64,000 nt of DNA. Source: Alphaproteobacteria bacterium (GTDB lineage Bacteria > Pseudomonadota > Alphaproteobacteria > CALKHQ01). Below, piece by piece: positions 1 through 64,000 of this stretch. Made by a program: the position numbers and the translations under genes. The stretch spans positions 1,728,001 through 1,792,000 of the forward strand of contig CBDDFZ010000001.1 of assembly GCA_965227515.1 (NCBI GenBank), in the 5' to 3' direction. Numbering within the stretch: the first letter of the stretch is position 1; every line of letters begins with the position of its first letter. The notes below the pieces were generated by a model. That model was not told the DNA's origin and did no database searches. It saw only the letters and a program-made list of their open reading frames with translations.

Positions 1-9864: not shown

Positions 9865-9930
9865 ACTCCTGAGGCCGTATCGGGGCGGAGCCACCGCCAA
9901 TAGATGCACGCCTGAAACCGATGCAGCCGC

Positions 9931-10572
9931 TCAATCCTGGCGGTCGTTCGCCGCGCCCAACCGATTGAATTGGGCAATGACGGCGGCCGCGTCGCTGATG
10001 TCGGCATAGCGCCGCTCGACATCGCGCAGGTTGGCGAGGTGCGGCTCCTCCTCATGGTCGCCCACGCAGTCGCGGGCAACGATGGTGCGGAAGCCGAGGC
10101 TGAAGCTGTCGTTGATCGACGCGCGCACGCAGCCCGAGGTGATGCAGCCGGTCACGATCACCGTGTCGACGCACTGCCTGACGAAATACTGGGCGACCGG
10201 CGTGTTGAAGAAGATCGACGGCGCGGTCTTGGTGATGACAATATCGGGGCCGGCGGCGGCGATGCGCGGATCGAGCTCGACCGACGCGTGGCCGACGATC
10301 ATCTCCTCGCGCAGCGGCGCAATCTTCCAGTAGGGCATGGCATCGTGGCTGCCATAGCCCATGACGCAGGCGGCCACCGGCACGCGCGCCGCACGGGCGG
10401 CCCGGATCACATCCACCGTGCGCTCGACGGCGGCATCGATCATCGGCGCGCCGCCCATGCGAAAGGCGGGGTCGGTGAAGCCGCGCTGGAAATCGACGAC
10501 CACCACGCCCGGGCGCTTGCCCCAGCCGATCTCGCCCTCACCGTATCCGCGGTCCCGATAGTCCATGGTCAT
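9931..10572 (-). CDS. Isochorismatase-family cysteine hydrolase (maleamate/N-carbamoylsarcosine amidase-like)
   Basis: VVVDFQRGF, K..PS.F, TGCITSGCVRAS..D. Confidence 0.85.
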   Translation of the reverse strand: MTMDYRDRGYGEGEIGWGKRPGVVVVDFQRGFTDPAFRMGGAPMIDAAVERTVDVIRAARAARVPVAACVMGYGSHDAMPYWKIAPLREEMIVGHASVELDPRIAAAGPDIVITKTAPSIFFNTPVAQYFVRQCVDTVIVTGCITSGCVRASINDSFSLGFRTIVARDCVGDHEEEPHLANLRDVERRYADISDAAAVIAQFNRLGAANDRQD

Positions 10573-10673
10573 TCCCTGCTTGCATCCTCGTGGTGGGCAT
10601 TGAAGCATGGTCAGCAAATTGCAAGGACCGTCAAGCCGCTACCGGGCCGGCAGCAGGGGGGACGCACCGAGCC

Positions 10674-12749
10674 ATGAGCTACCGCATTTCCGTCGACACC
10701 GGCGGCACGTTCACCGACATGGTGCTGTTGGATGCCGACGGCGGGTTTCATGTCGGCAAGGCGCTGACCACGCCCGAGCGCATCTCGCAGGGCATGTTCG
10801 CCGCACTCGATGTGGTGGCGGGCGCGGTCGGGCGCACGCCGGCCGAGGTGCTGGCCGACACCGAGATCCTGATCTACGGCACGACGCGGGCGACCAACGC
10901 CATCGTCACCCGGCAGACCGCGCGCTGCGCCTTCCTGACCACGGCGGGCTTCCGCGACGTGCTGGTGTTCAAGGAAGGCGGCAAGCACGGCCCGCACGAC
11001 TACAGCTACGACTATCCGCAGCCCTACATTCCGCGCCGCCACACGTTCGAGATCGAGGAGCGGATCGGCAGCGCCGGCGAGATCCTGCGTGCGCTTGACG
11101 AGGCCCAGGTGCGCGAGGTGCTGGAGACGCTGAAGGCGCGCAAGTTCGAGGCGGTTGCGGTGTCGCTGTTGTGGTCGATCGCCAACAGTGCCCACGAAGA
11201 GGCCATCGGCGGCATGATCGAGCAGGTGCTGCCCGGCGTGCCCTACACGTTGTCGCACCGGCTGGCGCCCATTCTGCGCGAGTATCGCCGAGCGTCCGCG
11301 ACCGCCATCGACGCGTCGCTGAAGCCGCTGATGCAGGCGCACCTGGTCGGCATGAAGGCGGACCTGCAGGACGCGGGCTTCGGTGGCGACCTGTTGATCT
11401 CGACCTCGGTCGGGGGCTGCCAGGAGGTGGAGTCGCTGGTCGAGCGGCCGATCAACACCTTGAAGTCCGGGCCGGCGATGGCGCCGGTCGCCGGGCGGGC
11501 CTACAGCGATGTGGAGAACATGGGCGGCGACGCCATCGTCTGCGACACCGGCGGCACCACGTTCGACGTCGGCCTGGTGCGCGACGGGCAGCTCGTCTAC
11601 TCGCGCGACAGCTGGCTCGGGCCGCGCTGGCTGGGCGATATCATCGGGGCGTCGACCGTGGACGTGCGCTCCATCGGTGCCGGCGGCGGCTCGATTGCCT
11701 GGATCGACCCGGGCGGCCTGCTCCGCGTCGGCCCGCAGTCGGCCGGATCGGTGCCCGGCCCGGCCTGTTATGGCGGGGGCGGCGACCAGCCGACCGTCAC
11801 CGACGCGGCCCTGGTTTTGGGCTACATCGACCCGGACTATTTCAACGGCGGGCGGATCGCGCTGGACCCGGCGGCGGCCGAGCGGGTGGTCGCCGGGCTG
11901 GCCGCCGACCTCGGCAAGGGTGTCGACGAGACTGCACACGCGATCATGGTCATCGCCAACGAACTGATGATCAAGGCGATTGGCGAGATCACCGTCAACG
12001 ACGGCCTGAACCCGCGCGAGAGCGTGATCGTCGCCGGTGGCGGGGCGGCCGGCTTCAACATCATGCCTATTGCGCGCGAACTGGGCTGCGCGACGGTCAT
12101 CCTGCCCCGGACCGCTTCCGCGCTGTCGGCCTGCGGCATGCACTACTCGTCCATCGTGTTCGAGGCGACACGCAGCCGGTTCGTCGATACCAACGCCTTC
12201 GACATCGCGGCGGTCAACACGGCGCTGGACGAGATCGAGGCCGAGCTGATGGCGTTTCGCGACAGCCTGGCGATCTCAGCGACCGCGGCGGTCACGGTCG
12301 AGTTCTTCGTCGAGGCGCGCTACCGGGCGCAGGTCTGGGAACTGGATACGGCCCTGCCCAAGCCGCGGTTCGAGGGCGACGGGGACGTTGCCGGGTTGGT
12401 CGAGGCGTTCCACCGCACCCACGACCGGGTCTATGCCGTGCGCGACGAGGCGAGCCCGGTCGAGTGCGTCAACTGGAAAGGCCGCATCTCGATCAGGCCC
12501 TTCGAGCCGCCACCCGCCCCGGCGCCGGCGGATGACCGCTACCGGCCGCAGGCCGAGACCGACCGGGCGTGCTACTTTGGCGATGGCGCGCGCACCGCGA
12601 CGCCGATTTTTCGCGGCGAGGCGCTGCGCGCCGGCGCCGATATCGCGGGCCCGGCGATCATCGAGGAACCGACCACGACCATCGTGGTCTACCCCGGCAT
12701 GACCGCGACCCTGAGTGCGGCGGGCAACTACATTCTCGATTGCCGGTAA
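10674..12749 (+). CDS. Hydantoinase/oxoprolinase subunit A
   Basis: VDTGGTFTD, GTT.ATNA, SGPA, DTGGTTFDV, SIGAGGGS, GP.SAG..PGPACY. Confidence 0.92.
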   Translation: MSYRISVDTGGTFTDMVLLDADGGFHVGKALTTPERISQGMFAALDVVAGAVGRTPAEVLADTEILIYGTTRATNAIVTRQTARCAFLTTAGFRDVLVFKEGGKHGPHDYSYDYPQPYIPRRHTFEIEERIGSAGEILRALDEAQVREVLETLKARKFEAVAVSLLWSIANSAHEEAIGGMIEQVLPGVPYTLSHRLAPILREYRRASATAIDASLKPLMQAHLVGMKADLQDAGFGGDLLISTSVGGCQEVESLVERPINTLKSGPAMAPVAGRAYSDVENMGGDAIVCDTGGTTFDVGLVRDGQLVYSRDSWLGPRWLGDIIGASTVDVRSIGAGGGSIAWIDPGGLLRVGPQSAGSVPGPACYGGGGDQPTVTDAALVLGYIDPDYFNGGRIALDPAAAERVVAGLAADLGKGVDETAHAIMVIANELMIKAIGEITVNDGLNPRESVIVAGGGAAGFNIMPIARELGCATVILPRTASALSACGMHYSSIVFEATRSRFVDTNAFDIAAVNTALDEIEAELMAFRDSLAISATAAVTVEFFVEARYRAQVWELDTALPKPRFEGDGDVAGLVEAFHRTHDRVYAVRDEASPVECVNWKGRISIRPFEPPPAPAPADDRYRPQAETDRACYFGDGARTATPIFRGEALRAGADIAGPAIIEEPTTTIVVYPGMTATLSAAGNYILDCR

Positions 12750-12761
12750 TTGGAGGCTCGG

Positions 12762-14576
12762 ATGACTGATCCGCAGACCACGTTCGACCCGGTGCTGATG
12801 TCGGTGATGGCCAACCGGCTGGACGGCATCGTGCGCGAGATGACCAACACGCTGCTGCGCTCGGCCCGCTCGGCGGTGATCTCGTCGGCGCGTGACTTCT
12901 CGTGCTGCCTGGTGACCGGCGACGACAAGCTGCTGGCCTCCGCCGAGGGGCTGCCGGTGCACATCTTCGGCTGCCACATCCAGACCGCCAACATGCGCCG
13001 CTATCACGGCGACGATATCAAGCGTGGCGATGCCTATCTGGACAACGACCCCTATGGCGGCAACACCCACCCGGCCGACCACACCTTCATGGTGCCGGTG
13101 TTCATCGAGGGCGAGCACCTGTTCACCGCGGTCGCGAAATGCCACATGGCCGATATCGGCAACTCGATCCCGTCCAGCTACTACGTGCGCGCCCGCGATG
13201 TGTACGAGGAGGGCGCGCTGATCTTCCCCGGCGTGCGCATCCAGCGCGACTTCAAGAACGTCGAGGACATCATGCGCATGTGCCGGGCGCGCATCCGGGT
13301 GCCCGACCAGTGGTATGGCGACTATCTCGCCGGCCTCGGCTCGGCGCGCATTGCCGAGCGGCGGCTGGAAGCCTTCTGCGAGAAGTATGGCCGCGAGACG
13401 GTGAAGGCGTTCATGGCCGAGTGGCTGAACTATTCGGAGCGGCGGATGATCGACAACATCCGCCGGCTGCCCAAGGCCAGGCTCGTCAACAAGGGCCGGT
13501 CGGACCCGCTGGAGGGCGTGCTGCCGGACGGGCTGGAGCTGACGGTCAAGATCGACATCGACCCGGATGACGCGCGCATCCACATCGACCTGTCGGACAA
13601 TCCGCCCTCGGTCGACGCCGGGCTGAACACCTCGCTTGGGGCCGCGACCTCGGCCGTGGTCGGCGCGGTGTTCAACGCGCTGGACAAGGATCTGCCGCGC
13701 AACGAAGGCGCGTTCCGCCGGCTGGACTTCACCTATGCCGAGGACAGCGTGGTGGGGGCGCCGAAGTTCCCGCACTCGTGCTCGGTGGCGACCACCAATG
13801 TCGCCGAGCGGCTGGTCAACATCACCCAGTCAGCCTTTGCCCAGCTCGGCGACGGGATGGGCCTGTCGGAAGGGGGCGCCGGCCTGGGCGCCGGCATGGC
13901 GGTGATCTCCGGCCACGACCCGCGGCGCAACGATCAGGCCTATGTCAATCGCCTGATGCTGTCGACCAATGGCGGGCCGGCCAGCCCCGAGGCCGACGGT
14001 TGGGTCAACTATGCGATCCCGGTCATCGCCGGCCTGATGTACCGCGACTCCGTCGAGGTCGACGAGCTGAAGCATCCGATCCGGGTGCAGTCGCTGAGCC
14101 TGGTGACCGACAGCGCCGGCGCCGGCCGCCACCGGGGCGCGCCCGCGCAGCAGATCGAGTACGGCCCGACCGACGGCAGCATGACCGCGATCATCTCCTG
14201 CGACGGCCAGCATGCGGCGCCGCGCGGTGTCGCTGGCGGCCAGGCCGGCAGCGCCGGCGAGACCTGGCTAGTCGAGGATGGCGCGCAGCCGAGCCGGCTG
14301 CCCAATGTGGCGCGGGTCACCCTGGAGCCCGGCCAGCGCATTCGCGGCCGCGACTCCGCCGGCGGTGGGTACGGCGATCCGCTCGACCGCGCGCCCGACC
14401 GGGTGCTGCTGGACGTGATGGAGGGCTGGGAAACGGCCGACAAGGCGCGCGACGTCTATGGCGTGGTGCTCAGCGGCGCCATCGAGGACGAGACGCTGGC
14501 CGTGGACCTCGCGGCCACCGCCGCACAACGCGAGGCCCTGCGCGCCAGCCGCGACGGCAGCGGCGGTCGGCTGTAG
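12762..14576 (+). CDS. Hydantoinase B/oxoprolinase subunit
   Basis: RSARS.VI...RDFSC, NDPYGGNTH, H.ADIG, GGGYGDP. Confidence 0.92.
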   Translation: MTDPQTTFDPVLMSVMANRLDGIVREMTNTLLRSARSAVISSARDFSCCLVTGDDKLLASAEGLPVHIFGCHIQTANMRRYHGDDIKRGDAYLDNDPYGGNTHPADHTFMVPVFIEGEHLFTAVAKCHMADIGNSIPSSYYVRARDVYEEGALIFPGVRIQRDFKNVEDIMRMCRARIRVPDQWYGDYLAGLGSARIAERRLEAFCEKYGRETVKAFMAEWLNYSERRMIDNIRRLPKARLVNKGRSDPLEGVLPDGLELTVKIDIDPDDARIHIDLSDNPPSVDAGLNTSLGAATSAVVGAVFNALDKDLPRNEGAFRRLDFTYAEDSVVGAPKFPHSCSVATTNVAERLVNITQSAFAQLGDGMGLSEGGAGLGAGMAVISGHDPRRNDQAYVNRLMLSTNGGPASPEADGWVNYAIPVIAGLMYRDSVEVDELKHPIRVQSLSLVTDSAGAGRHRGAPAQQIEYGPTDGSMTAIISCDGQHAAPRGVAGGQAGSAGETWLVEDGAQPSRLPNVARVTLEPGQRIRGRDSAGGGYGDPLDRAPDRVLLDVMEGWETADKARDVYGVVLSGAIEDETLAVDLAATAAQREALRASRDGSGGRL

Positions 14577-14725
14577 CCGCTGGCGCACACCACACTGAAG
14601 TGACGGTCGAGGAAGGCCTAGGCGATCTGCCGGCCCGACCGCACCAGCGGGTGCGACAGGTCGATGATCTCATCGAGCGGCGGGCGGAACAGATCGACCT
14701 GGCGGTCGTCGCGCGGCCTGCTCAT
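14577..14725 (-). pseudogene. IS5-family transposase N-terminal remnant
   Basis: Manual translation MSRPRDDRQVDLFRPPLDEIIDLSHPLVRSGRQIA*AFLDRHFSVVC matches the IS5 DLFR..L..IID..HPLV.L...IDW N-terminus, with the Trp position read as TAG; rest missing. Confidence 0.7.
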
Positions 14726-14946
14726 GGGTCGGATCCTCAACGCCGAATGCTGCAACGTGGGCTCAACGCCCTGTGAAATCAATGGGTGATATTAATGGCT
14801 TGGCAAGAGCTCACCGGCGCCTATCGAGAGCATATCGTCAAAGAGGTTTTAGTATTTATGTGCGGGCGCTGAGATGTTTTATGTGTTTTTTTGAAGATCT
14901 TTCGTGCCATAAATAAACTCTAAAAGTGTATTGCTCGTCAAGTGTG

Positions 14947-15993
14947 TCATAATTGCTCGACGATATCCGCGGCTGAGTCATACATTTGGACAACGTCGCG
15001 CAACAAATCCGACCTACTGGCCCATCGGGATGCTCTTCGGCATGTCCTGACAGCGGCTTCACGGGTAATGCCAATCTTGTCGCCGGCCAAACAATGTTCA
15101 TGACTCCACCAGGGCCCGTCTCCCTTGTGCGATAGGATCAGGCCCAGTCGAATGCCCATATGCATCGTGCCGAATATGGCTAAGTATTCTAGTGACTCCG
15201 ACGCTTTGTTGGCGCCGACCAATTGTTCCACCCAGGTGTTAAGCGCGGCGTTTTCGAAGTCGCCCAGATCCGTCACATACTCGTCTGCGATCAACCAGGC
15301 GGCATCGTCAATTCGGCTACGGCGGCCACAATGCTCCCAATCAATCCAATAGACCGTATCGTCATCGGCCACGATGGCGTTGCCTGGTCTGGCATCCCAC
15401 TTCACGAGGCCATGTCGTTTCGGCCTCAAGCGCTTGGCGATGCTTTCGATGTTGATTTGCGGTTCGGGCAATCCGAAATGGCGAGCCAGGCGCAACGGGG
15501 TCTCCGCAAATTCCTGGCGCCATGGCCTGTCCAAGCCAATTGTGGCCACGTCGGCAGTCCAACGGCACTGGTCTGCGGCTTGATAGATCGCGCGCAGGCT
15601 CTCAAGTCCGCGGTCAAGCCATGCCAAGGTTTGGATAGGTGACAGGCCGTCCAGGACCTCGGTCAATCGCCTGGTGCCCACATCCTGCTGAATGATGATA
15701 TCTCGGTCGCGTGCGAGAATTGCAGGCACGGGCGCGCCAAGGACACTGAGTTCACTCAGGACTCGGCGCTCAAGCAAGCCGCGATTGCCAGATGAGCGTC
15801 TGGTGCCAATTACGGTCGTCCCGTCAGCCAACCTCAGTCGGATTGAGTCGCGCGATTTGCCGCCCGGGAAGCTAACGTCAACGGCCTTCTGGCCCAGAAG
15901 GCCTTCACACCGCTCTATGAAGAGTTTTCGTTCCTCGCGCCGCAAAGCTGGTACGCCGTATCCTGATGGTTCCGTCAGATTGGCGGCCACCAT
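14947..15993 (-). CDS. APH/choline-kinase-like phosphotransferase
   Basis: PVPAIL, LVKWDARPGNAIV (catalytic D..N), WIDWE (Mg-binding D). Confidence 0.75.
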   Translation of the reverse strand: MVAANLTEPSGYGVPALRREERKLFIERCEGLLGQKAVDVSFPGGKSRDSIRLRLADGTTVIGTRRSSGNRGLLERRVLSELSVLGAPVPAILARDRDIIIQQDVGTRRLTEVLDGLSPIQTLAWLDRGLESLRAIYQAADQCRWTADVATIGLDRPWRQEFAETPLRLARHFGLPEPQINIESIAKRLRPKRHGLVKWDARPGNAIVADDDTVYWIDWEHCGRRSRIDDAAWLIADEYVTDLGDFENAALNTWVEQLVGANKASESLEYLAIFGTMHMGIRLGLILSHKGDGPWWSHEHCLAGDKIGITREAAVRTCRRASRWASRSDLLRDVVQMYDSAADIVEQL

Positions 15994-16014
15994 ACAGGCT
16001 GCCGGACTGTAGAC

Positions 16015-16055
16015 AAAAAGGAATGGCCGCCGGGTACACGCCCGGCGGCCATTTT
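16015..16055 (-). terminator. Intrinsic terminator after the GS-repeat RTX gene
   Basis: AATGGCCGCCGGG/CCCGGCGGCCATT stem with a T-run on the minus strand. Confidence 0.7.
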
Positions 16056-16076
16056 AGGATTCGCCGTGATTTGGCG

Positions 16077-17987
16077 TCACGCAAGCGGCCCAACTAGTGC
16101 CACCTCGTCAGTGTAGTCTTGAATGACGAACAGCAGTGCACCATCGGCCTGATGGACGTTTGTGTTGCTGCCATCGACCACTGTGTAGTCGCCACGGACC
16201 ACATCTCCATCGTCGAAGTTGTAGTCCATGATGATGTCCGTTCCGCCATTCTCGAAATTGTCGACCTGGTTGCCGATGCCCTTGTGATCGAAGTGATCGG
16301 CACCCTCGCCACCATAGAGAATGTCGTCGTCGCGGCCACCATTCAGGGTGTCGTCCCCGTCGCCACCATTCAGCGTGTCAACGCCTGTTCCGCCATTGAC
16401 CTCGTCATTGCCGGAACCGCCATTCACGATGTCATCGCCGTCATCGCCCTGCAGGAAGTCGTCGTCGGCTCCGCCATCCAGCAGGTCGTCGCCGAGCCCA
16501 CCGAGCAAGAAGTCGCCGCCATCGTCCCCAAACAGCTGATCCATTCCGTCGTCACCGGACAAGAAGTCCTCGCCGTTTCCGCCGAACAGGGTGTCGTTGC
16601 CGCCGTTGCCAAACAGCGCATCCATGCCGTCCAGCCCGCTGATAACGTCGTCACCTCCCATACCCCGGATGATGTCGGCGCCACTGGTGCCTGTCAGTTC
16701 TTCGGAATCGTCGGTGCCGTTGATTTCGTTGAAATCGTCGGAATCCGGCCCGTGCTTTCCGCCGGAGCCCGAGCCCGAGCCGCTGCCGGAACCCGACCCC
16801 GAACCGCTGCCGGAACCGTGCTTTCCGCCGGAGCCCGAACCCGAACCACTGCCGGAACCCGAACCACTGCCGGAGCCATGCTTGCCGCCGGAGCCCGAAC
16901 CCGAACCGCTGCCGGAACCCGACCCCGAACCGCTGCCGGAACCGTGCTTTCCGCCGGAGCCCGAACCCGAACCACTGCCGGAACCCGAACCACTGCCGGA
17001 GCCATGCTTGCCGCCGGAGCCCGAACCCGAACCGCTGCCGGAACCCGACCCCGAACCGCTGCCGGAACCGTGCTTTCCGCCGGAGCCCGAACCCGAACCA
17101 CTGCCGGAACCCGAACCACTGCCGGAGCCATGCTTGCCGCCGGAGCCCGAACCCGAACCACTGCCGGAACCCGAACCACTGCCGGAGCCATGCTTGCCGC
17201 CGGAGCCCGAACCCGAACCACTGCCCGAGCCGTGCTTGCCGCCGGAACCAGAGCCGGAGCCCGAACCTGATCCACTGCCGGAGCCGTGCTTGCCGCCGGA
17301 ACCAGAGCCGGAACTCTTGGCGTACCAACCGCTGGGCGCAACGCCATCGAGCAGGTAGTCGGAACTATGCTTTCCGCCGGAGCCCGAGCCGGAACCGCTG
17401 CCGGAACCCGAACCCGATCCGCTACCGGAGCCGTGCTTGCCGCCGGAACCCGAGCCGGAGCCCGAACCCGATCCACTGCCCGAGCCGTGCTTGCCGCCGG
17501 ACCCCGAGCCGGAGCCCGAACCCGATCCGCTACCGGAGCCGTGCTTGCCGCCGGACCCCGAGCCGGAGCCCGAACCCGATCCGCTACCGGAGCCGTGCTT
17601 GCCGCCGGAACCCGAGCCGGAGCCCGAACCCGATCCACTGCCCGAGCCGTGCTTGCCGCCGGACCCCGATCCGGAGCCCGAACCCGATCCACTACCGGAG
17701 CCGTGCTTGCCGCCGGAACCGCTACCGGAACCCGAACCCGATCCGCTACCGGAGCCGTGCTTGCCGCCGGAACCTGATCCGGAGCCCGAACCCGATCCAC
17801 TGCCGGAACCGTGCTTGCCGCCGGAACCCGAGCCTGAGCCCGAACCTGATCCACTGCCCGAGCCATGCTTGCCGCCGGAACCCGAGCCGGAGCCCGAACC
17901 CGATCCACTGCCCGAGCCGTGGTAGGCGCCAGAGCCATTGCCCCCACTCAGATAACCTTTGAAATAGAGCTCATCGTACAAGGACAT
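16077..17987 (-). CDS. Gly/Ser-repeat ((GS)nGGKH x20) protein with C-terminal RTX Ca-binding repeats
   Basis: Start MSLYDELYF after AGGGGG; 20 GGKH-terminated repeats, then GGxGxD nonapeptides. Confidence 0.85.
16750..17925 (-). repeat. Coding tandem repeat: 54-nt units (block 1) and mostly 60/66-nt units forming a 126-nt higher-order repeat (block 2)
   Basis: Recurring (g/a)tgctt(g/t)ccgccgga with synonymous variation. Confidence 0.9.
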
Positions 17988-18557
17988 TGTGTTCCCCCTA
18001 GTTCGTCGGTTGCGTAGGCCTTCGCCCTCTCCCGTTTCAGTCTCGGAAGCCGGAAAGCACGACAATCGCCAAAGGTTAATCCAAGGGACGAGTTTTTGTA
18101 ATGAATTTTACATATTTTTACATTGCAATCGTTTTCAGGTTTTTCAGTGTTTCTTAGAAACCTTCTAGATCTTACGGAGACACGTTATGGTGGTTGAGTC
18201 TCTCAAGCATCCCGACAGCTTAATCTTGCTCGGTTCGAAAGACTTGGCAGCGATGCGTCCGTGCGAACGATTTAGAGTTTGAGGGCGTCTACCTTTGCAC
18301 ACATCCAGGTGAAGAGCTCGGAAATGGACCAGGTGAGCATCATACGGATCGACCAGCGGGTGGTGTCGGACCGTGGTGACGGATCAACTGCGCAACGACG
18401 TATGCGACGATCTGCTTTGAGCTGGGCCGAGGTGTATCTTTTCGAGCCGTTGTCCGCCGGGTGCGGTTGCTGTAGCGATACCTGTTCGCTTAGACTCATA
18501 CGCACACGGGCTCCGACCTCCGATCATTGGATCAGTCTGTGAAGGGATGGGGTGCGA

Positions 18558-20588
18558 ATGGCAAGTGTAATCGATGGTGTGGCAACGCTTGCCGCTGCTT
18601 ATCCTGGCTTGATCCCAACGCCTGTGGGAAACAGTTCCAGCAGCGCGGCAACGATGCCGAAACGGCGGGATGTGTTGGACGATGCGGGGCAGACACCTGA
18701 TAGCCTGTCCGACCTGCTAGCGCGCCTCGCTGAAGCACAGGCTGGAGCCTGCCGCATGTCTGACGTCTTGGGCCTGTTCCCAAGAGTATCGGCGGCAAAG
18801 CTATGGGACGACCTTCTGCGGTTCCTGCGAACGGAAGACTCAGATTCTGGCGATGACACGGGCGCAGCCGCGTTTTTCACCAAGACCGATACCGCGCGAT
18901 ATTTCAGGCTCTTTTCGACGCGCGCGCCGATGGTCTTGCCTCTGCTGCGAGCGGCGGATGGCCTGCCACCCACCATATGCGTCCCAAACCTGATGCCGGG
19001 CGACCAGACACCACAAGGTGTGCTTTCCGGGACTTGGGAACGTAGCTTAGCCGGCCCCGCTGGCATGCTGTTGCATGCGATGTTGGGCGGATGTGCGGAA
19101 GTTGCTGAATGCCTCGGGCATGGAATCGACCCCGATGCCGAACGTGCGTCGCACACCCAACGACAGCCTACAGATGCCTACGCCAACGCTTTGCAAGCAT
19201 GTGGGTATGCAGGACAGGCCGACCTCGAGCACGGACTGCCGGGAGCCGTTTGCGCTGGTGTGATTGTCGAGATACTCGAACTAGGAAGGAGTTCGTCTGA
19301 GTCCAGCTCGGAGCGAAAGGCTGCTCGAGGCAGAATGCGGCCTCTACTGAGCGATCTGCTCGACATGTGTGATCACCTCGCAATGGCGGACGGGGATGCG
19401 GCACTGGCATGCGCGGCCGACTATGCAGCCAACGGTCGAGGTGCAAGAGCTCGCAATCTCATAAGCCGCTGTGTTGTCCTCTATCCAAACGACCCTGACG
19501 TGCTGGCTCAACTGGCAGCACAGCAGCAGGAGACAGGCAGGGAGGACGAGGCGATTGAAACCTATGAGAAAATTCTTTCACTTGTCCCTGGCCATACCGT
19601 TGCACATGTCGGTCGCGGTGACCTCTATCTCAATCAACAACGGTTTGAACACGCGGCCGATGATTACGAAAAAGCTCAAGTGAATGCGGCGCCCGGGGAA
19701 GAGATTGAACAGCGCGGTAAGCTGTTAATTGAGTTGTCCAGCGCATACCGAGAGGCAAAGCAAAATGATGCAATGCCTACAGTGACTGTCAGCGACGACG
19801 AGTTTGCCACAGGGAAGTGGCATCCCGCTCGGTTGTCACTGGCACTGAATATGTTTCGACAGTATGGTGCGCTGAAGATCGCCAACGCATTCGATGTTGA
19901 CTTGCTCACCGCATGCAATCGCTACTTTGTCAAACGCTATTCATCGTATTTCGACCGTGGATCGAAGTCGGACGCCCTCAATATTGGAGACAAGAGATAT
20001 CAGATCGGAATCTCACTTGATGGAGCGTTCAACAACCCGGGCGTATATGCCAACAAGTTCGTATTGTCCCTGATGCAGGCCCTGTTGGGCGAGGATTTCG
20101 TCCTCGGGTGCACCGTTTGCGCCACCTCGATGCCCGGTGCAAAGGATCAGCACCTGCACAAGGATCATAAGTCATTGTTTTCCATGGATGCCGCGGGGGA
20201 GGCGGTAACACTGCCTCCATTCGCGGTGACAACAATGGTTCCGCTCGTGTCGCTCGACCATCGGATTGGCACCACTAGCGTCCGGAAGGGCAGTCATGTG
20301 CTTGGCAGCCGTGCGTCAAGAGATCTACCTTCACAAGAACCTTTGGTCCCGCTTGGGTCGTGCTTCCTGATGGATTTCCGGTTGTCGCATCAGGGTCTGG
20401 CCAACCAGACCAATACAGTGCGACCGATTATCAATATGGTGTACCAACGGCCATGGTTCTTCGATTCCAAGAACTTCACCAAGCACCCACCGCTCCACGT
20501 ACCCGAGGGCGAATTCAAGAAGGTGCCGTCGGAACACCGCCGGCTGCTGGAGTGGGGGACTCGGCCCGCCCCGCAGATTGCGATCTAG
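18558..20588 (+). CDS. TPR-repeat protein with C-terminal phytanoyl-CoA dioxygenase (Fe/2OG) domain
   Basis: TPR helices (EAIETYEKILSL.P), QHLHKDH (HxD), distal H in RLSHQGLAN, RP..NMVY. Confidence 0.8.
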   Translation: MASVIDGVATLAAAYPGLIPTPVGNSSSSAATMPKRRDVLDDAGQTPDSLSDLLARLAEAQAGACRMSDVLGLFPRVSAAKLWDDLLRFLRTEDSDSGDDTGAAAFFTKTDTARYFRLFSTRAPMVLPLLRAADGLPPTICVPNLMPGDQTPQGVLSGTWERSLAGPAGMLLHAMLGGCAEVAECLGHGIDPDAERASHTQRQPTDAYANALQACGYAGQADLEHGLPGAVCAGVIVEILELGRSSSESSSERKAARGRMRPLLSDLLDMCDHLAMADGDAALACAADYAANGRGARARNLISRCVVLYPNDPDVLAQLAAQQQETGREDEAIETYEKILSLVPGHTVAHVGRGDLYLNQQRFEHAADDYEKAQVNAAPGEEIEQRGKLLIELSSAYREAKQNDAMPTVTVSDDEFATGKWHPARLSLALNMFRQYGALKIANAFDVDLLTACNRYFVKRYSSYFDRGSKSDALNIGDKRYQIGISLDGAFNNPGVYANKFVLSLMQALLGEDFVLGCTVCATSMPGAKDQHLHKDHKSLFSMDAAGEAVTLPPFAVTTMVPLVSLDHRIGTTSVRKGSHVLGSRASRDLPSQEPLVPLGSCFLMDFRLSHQGLANQTNTVRPIINMVYQRPWFFDSKNFTKHPPLHVPEGEFKKVPSEHRRLLEWGTRPAPQIAI

Positions 20589-20606
20589 CGGGCTGCCGAG
20601 GCCGCC

Positions 20607-22166
20607 GTGCACGCCGAGATTATCGACGACTTCAGGAAACTTGAGAACCTGCGCGCGAACTGGGACGAACTCTATCGCAAGGATCCCGATGCGCAGCTAT
20701 TCCTGTCCTGGCCCTGGCTCTCGCATACATTTCGACGTCATCCAAAGCGCACATTTCTGATACTTGCCGTGCGCCCCGACACGCCTCGGGATCACTATCT
20801 TGCGTTCATGCCGTTGAGGCTAAGTTTGCGAAATGATGACAAGCTTGGAGGCTATTGCAACGAGCTCTACATGGCCGGCAACTACTGGGCGGACTATACG
20901 GGCTTCGTCGGCGACCCGGACCGTGACGCAGAAACCATACCGGCACTTGCAGCGGCGCTGAAATCTTTGTGTTGGAAGTCACTGCATCTTGACTTCCTGC
21001 ACATGTCGGAGGCCCGGACGGAAGGTTTGCTCGCTCAGTTCTCCGATGACACATTTCGGGTCGTTCGCCGGACCCGTGTCTCGCCGGTCGATGGCACCAA
21101 TTCCCTGATTTGTCCGTATATTGAGCTACCCAGTGAGTTCGATACTTACCTAGCCACCAATATGAGCGCTAACACACGGCAGAAATTCAGACGCTTTAGC
21201 CGACGTATCGATCAGTCGGACGTACTGGCTATCTCTGAGTCCAGCGCCCAGACCCGCTCGCGGGATCTTGACATACTGCGTCAGTTTTGGGTCGAAAAGT
21301 GGAGAACGCGAAAAGGCGACAGCACTGAGCGGCTTGGACGAAGATACGTCGATATTCTCGCGGCAGCAATGCGCGACGACATGGCCTATATTTGTCTGCT
21401 CTGGCGTGGTGATCAGCCATTGGGCGCGCTTGGCCACTTGATCGACTGGGAGAAGAAGTGCTTGATGTACTATGTCGCTGGTCGTGACGAAAAGGTCCAG
21501 GGCATTCCGATAGGCCTTCTTTTACATGGACACAGTATTCGGTGGGCGATTGAGCAAAAAATTGAAACCTATGATTTTCTTTGTGGTAATGAGTCCTTCA
21601 AGTATTCGTATGGTGTGCGAGAGCGTCAGATCAGGTGCTATGAAATCCGGACCAGGTCCGGATTCAACCTGCACGGCAGGCTCGACCCTCGCACAATGGA
21701 AAAAGCGCTGGAGCGTGCCACCCGGGCCCAAGACCGTGGGCGACTAAGCCGGGCTGAAGCCGGCTATCGGCAGGTGCTCGCAATCCGGCCCACCTCAGCG
21801 CGCGGTCTGCGCCGGCTCTCTCGCTTGCTCGTATCGCAGGGACGCTCGGCGGAAGCCGACGAATTTCTCGAAAGACTCGTTGAGTTGCGAGACAAGAGCG
21901 CGCTGGCGTGGGACATGCTTGGGCGGGTGAAGTTCGACTTGGGCGACTACAGGGAGGCTCGTTCATCGCTTATGCGGGCCGTCTCCCTCGGATCCGATGT
22001 ATCTGATGAGGCAGTCTCTTGTCTTGGTCGCGCCTGCCTGAGAATAGGCGATCCCAACGAAGCTGGTCGATGGTGCGATGTCTTGGCCGACCGTGCTCGA
22101 ACAAAAAACAGCATGTCTGCGCAGGCTCTTGCAGAAAACCTTCGTAATGAAATTGAACGTTCTTAA
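20607..22166 (+). CDS. CelD/BcsL-like GNAT acetyltransferase with C-terminal TPRs
   Basis: FLSWPWL, ADYTG, YDFLCGNESFKYSYG, TPR tail. Confidence 0.8.
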   Translation: MHAEIIDDFRKLENLRANWDELYRKDPDAQLFLSWPWLSHTFRRHPKRTFLILAVRPDTPRDHYLAFMPLRLSLRNDDKLGGYCNELYMAGNYWADYTGFVGDPDRDAETIPALAAALKSLCWKSLHLDFLHMSEARTEGLLAQFSDDTFRVVRRTRVSPVDGTNSLICPYIELPSEFDTYLATNMSANTRQKFRRFSRRIDQSDVLAISESSAQTRSRDLDILRQFWVEKWRTRKGDSTERLGRRYVDILAAAMRDDMAYICLLWRGDQPLGALGHLIDWEKKCLMYYVAGRDEKVQGIPIGLLLHGHSIRWAIEQKIETYDFLCGNESFKYSYGVRERQIRCYEIRTRSGFNLHGRLDPRTMEKALERATRAQDRGRLSRAEAGYRQVLAIRPTSARGLRRLSRLLVSQGRSAEADEFLERLVELRDKSALAWDMLGRVKFDLGDYREARSSLMRAVSLGSDVSDEAVSCLGRACLRIGDPNEAGRWCDVLADRARTKNSMSAQALAENLRNEIERS

Positions 22167-22476
22167 CAAAATGCAGGTTAATCAGGGAGGCTATTAGTCT
22201 TTTAATTGGTTATTGCTGGCCGATATTAGCGCTCGTGACTTTCTCGCTGGATCAGTCGACTGTGAGGTGCGCTCGGCGTTGGGATCTCAGGCAATCTGCA
22301 GGGCGTTGAACGCATATGCCAGCGATCTGGCGATGGCGCGATCGCCCGCCTGGTCGCCCACGAGATGGCCGGCACCGCCGGCCGCTGACGCCTGATTGGA
22401 ACAGAAAGTGTAACCGTTAGACTTTTCCACGCCCTGTGGAGTCTAACGGCCAGTCGGCTGCGGCGGCTATATCAAT

Positions 22477-22532
<56 letters not shown>

Positions 22533-22591
22533 TCAGAACAGTATTGAGAACAATGGCTTATCAATGAATTGTTGCGTCTGTGTCGCACACA

Positions 22592-23704
22592 TCATCCGAC
22601 CAGCGCGAGTTCCGCCGCATCGAGGCGTTCCTGGTCGCGGCCTTCGTCAGGCCACAGGTGGGCATACAGATCCATGGTCATGACGATGGACTCGTGACCG
22701 AGCCGGCTCTGGACTTCCTTCTCGCGGTAGCCCTGGTGGATGAGCCACGAGGCATAGAAGTGCCGCAGGGCGTGCAGGCCATACTTCGGCTTGCCGTCTT
22801 TCGTCAGGCCGGCTTCGATCTGCATCGGATCGAAACCGCGCTGGCGGATGTTGGCGTAGGATTCGACGTTACCCTTGCCGTTCGGAAACACGAGGTCCAG
22901 ACGGCTGGCTGGGCACCGTAGCTTCCATTCCTTGAGAGTGTTGCTGACGAGCTTGCCGATGGGAATGTCGCGAAAGCCGGCTTCGGACTTCGGCGCACCA
23001 ATGGTGCCCCATTCGTCTGCCCGCTGCCGTACATGGATGACGCGATCTTCCGCGTCTTGCCAGCGCAGGGCGCGCAACTCGGACGCGCGGAGGCCCGTCA
23101 TGGCGGCGACTACGACGAATGGACGCCAGCGGTCGGACGCAGCGGCGATGAGCTGTTGAACCTCAGCCATCGTCGGAGGGACCACCCGTTTGCGGTGCCG
23201 CTTTGGCACGTCGATAGTGGTCTTGCTGGCGACGTTCTGTCCGACCAGGCCACGACGTTGCGCGTCGTACAAGACTGACTTGAGGCTGGTCAGCACCTTG
23301 CGTGCCATTGGCCGCGAGTGCTTTTCCAAGAGCCGGTCACGAAACGCCTCTGCATCCGGCGCGGTGAACTGAGTCAATCGAGTGCTTCCAAGCTCCGGCG
23401 CGATGTGCAGACGGACGTGGCGACGATACGCCACCAGCGTGTTGCGCTCGCGCCCTTCGGCTTCCAGGCGAGCCAGCCATAGGTCGGCGGCTTCCTGAAT
23501 GGTCTTCGACGCACCATCGGCTACGTGGGTACCGCGACGCACATCGACGTGGGTCTGGCTCGCCCACGCGTCCGCGTCCTTCTTCGTGGAGAACGTCTTG
23601 AGGCGGCGCTTGCCCTGTCCGTCTTTGTAGTCGACAACCCAGGCCGTCCGATCCTTGCCACCGCTGGACCATTTCCGCTTTCGAACTGCCACGACCGCCT
23701 CCAT
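22592..23704 (-). CDS. Tyrosine recombinase/integrase
   Basis: TGLRASE, HALRH, LGH, DLYAH: catalytic R, HxxR, H and Y intact; N-terminal arm-binding region. Confidence 0.95.
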   Translation of the reverse strand: MEAVVAVRKRKWSSGGKDRTAWVVDYKDGQGKRRLKTFSTKKDADAWASQTHVDVRRGTHVADGASKTIQEAADLWLARLEAEGRERNTLVAYRRHVRLHIAPELGSTRLTQFTAPDAEAFRDRLLEKHSRPMARKVLTSLKSVLYDAQRRGLVGQNVASKTTIDVPKRHRKRVVPPTMAEVQQLIAAASDRWRPFVVVAAMTGLRASELRALRWQDAEDRVIHVRQRADEWGTIGAPKSEAGFRDIPIGKLVSNTLKEWKLRCPASRLDLVFPNGKGNVESYANIRQRGFDPMQIEAGLTKDGKPKYGLHALRHFYASWLIHQGYREKEVQSRLGHESIVMTMDLYAHLWPDEGRDQERLDAAELALVG

Positions 23705-23803
23705 TGGTTACGTCGCATTCCCATATTGTTGCAAATACTCCCTGTGTCAATGGTCGTCGCCAGATGAGCGCCGAAAAAAATGTCTGCGTGCCGCAGTTAA
23801 TGC

Positions 23804-24178
23804 TTGCCAGCGGGAAAAAATGTGGGCATCTTCAACGCGGTCCCGAAGTGCGCCCGCGCTCCGGGATTATTTGTGCCCGAACTTCAGGGAATATCAACCG
23901 CAACGGGAATGACCCGTTGACACCCATCCGAAAAGTGAGGTAACACCAACTCGTTCCCGAAGTGCGCCTAAACGGTGGCTTCGGGTTTGTTGTTTTCGGC
24001 CCTCGCGCGGACTCAACGTCCGCTAGAAAAAGCCGTTGACAGCCATCCGAAAATTACTTACCTGAACGTCGGGCCCGAAGTGCGACTGCATTCCGGGCCT
24101 TTTTCATGCCCGCCCGGCCGCCGTCGGCGCGGGCTTTTTCATACCCGCCCAGCATCCCGCTGCGGCGGGTTTTTTTTG
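23804..24178 (+). promoter_or_regulatory. Three tandem sigma70-like promoter + CCCGAAGTGCG hairpin units, then two more terminator hairpins
   Basis: TTGCCA 23804, TTGACA 23917 and 24036, each 38-39 nt before CCCGAAGTGCG (23842, 23956, 24074); each motif opens a stem-loop followed by a T-rich tract. Confidence 0.7.
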
Positions 24179-24195
24179 TCCGAACGAGGTGAACC

Positions 24196-24405
24196 ATGAC
24201 CGACACGCTGGGTGACGATCTGCTCCACGGCGTCAAAGCCATCGCCGCATACATCGGCGAGAGCGAGCGCCGCACCTTCTACCTGCTTGAGCGCAACATG
24301 CTGCCCGCCACGAAGCTTGGCGCACGGTGGGTGTCCCGCAAGTCCGCTATCGCCAAGCGGTTTGACCTCGATGGCGACCAGCGGGAGACGTGCAATGCAG
24401 CCTGA
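24196..24405 (+). CDS. Excisionase/AlpA-like DNA-binding protein
   Basis: DLL.G.KAIA.YIG...R.FYLL....LPA.KLG.RW pattern, GAGG RBS, divergent from integrase. Confidence 0.75.
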   Translation: MTDTLGDDLLHGVKAIAAYIGESERRTFYLLERNMLPATKLGARWVSRKSAIAKRFDLDGDQRETCNAA

Positions 24406-24574
24406 TCTGATTGCCAGGTCGATTATCCGTCGTTGGCGCGAAGGGTTGCGCGGCGATGAACTCCACCTGGCCGTACGCGCGGATTTTCCGGATTGTCCGT
24501 CGGAGGTCTACGGCGCTGCTGCGGCTGCTGCTTGGGCAGAGATGCGAGGTGCGACCAGCGATGATGCGGCCTGA
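24395..24574 (+). CDS. Small hypothetical protein
   Basis: 59-aa ORF overlapping both neighbours. Confidence 0.45.
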   Translation: MQPDLIARSIIRRWREGLRGDELHLAVRADFPDCPSEVYGAAAAAAWAEMRGATSDDAA

Positions 24575-25256
24575 AACGAAACCGCCGCCTCCGGTTGGCG
24601 GAACCGGGGCGGCGGTGAAATGGAATTGGCTTGGCGGCTCAAATTCCGACACCGAACATACCGCCACCGCCGCAGATGTTCAACTGCCAGTCGACTTGCA
24701 CCACGAGTTGGCCATCGCGCAGCGCCTTGCAGGGCGATATGGCCTGGACAACAAACTTCAGGCCTACGGCATTACCCCTGCCGACCAGATCGAAACCGAT
24801 GTGATAGCAGTCGACCGCATCCTAGTCGGCGCCGGGCGGTACTCCCCACTTCCCCATCATTTGCCTACAGACAGGTTGAGCCGGCCATCCGAGTTGTGGT
24901 GCCTCACCCCGATCCGTTCTCCAGCGGGCGAGGTCTTCAACGTGGTGGCATGGCGGCCGAACAGTCGCCAGACTTACGTGCGGATGCGCTGGCCGGCGCT
25001 ACTGGGCTGCGGCATCGGAGACGATCCCATCGACCGCGCCCTGATCTGTGACGAGCCGCTGGTCGTCTACGGCACAGTCGCGGCGTGGCACAGGCAGGCG
25101 CATGGCCCTGGTGTCGTGTGGTTGAACGACGACGTGTCGGAACTGTGGGGTGTCGACCGCGCCCTGACTGATGACATGGAGACGTTGCGCAAGCTGCGGG
25201 TCGCAGACGTTGACGCGCGGTTCATTGCTGCGGAGGTGGATGCCCATGCAGCATGA
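24561..25256 (+). CDS. Hypothetical protein, possibly a degenerate primase-like domain
   Basis: P....G...VVAW....LLG....PL.V......W......GVV pattern recalled from prophage replication genes; directly upstream of helicase. Confidence 0.45.
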   Translation: MMRPETKPPPPVGGTGAAVKWNWLGGSNSDTEHTATAADVQLPVDLHHELAIAQRLAGRYGLDNKLQAYGITPADQIETDVIAVDRILVGAGRYSPLPHHLPTDRLSRPSELWCLTPIRSPAGEVFNVVAWRPNSRQTYVRMRWPALLGCGIGDDPIDRALICDEPLVVYGTVAAWHRQAHGPGVVWLNDDVSELWGVDRALTDDMETLRKLRVADVDARFIAAEVDAHAA

Positions 25257-26304
25257 CAATTCGGCGCGGTGGGAAGCGGCGAGCCCCTATGCCGGCCTGA
25301 CGCTCAGCCTTGATGCGTGGGCCGCACGCGATGTGCCTCCACGGCGCCTGTTGCTGGGCGATATCTTCTCAGCGACGACCCGGGCCATGCTGGTCGCGGA
25401 CACCGGCATCGGAAAGACGCACTTGGGGTTCGCGTTCGCCTTCGCAATGGCCGCTGGCGAGCCCTTCTGCCATTGGGAGGGGCATGAGCCCGCGAAGGTG
25501 CTGATTGTCGACGGGGAGATGAGCATCGGGCTCATGAAAGAACGCCTCGCCGATGCCGAGCGCCGGCTTGGTATCAGGCCGCCCGATCTGCATTGCGTCT
25601 GCCGCGAGGAAGCGGAGCAGATGCCTGCGCTGGACACGCCGGAAGGCCAGGCATGGATGGACGGCTTAGTCCAACACCTTGGTGGCATCGACTTCCTGAT
25701 CCTCGACAACATCATGAGCCTGACGTCTGGGGATATGCTCGACCCGGAAGGCTGGAAGCCGGTCACGACTTGGATGCGCGCGCTTACTGCCCGCCAGATC
25801 GGTTGTCTGTGGATCCACCACACCGGCCACGACGGCAGCCGCAGCTTCGGGACCAAAACTCGCGAATGGCAACTCGACTTGGTGATGGTCGGTGAGAAGG
25901 TGGACGATCTCGCAGCCGATATTGCGCTCAAGGTTACGTTCAAGAAGGCCAGACAGCGCACGCCAGCGACGCGGGAAGACTACGAGACGACCACGCTACG
26001 GCTGACTAAGGACATTTGGACCAGCGACAACGCCGGGCAACGACAGACAGGTAGGGTGTCACCAGCCGGGCTCAAATTCAAAGATGCCTTGGCCAACGCC
26101 CTGTCGCTTCCTGCTGCCGAGCACTTCAACGGACAGCGCGCCGTCACCTTCGATGTCTGGAGGAACGAGTGCGAGCGAATGGGCCTGATCGATGGCCAGG
26201 ACAAGCCCCACAGCGCGCGAGCCCTGCTCTCAAAGTATCGGCGGGAGTTGGTCGCAGCCAACGTTGTGGTCTGCGAGAACGACCTGGTTTGGATGGTTTC
26301 ATGA
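25246..26304 (+). CDS. AAA_25/RepA-like (SF4) replicative helicase
   Basis: Walker A ADTGIGKT, VDGEM, ILDN, IHH; GGAGG RBS. Confidence 0.85.
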   Translation: MQHDNSARWEAASPYAGLTLSLDAWAARDVPPRRLLLGDIFSATTRAMLVADTGIGKTHLGFAFAFAMAAGEPFCHWEGHEPAKVLIVDGEMSIGLMKERLADAERRLGIRPPDLHCVCREEAEQMPALDTPEGQAWMDGLVQHLGGIDFLILDNIMSLTSGDMLDPEGWKPVTTWMRALTARQIGCLWIHHTGHDGSRSFGTKTREWQLDLVMVGEKVDDLAADIALKVTFKKARQRTPATREDYETTTLRLTKDIWTSDNAGQRQTGRVSPAGLKFKDALANALSLPAAEHFNGQRAVTFDVWRNECERMGLIDGQDKPHSARALLSKYRRELVAANVVVCENDLVWMVS

Positions 26305-26419
26305 CCAGCGCTGAAACCATGGCGAAACCATGGGGCGAAACCATGCGAAACCGCCCTGAAACCATAGTGAAACTGCGGCCTTCGTTGCGCGCAACCATAA
26401 GCGAAACCACCGCAACCGG
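26293..26419. repeat. Iteron cluster, putative replication origin
   Basis: GAAACCA(T) and variants at 26313, 26324, 26337, 26347, 26358, 26369, 26391, 26403, 26412; inverted copy at 26293. Confidence 0.7.
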
Positions 26420-26637
26420 TCCCTTATGGGACCGTTGCAGTTTCGCAGGCCTGTTGATGGCGGGGAAAGAGCCTCTGCAAACCACATCGGGCCACGCGCG
26501 CGAAGGTCTACCAGCGTGTGTTGTTCTGCCGCCTTGTTGCGAAAAGGGATATATTATCCCCGTGTCAGTCGTTGCTTTTCGTTGGGTTTGTGGCATATTG
26601 TTGCGGATGTGTCGCATGAGCCACGAAGGAGGGCCGC

Positions 26638-26826
26638 ATGGCCAGCACGACAGTGAGATACGAGGCTGACGCGGTGTCGATAAAGATCGGCAGCGCGGAC
26701 GCGGGGTATGACGTTCACAACAACCTGACCAGCCACCGTGACCCGGTGCTGCGGACGATTGCGCAAGAGTACGCCACGAACGGCACCACGGCAGGTGTCG
26801 TGACGATCACGGCGCAGGCGGGTTGA
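26638..26826 (+). CDS. Small hypothetical protein, first gene of putative late operon
   Basis: Strong AAGGAGG RBS, 62 aa. Confidence 0.6.
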   Translation: MASTTVRYEADAVSIKIGSADAGYDVHNNLTSHRDPVLRTIAQEYATNGTTAGVVTITAQAG

Positions 26827-26828
26827 CG

Positions 26829-27059
26829 ATGGCCAAGATGATCGCCTGCGTCGTTGACGACCAATCGGAGATGAAGGTGTTGCAGGGCCTGCCGGGCGGA
26901 TGCTGGCGCGTCAGCATGGACGTTCCCGCCGGTGGCCTGCACGGCTTGATTGGCGCCCATGGCAGGGGGCCGCTGCGGCAGCACTTCGCCGAAGCTGACT
27001 ACGGCATTGGCAAGACCGAGACGCCTGCCGAGCGCAACAAGCGGCTTGCCGGTCGATGA
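26829..27059 (+). CDS. Small hypothetical protein
   Basis: ATGA overlap with next gene. Confidence 0.5.
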   Translation: MAKMIACVVDDQSEMKVLQGLPGGCWRVSMDVPAGGLHGLIGAHGRGPLRQHFAEADYGIGKTETPAERNKRLAGR

Positions 27060-27736
27060 GCGAGACCCCCGCCGAAGCGCAAGAGGCGCTTATCGACGCC
27101 GATGTCGAGGCGTTCCTTGAGAACAAGCCCGCCCCGACAGAGGACCTCGCGGAGTTCGAGCACGACGACCCAACTCCTGGCCTTGCGCCTGGCGTTGAGG
27201 GGCAGAGCCCGGAGTCCCTGCGCAACCTGACGAGCTACTTGTCCAGCACGTTGGGCGACGACGTGCCGACGCCTGCCGAGTTCGCCAAGACGGACCCGGC
27301 CCTTGCGGGCAGCCTCAAGCGGGCCTGGGGCGGCGACTACGACCTGAACGTCCGGTTGGTGCAGTCGGCATTGTCCAGCCTTCCTCCGGCACTGGTGAAC
27401 GCTGGCGTGAAGGCGGGGCTGGACAAGGATGTTGGCCTGTTGTCGGCCCTGGCCAAGCGGGAGCTATCGGCCCGCCGCCAGACGGCATGGCCTGGAATCT
27501 ACGCAACCCCCGCCGACCATGGCGAAGTTGGTGAAAGGAGTGATGGAGTGGAACCCGAGGAATTGAGTGCAACGGAGCGTGCCCGGCTGGAGCGCGCCCG
27601 TCAGAAGGCTGTGGGGCAGTCCATAGATGCAAACAGGCGCGGCGACCGTGACGAAGCCAAGCGGCTGGCCGATATCGGCATGCGGTTGGCGACGCGGCTG
27701 TACGGCGATAAGCCGGCGGATGGCAGCTTGGGCTGA
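27056..27736 (+). CDS. Putative capsid scaffolding-like protein
   Basis: Acidic N-terminus, LKRAWGGDYDLNV motif reminiscent of podovirus scaffolds, basic helical C-terminus. Confidence 0.45.
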   Translation: MSETPAEAQEALIDADVEAFLENKPAPTEDLAEFEHDDPTPGLAPGVEGQSPESLRNLTSYLSSTLGDDVPTPAEFAKTDPALAGSLKRAWGGDYDLNVRLVQSALSSLPPALVNAGVKAGLDKDVGLLSALAKRELSARRQTAWPGIYATPADHGEVGERSDGVEPEELSATERARLERARQKAVGQSIDANRRGDRDEAKRLADIGMRLATRLYGDKPADGSLG

Positions 27737-28170
27737 TGGCCCGTTACCGCTGGAATCCTCGCATGGAAGCGTTTGCCATTGCCTATGCAGCCGGGAATTC
27801 CGGGGCTGAGGCCGCGCGGCAGGCGGGCTATCGGGGCGGGCGGTACCAGGCACGGGAACTGCTCAAGCGCGACGATGTGAAGGTTCGCATTGCCGAGATC
27901 CAGGCAGAAACGGCCAAGCGGAACGAATTCACCGTCGACAAGTTGATGGAGCAGCTCAAGGAAGACCGGGAGGCGGCACGGGAAGCCGGCCAGCACAGCG
28001 CCGCCGTGAAGGCGAGCGAGTTGCAGGGCAAGCTGAGTGGCCACCTTGTCGACCGGGTAGACGCGCGGGTGCAGATGGACACTCGCACCGACGAACAGAT
28101 CGAGGCATCCATTGCAGCGAAGATGCGTCAGTTGGGGCTGGCCGCAAAGGTCATCGAACATGACGGCTGA
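27736..28170 (+). CDS. Terminase small subunit
   Basis: EAFAIAY..GNSGAEAARQAGY...LL...VK.RI.E; AAVKASELQGKL.G. Confidence 0.85.
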   Translation: MARYRWNPRMEAFAIAYAAGNSGAEAARQAGYRGGRYQARELLKRDDVKVRIAEIQAETAKRNEFTVDKLMEQLKEDREAAREAGQHSAAVKASELQGKLSGHLVDRVDARVQMDTRTDEQIEASIAAKMRQLGLAAKVIEHDG

Positions 28171-28942
28171 GGCGCTCAAGGAACTCGACGCCGAGCTTGC
28201 CGAGCTGGCCCGCCGCAAGGCCCGCCGCAAGCTATCCAGGTATCGACCCTATCCGAAACAGGCCGAATTCCATGCCGCTGGTGCCGAGCACCGCGAGCGC
28301 TTGCTGTTGGGGGGCAATCGATGCGGCAAGACCGAGGCCGGCGGCGCCGAAGTCGCGATGCACCTGACTGGCCGATATCCTGACTGGTGGAAGGGCAAGC
28401 GGTTCGGTGAGCCGATAGTTGCCTGGGCATCCGGCATCACGTCCGAGTCCACGCGCGACGTTCCGCAAGAGAAGCTGATTGGCCCGCCCGCCGACAGATC
28501 GTCCTGGGGCACGGGGATGATACCGGGCGATGCCCTGGGGCCGCACTCGATGGCCCGCACGGTTGCCGACGCGCTCGACCAGGTGATCATCAAGCATGTG
28601 ACCGGCGGCCAATCCATCCTGGGCTTCAAGACCTATGAAAAGGGCCGCGAGAAGTGGCAGGGCGCGGCGCTGCATTTGATTTGGTACGACGAGGAACCGC
28701 CCGTCGATATCTACAACGAGGGCTTGGCCCGGCTATCCGACAACCGCGGCATCGCATTGGCGACGATGACACCGCTGTTGGGCATGTCGGAAGTGGTGCG
28801 CGGCTTCATCCACCAGGACGTGGACGAGGGCGAACCCGAACTGGTTGACCCGCCGGGTTGGACCGAGGCCGATGACGACCCGATGGGCGTGAAGATCCCG
28901 CCGAAGCCGCTTCCAAGCCACTACCGGGTGCGGCGCCGATGA
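28160..28942 (+). CDS. Terminase large subunit, ATPase half (P22-like)
   Basis: PYPKQAEFH, GGNRCGKT, IWYDEEP, TMTPLLG. Confidence 0.9.
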   Translation: MTAEALKELDAELAELARRKARRKLSRYRPYPKQAEFHAAGAEHRERLLLGGNRCGKTEAGGAEVAMHLTGRYPDWWKGKRFGEPIVAWASGITSESTRDVPQEKLIGPPADRSSWGTGMIPGDALGPHSMARTVADALDQVIIKHVTGGQSILGFKTYEKGREKWQGAALHLIWYDEEPPVDIYNEGLARLSDNRGIALATMTPLLGMSEVVRGFIHQDVDEGEPELVDPPGWTEADDDPMGVKIPPKPLPSHYRVRRR

Positions 28943-29685
28943 CGAAACACGTCACCTTCCTGACGCTGGACGATGCCGAGCATTTCAGCCCGGAGGAACG
29001 CGAGCGCATCGCTGCGGACTACCCCGCCCACGAGCGCGAAGCCCGTGCCAAGGGCGTGCCGATGCTGGGCAGCGGCCGGGTTTTTCCTGTGGCCGAGGAA
29101 GGCATCACCTGCGCGCCGTTCAAGGTGCCGGACTTCTACGCCTGCATCGGTGGCATGGACTTCGGTTGGGACCATCCTTTCGGCGCCGTGAAGCTGGCCT
29201 GGGACCGCGACGATGACGTGATCTACGTGGCGCAGTGCTATCGGGCGCGCGAGGAAACTCCGGCCATCCACGTCGACGCCATCAAGCCCTGGGGACCGGC
29301 GATGCCCTGGGCCTGGCCGCACGACGGTCACCAGCACGACAAGGGCTCAGGCGAGGCGCTGGCGGGCGGATACCGCCGCCGGGGGCTCAACATGCTGCCT
29401 GAGCACGCGACCCACGAGGACGGCGGCTTCGGCACCGAGGCCGGCATCACTCAGATGCTGGAATACATGCAGGCAGGCCGCTTCAAGGTGTTCTCGCACC
29501 TGGCCGACTGGTTCGAGGAATTCCGCCTTTATCACCGCAAGGCCGGGAAGATCGTGAAGGAAGCCGACGACTTGCTGTCGGCAACGCGCATCGCCGTCAT
29601 GAGCCTGCGCTTCGCCAAGCCGCGCACAGCGGAAAGACGGCGACCAATGCCTACGCACTACAACATTGAACGGAGAAAGAGATGA
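28939..29685 (+). CDS. Terminase large subunit, nuclease half
   Basis: DDAEH...EREARAKG.P.LGSGRVFP, GMDFGWDHP, DDLLSATR; ATGA overlap with ATPase half. Confidence 0.9.
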   Translation: MTKHVTFLTLDDAEHFSPEERERIAADYPAHEREARAKGVPMLGSGRVFPVAEEGITCAPFKVPDFYACIGGMDFGWDHPFGAVKLAWDRDDDVIYVAQCYRAREETPAIHVDAIKPWGPAMPWAWPHDGHQHDKGSGEALAGGYRRRGLNMLPEHATHEDGGFGTEAGITQMLEYMQAGRFKVFSHLADWFEEFRLYHRKAGKIVKEADDLLSATRIAVMSLRFAKPRTAERRRPMPTHYNIERRKR

Positions 29686-30059
29686 CTACCAAAACGCTCG
29701 AAAAGCCGGCGGATCGTCCGCCGGTTCACCTGGGCAGGCAAGACATGGTTCGGACGGACACCAACGGGTCGTGCCCCTCCCACTGGACTTTGATGACCCA
29801 TGCGACGCCGGAGGAAATCTTGTCTCCGGGCTGGTTCGATAACGCCTATGGCGATGTTCTGTTTGTCGACGACGTGATACTCGCACTCTACGGGCCCGGC
29901 GAATTTGAGGCGCAGAAAGCCGGAAACCAGACTTGGCGCGGCGGCGCCAAGCCACACCAGCGCATGAAGCTGTTGGTGACCAATCGCGTGCCTAAGACCG
30001 AAAACATGGGCCTAGTCTCGGCATGGCACATCACGGTCGAGCCGTACGACGGTCCCTGA
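29682..30059 (+). CDS. Hypothetical protein
   Basis: 125-aa ORF overlapping both neighbours. Confidence 0.55.
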   Translation: MTTKTLEKPADRPPVHLGRQDMVRTDTNGSCPSHWTLMTHATPEEILSPGWFDNAYGDVLFVDDVILALYGPGEFEAQKAGNQTWRGGAKPHQRMKLLVTNRVPKTENMGLVSAWHITVEPYDGP

Positions 30060-32569
30060 TGCCGACGCAGGAGTGCATTCAGTCCGTCATTGATGCTTCG
30101 GGCGGTCGGCTTTCGGCCACCGAGGCCGCCGACGTTCTGGAGCGTATGGAGCATCGTCGCGCTGCGTTGCTGGCGTCCGGCAAGATCGATGGGCTGGACT
30201 ATCGCCTTCGAGAGCTGGCCTCGCAGGACGCTGACAGAGTTCGTATGGCGGCCGCTCTCTCAAGGAAGCACGCTGCGCTAAATGCCATCGTGCGAGACAA
30301 GACGGAGGGCGTGGTTGCGGCGCATATGGAGTCCGGTCTGTCACCGCAGCAAGCCGTCCTGGCCGTCCTGGAAGGCGTCAATGCCAATGTCCGCAACGGT
30401 CGGCTGAGCGTAGCGCAGTTGGTCGATGCGTATGAGGCCCGATATCTCACTTCGATGACGGCGGCGTTGAGCCGCGATGTGCCTCTTTGGGAGCGGAGGT
30501 TGCGTGACCGGGGCTTCCTGAATGCTGTGGTCCGCGAGATGTACGAACTGCGTGATGGGGGCCGCCCCGGCACTGTGGGTGACCCTGATGCAGCCAAGGT
30601 CGCCAAGATATTTGCAGAATACTCTGAGCTTGCGCGCCTTGAGTTGAATCGCCTTGGGGCGAACATCAGCAAGCTCGACGGTTGGGCCGGGCCGCAGTCG
30701 TATGACCCGCAGGCGCTGTTGCGGGCCGGACGGGACGCCTGGGTCGATGACATGATCGTCGAACTGGATCTTGACCGCACATTCGAGGGCCTGACGGCCG
30801 ACGATGCCCGCGCAGTGCTGCGCGATATCTGGCTCACGATCACCACCGGGCGCGACAACAGCCTGACGCCCGCCGAGCGGGGCGACTTCACCGGGCCGGC
30901 GAACGTGGCAAAGACGCTGAGCCGGCATCGGGTGTTGCACTACCGCGACGCGGATGCGTGGCTGCGGGTGCAGGAACGCTACGGGCAGGACCACATATTC
31001 GGCGCCATCGCCTCGCACCAGATGCGGGCCGCGCACCTAGCTGCGCAAATGCAGATGCTGGGGCCGAATCCCGAGGTGATGTTGGGCAGCCTGATGGAAA
31101 GCTTGGCGCGCCGGGTGCGTAACGACGCCAACATTCCCGCCGATCAGAAGTCCGGGTTGATCGATGACCTGAGCCTCGAAAACGTCGCCATCAAGTCCGC
31201 GATGGCGGAGATGCAGGGGCTGCACAACACTGTCGCGCCGGGTCGACGGGCATGGACAGCGGCTGCCGTCAGCTCGGCAATCCGGGCGGTGCAGACCATG
31301 GCCAAGCTCGGCACATCGGTGTTCGCCCAGATCAGCGACATCGGCCAGAGCACGGCGCAGCTGCGTTACAACGGCGTACCGATCCATACAGCCTATGAGA
31401 GACAATTCCGCCATGTGCTTGCCGGCCGCCCAACCAAGGAACAGCGTGAAATCGCGCATCTGATTGGTGTTGGCGCAAATGGCATCATCGATAGTGTCGC
31501 GGCGCGGTGGAATGTCGATGGTGGTTTACCAGGGCGCTTCACGCGAGCGGTCAACGGCTTCTTCAAGCTGAACGGCATGACGTGGCTGCAGAACTCTTTG
31601 GAGCGTGCCAATGCACTGATTCTGTCAGCCCACCTTGGCCGGCAAATGACCAAGGCATGGGATGCCGTCGACGCGGACATGAAAAATCAGCTCAACCGCT
31701 ATGGCATTGGAGAGGCCGAGTGGTCGGTTTTGCGCCAGGGCGATTACCGCACGATCGATGGTGAGCGTTACGTCACCGGCGATCGTGTGCGCGATATCCC
31801 GCTGGAAGCCATGGACCCGCTCATCGAAGGCAAGATCACCGAGTTGGCACGCATCCGGGCGCGTGACGACCTGGAAATCAAGCTGCGGACCTATCAGGTG
31901 GACCAGACCTTCTCCGGCATCATCCGACCATCGGCCCGGTCCCGCCGTTGGCTGCTGCGTGGCACCCAGCGCGGCACTGCTGTCGGTGAGGCGATGCGCT
32001 TCTTCGCCCAATTCAAAGGCTTTCCGACTTCGTTCACCGAACGGGCGCTTGGCCAAGCGTTCCTGGGCGGCACCGGCAGCCGTGGTGCGCAGGCGGTGAC
32101 CGTGGCGCACCTTATCGCAGCAACGACCGTGGCCGGCATGATCACCAACATCGTTTATGACTTTCTCAACGGATACGAGCCGCGCGACCCGACGGACCCG
32201 CGCACCCTCATTGCCGGGTTTGCCCGAGGTGGTGGGGCTGGCATCTTTGGCGACTTCCTGTTCGGCCAGGCCAGCTATGGCGTGGGAGCGCTTGAGGCGG
32301 GCCTTGGCCCGGTGGTTGGTGAGACCAGCAAGCTCTTGCGGCTGTGGTACGAGGCCCGAGAGGGCGATGCGGACTGGGCCGATGTGTTCCGCAGCCTGAC
32401 CAGTAACGTGCCAGGCCAGAACCTGTGGTGGTCGCGTTCGGCATTGGACATCATGATCTTGAACGAACTGCGCGAGGCGCTCTCTCCAGGCTACTTGAGA
32501 CGCCAGGAAGGCCGCCGGGAACGGGACTTTGGTCAAAGTCGGATATTGCCGGCCACTGTATGGAGATAG
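30059..32569 (+). CDS. Large internal virion/DNA-ejection protein of podovirus (epsilon15/BPP-1-like) type
   Basis: 836 aa; C-terminal QFK.FP, GGG.GIFGDFL, LGP, P..NLWW, E..SPGYLRR...R....GQ signature recalled from podoviral core proteins. Confidence 0.65.
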   Translation: MPTQECIQSVIDASGGRLSATEAADVLERMEHRRAALLASGKIDGLDYRLRELASQDADRVRMAAALSRKHAALNAIVRDKTEGVVAAHMESGLSPQQAVLAVLEGVNANVRNGRLSVAQLVDAYEARYLTSMTAALSRDVPLWERRLRDRGFLNAVVREMYELRDGGRPGTVGDPDAAKVAKIFAEYSELARLELNRLGANISKLDGWAGPQSYDPQALLRAGRDAWVDDMIVELDLDRTFEGLTADDARAVLRDIWLTITTGRDNSLTPAERGDFTGPANVAKTLSRHRVLHYRDADAWLRVQERYGQDHIFGAIASHQMRAAHLAAQMQMLGPNPEVMLGSLMESLARRVRNDANIPADQKSGLIDDLSLENVAIKSAMAEMQGLHNTVAPGRRAWTAAAVSSAIRAVQTMAKLGTSVFAQISDIGQSTAQLRYNGVPIHTAYERQFRHVLAGRPTKEQREIAHLIGVGANGIIDSVAARWNVDGGLPGRFTRAVNGFFKLNGMTWLQNSLERANALILSAHLGRQMTKAWDAVDADMKNQLNRYGIGEAEWSVLRQGDYRTIDGERYVTGDRVRDIPLEAMDPLIEGKITELARIRARDDLEIKLRTYQVDQTFSGIIRPSARSRRWLLRGTQRGTAVGEAMRFFAQFKGFPTSFTERALGQAFLGGTGSRGAQAVTVAHLIAATTVAGMITNIVYDFLNGYEPRDPTDPRTLIAGFARGGGAGIFGDFLFGQASYGVGALEAGLGPVVGETSKLLRLWYEAREGDADWADVFRSLTSNVPGQNLWWSRSALDIMILNELREALSPGYLRRQEGRRERDFGQSRILPATVWR

Positions 32570-32571
32570 CG

Positions 32572-32799
32572 ATGGACGATGAAGAGCTCGAACGCCGCCT
32601 TGACAGGCTCAGGAGGGCAAACTGGGATACGGACCTAGGCGCCGCCCGCTACATCGTTGAAGACATGGGCTTTGAGGATGCGCTTCGGATGGCGACCAAC
32701 GAATTGGAGCATGGCGCGCCCGATGAGCGCGAAACGTGGGAAGGCATTGTCGGGGCGCTGAACTACATGAAGATGCGCGGCGAGGCGCCAAAAGAATGA
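32572..32799 (+). CDS. Small acidic hypothetical protein
   Basis: GGAG RBS, ATGA overlap with next gene. Confidence 0.55.
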   Translation: MDDEELERRLDRLRRANWDTDLGAARYIVEDMGFEDALRMATNELEHGAPDERETWEGIVGALNYMKMRGEAPKE

Positions 32800-33338
32800 C
32801 AGCCGTGCGTGTCCGCGACCTGCCCGAGCGGCCTTTTCGGTATCGTGTCACCGGGTCATTCCGTGACCAAAAAAGCTTGCAGTGCCGCATTTCGATTGGA
32901 CGCCCGGACGAGCCGGACAAGTCGCGCATCGAGCTGGACGCGGTGCTCGACACGGGAGCTACATCCTGCATCATCCCTCACGAGATCGTAGAACGTCTGG
33001 GCCTGCGAAGTATCGCGAACAATATTCCTCTGAAGACGACTTCGCGGATTGAGAAGAAGAAAGCCTACGTGATTGGGTATGACTTTCTGGACAAAGAACC
33101 CATGCATGACACTTGGTCTGACAAAGCGCAGCGCTGGCGTCAGATCAATTCGGATGTCGCCACCTTTGCAAAGCACACTGGTGAGCTTTGCCGGCTTGAT
33201 GACCGATACGATGTCGTCACGGTGGCGCTGGGCGGCAACCGCCAGGGAAAGGGTGGGGAGGCTATGATTGGCCTGCGCAACCTTGCGCTCGGCGAGCTGC
33301 TGGTGAACAGAAATGAGACCTTCTCGTTCTGCTTCTAG
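32796..33338 (+). CDS. Clan AA (retropepsin-like) aspartic protease
   Basis: AVLDTGAT and C-terminal MIGLRNL motifs. Confidence 0.7.
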   Translation: MTAVRVRDLPERPFRYRVTGSFRDQKSLQCRISIGRPDEPDKSRIELDAVLDTGATSCIIPHEIVERLGLRSIANNIPLKTTSRIEKKKAYVIGYDFLDKEPMHDTWSDKAQRWRQINSDVATFAKHTGELCRLDDRYDVVTVALGGNRQGKGGEAMIGLRNLALGELLVNRNETFSFCF

Positions 33339-33391
33339 GTCGAGACCCTGCATGCCCCGGCCGGCACGGTTCATTTAGGGCGGTAACCAGA

Positions 33392-33715
33392 TTAGCTCCG
33401 CCATTGGCCGGTGCGCAGGTAGTGCCGTATCTCTCGCCTTCTCAGCCATCCCGCCATCTTGTCGCCAAGCAACCAACCGAGGCCGGCGGGCAGAAATATG
33501 CCGGGCAGGATTAATGCGACCGTGAGTTCCCGGCCCAGTGTATCGATTAGCCAGGCGTCAATAGTGCGCCCGAAAAAGAGCACCGCGCCAACCAGAACGA
33601 CTATCCCGATGCCAGTGATCCAGCGCACGCGCTCGCGAAGTACGGCCCGTGTTCCTTCGGGCATCGCCTTCGACGCATCCAGCCATTCGTCAAGGGTGTA
33701 GTCGGGTTGGCTCAT
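33392..33715 (-). CDS. Small membrane protein (2 TM)
   Basis: Two hydrophobic segments, basic C-terminus. Confidence 0.5.
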   Translation of the reverse strand: MSQPDYTLDEWLDASKAMPEGTRAVLRERVRWITGIGIVVLVGAVLFFGRTIDAWLIDTLGRELTVALILPGIFLPAGLGWLLGDKMAGWLRRREIRHYLRTGQWRS

Positions 33716-33825
33716 CTCGCGCAGGTTGACAGGCAATAGGGATCAGCGCAACGTAGAGCGGCCGAACAGGTGTTACCAGCACCTGCCCGGCCTAAGCACA
33801 ACCGACCTATAGAGGAGGTACGGCA

Positions 33826-34356
33826 ATGCCTGATGGCACGCATATCACATCCCTTACATCGCCAGCGATTCCAGAGTCCCTGGGCATTGAGAATGCCTTG
33901 GCCCTGGCAAGCGTCATGTTCAACGCCGGGCACGTCATCGACCAGTCGGACGATGGCGTGACCCTGGAGATCGTCGTGCCGTGGAGCGTCGCGGAACGAA
34001 TGTTCGGTTTCGACGCTGACCTGGAGGACGTGGAGGAAGACTGCGAGGACGAGGGCGCCCAATGCGAAGGGGAGGGCGAGACGTGTGAGGACGAAGGGGC
34101 GCAGTGCGATGACTGCGGCTGGCAGGAGGAAGGCGGTGAAGCGAGCCCAGTGGCAGCGGACGATCCCAACTATGACCAGGACTGTTACGGCAACGATCAC
34201 TACCGGATGGATGCGGGCCGGCATCGCGACCCGCCGCTGACCTACATTCCTAAGGTCATCCCGGAGGGCAAGACGCTGGTCATTCGCGGGCCGGGTGACA
34301 ATACCGAGCTGGTCGATAACGAGGTCATCGAGGCCGGTCGAAAGGTGGAGGGCTGA
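33826..34356 (+). CDS. Acidic hypothetical protein with CEDEGAQC repeats
   Basis: GAGGAGG RBS; Asp/Glu/Cys-rich centre. Confidence 0.6.
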   Translation: MPDGTHITSLTSPAIPESLGIENALALASVMFNAGHVIDQSDDGVTLEIVVPWSVAERMFGFDADLEDVEEDCEDEGAQCEGEGETCEDEGAQCDDCGWQEEGGEASPVAADDPNYDQDCYGNDHYRMDAGRHRDPPLTYIPKVIPEGKTLVIRGPGDNTELVDNEVIEAGRKVEG

Positions 34357-34358
34357 TC

Positions 34359-34688
34359 ATGTCGCTTAGAGTGGATGCCAACCTGCTAGACAGCACGATT
34401 GCCGACCAGCACGAGGGCCTGCAGGTGATGTTTTCAGAGCTTGAGAACGCGAACTGCGCTCTTGCGGGGGACAAGCCGGACGCCTACCGGGCCAACGTCG
34501 CCGTGCAACACTGCCTGTGGATCTGGGGCGTCTTGCACGACTATAACCGCCAGCTTCGTGGGGCAATCGATGCGGCCAGCAAGGAAGGTCGGGCCGGGCT
34601 ACGCGAGGAGCGACAGGCCGAAGTTGACAGGCTGAGGCGGGAACTGGCCGATGCCGAGCGCAACCTGGGCTTCGTCACCGACGACTGA
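34359..34688 (+). CDS. Hypothetical coiled-coil protein
   Basis: GGAGG RBS, helical, followed by terminator. Confidence 0.55.
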   Translation: MSLRVDANLLDSTIADQHEGLQVMFSELENANCALAGDKPDAYRANVAVQHCLWIWGVLHDYNRQLRGAIDAASKEGRAGLREERQAEVDRLRRELADAERNLGFVTDD

Positions 34689-34712
34689 CACTGCGCGTTT
34701 CCGGAACCTATT

Positions 34713-34740
34713 GGCCCCGCTTCGGCGGGGCCTTTTTGTT
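34713..34740 (+). terminator. Intrinsic terminator
   Basis: GGCCCCGC-TTCG-GCGGGGCC-TTTTTGTT. Confidence 0.85.
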
Positions 34741-34876
34741 GCACGCTTGTCGCACGGAATTGCCGCGAGTGGTTCGGAATGGGCAGAAACGCTTGGGTCT
34801 TGTTGCAACTCGATGCGACAAGAAAATGCGCCCAAGTCGATGGGCGCGGCCGCCATTTTCCGTTTGTTTTCAGTGG

Positions 34877-34959
<83 letters not shown>

Positions 34960-35140
34960 CCATGGAGCGCGCCACCGGAACGAGGCCGGGCGCGGCACCG
35001 GAAGCGCGGTTTATAGACAAGCCGGGCGCGGGCGTCCACCCGGAAACGAAGCGCTGGTGGTTGGGGCGGGCCACGCAGGGCCCGCTCACCACCTTGCTTG
35101 GCAATATGGGTGTCGTCGCCCCACGCGGCAACGGGTCGCC

Positions 35141-36109
35141 CTACATATACAGCCGTTCGCCCTCCAGGCCGGCGTAGATGTCGGCGACGAACTCGCCATA
35201 GCCGTTGAAGAGCTGGGTCGGCACCCGCTCGTCGGTGCCGATGATCCGCTCCGACGCCTGGCTCCAGCGCGGGTGCGGCACCTCCGGGTTCACATTGGCC
35301 CAGAAGCCGTACTCGCTGGACTGGATCTCCTCCCAGAAGGTCAGCGGGCGCTCCTCGCTGAAGGTGAAGCGCACGATCGACTTCACCGACTTGAAGCCGT
35401 ACTTCCATGGCGTCGCCAAGCGCAGCGGCGCGCCGTTCTGCTTCGGCAGCGGCTTGCCGTAGAGGCCGGTGACCATGAAGGCGAGGTCGTTGGTCGCCTC
35501 CGCCATGGTCAGGCCCTCGACATAGGGCCACGGATACCACGACTGGGTCTGGCCCGGCGCCACCGACGGGTCCTGGAACGTGGTCATGGTGAGGTACTTG
35601 GCGGACCCCAGCGGCTGCGCGATCTCGACCAGCCGGCTGAGCGGGAAGCCGCTCCACGGAATGGTCATCGCCCAGGCCTCGACGCAGCGCAGGCGGTACA
35701 CGCGTTCTTCCAGCTCCACCTGGCTCAGCAGGTCGTCGATATCGAGGGTCATCTCCTGCTCGACCAGCCCGTCGATGGTGATCTCCCACGGGCGCACGGT
35801 CAGGGCCTGCGCCCGGTCTGCGATCTGCTTGCTGGAGCCGAACTCGTAGAAATTGTTGTAGACGGTCGCGATCTCTTCCGGCGTCAGCGGCCGCCCGCCC
35901 TCGTAAGTGGCGTTTTCCGGCGCCGGGTAGAGGTCGTTCCAGGCGTCGCGCTCGTCCGCCCAGGCCGCGTTGCCGCCGATCATCGGCAGGCTGCCGGCGA
36001 TGGCGCCCGCCGCGGCACCCTTCATCAGGCTGCGACGATTGAGATAGACGTGCTCCGGCGTGGCCGCGCTTTCCGGCAGTTCCCACCCGCGCTTCGACTT
36101 CAACAACAT
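35141..36109 (-). CDS. msrP: Protein-methionine-sulfoxide reductase catalytic subunit
   Basis: Tat motif NRRSLM, YNNFYEFG, RCVEAW, PWKYGFKS.KSI, HPRWSQA. Confidence 0.93.
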   Translation of the reverse strand: MLLKSKRGWELPESAATPEHVYLNRRSLMKGAAAGAIAGSLPMIGGNAAWADERDAWNDLYPAPENATYEGGRPLTPEEIATVYNNFYEFGSSKQIADRAQALTVRPWEITIDGLVEQEMTLDIDDLLSQVELEERVYRLRCVEAWAMTIPWSGFPLSRLVEIAQPLGSAKYLTMTTFQDPSVAPGQTQSWYPWPYVEGLTMAEATNDLAFMVTGLYGKPLPKQNGAPLRLATPWKYGFKSVKSIVRFTFSEERPLTFWEEIQSSEYGFWANVNPEVPHPRWSQASERIIGTDERVPTQLFNGYGEFVADIYAGLEGERLYM

Positions 36110-36318
36110 GCTGCACCGTTCTCCCGGCCCTGTGCGCGACTGGGCGCGCTCACGGCTCGCTGGTTCCAGAATACCATAGAAGCCAATAAGGGCGGGTGCT
36201 TGCAAACGTGCAAGTCAAGTGCTGGTGACTTTTGCGGAGCGAAACGCGAGAATTGCAGGATAACGGTGACCCGACGGCACTGGGGGCATCCCGCCAGGTC
36301 ACCGTTGGCTGCCCGGTG

Positions 36319-36864
36319 CTAGGCAGCCTGCTCCAACGACACGGTGTTCTCGGTCAGGAGAACGCGGGACACCGCGTTGATCACAGCGGCAATCCGCAAT
36401 GCGGCCTGGACCTGGGTGCTCGACAGGCCGTGCTTGCGCAGTTCGGCCTCATGCGCGTCCAGGCACATGCCGCAGCCGTTGATGGCGGAGACCGCGAGCG
36501 AGAACAGCTCGAAGTCCGCCTTCTCGATGCCCGGCGTGCCGATCACGTTCATGCGCAGCTTGGCCGGCATGGTCTTGTAGGTGTCGGCCGACAGCAGGTG
36601 GACGGCGCGGTAGTAGACATTGTTCATCGCCATGATGGCGGATGCGGCGGCCGCCGCGTTCTGCGCCTCGGGCGACAGCTTGGCGCTGGCCTCCGCGGCG
36701 ATCGCCTTCACAACGTCGGGCTGGCCGACCGCATGGGCGCTGGCCAGCATGCAGCCGTACTTCTGCTGGTCGCTGAGCTCGGACTCGTTGGCAAGCGAGC
36801 CGAGGTTGAGCTTCAGGTCCTTGGCGTAGGCGGGCAGCCGCGCCTTCAGGTCTTCGATCGACAT
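36319..36864 (-). CDS. ahpD: Alkyl hydroperoxide reductase AhpD
   Basis: [30 protein letters not shown]. Confidence 0.93.
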
Positions 36865-36915
36865 CTGATCCTCATGTCATTGGAACGTGCGGTCGTTTGT
36901 TCATTCAAGTCGGCA

Positions 36916-36986
36916 CCGGCCCTCTCCCCCACCCGGCCACCCAGCAATCATACTGTCGTGGGTGGCCGGGTGGGGGAGAGGGCCGG
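36916..36986. repeat. 28-bp perfect inverted repeat between ahpC and ahpD
   Basis: CCGGCCCTCTCCCCCACCCGGCCACCCA / TGGGTGGCCGGGTGGGGGAGAGGGCCGG. Confidence 0.85.
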
Positions 36987-37015
36987 CGCAGATTTCGGCG
37001 TCAGCTAATCCAGAC

Positions 37016-37576
37016 CTAGGCCGCGATCTGCAGGGTGTCGCCGCCGACCGCGCGGTTGCACGGGCACAGCTCGTCGGTCTGCAGGGCATCGAGCACGCGC
37101 AGCGTGTCCTGCGGGTTGCGGCCGACGTTCAGGTTGGTGACGTAGACGTGCTGGATCACGTTGTGCGGGTCGACCACGAAGGTCGCGCGATAGGGCACGC
37201 CCTCGTCGACATTGCGCACGCCAAGCTGGTCCATCAGCTGGCCGGTGGTGTCGGCGAACTGCCAGATCGGCAGCTCGGCGAGGTCCGGGTGGTCGCGGCG
37301 CCAGGCCAGCTTGACGAACTCGTTGTCGGCCGAGCCGCCCATCACCACCGCGTCGCGATCCTCGAACTCGCCGTTCAGGCGGCCGAACTCGGCGATCTCG
37401 GTCGGGCAGACGAAGGTGAAGTCCTTCGGATAGAAGAAGATGATCTTCCACTTGCCCGCGAAGCTGTCACGGGTGATCGGCTCGAACGCGCTCTCGCCGT
37501 TCTGCTCGTGCTGCATGAACTTCGGCTTGACGCCGGTGACGGTGAACTCGGGAAGGGTGCTGCCAACACCAAGCAT
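37016..37576 (-). CDS. ahpC: Peroxiredoxin AhpC
   Basis: FYPKDFTFVCPTE, VGRN, DELCPCN. Confidence 0.95.
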   Translation of the reverse strand: MLGVGSTLPEFTVTGVKPKFMQHEQNGESAFEPITRDSFAGKWKIIFFYPKDFTFVCPTEIAEFGRLNGEFEDRDAVVMGGSADNEFVKLAWRRDHPDLAELPIWQFADTTGQLMDQLGVRNVDEGVPYRATFVVDPHNVIQHVYVTNLNVGRNPQDTLRVLDALQTDELCPCNRAVGGDTLQIAA

Positions 37577-37673
37577 GTGCATTCTCCTCAATTTCGGGAA
37601 CTCGGGGCCGCCCGCAAGGGTCGCGCGAGGCGGTGACGCCGATGAATGTGGGCGACCGGCAGCCAAAGAAAAA

Positions 37674-37710
37674 ATTGATAATACGAAAGCGTGCTATAGA
37701 TATTATCTAT
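37674..37710. promoter_or_regulatory. Putative OxyR operator
   Basis: ATAG-N7-CTAT at 37696-37710 overlapping the oxyR start, between divergent oxyR and ahpC. Confidence 0.7.
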
Positions 37711-38623
37711 GGATATGCCGACACTGCGCCAGCTTCAGTTCCTCGCCGCCCTGGGCGACACCGGCTCGTTCTCGCGCGCGGCCGAGGCATGCCGGGTCAC
37801 ACAGCCGACTTTGTCGTCGGCAATCAAGGAGCTGGAGGCATTGCTGGGCGTGACCCTGGCCGAGCGGGAGGCGCGGGGTGCGCGGCTGACCAACGCGGGC
37901 GAGGCGGCGGTCCGCCGGGCGCGGACCATTCTGGCCGATGCCCAGGATTTCGTGTCGTCGGTGCGCGCCGCCGGCAAGGCGCTGTCGGGCCCGTTCCATC
38001 TGGGCGCGATCCCGACCATCGCACCGTTCGTGCTGCCGCAGGCGATGTCGGCGCTGCATCGCGACTATCCCGACCTGCGCCTTTTCCTGCGCGAGGACCA
38101 GACCGCGCGGCTGATCGATGCGCTGCGCATCCGCACCCTTGACGCGGCGCTGATCGCGCTGCCGTGAGAGGCGTCGGGCATCGAAACCCTCTCCCTGGTC
38201 GACGACGAGTTCCTGTTCGCCGCCCAGGCCAGCCACCCGCTGATGGCCAAGAAGACGCTGGCCCCGACCGATCTGGTCGGCGAGGAACTGCTGCTGCTGG
38301 AGGACGGGCACTGCCTGCGCCAGCACGCGCTGAGCGTTTGCGCGCGCGCCAATCGCGGCGCCGGGGCGGAGGTGGCCGCCACCTCGCTGAACACGCTGGT
38401 GAACATGGTGGCCGGCGGCCTTGGCGTATCGCTGTTGCCCGGCATCGCGGTCGCCAACGGGCTGACCCTGGGGCCGGACGTGTCGACCAGGCGCTTCGCG
38501 ACGCCGGTGATCGGGCGCAGCATCGGCATCGCCTGGCGGGCCGGCTCGCCGCGGGTGGACGAGGCGCGGCTGATCGGCGACGTGGTGCGCAAGGTCTGCC
38601 GGTCCAATAGCCAGCAGGGTTGA
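37709..38623 (+). pseudogene. oxyR: OxyR (LysR family) interrupted by in-frame TGA at 38165-38167
   Basis: HTH half (TQPTLS) and sensor half (LEDGHCLR......VC, ATSL.TL..MV) lie in the same frame on either side of a single stop. Confidence 0.85.
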
Positions 38624-38657
38624 CGCTGCGCGCGGCCATGGGCATATAAAAACCATC

Positions 38658-38711
38658 ATGCACGTTCCAGGCGCCTTGGCACTCCTACGACTTAGCATCC
38701 CGACGGACTGA
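38658..38711 (+). promoter_or_regulatory. Putative leuA leader peptide MHVPGALALLRLSIPTD
   Basis: TTGACG-17-CATATA promoter just upstream; Leu codons TTG/CTC/CTA/CTT clustered. Confidence 0.65.
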
Positions 38712-38849
38712 CCCGTCGGTCGAGGCTCGCGCGCCCGAGCCGAAGTGCATTTCATCGAATAGCTGCGATTCCCGGCACGTTCATGCCACTCAGCCCCGCG
38801 ACCCGCGCCTGCATGCGAGCAACCCTCCGTTTATGGTTAACGGATATAA

Positions 38850-40607
<1,758 letters not shown>

Positions 40608-40648
40608 CCAGGTCTTGCGGCCGGGGCGGTCGATCCGTCTCCGGCCGC

Positions 40649-40694
40649 CCAGCCTTGATCAATATCCAGCCTTGCTCAATATCCAGCCTTGACC
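40649..40694. repeat. 17-bp tandem repeat (about 2.6 copies)
   Basis: CCAGCCTTG(A/C)TCAATAT repeated upstream of pmbA. Confidence 0.7.
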
Positions 40695-40711
40695 ATTCTA
40701 CGGAGGCCCCG

Positions 40712-42049
40712 ATGTCGGACGACACCCTGAACCTGATCGCCGACCTGGTGGCGATGGCGCAAAAGGGCGGGGCGGATGCCGCCGATGCCGTGGCATTGGA
40801 CGACGTTTCGCTGGCGCACGTCTGGCGGCTGGGGGCCACCGAGCAATTGGAGCGGTCGGAGGCGGCGGACATAGGCTTGCGCGTCTTCGTTGGTCAGCGT
40901 CAGGCCATCGCGTCCAGCACCGACCGCCGGCCGCCCGCACTGAAGGAACTGGCCGAGCGCGCCATCGCCATGGCCCGTGCGGTGCCGGAAGACCCGTTTG
41001 GCGGCCTGGCCGATGCCGATGCGGTGTGCAGCGTGCCGCCGACACTCGACATGAACGACCCGGCCGAACCGGCGCCGGAAGACCTGATCGCGCGGGCCCG
41101 TGCGACCGAGGAGGCCGCGCTCGCTGTCGACGGTATCACCAATTCGGAGGGCGCGGAGGCGGCGTGGTCGCGCACCGATGTGGCAATCGCCGCCAGCAAT
41201 GGGTTTGCCGGCGCCTACCGCCGCACCTCGCACATGGTGTCGGTGTCGGTGCTGGCCGGCGAGGGCACCGGCATGGAGCGCGACTACGACTACGGCGTTT
41301 CCGTGTTCGGCGCCGATTTGCGCGATCCGGCGGAGATCGGCAGGTCCGCCGCCGAGCGCACGCTCGCCCGCATGAAGCCGCGCAAGGTCAAGAGCTGCCA
41401 GGCGCCGGTCATCTATGACCCGCGCGTCGGCAACAGCTTGCTTGGCCATCTCGCCGGCGCCATCACCGGTGCCGCCATCGCCCGTGGCACCAGCTTCCTG
41501 AAGGATGCCATGGACACCCAGGTATTCGCCGATGGCGTCAGCGTCATCGACGATCCGCACCGGCCGCGCGGGCTGTCGTCCCGCCCGTTCGATGCCGAGG
41601 GCCTGCCCAATGGCAAGACCACAATCATCGATGGCGGCCGGCTGACCACGTGGCTGCTGGACCTGCGCTCGGCCCGGCAACTGGGCCTGGCGCCGACCGG
41701 ACACGCGCGGCGCGGCGCCTCCAGCCCGCCATCGGCCGGGCCGTCCAATCTATGGATGGCGGCCGGCGACGTCAGCCGGGAGGACCTGATCGGCGGCGTC
41801 GACAACGGTCTCTACGTCACCGAGATGATCGGCATGGGGGTCAACGGCGTCACCGGCGACTACAGCCGCGGCGCGTCCGGCTTCTGGATCGAGAACGGCG
41901 AACTCGCCTATCCGGTCAGCGAGATCACCATCGCCGGCAATCTGAAGGACATGTACCGCGCCATCACGCCGGCCAACGACCTGGAATTCCGCTACGGCAC
42001 CAACGCGCCCACCCTGCGCGTCGACGGCATGACCATCGCGGGGAGTTAG
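40712..42049 (+). CDS. pmbA: TldE/PmbA family protein
   Basis: MERDYDY, FDAEG, TGDYSRGASGFWIENG, EITIAGNL; GGAGG RBS. Confidence 0.92.
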   Translation: MSDDTLNLIADLVAMAQKGGADAADAVALDDVSLAHVWRLGATEQLERSEAADIGLRVFVGQRQAIASSTDRRPPALKELAERAIAMARAVPEDPFGGLADADAVCSVPPTLDMNDPAEPAPEDLIARARATEEAALAVDGITNSEGAEAAWSRTDVAIAASNGFAGAYRRTSHMVSVSVLAGEGTGMERDYDYGVSVFGADLRDPAEIGRSAAERTLARMKPRKVKSCQAPVIYDPRVGNSLLGHLAGAITGAAIARGTSFLKDAMDTQVFADGVSVIDDPHRPRGLSSRPFDAEGLPNGKTTIIDGGRLTTWLLDLRSARQLGLAPTGHARRGASSPPSAGPSNLWMAAGDVSREDLIGGVDNGLYVTEMIGMGVNGVTGDYSRGASGFWIENGELAYPVSEITIAGNLKDMYRAITPANDLEFRYGTNAPTLRVDGMTIAGS

Positions 42050-42230
42050 AGAAATTGCTGCAATGTGCGCCACCGCACGGGGAGCACTCCTATGTTGGCA
42101 GAATTCTTTGCATCTGATACTATCAAGATCCACCAGCGATGAATAATCGCGGTGCCAGTTGGCGATGGTAAGGCATTGCTGTCGCGAAGTATATTTTCAG
42201 ATCAAGAATTGTTTATATGGGGCAAAAAAG

Positions 42231-42890
42231 ATGTCTATCTATGGTGAGCCGCATTTACAGACCAGCCAATCAGTTACGCCAGATAATTTAAAATGGGCGT
42301 ATCGTATCAATGATGGCAATAGGGTTTTGAGAGATACAAGTACTGAAGAAACAAAAATTGAATCCATTCATAATATAATCGATTATCTTGATGTTGATTA
42401 TAGTGAGAGATACGAAAAAAGACAAGGGAACACGTACTGCAATATCTATGCTTACGATTTTGCCGACCTCGGGCGTACGTATATTCCCCGAGTCTGGTGG
42501 GATAATAATGCACTCGAGGCATTGCAACAAGGTCAGGAAGTGCAAGTGATATACGGGCAAACTGTCTATGAGCTAAATGCAAATGCACTTCACGATTGGT
42601 TCGAAGGGTTTGGTGAGAGCTACGGCTGGCTGAGGGCCGATAATGTCATGGATTTGCAGGCCTGCGCCAACAGCGGTGGTGTTGGGTTTATTGTTGCCAA
42701 AAGGCTAGATACCTCGAAGAGTGGGCATATTTCGGCAGTAGTCCCCGAAATCAGTGGCTTTCAGGCAACGCAGACAAATCCCGTGGAAAGCCAAGCTGGA
42801 AGCAATAACTATGCCTATGTTGTGAAAGGCCATCAATGGTGGGCTAATACCGGGCGGTATAGCGCTTTCGGTCTGTGGATGCATGAATGA
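42231..42890 (+). CDS. AT-rich orphan, putative papain-fold Cys/His amidase
   Basis: TYCNIYAYD...YIPRVWW...ELNANAL.DW...GHIS.V. Confidence 0.55.
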   Translation: MSIYGEPHLQTSQSVTPDNLKWAYRINDGNRVLRDTSTEETKIESIHNIIDYLDVDYSERYEKRQGNTYCNIYAYDFADLGRTYIPRVWWDNNALEALQQGQEVQVIYGQTVYELNANALHDWFEGFGESYGWLRADNVMDLQACANSGGVGFIVAKRLDTSKSGHISAVVPEISGFQATQTNPVESQAGSNNYAYVVKGHQWWANTGRYSAFGLWMHE

Positions 42891-42966
42891 GACTGAAACA
42901 TCTTGACAGGGCTTGACCCTCTTAATCTGTATGGACCGAAGACGCGTGGGAGGGAGGGAAAAGTCA

Positions 42967-43644
42967 ATGAAGCTTTATATGCACCCGGTTTCGATGACCA
43001 GCCGTCCGGTGCGGCTGTTCGCGGCGGAGGCCGGCATTCAGCTGGACGAGGAAGAGGTCGACCTGTTCAGCGGCGCCCACTACGAGGAGCCATACACCTC
43101 GTTCAATCCGAACAACATGGTGCCGGTGCTGGTCGACGGCGACCTGAAGTTGACCGAAAGTTCGGCGATCCTGAAGTACCTGGCCGACAAGGTCGGCTCG
43201 CCGGCCTATCCCAAGGACCTGCAGGCCCGCGCCAAGGTCAACGAGGTGATGGACTGGTTCAACTCGAACTTCTATCGCGAGTTCGCCTATGGCTGCCTGT
43301 ATCCGCAGATGTTCCCGCACCACAAGCGCCAGTCCGACGAGAGCCACGCCAACACCATCGAATGGGGCAAGCAGAACGCCGAGCGCTGGCTGAAGGTGCT
43401 GAACGACCATTGGCTCGGCCCGGACAAGCCCTATCTGTGCGGCGACCAGATCACCATTGCCGACTATTTCGGCGCCGCGCTGATCACCCTGGGCGAGGTG
43501 GCGCGGATGGATTTCGCGGCCTACCCGAACATCCAGCGCTGGCTGGGCAACATGCGCAAGCTCAAGAGCTGGGACGAGGTCAACGCCGCGCTCTATGGGC
43601 TGAAGGAGATGGTGAAGGAACAGCCGTTCGTGACGCCTGCTTGA
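42967..43644 (+). CDS. Glutathione S-transferase
   Basis: NPN..VPVL.DGD..LTESSAILKYLA, ITIADY. Confidence 0.92.
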   Translation: MKLYMHPVSMTSRPVRLFAAEAGIQLDEEEVDLFSGAHYEEPYTSFNPNNMVPVLVDGDLKLTESSAILKYLADKVGSPAYPKDLQARAKVNEVMDWFNSNFYREFAYGCLYPQMFPHHKRQSDESHANTIEWGKQNAERWLKVLNDHWLGPDKPYLCGDQITIADYFGAALITLGEVARMDFAAYPNIQRWLGNMRKLKSWDEVNAALYGLKEMVKEQPFVTPA

Positions 43645-43662
43645 TGTTCTTGCACCCAACCA

Positions 43663-43748
43663 CGTCATGCGCGGACTTGATCCGCGCATCCACGTCTTTG
43701 GGCGGTCAATGCAAGTCGTGGATGCCCGCATTAAGTGCGGGCATGACG
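43663..43748. repeat. Palindromic intergenic (REP/MITE-like) element
   Basis: CGTCATGC...CATCCACG...CGTGGATG...GCATGACG; related copy at 60705-60803. Confidence 0.75.
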
Positions 43749-43777
43749 GCTATCTTGTTAGGCAGCCATCCGCCGTC

Positions 43778-44278
43778 TTACGGAATCAGCACCGCGTCGA
43801 TGATGTGGATGGTGCCGTTCGATGCGCCGATGTCGGCGCTGATCACCGTGCCCCGGTCCACCTTCACGGCGGCCCCGGTGCCGTCGATATCGAGCGTGCC
43901 GCCCTCGACCGAGGTCGCTTCGGTGGTCTGACCGGTGAGGGTTCTTGCCGGCAGCGCCTGGGCGACGATGTGGAACTCGACGATCTGGCGCAGCCGGCTC
44001 AGGTTCTGGGGCTCCATGAGCTGGTCCATGGTGCCGGCGGGCAGGCCGTCGAACGCCGCATTGTTGGGCGCGAACACCGTGATCGGGCCAAGCCCCTCCA
44101 GCGTGCCGGTGAGGCCGGCGGCGTCGACCGCGGCCACGAACGTCGCCAATGACGGGTCAGCCCGCGCCGTCTCCATCAGGTCGGGTTGGAACGGGTCGTC
44201 CAGCCCCTCTATGCCCAGATAGCTGCACCCGCTCAACGCGATTGCGGCCGAGATCGTGACGATGGCTTGCCTGATCAT
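43778..44278 (-). CDS. Fasciclin-domain lipoprotein
   Basis: Lipobox LSGC, TVFAP.N.AF, NG.IHIID.VL. Confidence 0.9.
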   Translation of the reverse strand: MIRQAIVTISAAIALSGCSYLGIEGLDDPFQPDLMETARADPSLATFVAAVDAAGLTGTLEGLGPITVFAPNNAAFDGLPAGTMDQLMEPQNLSRLRQIVEFHIVAQALPARTLTGQTTEATSVEGGTLDIDGTGAAVKVDRGTVISADIGASNGTIHIIDAVLIP

Positions 44279-44630
44279 GATTCCCCCCATGCCAGCGCTG
44301 TCGAAAAGCACCTGATCGGCACGACAGGGCGCATATCAGTCGCCACACCACGTCAGCCGGCCGAGTCGCATGAAACACTAAACACCATTGCGTCCGAATG
44401 GTGCCGGGAAAGCATGAAATATTGCTCAGACGGCGGCGCAAGGCCGGCAGCGCTGAGCTCAAGACAATGTAGTGACAAGAGGCGCCATGGCGGCCGGAAC
44501 CGGCACATTCGGGGGGCGAAGGTCGTCGGCCCGACGCCGCCATGGCCAGCACAGCGATGACGTTGGGGGCGTCAGCGCATGTGCTGTCAGGTTTGACGCG
44601 CACCCGGCGGGTGGCCGGGTGCGTCGGCGG

Positions 44631-45149
44631 CTACGGCAGGATGACTTGGTCGATGACGTGGATCACGCCATTGGAGGTCTCGATATCGGCCTGCACCACG
44701 GTGGCGGTGTCGATCATCACGCCGTTGGTGGCATCGATGTCGACGGTCGACCCTTCCACAGTCGCGACCGACAGCGCCTGACCGGCGATGTCGCCCGACA
44801 TCACTTCGCCGGGAATGACGTGGTAGGTCAGGATCTGCACCAAACGCGCCTTGTTCTCCGGCAGCAGCAAGCTTTCGACCGTGCCGGCCGGCAGCGCCGC
44901 AAAGGCCTCGTCGGTGGGCGCGAAGACCGTGAACGGCCCAGGCGACTTCAGCGTGTCGACCAGATCGGCGGCCTGTACCGCGGCGACCAGGGTATCGAAT
45001 GACCCCGCCGCGACGGCGGTGTCCACGATGTCCATTGCCGGCGCATCGACGGATGCGTCGACCTCGGCCTCCGCCGTCGTCGTACCGGACGATTGACACG
45101 CGGCAAGAGCCAGAAGGCCGCCGGCAGCAATGATTTGTTTGAAAAACAT
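44631..45149 (-). CDS. Fasciclin-domain lipoprotein
   Basis: Lipobox [22 protein letters not shown]. Confidence 0.92.
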
Positions 45150-45308
45150 TCCCTTCTCCCTCGTTGATGCCGCGCGCGGATGGCCCGGCAATCACCCATC
45201 TCGCCCGACCGGCGAGTTCACAGGGGTTCTACGCAGGGAGCACGCCGGTGGATCACCGCTATGGCAATATTCGAACCTGGGAAGGTGGCGACGAGGCGCG
45301 CCTGGCCG

Positions 45309-46061
45309 TCAGCCGGTGTCGCCGCGGGCACGCCGGGTCAGCACGACCATGGCCGCGCGCAACTGGTCGGCATTGGCGACCGGACGGTCGAAGGTGAGGC
45401 GTGAGCGCAGGTCGCCCGCGACCATGTCGAAGCCGTCGGGGTCGCAGCCGATCATCCGCCAGTCGCCGTCGGGGCAGCCGCCCAGCCGGGTGGCCATCAG
45501 CCGCATCTCGCCGGCGTGGTCGGTGTTCATGTGGGCGACGGCGCCGGGCTCGACCTCGGCGATGGCGGCGGCCGCCTCGGCCGGCGACACCAAGTCGGGG
45601 CCGGACACATCGTCGATCGCGCCGAAGTCGGCAACCAGATGCCCGCGCGCGGGGTGCACGCGCCAGAACGCGAAATCGCCGAAGCCGGCATAGCGGGCGG
45701 CGCCGGGATGGCGGGCCAGGAAGCGTGCCCGTCCGGCCGCCGCGGCGTCGTCGCTGACCGCGCGGCCCGTTACCGTCAGCCGCGGGCCGGTCAGCGGGTC
45801 GGCGTAACCGGCGGTGGCGTCGATCATCAGGCTGCAGCGCGGGTCGCTCGCCAGATTGCGGGTGTGGACGGCCAGGTTGGAGATCAGTAGCAGCGGGCAC
45901 CCGTCGGCGAGCGTGGCCACCAGCACCAGCGAGCCGTAAGGCGATCCGTCGCTGTCAAGCGTCGACAGGGTGGCCTGGCGCGCGGTGCGCAGGTGGAAGC
46001 GCGCCTGGGCGCCCGGTTCGCCGCCGCGCTCGCTCATCAGGTCGGGGGCCTGGGGGGACAT
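45309..46061 (-). CDS. HugZ-like pyridoxamine 5'-phosphate oxidase family protein with DUF2470-type domain
   Basis: PYGSLV, S.LA.HTRNL..DPR, HMN.DH. Confidence 0.85.
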   Translation of the reverse strand: MSPQAPDLMSERGGEPGAQARFHLRTARQATLSTLDSDGSPYGSLVLVATLADGCPLLLISNLAVHTRNLASDPRCSLMIDATAGYADPLTGPRLTVTGRAVSDDAAAAGRARFLARHPGAARYAGFGDFAFWRVHPARGHLVADFGAIDDVSGPDLVSPAEAAAAIAEVEPGAVAHMNTDHAGEMRLMATRLGGCPDGDWRMIGCDPDGFDMVAGDLRSRLTFDRPVANADQLRAAMVVLTRRARGDTG

Positions 46062-46065
46062 GCGC

Positions 46066-46692
46066 CTATCCCGCCTCCCGGTCCAGCACCTGGGTCATGG
46101 TCTCGACGATGGTGTCGACCGGTGTGTTGCGGCGGAACATGGTGACGTAATTGCCGTCCCGGTCCATCAGGTAGATGAAGCTGGAATGGTCCATCAGATA
46201 GTCGCTCATCGACTCGTCCTCGTACCGGCTGCGGTAGACCTGATATGCCGCCGCCATGTCGGCGATCTGTTGCTCGCTGCCGGTGAGCCCGATCAGGTCC
46301 TCATGGAACAGGCCGACGTAGCTGGCCAGCACCTCCGGCGTGTCGCGCTCCGGGTCGATGGTCACGAACAGCGGCACGATCTCGGCACCGGCATCGCCGA
46401 GCTGGCTATAGGCTGCCATCATGGTGCCGGTCTCCACCGGGCAGACGTCTGGGCAGAAAGTATAACCGAAATAGATCAGCCGGTAGCGCCCGTCGTAGCT
46501 GTGCTCGGTGACCGTGGCGCCGGTATGGTCGACCAGGGTGAACGGCCCGCCGATATCGGCCCCAGCGGTGACGCCCAATGGGTCGGCCACCCCGGTCTGC
46601 CCGGCATAGCGGTCCAGGATCAGCCACATGGCCACCGCCGCGACGACCGCGACGGCAAGTGCCAATGCTGTCATGACCACAGGCTTGTTCAT
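46066..46692 (-). CDS. SCO1/SenC copper chaperone
   Basis: FGYTFCPDVCP, DPERD, DHS. Confidence 0.93.
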   Translation of the reverse strand: MNKPVVMTALALAVAVVAAVAMWLILDRYAGQTGVADPLGVTAGADIGGPFTLVDHTGATVTEHSYDGRYRLIYFGYTFCPDVCPVETGTMMAAYSQLGDAGAEIVPLFVTIDPERDTPEVLASYVGLFHEDLIGLTGSEQQIADMAAAYQVYRSRYEDESMSDYLMDHSSFIYLMDRDGNYVTMFRRNTPVDTIVETMTQVLDREAG

Positions 46693-46770
46693 CGCACGTC
46701 CTTCGGCGGGTGACGGACCGAGCATGCCCGAATTAGCCCTCGCTTAAGCGGGTTGGGGCACATTCGGTCA

Positions 46771-48087
46771 ATGCGCAACTTGGTGAATATGGCCGCCACG
46801 GGCAATGCGACCAATGCGGCGGCGGCATCCGGCGCTGCGTCGGCCGGCATGGCGCAGCGCGCGGCGATCGTCTGCCTGGCGATCTCGGTCGTCTACTGTG
46901 TCGCCTACTATGGCTACTATTTCCTGGTCAGCGTCGGCTACCAGCTCGACAGCCAGCCGCGTGTCGGCGGCGACTTCTTCGTGTTCTATGCCGCGGCATT
47001 GCTGGTCGGCGACGGCGGCCTGGCCAGCCTCTACGACATGCTGGCGTTCAGCGCGTTTCAGGACACCCTGCGCGGCGGCTCCGGCGTGGTCCATCCGTTT
47101 CCCTATCCGCCGCACTTCCTGGCCGCGGTCGAGTGGCTGCGGTTCCTGCCGTTCCTGGCCGCCTATGCGGTGTGGGAGGGGCTGGGTCTCGCGCTCTATC
47201 TGATCGCGCTGCGCCAGCTCCGGGTGACCGGCCTGATGCTGGCGGCAGCCCTGGTGGCGCCGGCGGTGCTGACCAACCTGCTGGCCGGACAACTCGGTTT
47301 CGTTTCCGCCGGCCTGCTGCTCGCTGGGTTCGCGCTGCTCGACCGGCGGCCCGTTCTGGCCGGCATCGTGTTCGGGCTACTGACCGTGAAACCGCATCTG
47401 GGTGTGCTGGTGCCATTGGTACTGCTGGTCCAGGGGCGCTGGCCGACCGTCGCCGCCGCGGTGGCGACGACAGTGGCCCTGGCGGGCGCCAGCATGGCGT
47501 TCTACGGCGTCGACCTGTGGGCCGACTACATCGGTTTCCTGGGCGCCTATCCGCAGGTGTCGGAGATCAACTGGGACAGCCCGTTCGGCTCCGTCGTCGC
47601 CTCGCCCTTCCTGTCGGCGATGCGGGGCGGGGCGGGCCTGACCGGCGCCTATGCGGCCCAGGCCGTGGCGGCGTGCGGTGCCATTGCCGCCGTGGTCTGG
47701 ATCGCGCGGCGCCGTCCGCCCGTCGACCTGCTTGCGGCGGGGGTGGCGGCGGCCACGCTGCTGGTCAGCCCTGTGGGCTATCTCTACGACTTCACGCTGT
47801 TGACCGGTGCTGTGCTGGTGGTGCTGCGCTGCCACCTGTTCGACGGCCCCCGTCCGATGGAAGTGGCGATCCTGCTGGCCGGCTGGTGGTGGCCCGTGGT
47901 TGCGCGCTTTCTCAACGAGGGCGGCCTGCCGCTGGCCTGGCTGGGGCCTGTGCTCGTACTGGCCGCCGTGATGGCACGGGTTGCCGCCGCAGAGAGCGTC
48001 GTTCGCAGCGCCCACGGCAACTCCCACGGCAACGCCCATCGCAACTCCCACGGCAACTCATTGAATCGAGAACAAAAACTCGCATAA
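46771..48087 (+). CDS. GT87 (DUF2029-type) membrane glycosyltransferase
   Basis: GDF..FY.A, YPP, GQ, KPHLG, YD in a multi-TM protein. Confidence 0.8.
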   Translation: MRNLVNMAATGNATNAAAASGAASAGMAQRAAIVCLAISVVYCVAYYGYYFLVSVGYQLDSQPRVGGDFFVFYAAALLVGDGGLASLYDMLAFSAFQDTLRGGSGVVHPFPYPPHFLAAVEWLRFLPFLAAYAVWEGLGLALYLIALRQLRVTGLMLAAALVAPAVLTNLLAGQLGFVSAGLLLAGFALLDRRPVLAGIVFGLLTVKPHLGVLVPLVLLVQGRWPTVAAAVATTVALAGASMAFYGVDLWADYIGFLGAYPQVSEINWDSPFGSVVASPFLSAMRGGAGLTGAYAAQAVAACGAIAAVVWIARRRPPVDLLAAGVAAATLLVSPVGYLYDFTLLTGAVLVVLRCHLFDGPRPMEVAILLAGWWWPVVARFLNEGGLPLAWLGPVLVLAAVMARVAAAESVVRSAHGNSHGNAHRNSHGNSLNREQKLA

Positions 48088-48123
48088 TCCAGGCCACCGA
48101 GTCGACTATGGCGAGGATCGCCC

Positions 48124-49842
48124 GTGCGCACTTCATGGCCACTGTTGTTTGCCGCCGCCGGCATGCTGGCGGCCACGAGCGCCATTGCGGAGGATCCGCC
48201 GGCAGCCTTTCTGGAGCCGTTCCCCGATGTCGTCTCTGCCGCCGAAGGCGTGGAGGCAGAACCCGATCGGCCGGCCGACCAGCCCGTCGAGGAGGCGTCT
48301 GACCGGGACGAACCGGAGGTGGCCGCGGCCACGGTCGCCCTTCCGGCCATGGCGCCGGACCGAACTATCGACATGCATGTCGACACCGCCGCGGTGGAAC
48401 AGGGCTCTACCGACGCCCCCTTGCCCGACGCTGACACCGATACGGTTGCTGTCGCCGCCAATGACGAGGCAGCAGAGGACGCAGAGGATGACGTCCAATT
48501 TGCCGAGGCCGTTGCGACGCCCATGTTGGCGCCGGAGCGCGCGCCGCCGCCGCAGGTCGAGATTCCGGGCTTCGGCGACGCGTTCGGCGGTGCGGTCATG
48601 GACGGTTATGACGGACCCGGCGCAGGCGCCATCATGGCCGAGGCGTTCGGCCCCGCCGTCGCACGCCACATCGCGTTCGGCGCCGACCCGGCTGCCGCGC
48701 TGGCGCCGGTCAGCGCCAGCCTGACGGTGGAATCGGGCGACACGCTGACAGGGCTCTTCACCGAGATCGGCGTCGGCTATTCGGAAGCCTATGCCGCCAT
48801 CGCCGCGCTGGAGACGGTGTGGGACCCGCGCAATCTGCGCGCGGGCCAGGAAATCGCGGTTGCCTATATGCCGGCGCCCGATCCCGAGGGGCTTGCCACA
48901 CTGATCCGCTTCGGCCTGCAGCTCGCCTATGACCGTTCTGTCGTGGTCGGCCGCACCAGCGAGGGCACCTACCGCGCCGAGGTGGCCATCGAGCGCTTCA
49001 CCACGGTGCAGCGGCGCAGCGCCGGCACCATCTCCATCAGCCTGTTCGCCGACGGCAACGCGGCCGGCATTCCCATCGGCGTGCTGGCGCAGATGACCCG
49101 CGCGTTCAGTTATGACGTCGATTTCCAGCGCAGCGTGCAGCCCGACGATGGCTTCGAGGCGATGTTCACCGAGGATCTGGACGACGACGGCAACGTGGTC
49201 GCCACCGGGCAGTTGATCTATGCCTCGATGACCCTGAGCGGGGACCTTATTGAGGTCTTCCGCTTCGTGCGCGACGACGGCGAGGCGGACTATTTCGCGC
49301 GCGATGGCGCCAGCGTGCGCAAGGCGATCATGCGCACACCCATCGACGCGGCCCGCATCTCGTCGGGCTTCGGCATGCGCAACCACCCGATCCTGGGCTA
49401 CTCGCGCATGCACGCCGGGGTGGACTTCGCAGCACCGACCGGCACGCCCATATACGCGGCCGGCAACGGCACCGTCGCGTCGGCCGGCTGGCACCGCGGC
49501 TATGGCAACTACATCCGCATCCGCCACAACGGCACCCTACAGACCGCCTATGGCCACCTCAGCCGCTTCGCCAGCGGCATCTCGACTGGCACGAGGGTCA
49601 GCCAGGGCCAGGTGATCGGCTATGTCGGGTCGACCGGGCTCTCGACCGGCCCCCACCTCCACTACGAGGTGATCGAGAACGGCGTGAAGGTGAACCCGAT
49701 GCAGGTCCACATCCCGCCGGGCGAGCCGCTGACCGGGGCCGACCTCGAACGCTTCCGAGACTATGTCGCCTACCTGGACAGCGTGCGCGCGTCGATGCCG
49801 GTGGCGGGCGATGCCGAAATCACCACCGTCAGCACGGATTGA
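48124..49842 (+). CDS. M23 peptidoglycan DD-metalloendopeptidase
   Basis: H.GVDFAAP.GTP, YGH, TGPHLHYE. Confidence 0.9.
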   Translation: MRTSWPLLFAAAGMLAATSAIAEDPPAAFLEPFPDVVSAAEGVEAEPDRPADQPVEEASDRDEPEVAAATVALPAMAPDRTIDMHVDTAAVEQGSTDAPLPDADTDTVAVAANDEAAEDAEDDVQFAEAVATPMLAPERAPPPQVEIPGFGDAFGGAVMDGYDGPGAGAIMAEAFGPAVARHIAFGADPAAALAPVSASLTVESGDTLTGLFTEIGVGYSEAYAAIAALETVWDPRNLRAGQEIAVAYMPAPDPEGLATLIRFGLQLAYDRSVVVGRTSEGTYRAEVAIERFTTVQRRSAGTISISLFADGNAAGIPIGVLAQMTRAFSYDVDFQRSVQPDDGFEAMFTEDLDDDGNVVATGQLIYASMTLSGDLIEVFRFVRDDGEADYFARDGASVRKAIMRTPIDAARISSGFGMRNHPILGYSRMHAGVDFAAPTGTPIYAAGNGTVASAGWHRGYGNYIRIRHNGTLQTAYGHLSRFASGISTGTRVSQGQVIGYVGSTGLSTGPHLHYEVIENGVKVNPMQVHIPPGEPLTGADLERFRDYVAYLDSVRASMPVAGDAEITTVSTD

Positions 49843-49875
49843 GCGGCGGCCAATTCCAAATCGACCGGCCTGCTG

Positions 49876-51993
49876 TCACGTCATTGAAATTAGATCGGCC
49901 ATGGCGATCACGGCTGCCGCGGCCCAGGCCTGCGGTGCGCAACTGACCGGGTGCGGGATCGGCGGGGCGCCATCATGGCGGGCGTGGCCGGCAAACAGCT
50001 CCGGCATGCGTAGGTCGGGCATGGCAGCGGCCGCGTCGAGCAGTGCCATGGCGAGCTGACGCGCCGCATCCGCATGGCCGGCGCCCAGCATGCCACGCGC
50101 GATCAGCGCGGTGTCGTGCGGCCACACCGAACCGGTGTGATAGCCCTGCGGATTGAAGCCGCGCGTGCCTTCGGCCAGCGTGCGCACGCCCCAGCCGGAA
50201 AACGCTGACGGCGCACTCAATGTGGCGACCAGGGCGCGCGCCTGTGCCGGATCGACGGCGCCGCTGAACAGCAGGTGCCCGGGGTTGGACGACACCACGC
50301 GGCATAGCGCGCCATCGCCGTCCAGAGCGATGCCATGACACCCGGCGGCGCCAAGCTCGCCATCCCAGAAATGGGCCGCGATGGCATCTTGCACGCCGTC
50401 GGCGCGGTCGCGTTCGGTGGCGGCGTTGATGTCGGGGAGTGCCAAGGCTTGCGCCAATTCGGCCATGGTGCGGCGGGCGGCGACCGCATAGCCCTGCACC
50501 TCGACCAGCGCGATGTCGCCATCCGCCGGCGTGCCGTCGGCATGGATCACGGAGCCGGGCGAATCCTTCCAGCCCTGGTTGACGAGCCCGCCCTCTTGGC
50601 CACGGCGATAGGTCAGGAAACCGAGCGCGTCGCAGGCGCCGTCCATCCAGGCGAGGGCGCGTACCAGGTTGGGCCAGATGTCGGAGATCGCCCCGCCGTC
50701 CCGCGTGACGCGCCAATACATGCCGGCCAGCACGATGAACAGCGGCGTGGTGTCGACCCCGCCGTAGTAGGCGCCGTACGGCACCTCACGGAGCGCGGAC
50801 ATCTCGCCATGGCGCATCTCGTGCAGGATCTTGCCGGGGGCGCTTTCGCGTTCGGCGGAGGTGTCGTCCGCCTGGGTCTCGGCCAGGAACCGTAACACGC
50901 CGGCGGCGAGGTCCGGCACGCGGGGCAACAGCAACATGGCCGTGATGACGGCGTCGCGCCCGAATGGCGTCGAGAACCGGGGCAGCCCGGCATAGGGGTA
51001 TGGCCCGGTCGGCAGTGCGGTGGTCAGCAGCGCGACATCGGCGGCGGCCTGCCGGATCGCCGCGGCATGGCGACCCTCCAGTTCCAGCCCGTCCAGCAGG
51101 GCGTTCATGGTTGCCTGGCGCTCGTCGCAAAGCGCGCCGGGGGAGGCCGAGGGCGCAATCCGGTGCCGCGCCGTCGACCCGGTGGTAACAGTCGCGCGCA
51201 TCTGCCATCGGCCGCCGGGCGGCAGGTCGACGCGAAAGGCTGCGGCATCGCCAGACAGCGACGCCGGCATCGGCTCGAAGGCAATGCGCGTGCGGCGTGT
51301 CTCGGCATCCAGGCCGCGATAGCGCAACGTCACCCGGTCGCGCTCGACGTCGGCCGGCTGGTGCACGCCATGGCGCTGGCGGGCGATGCCGCGCACTTCG
51401 AACTCGTCCTTGAAGTCGGCGTCGAACCCGACCGTCGCCGCCAGCGCCAGCGGCGCCGGGCCGTAGTTCTCCAGCGTCACCGTGCCGACCAGCGTGTCGG
51501 CCAAGGTCCAAGTGCGCGACAGCCGCACGGCGCCGGGCTGCAGCACCGTATCGCCGATGCGGGTACGCGCCGACGCCTCCTCGAAGCTGAGGACAGCGTG
51601 CAGCGGATCGGCCCATGCGGCCAGCGCCATCATCGGCATCGGGCCGCACGTCAGTCGCCAGTCGGAGAGATGCCGGGTGCCATGGTCGAACAACCCGGCG
51701 AAGGCGACCTGGGTGGCACCGGTCTCGCCGGCCGGGTCGATGTTGCCGCGCCCGTCGAAGACGACGAAGCTGTTCCCGCACTTCAGGCTTCGCGCGCCTT
51801 CGGTCAATTGCAGCCTTGTGGGTTGGGTGAGCCGATGGCCGCACCGTACCCGCACACGGTGCACGCGAACAGCCCATATCGCAGGCCGCCCGACGAGGGC
51901 ATGCGGGGCGCGATTTCGCCCGGCTCGGCCAAACCCCATTTCGCGCCGGGTCGGCATATGCTTAAGTGGTGGAATCCAATCAACGCTATCCAA
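49876..51993 (-). CDS. Amylo-alpha-1,6-glucosidase/glycogen debranching family protein (start uncertain)
   Basis: FGRD, PGKILHEMR, DTTPLF, NQGWKDS, YH.GSVWPHD, PQAWAA. Confidence 0.85.
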   Translation of the reverse strand: MDSVDWIPPLKHMPTRREMGFGRAGRNRAPHALVGRPAIWAVRVHRVRVRCGHRLTQPTRLQLTEGARSLKCGNSFVVFDGRGNIDPAGETGATQVAFAGLFDHGTRHLSDWRLTCGPMPMMALAAWADPLHAVLSFEEASARTRIGDTVLQPGAVRLSRTWTLADTLVGTVTLENYGPAPLALAATVGFDADFKDEFEVRGIARQRHGVHQPADVERDRVTLRYRGLDAETRRTRIAFEPMPASLSGDAAAFRVDLPPGGRWQMRATVTTGSTARHRIAPSASPGALCDERQATMNALLDGLELEGRHAAAIRQAAADVALLTTALPTGPYPYAGLPRFSTPFGRDAVITAMLLLPRVPDLAAGVLRFLAETQADDTSAERESAPGKILHEMRHGEMSALREVPYGAYYGGVDTTPLFIVLAGMYWRVTRDGGAISDIWPNLVRALAWMDGACDALGFLTYRRGQEGGLVNQGWKDSPGSVIHADGTPADGDIALVEVQGYAVAARRTMAELAQALALPDINAATERDRADGVQDAIAAHFWDGELGAAGCHGIALDGDGALCRVVSSNPGHLLFSGAVDPAQARALVATLSAPSAFSGWGVRTLAEGTRGFNPQGYHTGSVWPHDTALIARGMLGAGHADAARQLAMALLDAAAAMPDLRMPELFAGHARHDGAPPIPHPVSCAPQAWAAAAVIAMADLISMT

Positions 51994-52017
51994 TCAAAAA
52001 GCACAGGGGGTGCATCG

Positions 52018-53019
52018 ATGCGAAACATGCTGATGGCAGCGGTCGCGATGACCGGCCTGACGTTCTCGGGCGCGATGGCGCAGGACGAGGACTTCTCGGC
52101 GGCCGTGGTCTTCGACATGGGCGGCAAGTTCGACCGCTCGTTCAACGAAGGCATCTACAACGGGCTGGAGGTGTTCAGCGAAGAGACCGGCATCGAATAC
52201 AACGAGTTCGAGGTCACCAACGAATCCCAGCGTGAGCAGGCGCTGCGCCGCATGGCGCGTGATGGGGCCGAGATCGTGATCGCGGTCGGCTTCGCCCAGG
52301 CCCCGGCACTGGAAGTGGTGGCGCAGGAGTTCCCCGACACCAAGTTCACCATCATCGACATGGTGGTCGACCTGCCGAACGTGCAGTCGGTGGTGTTCAA
52401 GGAGCAGGAAGGTTCGTTCCTGGTCGGCATGATCGCGGCCATGGCCAGCGAGACCGGCACGGTCGGCTTCGTCGGTGGCATGGATATCGCGCTGATCCGC
52501 AAGTTCGCCTGCGGCTATGAGCAGGGCGCGAAGTACGTGAACCCGGACATCGAAGTGTTGCAGAACATGACCGGCACCACACCGGCGGCGTGGAACGATC
52601 CGGGCCGTGGCGGCGAGCTGGCGCGCGGCCAGTTCGACCGTGGCGCCGACGTGGTCTATGCGGCGGCTGGCGGCACCGGGCTCGGCGTCTATCAGGCGGC
52701 CGAGGAAGCCGGCCAGATGGCCATCGGCGTCGACTCGAACCAGAACTACCTGCATCCGGGCACCATGCTGACCTCGATGCTGAAGCGCGTCGACGTTGCC
52801 GCGTACAACGCCTTCAACGGTGCCTACACCGACACGTGGGAGCCGGGCATCCAGGTGCTGGGCTTGGCCGAGGAAGGTGTCGGCTGGGCGCTGGACGAGC
52901 ACAACGAGGCCATGATCACCGACGAGATGATGGCCGCCGTCGAAGAGGCCAAGGCCGCGATCATCGCCGGCGACCTCGTGGTGCATGACTATACGTCCGA
53001 CGAGAGCTGCACCTACTGA
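52018..53019 (+). CDS. BMP-family nucleoside ABC substrate-binding protein
   Basis: GGKFDRSFNE, IGVDSNQ, SMLKRVD. Confidence 0.92.
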   Translation: MRNMLMAAVAMTGLTFSGAMAQDEDFSAAVVFDMGGKFDRSFNEGIYNGLEVFSEETGIEYNEFEVTNESQREQALRRMARDGAEIVIAVGFAQAPALEVVAQEFPDTKFTIIDMVVDLPNVQSVVFKEQEGSFLVGMIAAMASETGTVGFVGGMDIALIRKFACGYEQGAKYVNPDIEVLQNMTGTTPAAWNDPGRGGELARGQFDRGADVVYAAAGGTGLGVYQAAEEAGQMAIGVDSNQNYLHPGTMLTSMLKRVDVAAYNAFNGAYTDTWEPGIQVLGLAEEGVGWALDEHNEAMITDEMMAAVEEAKAAIIAGDLVVHDYTSDESCTY

Positions 53020-53057
53020 GGCTTAGAACGGCCATGACCTGACGGGCGGTTGCCCGT

Positions 53058-54656
53058 ATGACCGAGCCAACCACACATGCCGGCGGGCCACCAGCGCCCG
53101 CCGGGGGTACTGTTGCAGCCGGCGAGCTTGCTATTGAGCTCGTCGGCATCGACAAGCGGTTCGGCCCGGTCCATGCCAACAAGGACATCCACCTGGCGGT
53201 GCCGCGCGGCACCATCCACGGCATCATTGGTGAGAACGGGGCCGGTAAGTCGACCCTGATGAGCATCCTCTACGGCTTCTATCAGGCCGACGGGGGCGAG
53301 ATCAGGATCGGCGGCCGGCCGGTGTCCATCGGCTCGTCGTCGGACGCCATCGATGCCGGCATCGGCATGGTGCACCAGCACTTCATGCTGGTGGAGCCGT
53401 TCACGGTGCTGGAAAACATCATGCTGGGCGCGGAGGGCGGCCCGGTGCTGCGCGGCGGCATTGCGGCGGCGCGGGCGGAACTGACGCGCCTTGAGCAGGA
53501 ATACAGCCTGGAAGTCTCGCCCGATGCCGTGGTCGGCGACCTGCCGGTTGGCGTGCAGCAACGGGTGGAGATCCTGAAGGCGCTCTACCGCGGCGCCGAC
53601 ATCCTGATCCTGGACGAGCCGACCGGCGTGTTGACGCCGCAGGAGGCCGACCACCTGTTCCGCATCCTCGCGACCCTGAAGGAGCAGGGCAAGACCGTCA
53701 TCCTGATCACCCACAAGCTGCGCGAGATCATGGCGGTGACCGACAACGTGTCGGTGATGCGCCGCGGCGAGATGGTGGCGCACCGGCGCACCGCCGACAC
53801 CGACCGCGAGGAACTGGCCGAACTGATGGTCGGCCGCAAGGTGCTGCTGCGGGTCGAGAAGGGGCCGGCGACGCCGGGCGATGTGGTGCTCGACGTCGAG
53901 GCGCTGCGGGTCATCGACAAGCAGGACGTCACCCGGCTGAAGGACGTCAGCCTCCAGGTCCGCGCCGGGGAGATCGTCGGCATCGCCGGCGTGTCGGGCA
54001 ACGGCCAGTCCGAGCTGCTGGCCGCGCTGTCCGGCGTGATCCCGTTTGCGGCCGGATCGTTCTCCATCAAGGGCGAGCAGGTCACGCCGGGCATGCACCT
54101 GGACGCGCGCGCCATGCGGGCGAAGGGCATGGCCCACGTGCCGGAAGACCGCCACCGCGAGGGGCTGATTACTGCGTTCGAGGCCAACGAATGCACGATC
54201 CTTGGCTATGACGATAACCCTTCCTACCGCTGGGGTCCGTTGCTGAACTGGCGCGCGATCGTTGGCGATTGCAGCCGGCAGATGGAGCAGTTCGACGTGC
54301 GGCCGCCGAATCCCAGACTGAAGGCGGCCAACTTCTCCGGCGGCAACCAGCAGAAGCTGGTGCTGGCGCGTGAGATATCGCGGGCGCCTGAGTTGCTGCT
54401 GGTCGGCCAGCCGACCCGGGGCGTCGATATCGGCGCCATCGAGTTCATCCACCGCCAGATCATCGCCATGCGCGACGCGGGGACGGCTGTGCTGCTGGTC
54501 TCGGTCGAGCTGGACGAGATCATGGGGCTCAGCGACCGCATCCTGGTGATGTTCGACGGGCGGATCGTCGGCGAGATCGCCGGCAGCGAGGCCGACGAGC
54601 GCACCATCGGGCTGATGATGGCCGGCATCAATCCCAGGGACGAGCAGGCGGCATGA
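53058..54656 (+). CDS. Nucleoside ABC transporter ATPase (two ABC domains)
   Basis: GENGAGKST, SGGNQQK. Confidence 0.93.
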   Translation: MTEPTTHAGGPPAPAGGTVAAGELAIELVGIDKRFGPVHANKDIHLAVPRGTIHGIIGENGAGKSTLMSILYGFYQADGGEIRIGGRPVSIGSSSDAIDAGIGMVHQHFMLVEPFTVLENIMLGAEGGPVLRGGIAAARAELTRLEQEYSLEVSPDAVVGDLPVGVQQRVEILKALYRGADILILDEPTGVLTPQEADHLFRILATLKEQGKTVILITHKLREIMAVTDNVSVMRRGEMVAHRRTADTDREELAELMVGRKVLLRVEKGPATPGDVVLDVEALRVIDKQDVTRLKDVSLQVRAGEIVGIAGVSGNGQSELLAALSGVIPFAAGSFSIKGEQVTPGMHLDARAMRAKGMAHVPEDRHREGLITAFEANECTILGYDDNPSYRWGPLLNWRAIVGDCSRQMEQFDVRPPNPRLKAANFSGGNQQKLVLAREISRAPELLLVGQPTRGVDIGAIEFIHRQIIAMRDAGTAVLLVSVELDEIMGLSDRILVMFDGRIVGEIAGSEADERTIGLMMAGINPRDEQAA

Positions 54657-55762
54657 GCGCGCGTAGCGTGCCGCGCTGGGTCGACGTCGGCCTTGTGCCG
54701 CTGCTCAGTGTGGTGATCGCCTTCGCCATTTCGGGCGTGCTGGTGCTGATCATCGGCGAGGACCCGCTGGCGGCCGTCGAGTACCTGGTGATCGGCGCGT
54801 TCGGCAATGGTTACAACATCGGCCTGACGCTGTTCTACACGACCAACTTCATCTTCGCCGGCCTGGCCGTGGCGGTTGCCTTCCACTGCGGCCTGTTCAA
54901 CATCGGCGGCGAGGGGCAGGCCTATATCGCCGGGCTCGGCGTGGCGCTGGCGTGCCTGTATTTCGAGGGGCTGCCGTTCATCCTGATCCTGCCGCTGGCG
55001 GTGATCGCCGCCGCGCTGTTCGGCGCCGCCTGGGCGTTCCTGCCGGCAGTGTTCCAGGCCAAGCGCGGCAGCCACATCGTCATCACGACCATCATGTTCA
55101 ACTTCATCGCCTGGTCGCTGATGAACTATCTGCTCGACAACGTGTTTCGCGAGCCGGGGACGATGAGCCCGGAATCGCGCGCGTTTGCCGACGAAGCGCG
55201 GATGCCGAAGTTCAGCGACCTGCCGGGCGCCATCGGCGACTTCTTCCAGTACTCGCCGCTGAACTTCTCCATCGTCTGGGCGCTGGTCTGCTGCGTGCTG
55301 GTCTATCTGTTCATCTGGCACACCCGCTGGGGCTACCGCGTGCGTGCGGTCGGCCACAATGAGAGCGCCGCGGTCTATGGCGGCATCTCGCGCGACCGGG
55401 TGATCATCGTCTCGATGCTGATCTCCGGCGGGCTCGCCGGCTTCATCGCGCTCAACGAGGTGATGGGCGGCAGCGGGCGGTTGATCAACGACTTCGTCAA
55501 TGGCGCCGGTTTCGTCGGTATCGCGGTCGCGCTGATGGGGCGCAACCACCCGGTCGGCGTCATCCTGGCGGCGCTGCTGTTCGGCGCGCTGTATCAGGGC
55601 GGCTCCGAATTGCAGTTCGAGATGCCTGATATCTCGCGCGAGATGGTCGTCGCGATCCAGGGCCTGGTGATCATGTTCGCCGGCGCCATGGACAACATGG
55701 TGCGCCAGCCGATCGTGGCGTTGTTCCAGCGCCGTGCCGTCGACGACGAGGACGCGCGCTAG
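54653..55762 (+). CDS. Nucleoside ABC permease
   Basis: GLFNIGGEGQ, multi-TM. Confidence 0.92.
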   Translation: MSARSVPRWVDVGLVPLLSVVIAFAISGVLVLIIGEDPLAAVEYLVIGAFGNGYNIGLTLFYTTNFIFAGLAVAVAFHCGLFNIGGEGQAYIAGLGVALACLYFEGLPFILILPLAVIAAALFGAAWAFLPAVFQAKRGSHIVITTIMFNFIAWSLMNYLLDNVFREPGTMSPESRAFADEARMPKFSDLPGAIGDFFQYSPLNFSIVWALVCCVLVYLFIWHTRWGYRVRAVGHNESAAVYGGISRDRVIIVSMLISGGLAGFIALNEVMGGSGRLINDFVNGAGFVGIAVALMGRNHPVGVILAALLFGALYQGGSELQFEMPDISREMVVAIQGLVIMFAGAMDNMVRQPIVALFQRRAVDDEDAR

Positions 55763-55786
55763 GATGGCGAGGCAGGGAGCAGGCTG

Positions 55787-56755
55787 ATGGAAGTCGTGGA
55801 TACCATCGTCCAGTTGCTGGATGCCACCATCCGGGTGTCGACGCCGCTGGTGCTGGCCGCACTCGCCGGCCTGTTCGCCGAGCGCTCCGGCGTGGTCAAC
55901 ATCGCGCTGGAAGGCAAGATGCTGTTCGCGGCCTTCTTCGCCGGTGCGGTGGCGGCATGGACCGGGTCGCCGTGGCTGGCGCTGCTGGCGGCCATCGGCA
56001 TCTCGACCATGCTGGCCCTGGTTCATGCGGTGGCCAGCGTCACCTTCCGCGGCGACCAGGTGGTCTCGGGGCTTGCCATCAACTTCATCGCGGCGGGCTT
56101 GACCGTCACCATGGGCCATGCGTGGTTCAGCCAGGGTGGCAAGACGCCGGCGCTGACAGCGGACCAGAAGTTCTCGCCGGTGGAGTTGCCGCTGGCCGAG
56201 ACGCTGGCCGACGTGCCGGTGCTGGGGCAGATCTGGACCGAGCTGATCAGCGGCCACAACCTTCTGGTCTATGTGATGTTCGCGCTGGTGCCGCTGGTTG
56301 CCTGGGTGGTGTATCGCACCCGCTTCGGCCTGCGCCTGCGCGCGGTGGGTGAGTCGCCGGCCGCCGTCGACACCGCCGGCATCTCGGTCATCGGCATGCG
56401 CTATCTCGCGCTGATCGTCAGCGGCGTTCTGTGCGGTGTCGCCGGGGCCTATCTTTCCATCGCCGACGGTTCTTTCTTCGGCAAGGACATGACCGCCGGT
56501 CGCGGCTATCTGGCGCTGGCGGCGCTGATCTTCGCAAAATGGCGCCCGGTGCCGGTGCTGGGTGCGTGCCTGCTGTTCGGTTTCCTGCAGTCGTTGGAGA
56601 CCCGGTTCCAGGGTACCGAGATGCTCGGCATCGACCTGCCAGTGCAAGTCTTTCAGGCGCTGCCCTATGTTCTGACTGTGGTGCTGCTGGCCGGCTTCAT
56701 CGGCAAGGCGGTGGCGCCGAAGGCGATTGGCCGGCCCTACGTGAAAGAGCGATGA
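55787..56755 (+). CDS. Nucleoside ABC permease
   Basis: ERSGVVNIALEG, GRGYLALAA. Confidence 0.92.
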   Translation: MEVVDTIVQLLDATIRVSTPLVLAALAGLFAERSGVVNIALEGKMLFAAFFAGAVAAWTGSPWLALLAAIGISTMLALVHAVASVTFRGDQVVSGLAINFIAAGLTVTMGHAWFSQGGKTPALTADQKFSPVELPLAETLADVPVLGQIWTELISGHNLLVYVMFALVPLVAWVVYRTRFGLRLRAVGESPAAVDTAGISVIGMRYLALIVSGVLCGVAGAYLSIADGSFFGKDMTAGRGYLALAALIFAKWRPVPVLGACLLFGFLQSLETRFQGTEMLGIDLPVQVFQALPYVLTVVLLAGFIGKAVAPKAIGRPYVKER

Positions 56756-57165
56756 ACGCACCGCCGTCGGATAAGTTCGCAATGATGTTCGAGCGCGCGA
56801 AAGCAGCGCAGCAGGCCGCCTATGCGCCGTACTCGCAGTTCCCGGTCGGCGCATGCTTCCTCAGCGTCGAGGGCAACTACTACGACGGCTGCAATGTCGA
56901 GAACTCGGCCTATCCGGTGGGCCATTGCGCCGAGGTCTCGGCCATCGGCGCGATGATCACGGCGGGCGACCGCGCGATTGCCGAGATTGTCATCGTCGGC
57001 GGCGGCGACCTGTGTACGCCGTGCGGGGCTTGCCGGCAGCGGGTCGCCGAGTTCGCCACTTGCGACGTTCTCGTCCACATCTGCGGGCCCGAGGGGCTGC
57101 GCCGCACGTTCTCGGTGGCGGAGTTGCTGCCCTCCGGTTTCGTGCTCGCGCCGGCGGGCTCCTGA
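56752..57165 (+). CDS. cdd: Cytidine deaminase
   Basis: AYAPYS.FPVGA, NVEN, CAE, PCGACRQ. Confidence 0.93.
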   Translation: MNAPPSDKFAMMFERAKAAQQAAYAPYSQFPVGACFLSVEGNYYDGCNVENSAYPVGHCAEVSAIGAMITAGDRAIAEIVIVGGGDLCTPCGACRQRVAEFATCDVLVHICGPEGLRRTFSVAELLPSGFVLAPAGS

Positions 57166-57950
57166 TGGCCAAGACCGTGCGTGTGTCGCCTGCCGAGCGC
57201 ATCGTGGCGCAGCGTGCGCTCGGCCTGCTTGACCTGACCAGCCTGGAACTGGACGACGGCGAGGCGGTCGCCGCCGACCTGTGCGCGCGGGCCTGCACGC
57301 CATTCGGTCCCGCAGCGGCGGTGTGCCTGTATCCGCACCTGGTCTCGGCGGCGCGCGGCAATTTGGCCGGGACCGGCGTGCGTGTGGCGACGGTGATCAA
57401 CTTCCCGGTCGGCGGCACCGACATCGCCAAGGCCGCCAGCGACACCGCGGCGGCGGTCGCCGACGGCGCCGACGAGGTGGATGTGGTCTGGCCGTTCCGT
57501 GCCTGGCTGGATGGCGACCGCAGGACGCCGCAGGCACTGGTCTACGCCTGCCGCAATGCGGCACCCACGCCGGTGCGCCTGAAGGTGATCCTGGAAACCG
57601 GCGAGCTGGCCGCGCCCGACATCGTGCGCGATGCGTCGATGGCCGCGATTTCGTCGGGTGCCGACTTCATCAAGACCAGCACCGGCAAGATCGCTGTCGG
57701 GGCCTCGCCGGAAGCGGTCGACGCCATGCTGGACGCCATCGTCGCCACGGGTGGCAAGACGGGGCTCAAGGTCTCCGGCGGTGTCCGCACGGTGGCGGAT
57801 GCGGCAGCCTACATGGCGCAGGCCGATGGTCGGCTGGGGCCGGGCTGGATCTCGCCGGAACGCTTTCGATTCGGGGCCAGCGGACTGCTCAAGGCGCTGC
57901 TGGCGACACTCGAGGGCAAGAGCAGCGGCGCGCCCGGCAGCGGGTATTGA
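57165..57950 (+). CDS. deoC: Deoxyribose-phosphate aldolase
   Basis: LDLTSL, KVILETG, FIKTSTGK, RFGAS. Confidence 0.93.
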   Translation: MAKTVRVSPAERIVAQRALGLLDLTSLELDDGEAVAADLCARACTPFGPAAAVCLYPHLVSAARGNLAGTGVRVATVINFPVGGTDIAKAASDTAAAVADGADEVDVVWPFRAWLDGDRRTPQALVYACRNAAPTPVRLKVILETGELAAPDIVRDASMAAISSGADFIKTSTGKIAVGASPEAVDAMLDAIVATGGKTGLKVSGGVRTVADAAAYMAQADGRLGPGWISPERFRFGASGLLKALLATLEGKSSGAPGSGY

Positions 57951-57983
57951 GTGCACTTTGTTTCAAGAGTCACTCGCATTCGT

Positions 57984-58109
57984 CGTCATTGCGAGGAGCG
58001 TCGCCCGTGCGTTGCGACGGCGGCGCGACGCGGCAATCCAGAGCATCACTTCCGCGTTCTCGGCAATCGCCTGGATTGCCACGCCGGCTTGCGCCGGCTC
58101 GCAATGACG
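57984..58109. repeat. Palindromic intergenic (RPE/MITE-like) element
   Basis: Terminal CGTCATTGCGAG/CTCGCAATGACG, internal GGCAATCCAG/CTGGATTGCC. Confidence 0.75.
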
Positions 58110-58155
58110 GTTTTGGTGCTGAGTATTCACCCAGTTAGATTGAGGCAGGCATCTG

Positions 58156-59496
58156 ATGACCATCCTTCCCCAGGTGCTGATCGGCAAGAAGCGCGACGGC
58201 GACCCGCTGGACGCCGACGAGATCGCGGCCGTGGTTGCCGGCATCACCGACGGGTCATGGTCCGAGGGGCAGATTGCCGCCTTCGCCATGGCGACGCTGA
58301 TCCGGGGCATGACCGCGGACGAGCAGGTGGCGCTGACGCTCTCCATGACCCGCTCCGGCCGGGTGCTGGATTGGAAGGGCATCGCGGATGGCCGCGCCCC
58401 CAATGGTCGAGCGGTGGTCGACAAGCATTCCACCGGCGGCATCGGCGACAAGGTCAGCCTGATCCTGGCGCCATGCCTAGCCGCCTGCGGCGTGTGCGTG
58501 CCGATGATCTCCGGTCGCGGGCTCGGCCATACCGGCGGCACGCTCGACAAGCTGGAGGCGATCCCCGGTTATCGCGTGTCGGTGCCGCTCGACGAGATGC
58601 AGCGCGTGGTGTCGGACGCCGGCTGCGCCATCGTCGGGGCCACCTCCGACATCGCGCCCGCCGACGCGCGCCTCTATGCGGTGCGCGACCTGACCGGCAC
58701 CGTCGAATCCCAGGACCTGATCGTCGCCTCGATCCTGTCGAAGAAACTCGCCGAGGGGCTGGACGCCCTGGTGATGGACGTGAAGGTCGGCAACGGTGCT
58801 TTTCTGCCGACCATGGAAGCGGCGCTGGAACTCGCCAAGTCCATCGTCCGCGTGGCGCGTGGCGCCGGGGTCAAGACCGCCGCTCTGATCACCGATATGA
58901 ACCAGATGCTGGGGCTTGCCGCCGGCAACGCGCTGGAGGTGGCGGAGGCGGCCGATGTGCTGACCGCGCGCCAGGGCGACCGGCGGCTGGTCGAGCTGGT
59001 CATCGCCCAGGGTGCAGCACTGCTGCAACTGGTCGACCCTGATACAGATCCGGACGGCGCGCGAAAGCGGATGGTCGACGCGCTGACCTCCGGCGCTGCG
59101 GCGGAGCGGTTCGGCCGCATGGTGGCCGCACTCGGCGGCCCGTCCGACTTCATCGAGCGTGCCGGCGAGCACCTGCCGCACGCGCCCCACACGGTCGAGG
59201 TGGCGGCGCCGCGCGACGGCCATATTGCGGGCTTCGACCTGAAAGCGATCGGCTGGGCGCTGGTCGACCTCGGTGCCGGGCGGCGCGCGCCGGGCCAGAA
59301 GATCGATCCGGTCGTCGGGCTGACCACGGCGGGTCCGGTGATCGGCGACGAGGTCCACGCGGGCGACCCGGTGTTCCGCCTGCACGGCGGCGACAAGGAT
59401 GCGCTGCAGGCCGCGGCCCCGGCGATCTCGGCGATGATCGAGGTCGGCGAGGAACCCACGGCGCCACCGCCGCTGATCCACACGATGCTGGGGTAG
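58156..59496 (+). CDS. deoA: Thymidine phosphorylase
   Basis: DKHSTGG.GDK, SGRGLGHTGGTLDKLE, SILSKKLA. Confidence 0.95.
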   Translation: MTILPQVLIGKKRDGDPLDADEIAAVVAGITDGSWSEGQIAAFAMATLIRGMTADEQVALTLSMTRSGRVLDWKGIADGRAPNGRAVVDKHSTGGIGDKVSLILAPCLAACGVCVPMISGRGLGHTGGTLDKLEAIPGYRVSVPLDEMQRVVSDAGCAIVGATSDIAPADARLYAVRDLTGTVESQDLIVASILSKKLAEGLDALVMDVKVGNGAFLPTMEAALELAKSIVRVARGAGVKTAALITDMNQMLGLAAGNALEVAEAADVLTARQGDRRLVELVIAQGAALLQLVDPDTDPDGARKRMVDALTSGAAAERFGRMVAALGGPSDFIERAGEHLPHAPHTVEVAAPRDGHIAGFDLKAIGWALVDLGAGRRAPGQKIDPVVGLTTAGPVIGDEVHAGDPVFRLHGGDKDALQAAAPAISAMIEVGEEPTAPPPLIHTMLG

Positions 59497-59659
59497 GTTC
59501 GGCGCCTGGTCACGGAACGCCGATTGCATGCCGGCTTGCCACGCGGCGCGGAATCGGGCTACCTCCGTGCAACGAAATTGCCATCAACGAACGGGCTGCC
59601 ACCCACGCCATTCCGGCACCACGGTCCGGCCCGAATGCATCATCAACGAGGGGAAATTC

Positions 59660-60688
59660 ATGAGCCAGGGAACCCAGGGGACAAGGATCGCGGTGATTGC
59701 CGCGCTTGCCACCGGCGCTTTCGCCGCCGAGGCCGCCGCCCAGACCGACATCAACTTCACCCTGGACTGGAAGTTCCAGGGGCCGACCGCCGCCTTTCTG
59801 GTCGCCGCCGACAAGGGCTATTTCGAGGAAGAGGGCCTGGATGTTTCCATCGATGCCGGCAACGGGTCGGCCGGCGCGGTCACCCGGGTCGCCAGCGGTG
59901 CCTACCAAATGGGCATGGCCGACATCAACGCGGTGGTGAACTTCCTGGTCGAGAACCCGGACCAGGATATCAAGGGCGTCTACATGATCTATGACGCGCC
60001 GCCGTTCAGCGTGTTCACCCTGGCCGACAGCGGCATCGAGACCCCGGCCGACATGGAGGGCCGCTCGCTGGGCGCGCCGGTGTTCGATGCCTCCTACCAG
60101 TTGTTCCCGGCGTTCGCGGCGGAGACCGGCATCGACGACAGTAAGGTCGAGCGCATCAACATGGACGTGCCGCTGCGCGAGACCATGCTGGTCACCGGCG
60201 ACGTCGACATGATCTCCGGCCACTTCTTCTCGTCGATGCTGGACCTGCAGGCGAAGGGTGTGGCGGAAGAGGACATTCGCTACTTCCTCTATGCCGACAA
60301 CGGCATGGACTTCTATGGCAACGCGGTCATCGCGTCCGGCGCGTTCATTGCCGAGAACCCGGAAGCGGTCGCCGGCTTCAACCGCGCGCTGGCCAAGGGC
60401 TGGATGGACGTGATCGCCGATCCGGAGGGTGCGATGGAATCGGTGCTGGCCCGTGATCCGCTGGTCGATGCGGACCTGGAGCTGCGGCGGCTTGGCCTGG
60501 CGCTCGACACCAACGTGATGACCGACTACGTGATGCAGAATGGCATGGGCGACATCGTGGCGGAGCGCATGGCCAACGCCATCGAGCAGCTCTCGGTCGC
60601 CTATGGGTTCGACGAGGCGCCGACGGTGGAGGACGTGTGGACGTCCGAATTCCTGCCCGACATCGAAATGCGCATGCTGGTTCAGTAG
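59660..60688 (+). CDS. NMT1/THI5-like ABC substrate-binding protein
   Basis: Signal peptide, LDWKFQGP, KGYF.EEGLDV. Confidence 0.87.
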   Translation: MSQGTQGTRIAVIAALATGAFAAEAAAQTDINFTLDWKFQGPTAAFLVAADKGYFEEEGLDVSIDAGNGSAGAVTRVASGAYQMGMADINAVVNFLVENPDQDIKGVYMIYDAPPFSVFTLADSGIETPADMEGRSLGAPVFDASYQLFPAFAAETGIDDSKVERINMDVPLRETMLVTGDVDMISGHFFSSMLDLQAKGVAEEDIRYFLYADNGMDFYGNAVIASGAFIAENPEAVAGFNRALAKGWMDVIADPEGAMESVLARDPLVDADLELRRLGLALDTNVMTDYVMQNGMGDIVAERMANAIEQLSVAYGFDEAPTVEDVWTSEFLPDIEMRMLVQ

Positions 60689-60704
60689 TCGCCTGATTTC
60701 ATGT

Positions 60705-60803
60705 CGTCATGCCCGCACGTGTTGCGGGCATCCACGTCTTTCATCAAGCGATGCCAAGGCGTGGATACCCGGGACCCGGCCTGCGGCCGGCCCGGGCATG
60801 ACG
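60705..60803. repeat. Palindromic intergenic element
   Basis: CGTCATGCCCG...CATCCACG...CGTGGAT...CGGGCATGACG. Confidence 0.75.
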
Positions 60804-60814
60804 CCTGAGAACCC

Positions 60815-61597
60815 ATGCCTTTCGTCGACATCAACGATGCCGCGCTTGCCTACGATGCGGGTGACGGCACCCTGGCGCTGGATGGCTGCACCCTGTCCAT
60901 CGAGCGCGGCGCGTTCGAGGCGCTGGTTGGCCCCAGCGGCTGCGGAAAGTCGTCGCTGCTGAAGATCGTCTCCGGCCTGCATCCGATGACGCGGGGCACC
61001 GCGCTGCTGGACGGCGCGCCGATCCGTGGGCCGCAGAAGTGCGTCGGCATGGCGTTCCAGAACGCCACCCTGCTGCCGTGGCGCTCCACGCTGGAGAATG
61101 TGCTGCTGCCGCTGGAGGTCAGCCAGGGCACGCGGCGGACCTATCGCGCACGGCGTCGCGAGCATGTCGAGTCCGCCATGACGCTGCTGGAGACCGTGGG
61201 CCTGGCGGAGTTCGCGCATCACGCGCCCTATCAGCTCTCCGGCGGCATGCAGCAGCGCGCGTCGCTGTGCCGGGCGCTGATCCACGAGCCGGACCTGCTG
61301 CTGCTGGACGAGCCGTTCGCGGCGCTGGACGCCTTCACCCGCGAGGAGCTGTGGGGCGTGTTGCAGGAGCTGCATGCCCGCAAGCGTTTCACCGTCATCC
61401 TGGTCACCCACGACCTGCGCGAGGCGGTCTATCTGGCCGACGTCGTCCATGTCGTGAGCAAGCGGCCCGGGCGCATCGTCGGCGCCTGGAACATCGACCT
61501 GCCGCGGCCGCGCACGCTGGAGGCGACCTTCAAGCCCGACTTCGTCGACATCGTGCACGAACTCCGCAACCAGATCAGCGAGGTGCGTTCCGCATGA
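60815..61597 (+). CDS. NitT/TauT-family ABC ATPase
   Basis: GPSGCGKS, LSGGMQQR, DEPF. Confidence 0.92.
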   Translation: MPFVDINDAALAYDAGDGTLALDGCTLSIERGAFEALVGPSGCGKSSLLKIVSGLHPMTRGTALLDGAPIRGPQKCVGMAFQNATLLPWRSTLENVLLPLEVSQGTRRTYRARRREHVESAMTLLETVGLAEFAHHAPYQLSGGMQQRASLCRALIHEPDLLLLDEPFAALDAFTREELWGVLQELHARKRFTVILVTHDLREAVYLADVVHVVSKRPGRIVGAWNIDLPRPRTLEATFKPDFVDIVHELRNQISEVRSA

Positions 61598-62355
61598 CCG
61601 ACCGGCAACTGAGACAGATTGCGCCATGGGTGGCGGTCATCGTGCTGTTCGCGGTCTGGGAAATCGTGTGCCGCATGGAAGACGTGCCGGAGTTCATCCT
61701 GCCGACGCCCAGTGCGGCACTGATTGAGCTGTGGAACTTCCGCGATGCGATCTGGTTCAACGCCTGGTTCACGCTGTGGGTCACCGCCGTCGGCTTCGCC
61801 ATCGCGGTGTTGTTCGGCCTGTTGTTGGGCGTGCTGACCGGCGCATCGGCGTTGACCTATGCGGCGGTCTACCCGCTGCTGATCGGTTTCAACTCGATCC
61901 CCAAGGTCGCGATCGTGCCGGTGCTGGTGGTCTGGTTCGGCATCGGCGAGATCCCGGCGATCCTGACCGCGTTCCTGATCTCGTTCTTCCCGATCGCGGT
62001 CAACGTGGCGACCGGGCTGGCGACGCTGGAGCCGGAATTGAAGGACGTGCTGCGCTCCCTCGGCGCGCGCAAGATCGACATCCTGCTGAAGGTCGGCCTG
62101 CCGCGCGCGATGCCCTATTTCTTCGCGTCGCTGAAGATTGCGGTGACCCTGGCCTTCGTCGGCACGGTGATCTCGGAGACGATCGCCGGCAACCGCGGCA
62201 TCGGCTACCTGATGCTGTCGGCATCCAGCCAGTTCAAGGTGCCGCTGGTGTTCGCCGGCCTGATCGTCGTCGCCATCATGGGCGTCGTGATGTACGCCGT
62301 TTTCGCCGTGGCCGAGCGCAACATGACCAAGTGGGCCTATCGCGACGGCGGTTAG
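61594..62355 (+). CDS. NitT/TauT-family ABC permease
   Basis: PKVA..P....WFG.G, multi-TM; ATGA overlap. Confidence 0.9.
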   Translation: MTDRQLRQIAPWVAVIVLFAVWEIVCRMEDVPEFILPTPSAALIELWNFRDAIWFNAWFTLWVTAVGFAIAVLFGLLLGVLTGASALTYAAVYPLLIGFNSIPKVAIVPVLVVWFGIGEIPAILTAFLISFFPIAVNVATGLATLEPELKDVLRSLGARKIDILLKVGLPRAMPYFFASLKIAVTLAFVGTVISETIAGNRGIGYLMLSASSQFKVPLVFAGLIVVAIMGVVMYAVFAVAERNMTKWAYRDGG

Positions 62356-62388
62356 ATCTCGTCAGCCAACGATCGCGGGGTGCATTCC

Positions 62389-62775
62389 ATGATCCGCATC
62401 GAAAGAGTTGAGTCGCCGCCGCGCCGCGCGACCAAGGCCCTGTTTCAGCCGGGCCGGGTGACCGTGGGTATTGGCGACCGCATGGCGCGCAAGCGTTACG
62501 ACCGCGACGAACTTCTGGTCTCCATCGAGAACTCGATCCGGCAGCATCGGGCTGGCGCAACAGGTGCCCCTGTCGGCCGGTGGGTGGGGCGGATGTTCGG
62601 CGGGCAGCGACGGACAGCCGGTGCCGAGACGATCCAACTGGACGGCCAGCGCCTCGGTCAGTTGTTGGAACTGGCGGGCGAGCGCGCATCGCAGCAGGTC
62701 TCCGTCACCGCGCAGTACAGCGTGGGCCTGCAAGATGTGGAGCGCTGCCTGCGCATCGCGTGCCACGTGCCATAG
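62389..62775 (+). CDS. Hypothetical protein
   Basis: ORF only. Confidence 0.4.
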   Translation: MIRIERVESPPRRATKALFQPGRVTVGIGDRMARKRYDRDELLVSIENSIRQHRAGATGAPVGRWVGRMFGGQRRTAGAETIQLDGQRLGQLLELAGERASQQVSVTAQYSVGLQDVERCLRIACHVP

Positions 62776-63056
62776 CCTGCGCACCGCACAATCGCGAAGA
62801 ACGAGCCCTGTTTCGGCCTCAACGGCGACGTCCGGTCGGCGCCTGCCAAGACCACGTGGCGTGCGATGACACGCTTTACCGCACGGTCTCTTCGGGATAA
62901 CGTGGTCGAACACTTGATGCATATTTGACTGCAAATTTTCGCCGCAATCTTCGCACAATGTTTCAAGGCGGTCGGAAGTCTTCAGGAACCGAATCTTGCG
63001 GCGGCGGTTTCTATTGAAGGCCGCTGAGTTGTCATATCTGAAGGAGATCTAGAGTT

Positions 63057-63485
63057 ATGACCGTGAAAAATTGGGGCGCAGCCGTTGTGTTCGCAGCAGT
63101 TGCGTTTGGGGGCGTTTCTGCCGCATCCGCCGAGGAACCGCCAGTCTCATCCATGACCCCGATGGCAATCAGCCGCGTGATTGCATTCGGGCAGGAGCAT
63201 CAGGACCCGTTGGCCCTGTTGACCGCGGTGCGCATGCTGAACGACCTGGGGGCGCATGTCGCCATGCCTGGGGCGCAGTCGGAGCCGACCGGCGAGCAGG
63301 CGCAGCAGATGTTCGACCAGGTCGCGCTGCTCGAAGAGGCGGAGGGTTATGCCGCCGGCGACGCGGAACTGGTCGCGATGATCGATGCCGAAATGGACAA
63401 CATCGAGAGCAGCCGCTGGGTCTGCTATTGGGAAGTCTATTGCGACGCCTATGGCTGGTGCGAGTACGTAGAGGTCTGCTACTAG
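63057..63485 (+). CDS. Exported protein with C-terminal Cys4/aromatic tail
   Basis: AAGGAG RBS, signal peptide (ASA-EE), tail WVCYWEVYCDAYGWCEYVEVCY. Confidence 0.7.
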   Translation: MTVKNWGAAVVFAAVAFGGVSAASAEEPPVSSMTPMAISRVIAFGQEHQDPLALLTAVRMLNDLGAHVAMPGAQSEPTGEQAQQMFDQVALLEEAEGYAAGDAELVAMIDAEMDNIESSRWVCYWEVYCDAYGWCEYVEVCY

Positions 63486-63553
63486 CCACGATGATTGCGG
63501 AAAGGCCGGGCACCGCTCGGCCTTTCCCTCCAATACTTGCGGCAAGGATTTGG

Positions 63554-64000
63554 ATGATGACCGGATCGTCACGGCTGCAAAGCTTGCCGGTGCGCTGGCC
63601 GCGCCTGTTGGCAGCGGTGTTGCTGCTTCTGGCCGGTGGCGCCAGCCATGCCATGGCGGAAACGGTTGCCGACGACAGCGGCGCGCCGCAGACCTTCGCT
63701 CTTCTTGTCGGCGTTTCGACTTACGCCAACCTGCCCGCCATCCTTCACCTGGACGGCCCGCGCAACGACGTGCAGATGTGGCAGTCGCTGCTGCTCGGGC
63801 GCAATGTCAGCCCGGACAACATGGTGGTGCTGGCCGACGGCGTGGAGGGGGCTGCCCTTCCGACCCGCGCCGCCATATTCGATGCCTTCGCCGAGCTGAC
63901 CAAGGCGGTCGAGGCGGGCGACAACGTGTTCATCCTGATGGCCGGTCACGGCTCCCAACAGCCGCAGGGCGCGCTGGGCGACAAGTCGGAAGCCGACGGG
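63554..64000 (+). CDS. Secreted caspase-family (C14) protease, partial
   Basis: Manual translation: signal peptide, ALLVGVSTY...LDGPRNDV...PTRAAI...MAGHGSQQP. Confidence 0.85.
   Translation, partial: MMTGSSRLQSLPVRWPRLLAAVLLLLAGGASHAMAETVADDSGAPQTFALLVGVSTYANLPAILHLDGPRNDVQMWQSLLLGRNVSPDNMVVLADGVEGAALPTRAAIFDAFAELTKAVEAGDNVFILMAGHGSQQPQGALGDKSEADG

Follow-up and report, generated by a model that had tools for sequence, protein, structure and literature searches.

A GGKH-repeat RTX protein gene and three neighboring enzyme genes in an alphaproteobacterial genome: a candidate cassette for the modification of low-complexity proteins before export

What does a bacterium do with a protein that consists over a large part of its length of Gly, Ser, Lys, and His, and what are the three enzymes for whose genes lie around it? 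The question is raised by a locus in the window (the whole stretch of 64,000 nucleotides that was analyzed), for which an earlier note had described such a repeat gene together with genes for a kinase-fold protein, a TPR-Fe/2OG dioxygenase, and a GNAT-TPR protein. All the described features are present in the sequence. The explanation that we prefer, and consider somewhat probable, is that this locus is a reduced version, gained by horizontal transfer, of a conserved cassette for the modification of low-complexity substrates before export. The anatomy of the locus, the folds and intact catalytic motifs of the enzymes, the conserved adjacency, and a link between tract composition and the enzyme present are what it is built on; from these we infer that the repeat protein is what the enzymes modify, as well as the residues, the chemistry, and the export route that would be involved. 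Full-text literature searches for such a system found no description. The features of the locus are:

14947..15993, minus strand: gene of the stand-alone APH-fold kinase (348 amino acids; assigned by AlphaFold, Foldseek, and conserved motifs)
16022..16053, minus strand: intrinsic-terminator-like hairpin (13 pairs, 10 of them G-C, then a T run) between repeat and kinase genes
16077..17987, minus strand: repeat protein gene (636 amino acids from ATG 17987; ORF open to TTG 18065)
16263..16640, minus strand: RTX nonapeptide block (seven GG.G.D-type motifs, residues 460–559 of 636)
16752..17918, minus strand: low-complexity tract (residues 24–412, 389 amino acids; 20 GGKH units, mostly with (GS)7-9 between)
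17940..17987, minus strand: N-terminal motif of the class (D/N)L.(F/Y).(D/E)YL.GG
17988..18551, no strand: divergent intergenic region between repeat gene and dioxygenase gene
18552..20588, plus strand: dioxygenase gene (TPR and PhyH)
18552..19331, plus strand: decayed APH-like domain of the dioxygenase protein (N-lobe missing; VPN for HGD, TWE for DWD)
19398..19691, plus strand: TPR repeats of the dioxygenase protein (Pfam)
19854..20426, plus strand: PhyH-type Fe(II)/2-oxoglutarate dioxygenase domain (Pfam, conserved residues)
20607..21656, plus strand: tandem-GNAT domain, predicted to be Fem-like, of a 519-amino-acid protein (start 18 nt past the dioxygenase stop codon)
21684..22166, plus strand: TPR domain of the GNAT protein (Pfam, model)
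22477..22532, no strand: 56-nt exact copy of the 3' part of tRNA-Phe, border of an adjacent 12.4-kb integrase island and right limit of the low-GC block

ORFs, domains, repeat, terminator, and GC content could all be located, which bears out the four-gene arrangement around the GGKH repeat gene. On the minus strand the repeat gene is followed by the terminator and then by the kinase gene; on the plus strand the dioxygenase gene is followed after 18 nt by the GNAT gene, both sharing the divergent intergenic region with the repeat gene. The terminator (a 13-bp stem at 16022–16053 of the minus strand with a T run) lies, as the earlier note had it, between repeat gene and kinase gene, an observation that counts against the cassette reading. 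The block is indeed more AT-rich than its flanks: outside the repeat tract its GC content over 14.5–23 kb is 0.54–0.60, in intervals over the tract (approximately 16–18 kb) 0.63–0.70, and in the left flank 0.67–0.71. We considered whether the integrase island carries the block as cargo and rejected this, because the 56-nt repeats bracket 22477–34932 only. A 35-amino-acid ORF at 14621–14725 has neither a Pfam match nor a paralogue. By DNA comparison the block was not found in 30 relatives, in which the RTX repeats alone matched; when contigs of four sequencing runs were compared with the region 14600–16100, near-identical pieces of the kinase gene with the left junction were present in X2, X4, and X5. 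The ORF and Pfam survey of the window found no exporter genes within the block and no ABC or MFP genes in the window, and the four ABC+MFP pairs of the genome all lie elsewhere and are only about 25–33% identical to cassette pumps, which also speaks against the cassette reading.

The repeat protein probably starts at ATG 17987, which is preceded by AGGGGG (full ORF 16077–18065, minus strand), and is composed, in this order, of the N-terminal motif, the (GS)nGGKH tract, the RTX block, and a C-terminal tail. The tract of roughly 390 residues with 20 GGKH units that had been reported as fused to RTX repeats is found as such: residues 24–412 contain G 48%, S 39%, K 5.4%, and H 5.1%, and Tandem Repeats Finder returns 54- and 126-nt arrays over 16753–17921. 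The tract is not a chance product because in the genome (5.5 Mb), where 12 weak matches occur, the window's is the only one of the (GS)nG[K/H/R] type. The N-terminal motif belongs to a class that heads or flanks the GS tracts in substrates of relatives and adjoins 22 of 62 tracts, against a background of 0.0145 per 1000 amino acids. Tandem GGxGxD nonapeptides lie near the C-terminus, as in RTX substrates (HemolysinCabind, PF00353: E 4e-21, 75 bits versus a cut-off of 23, four stretches), and the tail of about 60 residues behind them is presumed to be the type I secretion signal. Adjoining ABC/MFP/OMP export genes, which the cassettes of relatives carry in the form of pumps, are missing from the block. 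No curated NCBIfam model scores above its cut-off with any of the four proteins, nor with three small precursors; the matches of the repeat protein to SdrC/SdrD/Clf models are weak and composition-driven (39 versus a cut-off of 1700 bits).

The kinase gene, single-copy in the genome, encodes a protein in which no signal peptide was seen by eye and which has no Pfam match at E 0.01, its relatives mostly carrying a precomputed PF01636. That it is a kinase-fold gene is supported by the AlphaFold model (pLDDT 91), which predicts a bilobal kinase fold and matches APH-type kinases: Foldseek gave 462 PDB matches at E <= 1e-3, and the 46 listed are all of this type. Among those listed are corramycin phosphotransferase (8agy, E 1e-9), YtaA (2q83), AmiN, and the RiPP kinase TvaE with leader peptide. 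It should be noted that the nearest solved kinases among these listed matches act on small molecules or peptide antibiotics, which does not favor the cassette reading. The motifs KWDARPGN (D200, N205) and IDWEH (D218) are intact, and D200, N205, and D218 are invariant in 32 sequences; in the same alignment the usual ATP-binding Lys was not assignable, and R66 is invariant. Searched as a profile against PDB sequences, the kinase alignment returned LicA alone (E 0.028), and the ESM Atlas only "APH domain/hypothetical" clusters. In a quick, preliminary tree of the kinases the context labels are only weakly clustered. Modeling of the kinase in complex with residues 1–60 of the repeat protein yielded a score of 0.20 versus a mark of 0.32, which speaks neither for nor against an interaction.

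The upstream, divergent dioxygenase gene does encode TPR repeats and a PhyH domain (PF05721, 29.6 bits versus a cut-off of 22) with H536-x-D538, H613, and R624 kept in invariant columns of the alignment. What the description as a TPR-Fe/2OG dioxygenase missed is that the family has three domains, kinase-TPR-PhyH, and that, judged from the sequence, the kinase part is decayed in the window, where the N-lobe is absent and HGD and DWD are replaced. PF01636 matches 14 of the 32 sequences of the dioxygenase alignment A2, the window's own being among those without a match, and the homologues from L073 and L010 match APH. Upstream of the gene, at approximately 18399–18542, there is a putative, weak same-frame remnant of a kinase N-lobe that ends with an in-frame TGA (18540–18542); it is not significant by BLAST, and with the TGA read as X the BLAST alignment begins just after the stop. 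Since the closest dioxygenase relative, P0121, has a degenerate kinase site too, the loss predates the window copy. The decayed domain with its in-frame TGA is another observation that goes against the cassette reading, as is the substrate of the closest solved PhyH relative by profile: kanamycin B dioxygenase (KanJ; 6s0u, E 7e-19) acts on an aminoglycoside. The architecture kinase-TPR-PhyH is absent among the solved matches.

The description of the last gene (20607–22166, plus strand) as GNAT-TPR holds by Pfam (Acetyltransf_6, E 3.5e-18, and TPR), but the predicted fold is that of a Fem-type aminoacyl-tRNA transferase rather than of a plain acetyltransferase. The model (pLDDT 94) has a tandem FemX-like fold and appears closest to FemX (1xf8, E 3e-11, TMt 0.65–0.68) and aminoacyl-tRNA-dependent peptide synthases (Sbb17/Sba18, TMt 0.73–0.75; 9wqy, TMt 0.75), with MprF/PGS domains also among its matches, although Pfam places the domain in Acetyltransf_6 and not in FemAB. 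A profile search of PDB sequences gave solely TPR matches among the best 60 of 372. Of 80 loci of this family, 68 have an ABC gene and 69 an MFP gene just ahead of the GNAT gene. It is not specific to GS substrates, because most GNAT-TPR relatives (Bradyrhizobium, Mesorhizobium, Afipia) adjoin type I secretion genes without a GS tract and without the kinase. The GNAT is thus tied to type I secretion operons generally and not to GS tracts in particular, a further point on the debit side of the cassette reading.

In relatives, the expected conservation of the neighborhood is largely upheld: kinase and dioxygenase relatives repeatedly adjoin low-complexity secreted proteins, RTX proteins, and exporters, and the adjacency is recurrent, contrary to the case in which the enzymes do not accompany low-complexity RTX proteins elsewhere. 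The kinase loci (80) come from an alignment-based scan, a single-protein scan having given one weak locus; the dioxygenase loci (37) come from a smaller alignment, A2 being too diverse for a locus scan. Tracts of the (GS)nG[K/H/R] type occur in 38 of the 80 kinase loci (1.10 Mb), and a tract, an RTX ORF, or an ABC+MFP pair lies within 6 kb in 56. The genes typically begin with that of a small GS-K protein, continue with ABC, MFP, and kinase, and end with the TPR enzymes. The dioxygenase relatives have Gly/Lys(/Ser) tracts in 22 of 37 loci versus 1 in the window's own genome, and in Burkholderiales their loci contain peptides with double-glycine leaders beside C39-ABC, HlyD, and OEP; the exporters near relatives of both enzymes are of type I or PCAT. 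Fuller cassettes are found in cultured hosts, for example in Granulosicoccus sp. 3-233 (L071/L096) and Algimonas arctica KCTC 32513 (L115). A 330-amino-acid protein of the Burkholderiales loci was tried as a kinase relative and rejected as unrelated. This does not mean that the kinase always has such company: 24 of the 80 loci are without tract, RTX ORF, and secretion pair (11 of these with 3 kb or more of flank on each side), and some Burkholderiales kinase relatives lie between recG and ubiA, both of which weigh against the cassette reading, as does the general consideration that adjacency is no proof of an enzyme-substrate relation.

The tracts follow the kinase and the dioxygenase. Of 90 locus groups that contain kinase or dioxygenase, 46 have tracts, versus 3 of 40 groups with GNAT and type I secretion genes only (Fisher p 1e-6, the groups not being independent), and for 61 of 64 tracts a kinase or dioxygenase gene is at most 5 kb away (median 1.0 kb). 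Moreover, the Ser share of the tracts goes with the kinase and their Lys share with the dioxygenase: less than 20% Ser was found in 8 of 12 dioxygenase-only groups versus none of 34 kinase-containing groups, and at least 8% Lys in 17 of 18 dioxygenase-containing groups versus 15 of 28 kinase-only groups, a result that is partly shaped by the tract criteria (G+S+K at least 80%).

On the cassette reading, a Gly/Ser polypeptide of low complexity with interspersed Lys (here in GGKH) would be made in the cytoplasm and decorated there by the enzymes ahead of export, their TPR domains holding the extended repeat. The APH-fold kinase would phosphorylate the GS tracts on Ser. The TPR-PhyH dioxygenase would oxidize Lys side chains, by hydroxylation or by a KanJ-like oxidative deamination, and in full-length relatives the fused kinase domain, dead in the window copy, may phosphorylate the new hydroxyl. 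The Fem-like tandem-GNAT-TPR enzyme would add an aminoacyl or acyl group to the Lys amine. The substrate would then leave by type I secretion, here presumably via the RTX block, the C-terminal tail, and an ABC/MFP pump encoded elsewhere in the genome.

Other readings of the same facts have to be weighed. The enzymes could act on a polysaccharide, a lipid, or a small molecule, with the adjacency reflecting common surface or secretion islands. GNAT relatives are named CelD/BcsL-type by their sources, the solved relatives of kinase and PhyH domain use small substrates, and an aldehyde dehydrogenase is fused or adjoining in four contigs. We nevertheless regard this reading as decidedly unlikely: the adjacency recurs in Alpha-, Beta-, and Gammaproteobacteria with varying gene order and three export or leader types, composition tracks the enzyme present, both dioxygenase and GNAT are fused to TPR domains, and the loci hold no recurrent sugar- or lipid-pathway genes. 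Equally improbable in our view is that the Gly/Lys-rich products are cationic, microcin-like antimicrobials and that the kinase protects the producer by detoxification or resistance, no functional phosphoprotein being made. The top structural matches of the kinase model are antibiotic-modifying enzymes (corramycin phosphotransferase, amicoumacin kinase, APH enzymes), and the Burkholderiales partners, short cationic peptides with double-glycine leaders beside C39-ABC, have the layout of class II bacteriocins. However, the stand-alone kinase is missing from these peptide loci, kinase-only loci frequently have giant, Lys-poor RTX adhesin-like proteins as partners, and the window's repeat protein is acidic overall (D 52 and E 9 versus K 23).

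Whatever the family does elsewhere, the copy studied here might be a decaying, non-functional remnant of a mobile islet, as its low GC content, the attachment-site copy at its right border, its absence by DNA from the 30 relatives, the missing exporter genes, and the decayed kinase domain with the upstream TGA would suggest. This, too, appears unlikely, though less so, since all four ORFs are open with the catalytic motifs of kinase, PhyH, and GNAT kept, the kinase-site loss is older than this copy, and near-identical kinase-gene pieces occur in contigs of other runs. Phospho-Ser can be eliminated to dehydroalanine, which then forms cross-links of the lysinoalanine/histidinoalanine type. With phospho-Ser as leaving group and Lys or His as partner, a gel or fiber would result, as the composition (nucleophilic K, H, or C at regular intervals in Ser tracts) and the RiPP kinase TvaE in the Foldseek list could hint; the loci show no recurrent lyase gene and many tracts of relatives are punctuated by R, D, or W instead, and we hold this to be very improbable. 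A bolder version is a bacterial silaffin-like zwitterionic polymer with poly-phospho-Ser, with Lys hydroxylated and O-phosphorylated by a fused hydroxylase-kinase, and with amino-acid branches put on Lys amines by a Fem-type, tRNA-dependent transferase; after type I secretion it would serve as a matrix that nucleates minerals, forms coacervates, or adheres. This version has a small but real chance of being right. Extracellular materials would then include a new class, built post-translationally, and tRNA-dependent side-chain branching would be known for the first time from a ribosomal protein.

To our knowledge, just one modification is well known for substrates of type I secretion, namely HlyC-type Lys acylation. 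If real, a widespread cassette of the kind preferred here would add a new layer of chemistry to secreted proteins of bacteria, assign functions to three large uncharacterized enzyme families, and make it possible to encode phosphorylated or branched repeat polymers genetically, for biomineralization, adhesives, or coacervates.

Among known systems, diatom silaffins are likewise Ser/Gly/Lys-rich secreted peptides, and their modifications may be seen as paralleling a Ser kinase and a fused hydroxylase-kinase. Silaffins, however, are eukaryotic proteins of the ER pathway with polyamine-modified, methylated Lys; homology, an ER signal or processing sites, polyamine-modified Lys, and a sequence family match were not found for the window's protein, the fused kinase domain in the window is dead, and the resemblance is confined to composition and the proposed modifications. 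The staphylococcal Ser-Asp repeat adhesins (Sdr/Clf) share low-complexity Ser-rich repeats of surface proteins and dedicated neighboring enzymes; they are Gram-positive, sortase-anchored, and modified by adjacent glycosyltransferases, and NCBIfam scores here are far below their cut-offs. RiPPs, class II bacteriocins, and microcins offer the scheme of precursor, tailoring enzymes, and dedicated exporter, which the Burkholderiales relatives with true double-glycine leaders and C39-ABC follow; the window substrate, in contrast, has 636 amino acids and an RTX block but no cleavable leader, and no protease or exporter gene lies nearby.

The enzymes have separate counterparts. FemX of Weissella adds an amino acid to the epsilon-amine of Lys, and FemX/FemABX, Sbb17/Sba18, and MprF are the best fold matches of the modeled GNAT domain, which differs in being Acetyltransf_6 by Pfam, TPR-fused, and linked to type I secretion. 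AspH and the collagen prolyl and lysyl hydroxylases are TPR-bearing protein hydroxylases that also join a 2OG oxygenase to a TPR-type peptide-binding module, and the HxD...H triad is present here; the domain in the window is of the PhyH family, with KanJ as nearest solved sequence relative, and belongs to a three-domain family. A parallel in overall plan is HlyC/HlyA, in which toxin-activating acyltransferases are encoded in hlyCABD operons: a cytoplasmic enzyme encoded beside the type I substrate or pump modifies internal Lys in Gly-rich context before export, and the GNAT-TPR gene likewise stands behind the pump genes in 68–69 of 80 loci. The cassette differs from it in the predicted Fem-like tandem-GNAT and TPR fold, in the additional kinase and dioxygenase, and in a substrate that has low-complexity repeats in place of a pore-forming domain.

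The unit that recurs at the loci compared is a low-complexity Gly/Ser/Lys export substrate together with cytoplasmic enzymes, on which no signal peptides were seen on inspection by eye. In the window the components and the neighbouring island lie as follows (coordinates, strand where assigned, feature).

14947–15993, minus strand, kinase gene (348 aa), downstream of the hairpin
16022–16053, minus strand, 13-bp hairpin plus T run, between repeat gene and kinase gene
16077–18065, minus strand, open reading frame of the repeat gene
18552–20588, plus strand, TPR + PhyH gene (Pfam; dioxygenase), upstream of and divergent from the repeat gene
20607–22166, plus strand, Acetyltransf_6 + TPR gene (Pfam; GNAT), beginning 18 nt past the dioxygenase gene
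22477–34932, 12.4-kb island bracketed by a 56-nt repeat
22592–23704, integrase of the island
25171–26304, AAA_25 protein of the island

The probable start of the repeat gene is ATG 17987 with AGGGGG ahead of it, which gives a protein of 636 residues. Residues 24–412 contain 48% Gly, 39% Ser, 5.4% Lys and 5.1% His, with 20 GGKH units and mostly (GS)7–9 spacers; 54- and 126-nt arrays span 16753–17921 of the gene (Tandem Repeats Finder). C-terminal to this tract there are seven GG.G.D-type motifs and a HemolysinCabind match (Pfam, E 4e-21). The GC content is 0.54–0.60 over 14.5–23 kb with the repeat tract left out (0.63–0.70 in windows over the tract, about 16–18 kb), versus 0.67–0.71 in the left-hand hydantoinase genes. 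The earlier note had thus described the block correctly: a GGKH tract fused to RTX repeats, a kinase-fold gene behind a terminator, a divergent upstream pair of TPR enzymes, and a composition more AT-rich than the flanks.

The window's kinase has no Pfam match of its own. With an E-value limit of 1e-3, 220 relatives were found that are about 35–56% identical to it; most of them match PF01636 and are named phosphotransferase. We conclude that it is an intact APH-fold kinase because the motifs KWDxRPGN and (I)DWEH (D200, N205, D218) are invariant in 32 aligned sequences and because its model (pLDDT 91) matches APH-type kinases. Among the Foldseek matches listed are corramycin phosphotransferase (E 1e-9, TM 0.67), YtaA, amicoumacin kinase, homoserine kinase, LicA, APH enzymes and the RiPP kinase TvaE with leader. 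The substrate is not deducible from the APH fold.

Neighbourhood conservation, named in the earlier note as a check, largely held for the kinase: of 80 loci of its relatives from species-representative genomes (crude ORF caller, blastp clustering), 56 have an RTX ORF, a tract or an ABC + MFP pair at most 6 kb from the kinase. An RTX cluster is near the kinase in 29 loci, mostly immediately adjoining, an ABC of about 580 aa is present in 29, a Pfam-confirmed HlyD-type MFP in 26, and homologues of the two TPR enzymes in 9 plus the window. In Gammaproteobacteria the small low-complexity protein is usually followed by ABC, MFP, kinase and TPR enzymes, in this order. A six-frame scan (1.10 Mb) revealed (GS)nG[K/H/R] tracts, several cut by contig ends, in 38 of the 80 loci; in the window's own genome (5.5 Mb) it gave 12 weak matches, the window's alone being of this kind. 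Among the 24 loci that have neither tract, RTX ORF nor ABC + MFP, one flank is shorter than 3 kb in 13, and the other 11 are real exceptions. A further exception is found in Burkholderiales, where kinase relatives are flanked by recG and the gene of a UbiA prenyltransferase (L048, L057, L074, L082), a context that has no link to secretion.

Several observations were made beside these. Hybrid or 7TMR-DISM histidine kinases, which may be regulators of the cassette, adjoin the kinase at giant-RTX loci (L012 8488–10815, L044 11149–13650, L025, L070). In L013 (4625–5830), and also in L022, L024 and L059, there is in tandem behind the kinase a second ORF of about 400 aa, which is fused in L026 and L046; it has weak NCBIfam matches to HprK-related kinase B (E 3e-8) and FomB kinase. 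Outside the window, at C1:401826–402020 (minus strand), a 65-aa tract with an Asp run and GGS/GSG (DDDDDDDGHSGGSGSGGGESGG...) is the sole other one in the own genome faintly like the window's.

When 194 loci were merged to 130 groups by shared 60-mers, a procedure that over-merges, 46 of the 90 groups that include a kinase or dioxygenase had tracts, versus 3 of the 40 GNAT-only groups (Fisher p 1e-6, the groups not being independent), and 61 of 64 tracts are no more than 5 kb from a kinase or dioxygenase gene. Composition differs with the enzyme, the tract definition partly constraining these numbers: a Ser content under 20% occurs in 8 of 12 dioxygenase-only versus none of 34 kinase-containing groups, and a Lys content of 8% or more in 17 of 18 dioxygenase-containing versus 15 of 28 kinase-only groups. 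The motif [DEN][YF]L.G[GQ], which overlaps the RTX consensus in RTX proteins, stands beside 22 of 62 tracts (background 0.0145 per 1000 aa), at the head of small precursors and of the window's repeat protein.

For the dioxygenase, an E-value limit of 1e-30 gave 266 representatives. The family, with full-length relatives of about 730 aa, is kinase-TPR-PhyH, because PhyH is matched by 32 of 32 aligned members, APH by 14 of 32 in the N-terminal third, and the consensus of this third is LNHGDLRxxN...DWD. In the window's enzyme the N-lobe is absent and VPN and TWE replace HGD and DWD; the site is also degenerate in the closest relative, P0121 (HGN, SWE). An in-frame TGA (18540–18542) lies 9 nt ahead of the start, and the frame upstream (18399–18551) bears a faint likeness (ALSWAE...) to the relatives' N-lobe, which BLAST did not confirm. 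The enzyme keeps R624 and the PhyH triad H536-x-D538...H613. Among solved proteins, its nearest relative by sequence is kanamycin B dioxygenase (E 7e-19), an oxidative deaminase. An aldehyde dehydrogenase is fused to GNAT in L073 (2199–4745, minus strand, 848 aa) and L106, a separate one, 65% identical, adjoins the dioxygenase in L095 (560–1957), and remoter ones (35%) occur in L123 and L126; the fused and adjoining enzymes hint at an aldehyde intermediate such as allysine.

Conservation largely holds here too, G/K/S tracts being found in 22 of 37 dioxygenase-anchored loci versus one in the own genome. The Burkholderiales loci pair the dioxygenase with a peptide of about 65 aa, in which a double-glycine leader (MRVLTLEEMLLxAGG) precedes a Gly/Lys core that is sometimes without Ser; it adjoins OEP, C39-peptidase ABC and HlyD. 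L110 (3194–12391) and about 14 like loci, with OEP, C39-ABC, HlyD, a 330-aa unknown protein, kinase-TPR-PhyH and the 65-aa peptide, whose core ends in Cys motifs, have the look of an undescribed RiPP family.

The GNAT model (pLDDT 94) is nearest to Weissella FemX (E 3e-11, TMt 0.65–0.68), staphylococcal FemX and FemA, the aminoacyl-tRNA-dependent peptide synthases Sbb17 and Sba18 (TMt 0.73–0.75), and MprF and PG-synthase domains. The family is large (331 matches). The GNAT is an accessory of type I secretion generally rather than of GS tracts, because directly upstream there is an ABC in 68 and an MFP in 69 of 80 loci, and only 4 have the kinase and 7 a tract. The loci include cultured Bradyrhizobium, Mesorhizobium, Afipia and Nitrobacter, in which a conserved operon (L143 4426–11551; L141 3676–11623) runs from an acidic, non-GS protein of about 650 aa, without Pfam match, through ABC and MFP to the Fem-like GNAT-TPR, a candidate for a so far uncharacterised enzyme that modifies type I secretion substrates.

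The block lies just outside the island and is flanked by the island border on one side and the hydantoinase operon on the other. The perfect 56-nt direct repeat (22477–22532 and 34877–34932) is a copy of the 3′ part of tRNA-Phe (34884–34959). A DNA search of 30 relatives, 3 of the same family, did not find the block, the RTX repeats alone matching, and we read it as an acquired islet. A 35-aa ORF (14621–14725, minus strand, MSRPRDDRQVDLFRPPLDEIIDLSHPLV...), situated where the low-GC block has its left edge, has no Pfam match and no paralogue in the own genome; we take it to resemble the N-terminus of IS5/IS1182-type transposases. No exporter gene lies within the block, and four ABC + MFP pairs elsewhere in the genome are just 25–33% identical to other organisms' cassette pumps. 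That the block is a decaying remnant in this genome is unlikely. The kinase is present in one copy in 5.5 Mb. Pieces of its gene plus the left junction were found in contigs of three other runs, mostly with 0–6 differences (23 in one piece).

As for chemistry, we infer three steps: the kinase would phosphorylate Ser, the dioxygenase would oxidize Lys, the new hydroxyl then being phosphorylated by full-length relatives, and the Fem-like GNAT would aminoacylate or acylate Lys. Elimination or cross-linking chemistry appears very unlikely. It is improbable that the enzymes act on non-protein substrates, and we give equally little weight to a role in producer protection. According to PMC4557024, every Ser of native silaffin-1A is phosphorylated and its Lys are δ-hydroxylated and phosphorylated, a striking parallel to these proposed steps by analogy alone.

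Full-text literature searches gave no description of such a cassette, and NCBIfam has no model for its parts. RiPPs and HlyC/HlyA are known to follow the scheme of a precursor with tailoring enzymes and an exporter. The cassette shares this scheme and differs from them in substrate type and enzyme set, and it is these two that we consider, with moderate confidence, to be new.

Follow-up and report, generated by a model that had tools for sequence, protein, structure and literature searches.

Within the window, the 64-kb stretch of DNA that was analysed as a whole, an island of 12.4 kb (12,400 bp between repeat starts) is bounded by perfect 56-bp direct repeats. All of its genes except the integrase gene lie on the plus strand and end at one terminator (34713-34732). 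The features of the island outside the array of repeats described below are the following.

22477..22532, no strand: attL, left copy of the 56-bp repeat, 100% identical to 34877-34932
22592..23704, minus strand: tyrosine integrase (Pfam Phage_integrase 5.1e-20; phrog_1 1.5e-73)
23722..23750, minus strand: candidate integrase promoter, TTGACA (23750-23745), 17 nt, AATATG (23727-23722)
23784..23796, minus strand: small hairpin with a T7 run, between the array and the integrase promoter
24196..24405, plus strand: first operon gene, 69-aa winged-HTH protein of the excisionase/HTH_17 type, RBS GAGG
24395..34688, plus strand: rest of the operon, single-strand, with strong GC3 bias in the genes
24395-24574, plus strand: 59-aa ORF, small and Arg-rich
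ending at 25256, plus strand: ORF in the operon
25171-26304, plus strand: AAA_25 helicase-like protein
27736-28170, plus strand: TerS
28112-28942 / 28939-29685, plus strand: TerL in two frames, split at 28939-28942
30023-32569, plus strand: 848-aa virion structural protein, like podovirus virion structural proteins (27-31% identity)
within 24395..34688, plus strand: further small ORFs
34713..34732, plus strand: strong intrinsic terminator at the end of the operon (8 GC pairs, T5)
34877..34932, no strand: attR, right copy of the repeat, inside tRNA-Phe(GAA) (34884-34959, minus strand), of which it forms the 3' part

The integrase is transcribed away from the array and likely starts at GTG 23692; the source's own protein is 366 aa long. 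The product of the first operon gene had been called xis-like in the original prediction, which is reasonable given that 28 of its 41 aligned relatives (980 HMMER relatives were found) match Pfam HTH_17. The model of this 69-aa protein reached a pLDDT of 81.7, and its nearest folds by TM-score were the RdfS excisionase, P2 Cox, a PICI protein and mycobacteriophage Xis, all with E > 0.2. A word-based protein search with the same sequence matched only itself.

When 17 ORFs of the island were scanned against Pfam and 16 against PHROGs, neither a repressor-like family nor a gene resembling Q, AlpA, N or NusG came up, nor did any recognisable capsid or tail gene. In the search for a cognate antiterminator, profile A5 had no match in the PDB at E up to 1. 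A repressor gene had originally been expected where the array lies. This expectation is sound for Gram-positive PICIs, but the accounts of Gram-negative PICIs in PMC6092414 and PMC11773190 name no known repressor; there, an unidentified helper function is described as turning on alpA, which afterwards activates itself. The island combines an int gene, an AlpA/Xis-type regulator, a replication module and packaging genes with att repeats and a size within about 10-15 kb. It has the layout of a PICI-like satellite and may live as one, and it could equally be a prophage remnant because TerL is split over two frames.

Between the divergent integrase gene and the 69-aa HTH gene (sequence 23400-24700), an array of three units spaced 113-119 bp apart was confirmed, followed by two more terminator-like elements. 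No frame with GC3 bias runs through 23700-24180, unlike in the flanking genes. The elements of the array are the following, where the 11-mer stands for CCCGAAGTGCG.

23804..23877, plus strand: unit 1, TTGCCA 23804-23809, weak -10 CATCTT 23827-23832, 11-mer 23842-23852
23840-23867, plus strand: unit 1 hairpin, -16.4 kcal/mol, with the weak T-tract TATTTGTG
23917..23997, plus strand: unit 2, TTGACA 23917-23922, weak -10 TAACAC 23941-23946, 11-mer 23956-23966
23956-23985, plus strand: unit 2 hairpin, -17.5 kcal/mol, 3' arm in a different register, T-tract TTTGTTGTTTT
24036..24104, plus strand: unit 3, TTGACA 24036-24041, weak -10 TACCTG 24059-24064, 11-mer 24074-24084
24071-24100, plus strand: unit 3 hairpin, -19.5 kcal/mol, T5 run from 24100
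24108..24139, plus strand: terminator 4, promoter-less hairpin 24108-24134 (-20.5 kcal/mol) with T5
24143..24177, plus strand: terminator 5, hairpin 24143-24170 (-20.3 kcal/mol) with T8

The -35-like hexamers TTGCCA (23804), TTGACA (23917) and TTGACA (24036) precede the 11-mer by 38, 39 and 38 nt in units 1, 2 and 3, and each copy of CCCGAAGTGCG is preceded by AAC.(.)CG, exactly as had been described from the sequence. The hexamers recur with periods of 113 and 119 bp and the motifs with periods of 114 and 118 bp. The 64-kb window contains three exact copies of the 11-mer (23842, 23956 and 24074), all in the array; with up to one mismatch, seven matches were counted versus 2.95 expected. Units 2 and 3 also have TTGACA[C/G]CCATCCGAAAA in common (two matches versus 0.03 expected). 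At the place of CCATCCGAAAA, unit 1 carries GCGGGAAAAAA, and what all three spacers share is an A-tract only. On both strands of the window, TTGACA occurs 15 times, three of them in this intergenic region; the array accounts for two, and the third faces the integrase gene.

Candidate -10 hexamers with a spacer of 17-18 nt are weak in all units (CATCTT, TAACAC and TACCTG), with the A at position 2 kept, and a consensus promoter scan reported no promoter within the array. Between the candidate -10 hexamer and the end of the 11-mer, a further -10-like element (nAnnnT) was seen on reading the sequence in unit 3 only (GAACGT). From the hexamers and their spacing we infer promoter activity, with transcription beginning at the conserved CG some 3 nt ahead of the motif. 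With the starts predicted in this way, near 23839, 23953 and 24071, the RNAs would be about 34-44 nt long and contain hardly anything besides the hairpin. The candidate integrase promoter is of the same style as the array promoters, with a perfect -35 and a weak -10 hexamer.

In all three units the 11-mer was folded into the 5' arm of a hairpin (-16.4 to -19.5 kcal/mol) with a variable 3' arm, followed by a T-rich tract. The stem-loops of the original description were thereby recovered, with a poor tract (TATTTGTG) in unit 1. The two additional hairpin and T-run elements before the HTH gene were found as well, separated by TTTTTCAT as it had stated; this linker joins the terminator hairpins at 24100-24107 and again at 24135-24142. 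Terminators 4 and 5 are 35-bp duplicates of each other (repeat family D3, 74%) in which the pairing is kept, and terminator 5 is the only array terminator that was also reported by a simple consensus scan. A permissive scan of the whole window for hairpins with T-runs gave 34 candidates on the plus strand and 25 on the minus strand (59 in 128 kb, both strands). Five consecutive plus-strand candidates fall within the 340 bp of the array, and among the 11 plus-strand candidates of the window with -16 kcal/mol or below, five are in the array. The T-runs of the five hairpins stand on the plus-strand side only; hairpin stability itself differs little between the strands. Inside the operon, a single terminator-like site better than -16 kcal/mol (29041-29081) comes before the end terminator.

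The last T-run ends at 24177, the RBS GAGG occupies 24186-24189 and the ATG follows at 24196, so that the T-run and the start codon are 18 nt apart. Promoter scans reported no promoter-like site between this T-run and the first operon gene. Because terminators 4 and 5 are promoter-less and there is no room for a promoter before the first gene, the operon would be reachable from the array only by read-through of three to five terminators.

When the three units were aligned, 38 of 96 gap-free columns were invariant, and column shuffling produced an invariant run of 11 in 158 of 200,000 rounds, a statistic that is thin with only three copies of the unit. Outside the 11-mer the units are 26-68% identical. 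In pairwise comparison, the stretch before the -35 hexamer is 6/23 to 14/23 identical, the stretch between the hexamer and the motif 18/38 to 26/38, and the stretch after the motif 10/24 to 18/41. The hairpins of units 1 and 3 have a common register with 11 pairs, seven of which are invariant, while three have a change on one side that still pairs and one shows a compensatory change (U-A to G-C). Every one of the 22 cells is paired in these two units, for which the pair-shuffle control is powerless with two sequences (238/500). In unit 2, the identical 5' arm is paired with a non-homologous and longer 3' arm in another register. Since the 5' arm is invariant while the 3' arms change yet still pair, the sequence of the 5' arm and the formation of the hairpin are two separate constraints. 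A plain terminator accounts for the pairing constraint only and a plain DNA operator for the sequence constraint only.

Relatives of the array were sought in several ways. Blastn of 23700-24200 against phages and plasmids gave no match. A profile scan of genome contigs with the alignment of the AAA_25 helicase-like protein yielded 80 loci with at most 53% identity, the source genome not being among them. When these were compared with 16 island proteins by tblastn, the helicase was found in 80 of 80, the integrase in 12 (23-52%) and the HTH protein in one. Given that the helicase module alone is common to all, the 80 loci are different elements and a poor test of array conservation. Within this limit, the exact 11-mer occurs in two of the 80 loci and the array in neither. 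Over the 5 kb upstream of the helicase gene that all 80 share, at most two terminator-like sites fall within any 400 nt. The only locus with both the integrase (52%) and the HTH protein (44%), L033, has another gene order and is without the array. The 59-aa ORF was tried as a candidate for the antiterminating factor considered below and was dropped; it has no relative in L033, and its Atlas scores of 0.75-0.81 are below lead level.

The covariance model suggested in the original prediction found nothing comparable beyond the array. The units scored 41.7-55.4 bits, the rest of the window at most 13.7 and the 1.28 Mb of loci at most 20.2 bits, with a crude model in which the MAFFT alignment misplaces the 3' arm of unit 2; the best match in the loci looks like coding sequence. 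The Rfam scan proposed at the same time returned tRNA only in the window at gathering scores, and at E up to 10 the stretch 23600-24300 matched unrelated sub-threshold families. Among the sequences searched, the array is thus known from a single locus.

The best, though still tentative, reading of these features is a default-off leader of the operon, in which five intrinsic terminators would abort the transcripts of three promoters, read-through would depend on a factor and the 11-mer would be the recognition element. Three promoters of the sigma-70 type, with a consensus -35 and a weak -10, would fire, and each transcript would start about 3 nt before a hairpin with a U-tract and end after approx. 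34-44 nt. Transcripts that escape would meet up to four more terminators before the first gene. The operon, with its excisionase-type HTH, replication and packaging genes, would be on only when RNA polymerase has been made resistant to the hairpins. We infer that the terminators work in vivo and that a factor confers this resistance. The invariant CCCGAAGUGCG, placed at about +4 to +14 of every nascent RNA, would be its recognition element, and the factor might either hold the 5' arm single-stranded or load onto the early elongation complex. As the 11-mer is missing from terminators 4 and 5, processive antitermination would be needed and not local sequestration. The putative factor might be supplied by a helper phage or by the operon itself. 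The latter would result in a positive-feedback switch whose noise is damped by the terminator stack, and a stack of this kind before a self-activating regulator would also curb accidental firing.

The original prediction had offered a termination-gated switch opened by a helper-phage antiterminator as one of two readings. Its structural part fits the five co-oriented terminators, the last two promoter-less, the 18-nt gap and the single comparable terminator-like site inside the operon; on the other hand, neither a helper nor an antiterminator gene nor conservation was found in the island and the loci searched, and the helper-phage antiterminator itself is purely conjectural. That a helper-phage protein or the product of the 59-aa ORF reads the 11-nt RNA tag and makes RNA polymerase terminator-resistant, as the on-switch of a repressor-less satellite, is considered unlikely. 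With such an on-switch, phage infection would be read out as antitermination instead of anti-repression.

The default-off leader was compared with known systems. Lambdoid Q and AlpA of P. aeruginosa bind a promoter element and load on the paused polymerase at the promoter, and they are described as carrying RNA polymerase through intrinsic terminators from +26, +54 and +247 (PMC7969949, PMC9371919). The array is similar to the Q (PR'-tR') and AlpA (PalpB-tB, PPA0807) arrangements in that a promoter and then one or more intrinsic terminators stand upstream of a long phage-derived operon. In the array, five hairpin and T-run elements separate the candidate promoters from the first start codon. 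Expression by read-through, terminators as near as +26 and specificity set by elements common to the target promoters, as those papers describe them, would be further points of likeness. However, the array has three promoter-terminator cassettes and two more terminators where Q and AlpA have one promoter, its hairpin begins almost at the predicted +1, and its strongest conservation lies in the 5' arm of the terminator and not in the promoter spacer. The features that define Q/AlpA cassettes are thus present in part: of a factor-binding element between -35 and -10, common to every target promoter, the counterpart here (CCATCCGAAAA) is shared by two of the three units. A -10-like pause element is present in one of three units and is therefore not conserved, and no cognate Q- or AlpA-like protein was recognised in the island with Pfam and PHROGs. 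With 69 aa, the local HTH protein is shorter than P. aeruginosa AlpA, in which residue numbers go up to at least 142.

In P4 immunity, the CI RNA acts together with seqA, seqB and seqC in the premature termination of the PLE transcript, and an RNA takes the place of a protein repressor. P4 uses one promoter, and the processed RNA pairs with complementary boxes in the nascent transcript. The array is comparable in so far as a satellite-type element without protein repressor would be silenced by termination in the leader before its replication operon. It differs in having no complementary boxes beyond the 3' arm of each hairpin itself and no Rfam match, and its terminators look factor-independent. 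P4 immunity is also mentioned in PMC10111431. Gates of the Q/AlpA type or of the P4 type are those which the array resembles most, yet by the features compared it is a member of neither class.

With the Gram-negative PICI EcCICFT073, the prototype from E. coli, the island has in common an int gene, a small HTH gene of the AlpA/excisionase type, primase/helicase and packaging genes, a size of approx. 12 kb, flanking att repeats and the lack of a recognisable repressor. According to PMC6092414, a helper function left unidentified there induces the HTH gene of EcCICFT073 and that of EcCIMP1. The differences are that int and the HTH gene are co-oriented in EcCICFT073 and that the present island carries TerS, TerL and a large virion protein; there is no sequence relation. 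No terminator-like site was found in the 365-bp int-HTH spacer of EcCICFT073 (locus L083), which has repeats of the ACAAC type instead.

Tandem homologous small-RNA genes are known, e.g. OmrA/B, PrrF1/2 and LhrC1-5. They likewise consist of repeated units with their own promoter and intrinsic terminator and a block conserved across the copies. The array differs from them in that its predicted RNAs would hardly extend beyond the terminator hairpin, the conserved block is paired, neither a target nor a family was found, and the array abuts a promoter-less operon. Type III toxin-antitoxin loci (ToxI-like, with head-to-tail repeats of approx. 36 nt) were rejected in view of the period of 113-119 bp, the promoter-like element in every unit and the HTH protein encoded by the next gene.

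Three other explanations were weighed against the default-off leader. The units might be genes for trans-acting hairpin RNAs of approx. 34-44 nt, either immunity or decoy RNAs or RNAs with CCCGAAGUGCG as seed, with the extra terminators insulating the operon. An array of 40-50 nt RNAs was the other original reading, and short RNAs are indeed plausible products: every unit comes with a candidate promoter and a terminator, in the manner of tandem homologous small-RNA genes, the invariant block implies sequence-specific recognition, and P4 provides a precedent for an RNA replacing a protein repressor. Nothing in the analysis speaks for a P4-CI-like role or another role in trans. No Rfam family was matched at the gathering threshold, the matches at E up to 10 being far below the cut-offs, and the invariant block is the paired 5' arm in all three folds, which leaves no single-stranded seed. 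Duplexes with -15 kcal/mol or below numbered three with the island mRNA strand, three with its antisense and 0-10 with four controls of the same length, and are thus not enriched. Conservation in other genomes was not found among phages, plasmids and the 80 loci, and two promoter-less terminators before a promoter-less gene are left unexplained. Trans-acting RNAs are therefore regarded as an improbable purpose of the array. It is still harder to credit that the 11-mer and the promoter blocks are DNA sites on three promoters for a protein that represses or activates them, e.g. the excisionase/Cox-type HTH protein of the island, and that the hairpins are ordinary terminators overlapping with them. 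P2 Cox and P4 Vis regulate promoters, and the first gene product is a winged HTH protein of the excisionase/HTH_17 type. For AlpA of EcCICFT073, autoregulation is described in PMC6092414. The 11-mer keeps a fixed distance from the -35 hexamer and occupies about +4 to +14, a common location for operators, the spacing of 114-118 bp is close to 11 helical turns, and TCAAC(G)-N15-17-(C)GTTGA overlaps the -35 hexamer in units 2 and 3. DNA sites would not need a pairing of the 3' arm that is kept through non-homologous sequence, though, and the 11-mer is not palindromic. In addition, known binding sites of the Cox and Xis type are closely spaced.

The third possibility is that the array is a tandem duplication decaying in a degenerating prophage remnant, with no present regulatory role and with an invariance due to gene conversion or chance. 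The split TerL and the lack of recognised capsid and tail genes suggest that the island may be defective, no array was seen in any of the 80 related loci, and three copies provide thin statistics. On the contrary, the att repeats are perfect over 56 bp and the operon genes have kept a strong GC3 bias. The invariance is confined to 11 nt in units that are otherwise 26-68% identical, the opposite of what gene conversion would leave, and all five hairpins still pair, even the one whose 3' arm is remodelled. Mere decay is judged quite unlikely, though the lack of a homologous array in the sequences searched would agree with it. Several smaller candidates were dropped. For integrase arm sites, the array is 1.3 kb away from the att core; the GAAC-N5-GAAC at 24182-24194 is spaced incorrectly for an alphaproteobacterial SOS box; and for small minus-strand peptides, ATGAAAAAG occurs twice but without usable RBS. 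Origin iterons, motifs for CtrA, sigma-54 and sigma-32 and CRISPR-repeat-like RNAs were discarded on reading the sequence.

Termination-gated operons are already known from Q, AlpA, P4 and conjugative plasmids. In the open-access papers and bioRxiv preprints searched, no description was found of three cassettes with an invariant 5' arm on top of two more terminators as the sole visible control of a satellite-like island. How repressor-less PICIs sense their helper is a question left open in the accounts of PMC6092414 and PMC11773190, and if the default-off leader were opened by a helper function, it would offer a concrete and testable mechanism for this. The cassette could also serve as an off-switch that is compact and very tight. 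Should the array be no more than a local duplication in a decaying island, its significance would hardly reach further. The array is real and unusual.

The closest relatives of the island proteins came from metagenomic sources, with 57-59% identity for the integrase and 60% for the helicase, on contigs of up to 13.5 kb.

The phage-related island spans 12.4 kb (22477-34932) and is flanked by two direct repeats of 56 bp, perfect copies of each other, in tRNA-Phe(GAA). Its gene set includes the tyrosine integrase gene int, the small excisionase-type HTH gene, the helicase-like gene, the small and large terminase genes TerS and TerL and a gene for a virion protein of 848 aa; none of the genes was recognised as a capsid or tail gene. 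TerL (28112-29685) is present in two pieces, one with the ATPase and the other with the nuclease, which lie in different frames and overlap at 28939-28942 (ATGA). The split may stem from a frameshift mutation or a programmed shift, or TerL may be a true two-gene form.

Between int and the HTH gene lies the array of three promoter-hairpin-terminator units. Each of its three candidate promoters is preceded by a small hairpin (23784-23796, 23901-23919 and 24006-24022), the sequences of which are unrelated. An inverted repeat, TCAAC(G)-N15-17-(C)GTTGA, is furthermore present at 23894-23922 in unit 2 and at 24013-24041 in unit 3; its right arm overlaps the -35 hexamer.

Among the fetched loci, only the one from a Rhodopila sp. 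MAG (L033, 6555-11164) had the integrase (52%), the small HTH gene (44%) and the helicase gene (37%) together in common with the island. It differs in that all genes are co-oriented and a 238-aa ORF separates int from the HTH gene, and it is without the promoter-terminator array. The int-HTH spacer of the PICI EcCICFT073 in E. coli CFT073 has no terminator-like site upstream of the HTH gene. It contains many direct repeats of the (G/A)ACAAC type (L083, 17190-17255 and 17440-17490), which may be sites for a regulator or a recombination protein.

Downstream of the array, the end of the HTH gene is overlapped by 11 nt by a 59-aa ORF (24395-24574) with an arginine-rich N-terminal stretch (IARSIIRRWREGLRG). 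As its GC3 bias is weak, this ORF may not be a gene; a limited search for its relatives returned none. It is separated from the following ORF by a highly stable hairpin (24582-24615, -27.5 kcal/mol). The T-tract of this hairpin is present solely on the minus strand and therefore, it could act as a stop for antisense transcription or as an additional barrier on the plus strand.

Next to the island, the GC content drops to 0.56-0.57 between 18000 and 23000, where proteins with TPR, GNAT or PhyH domains are encoded, and it reaches 0.47 at 42000-43000, compared to approx. 0.66-0.70 elsewhere. Both stretches may represent more foreign DNA.
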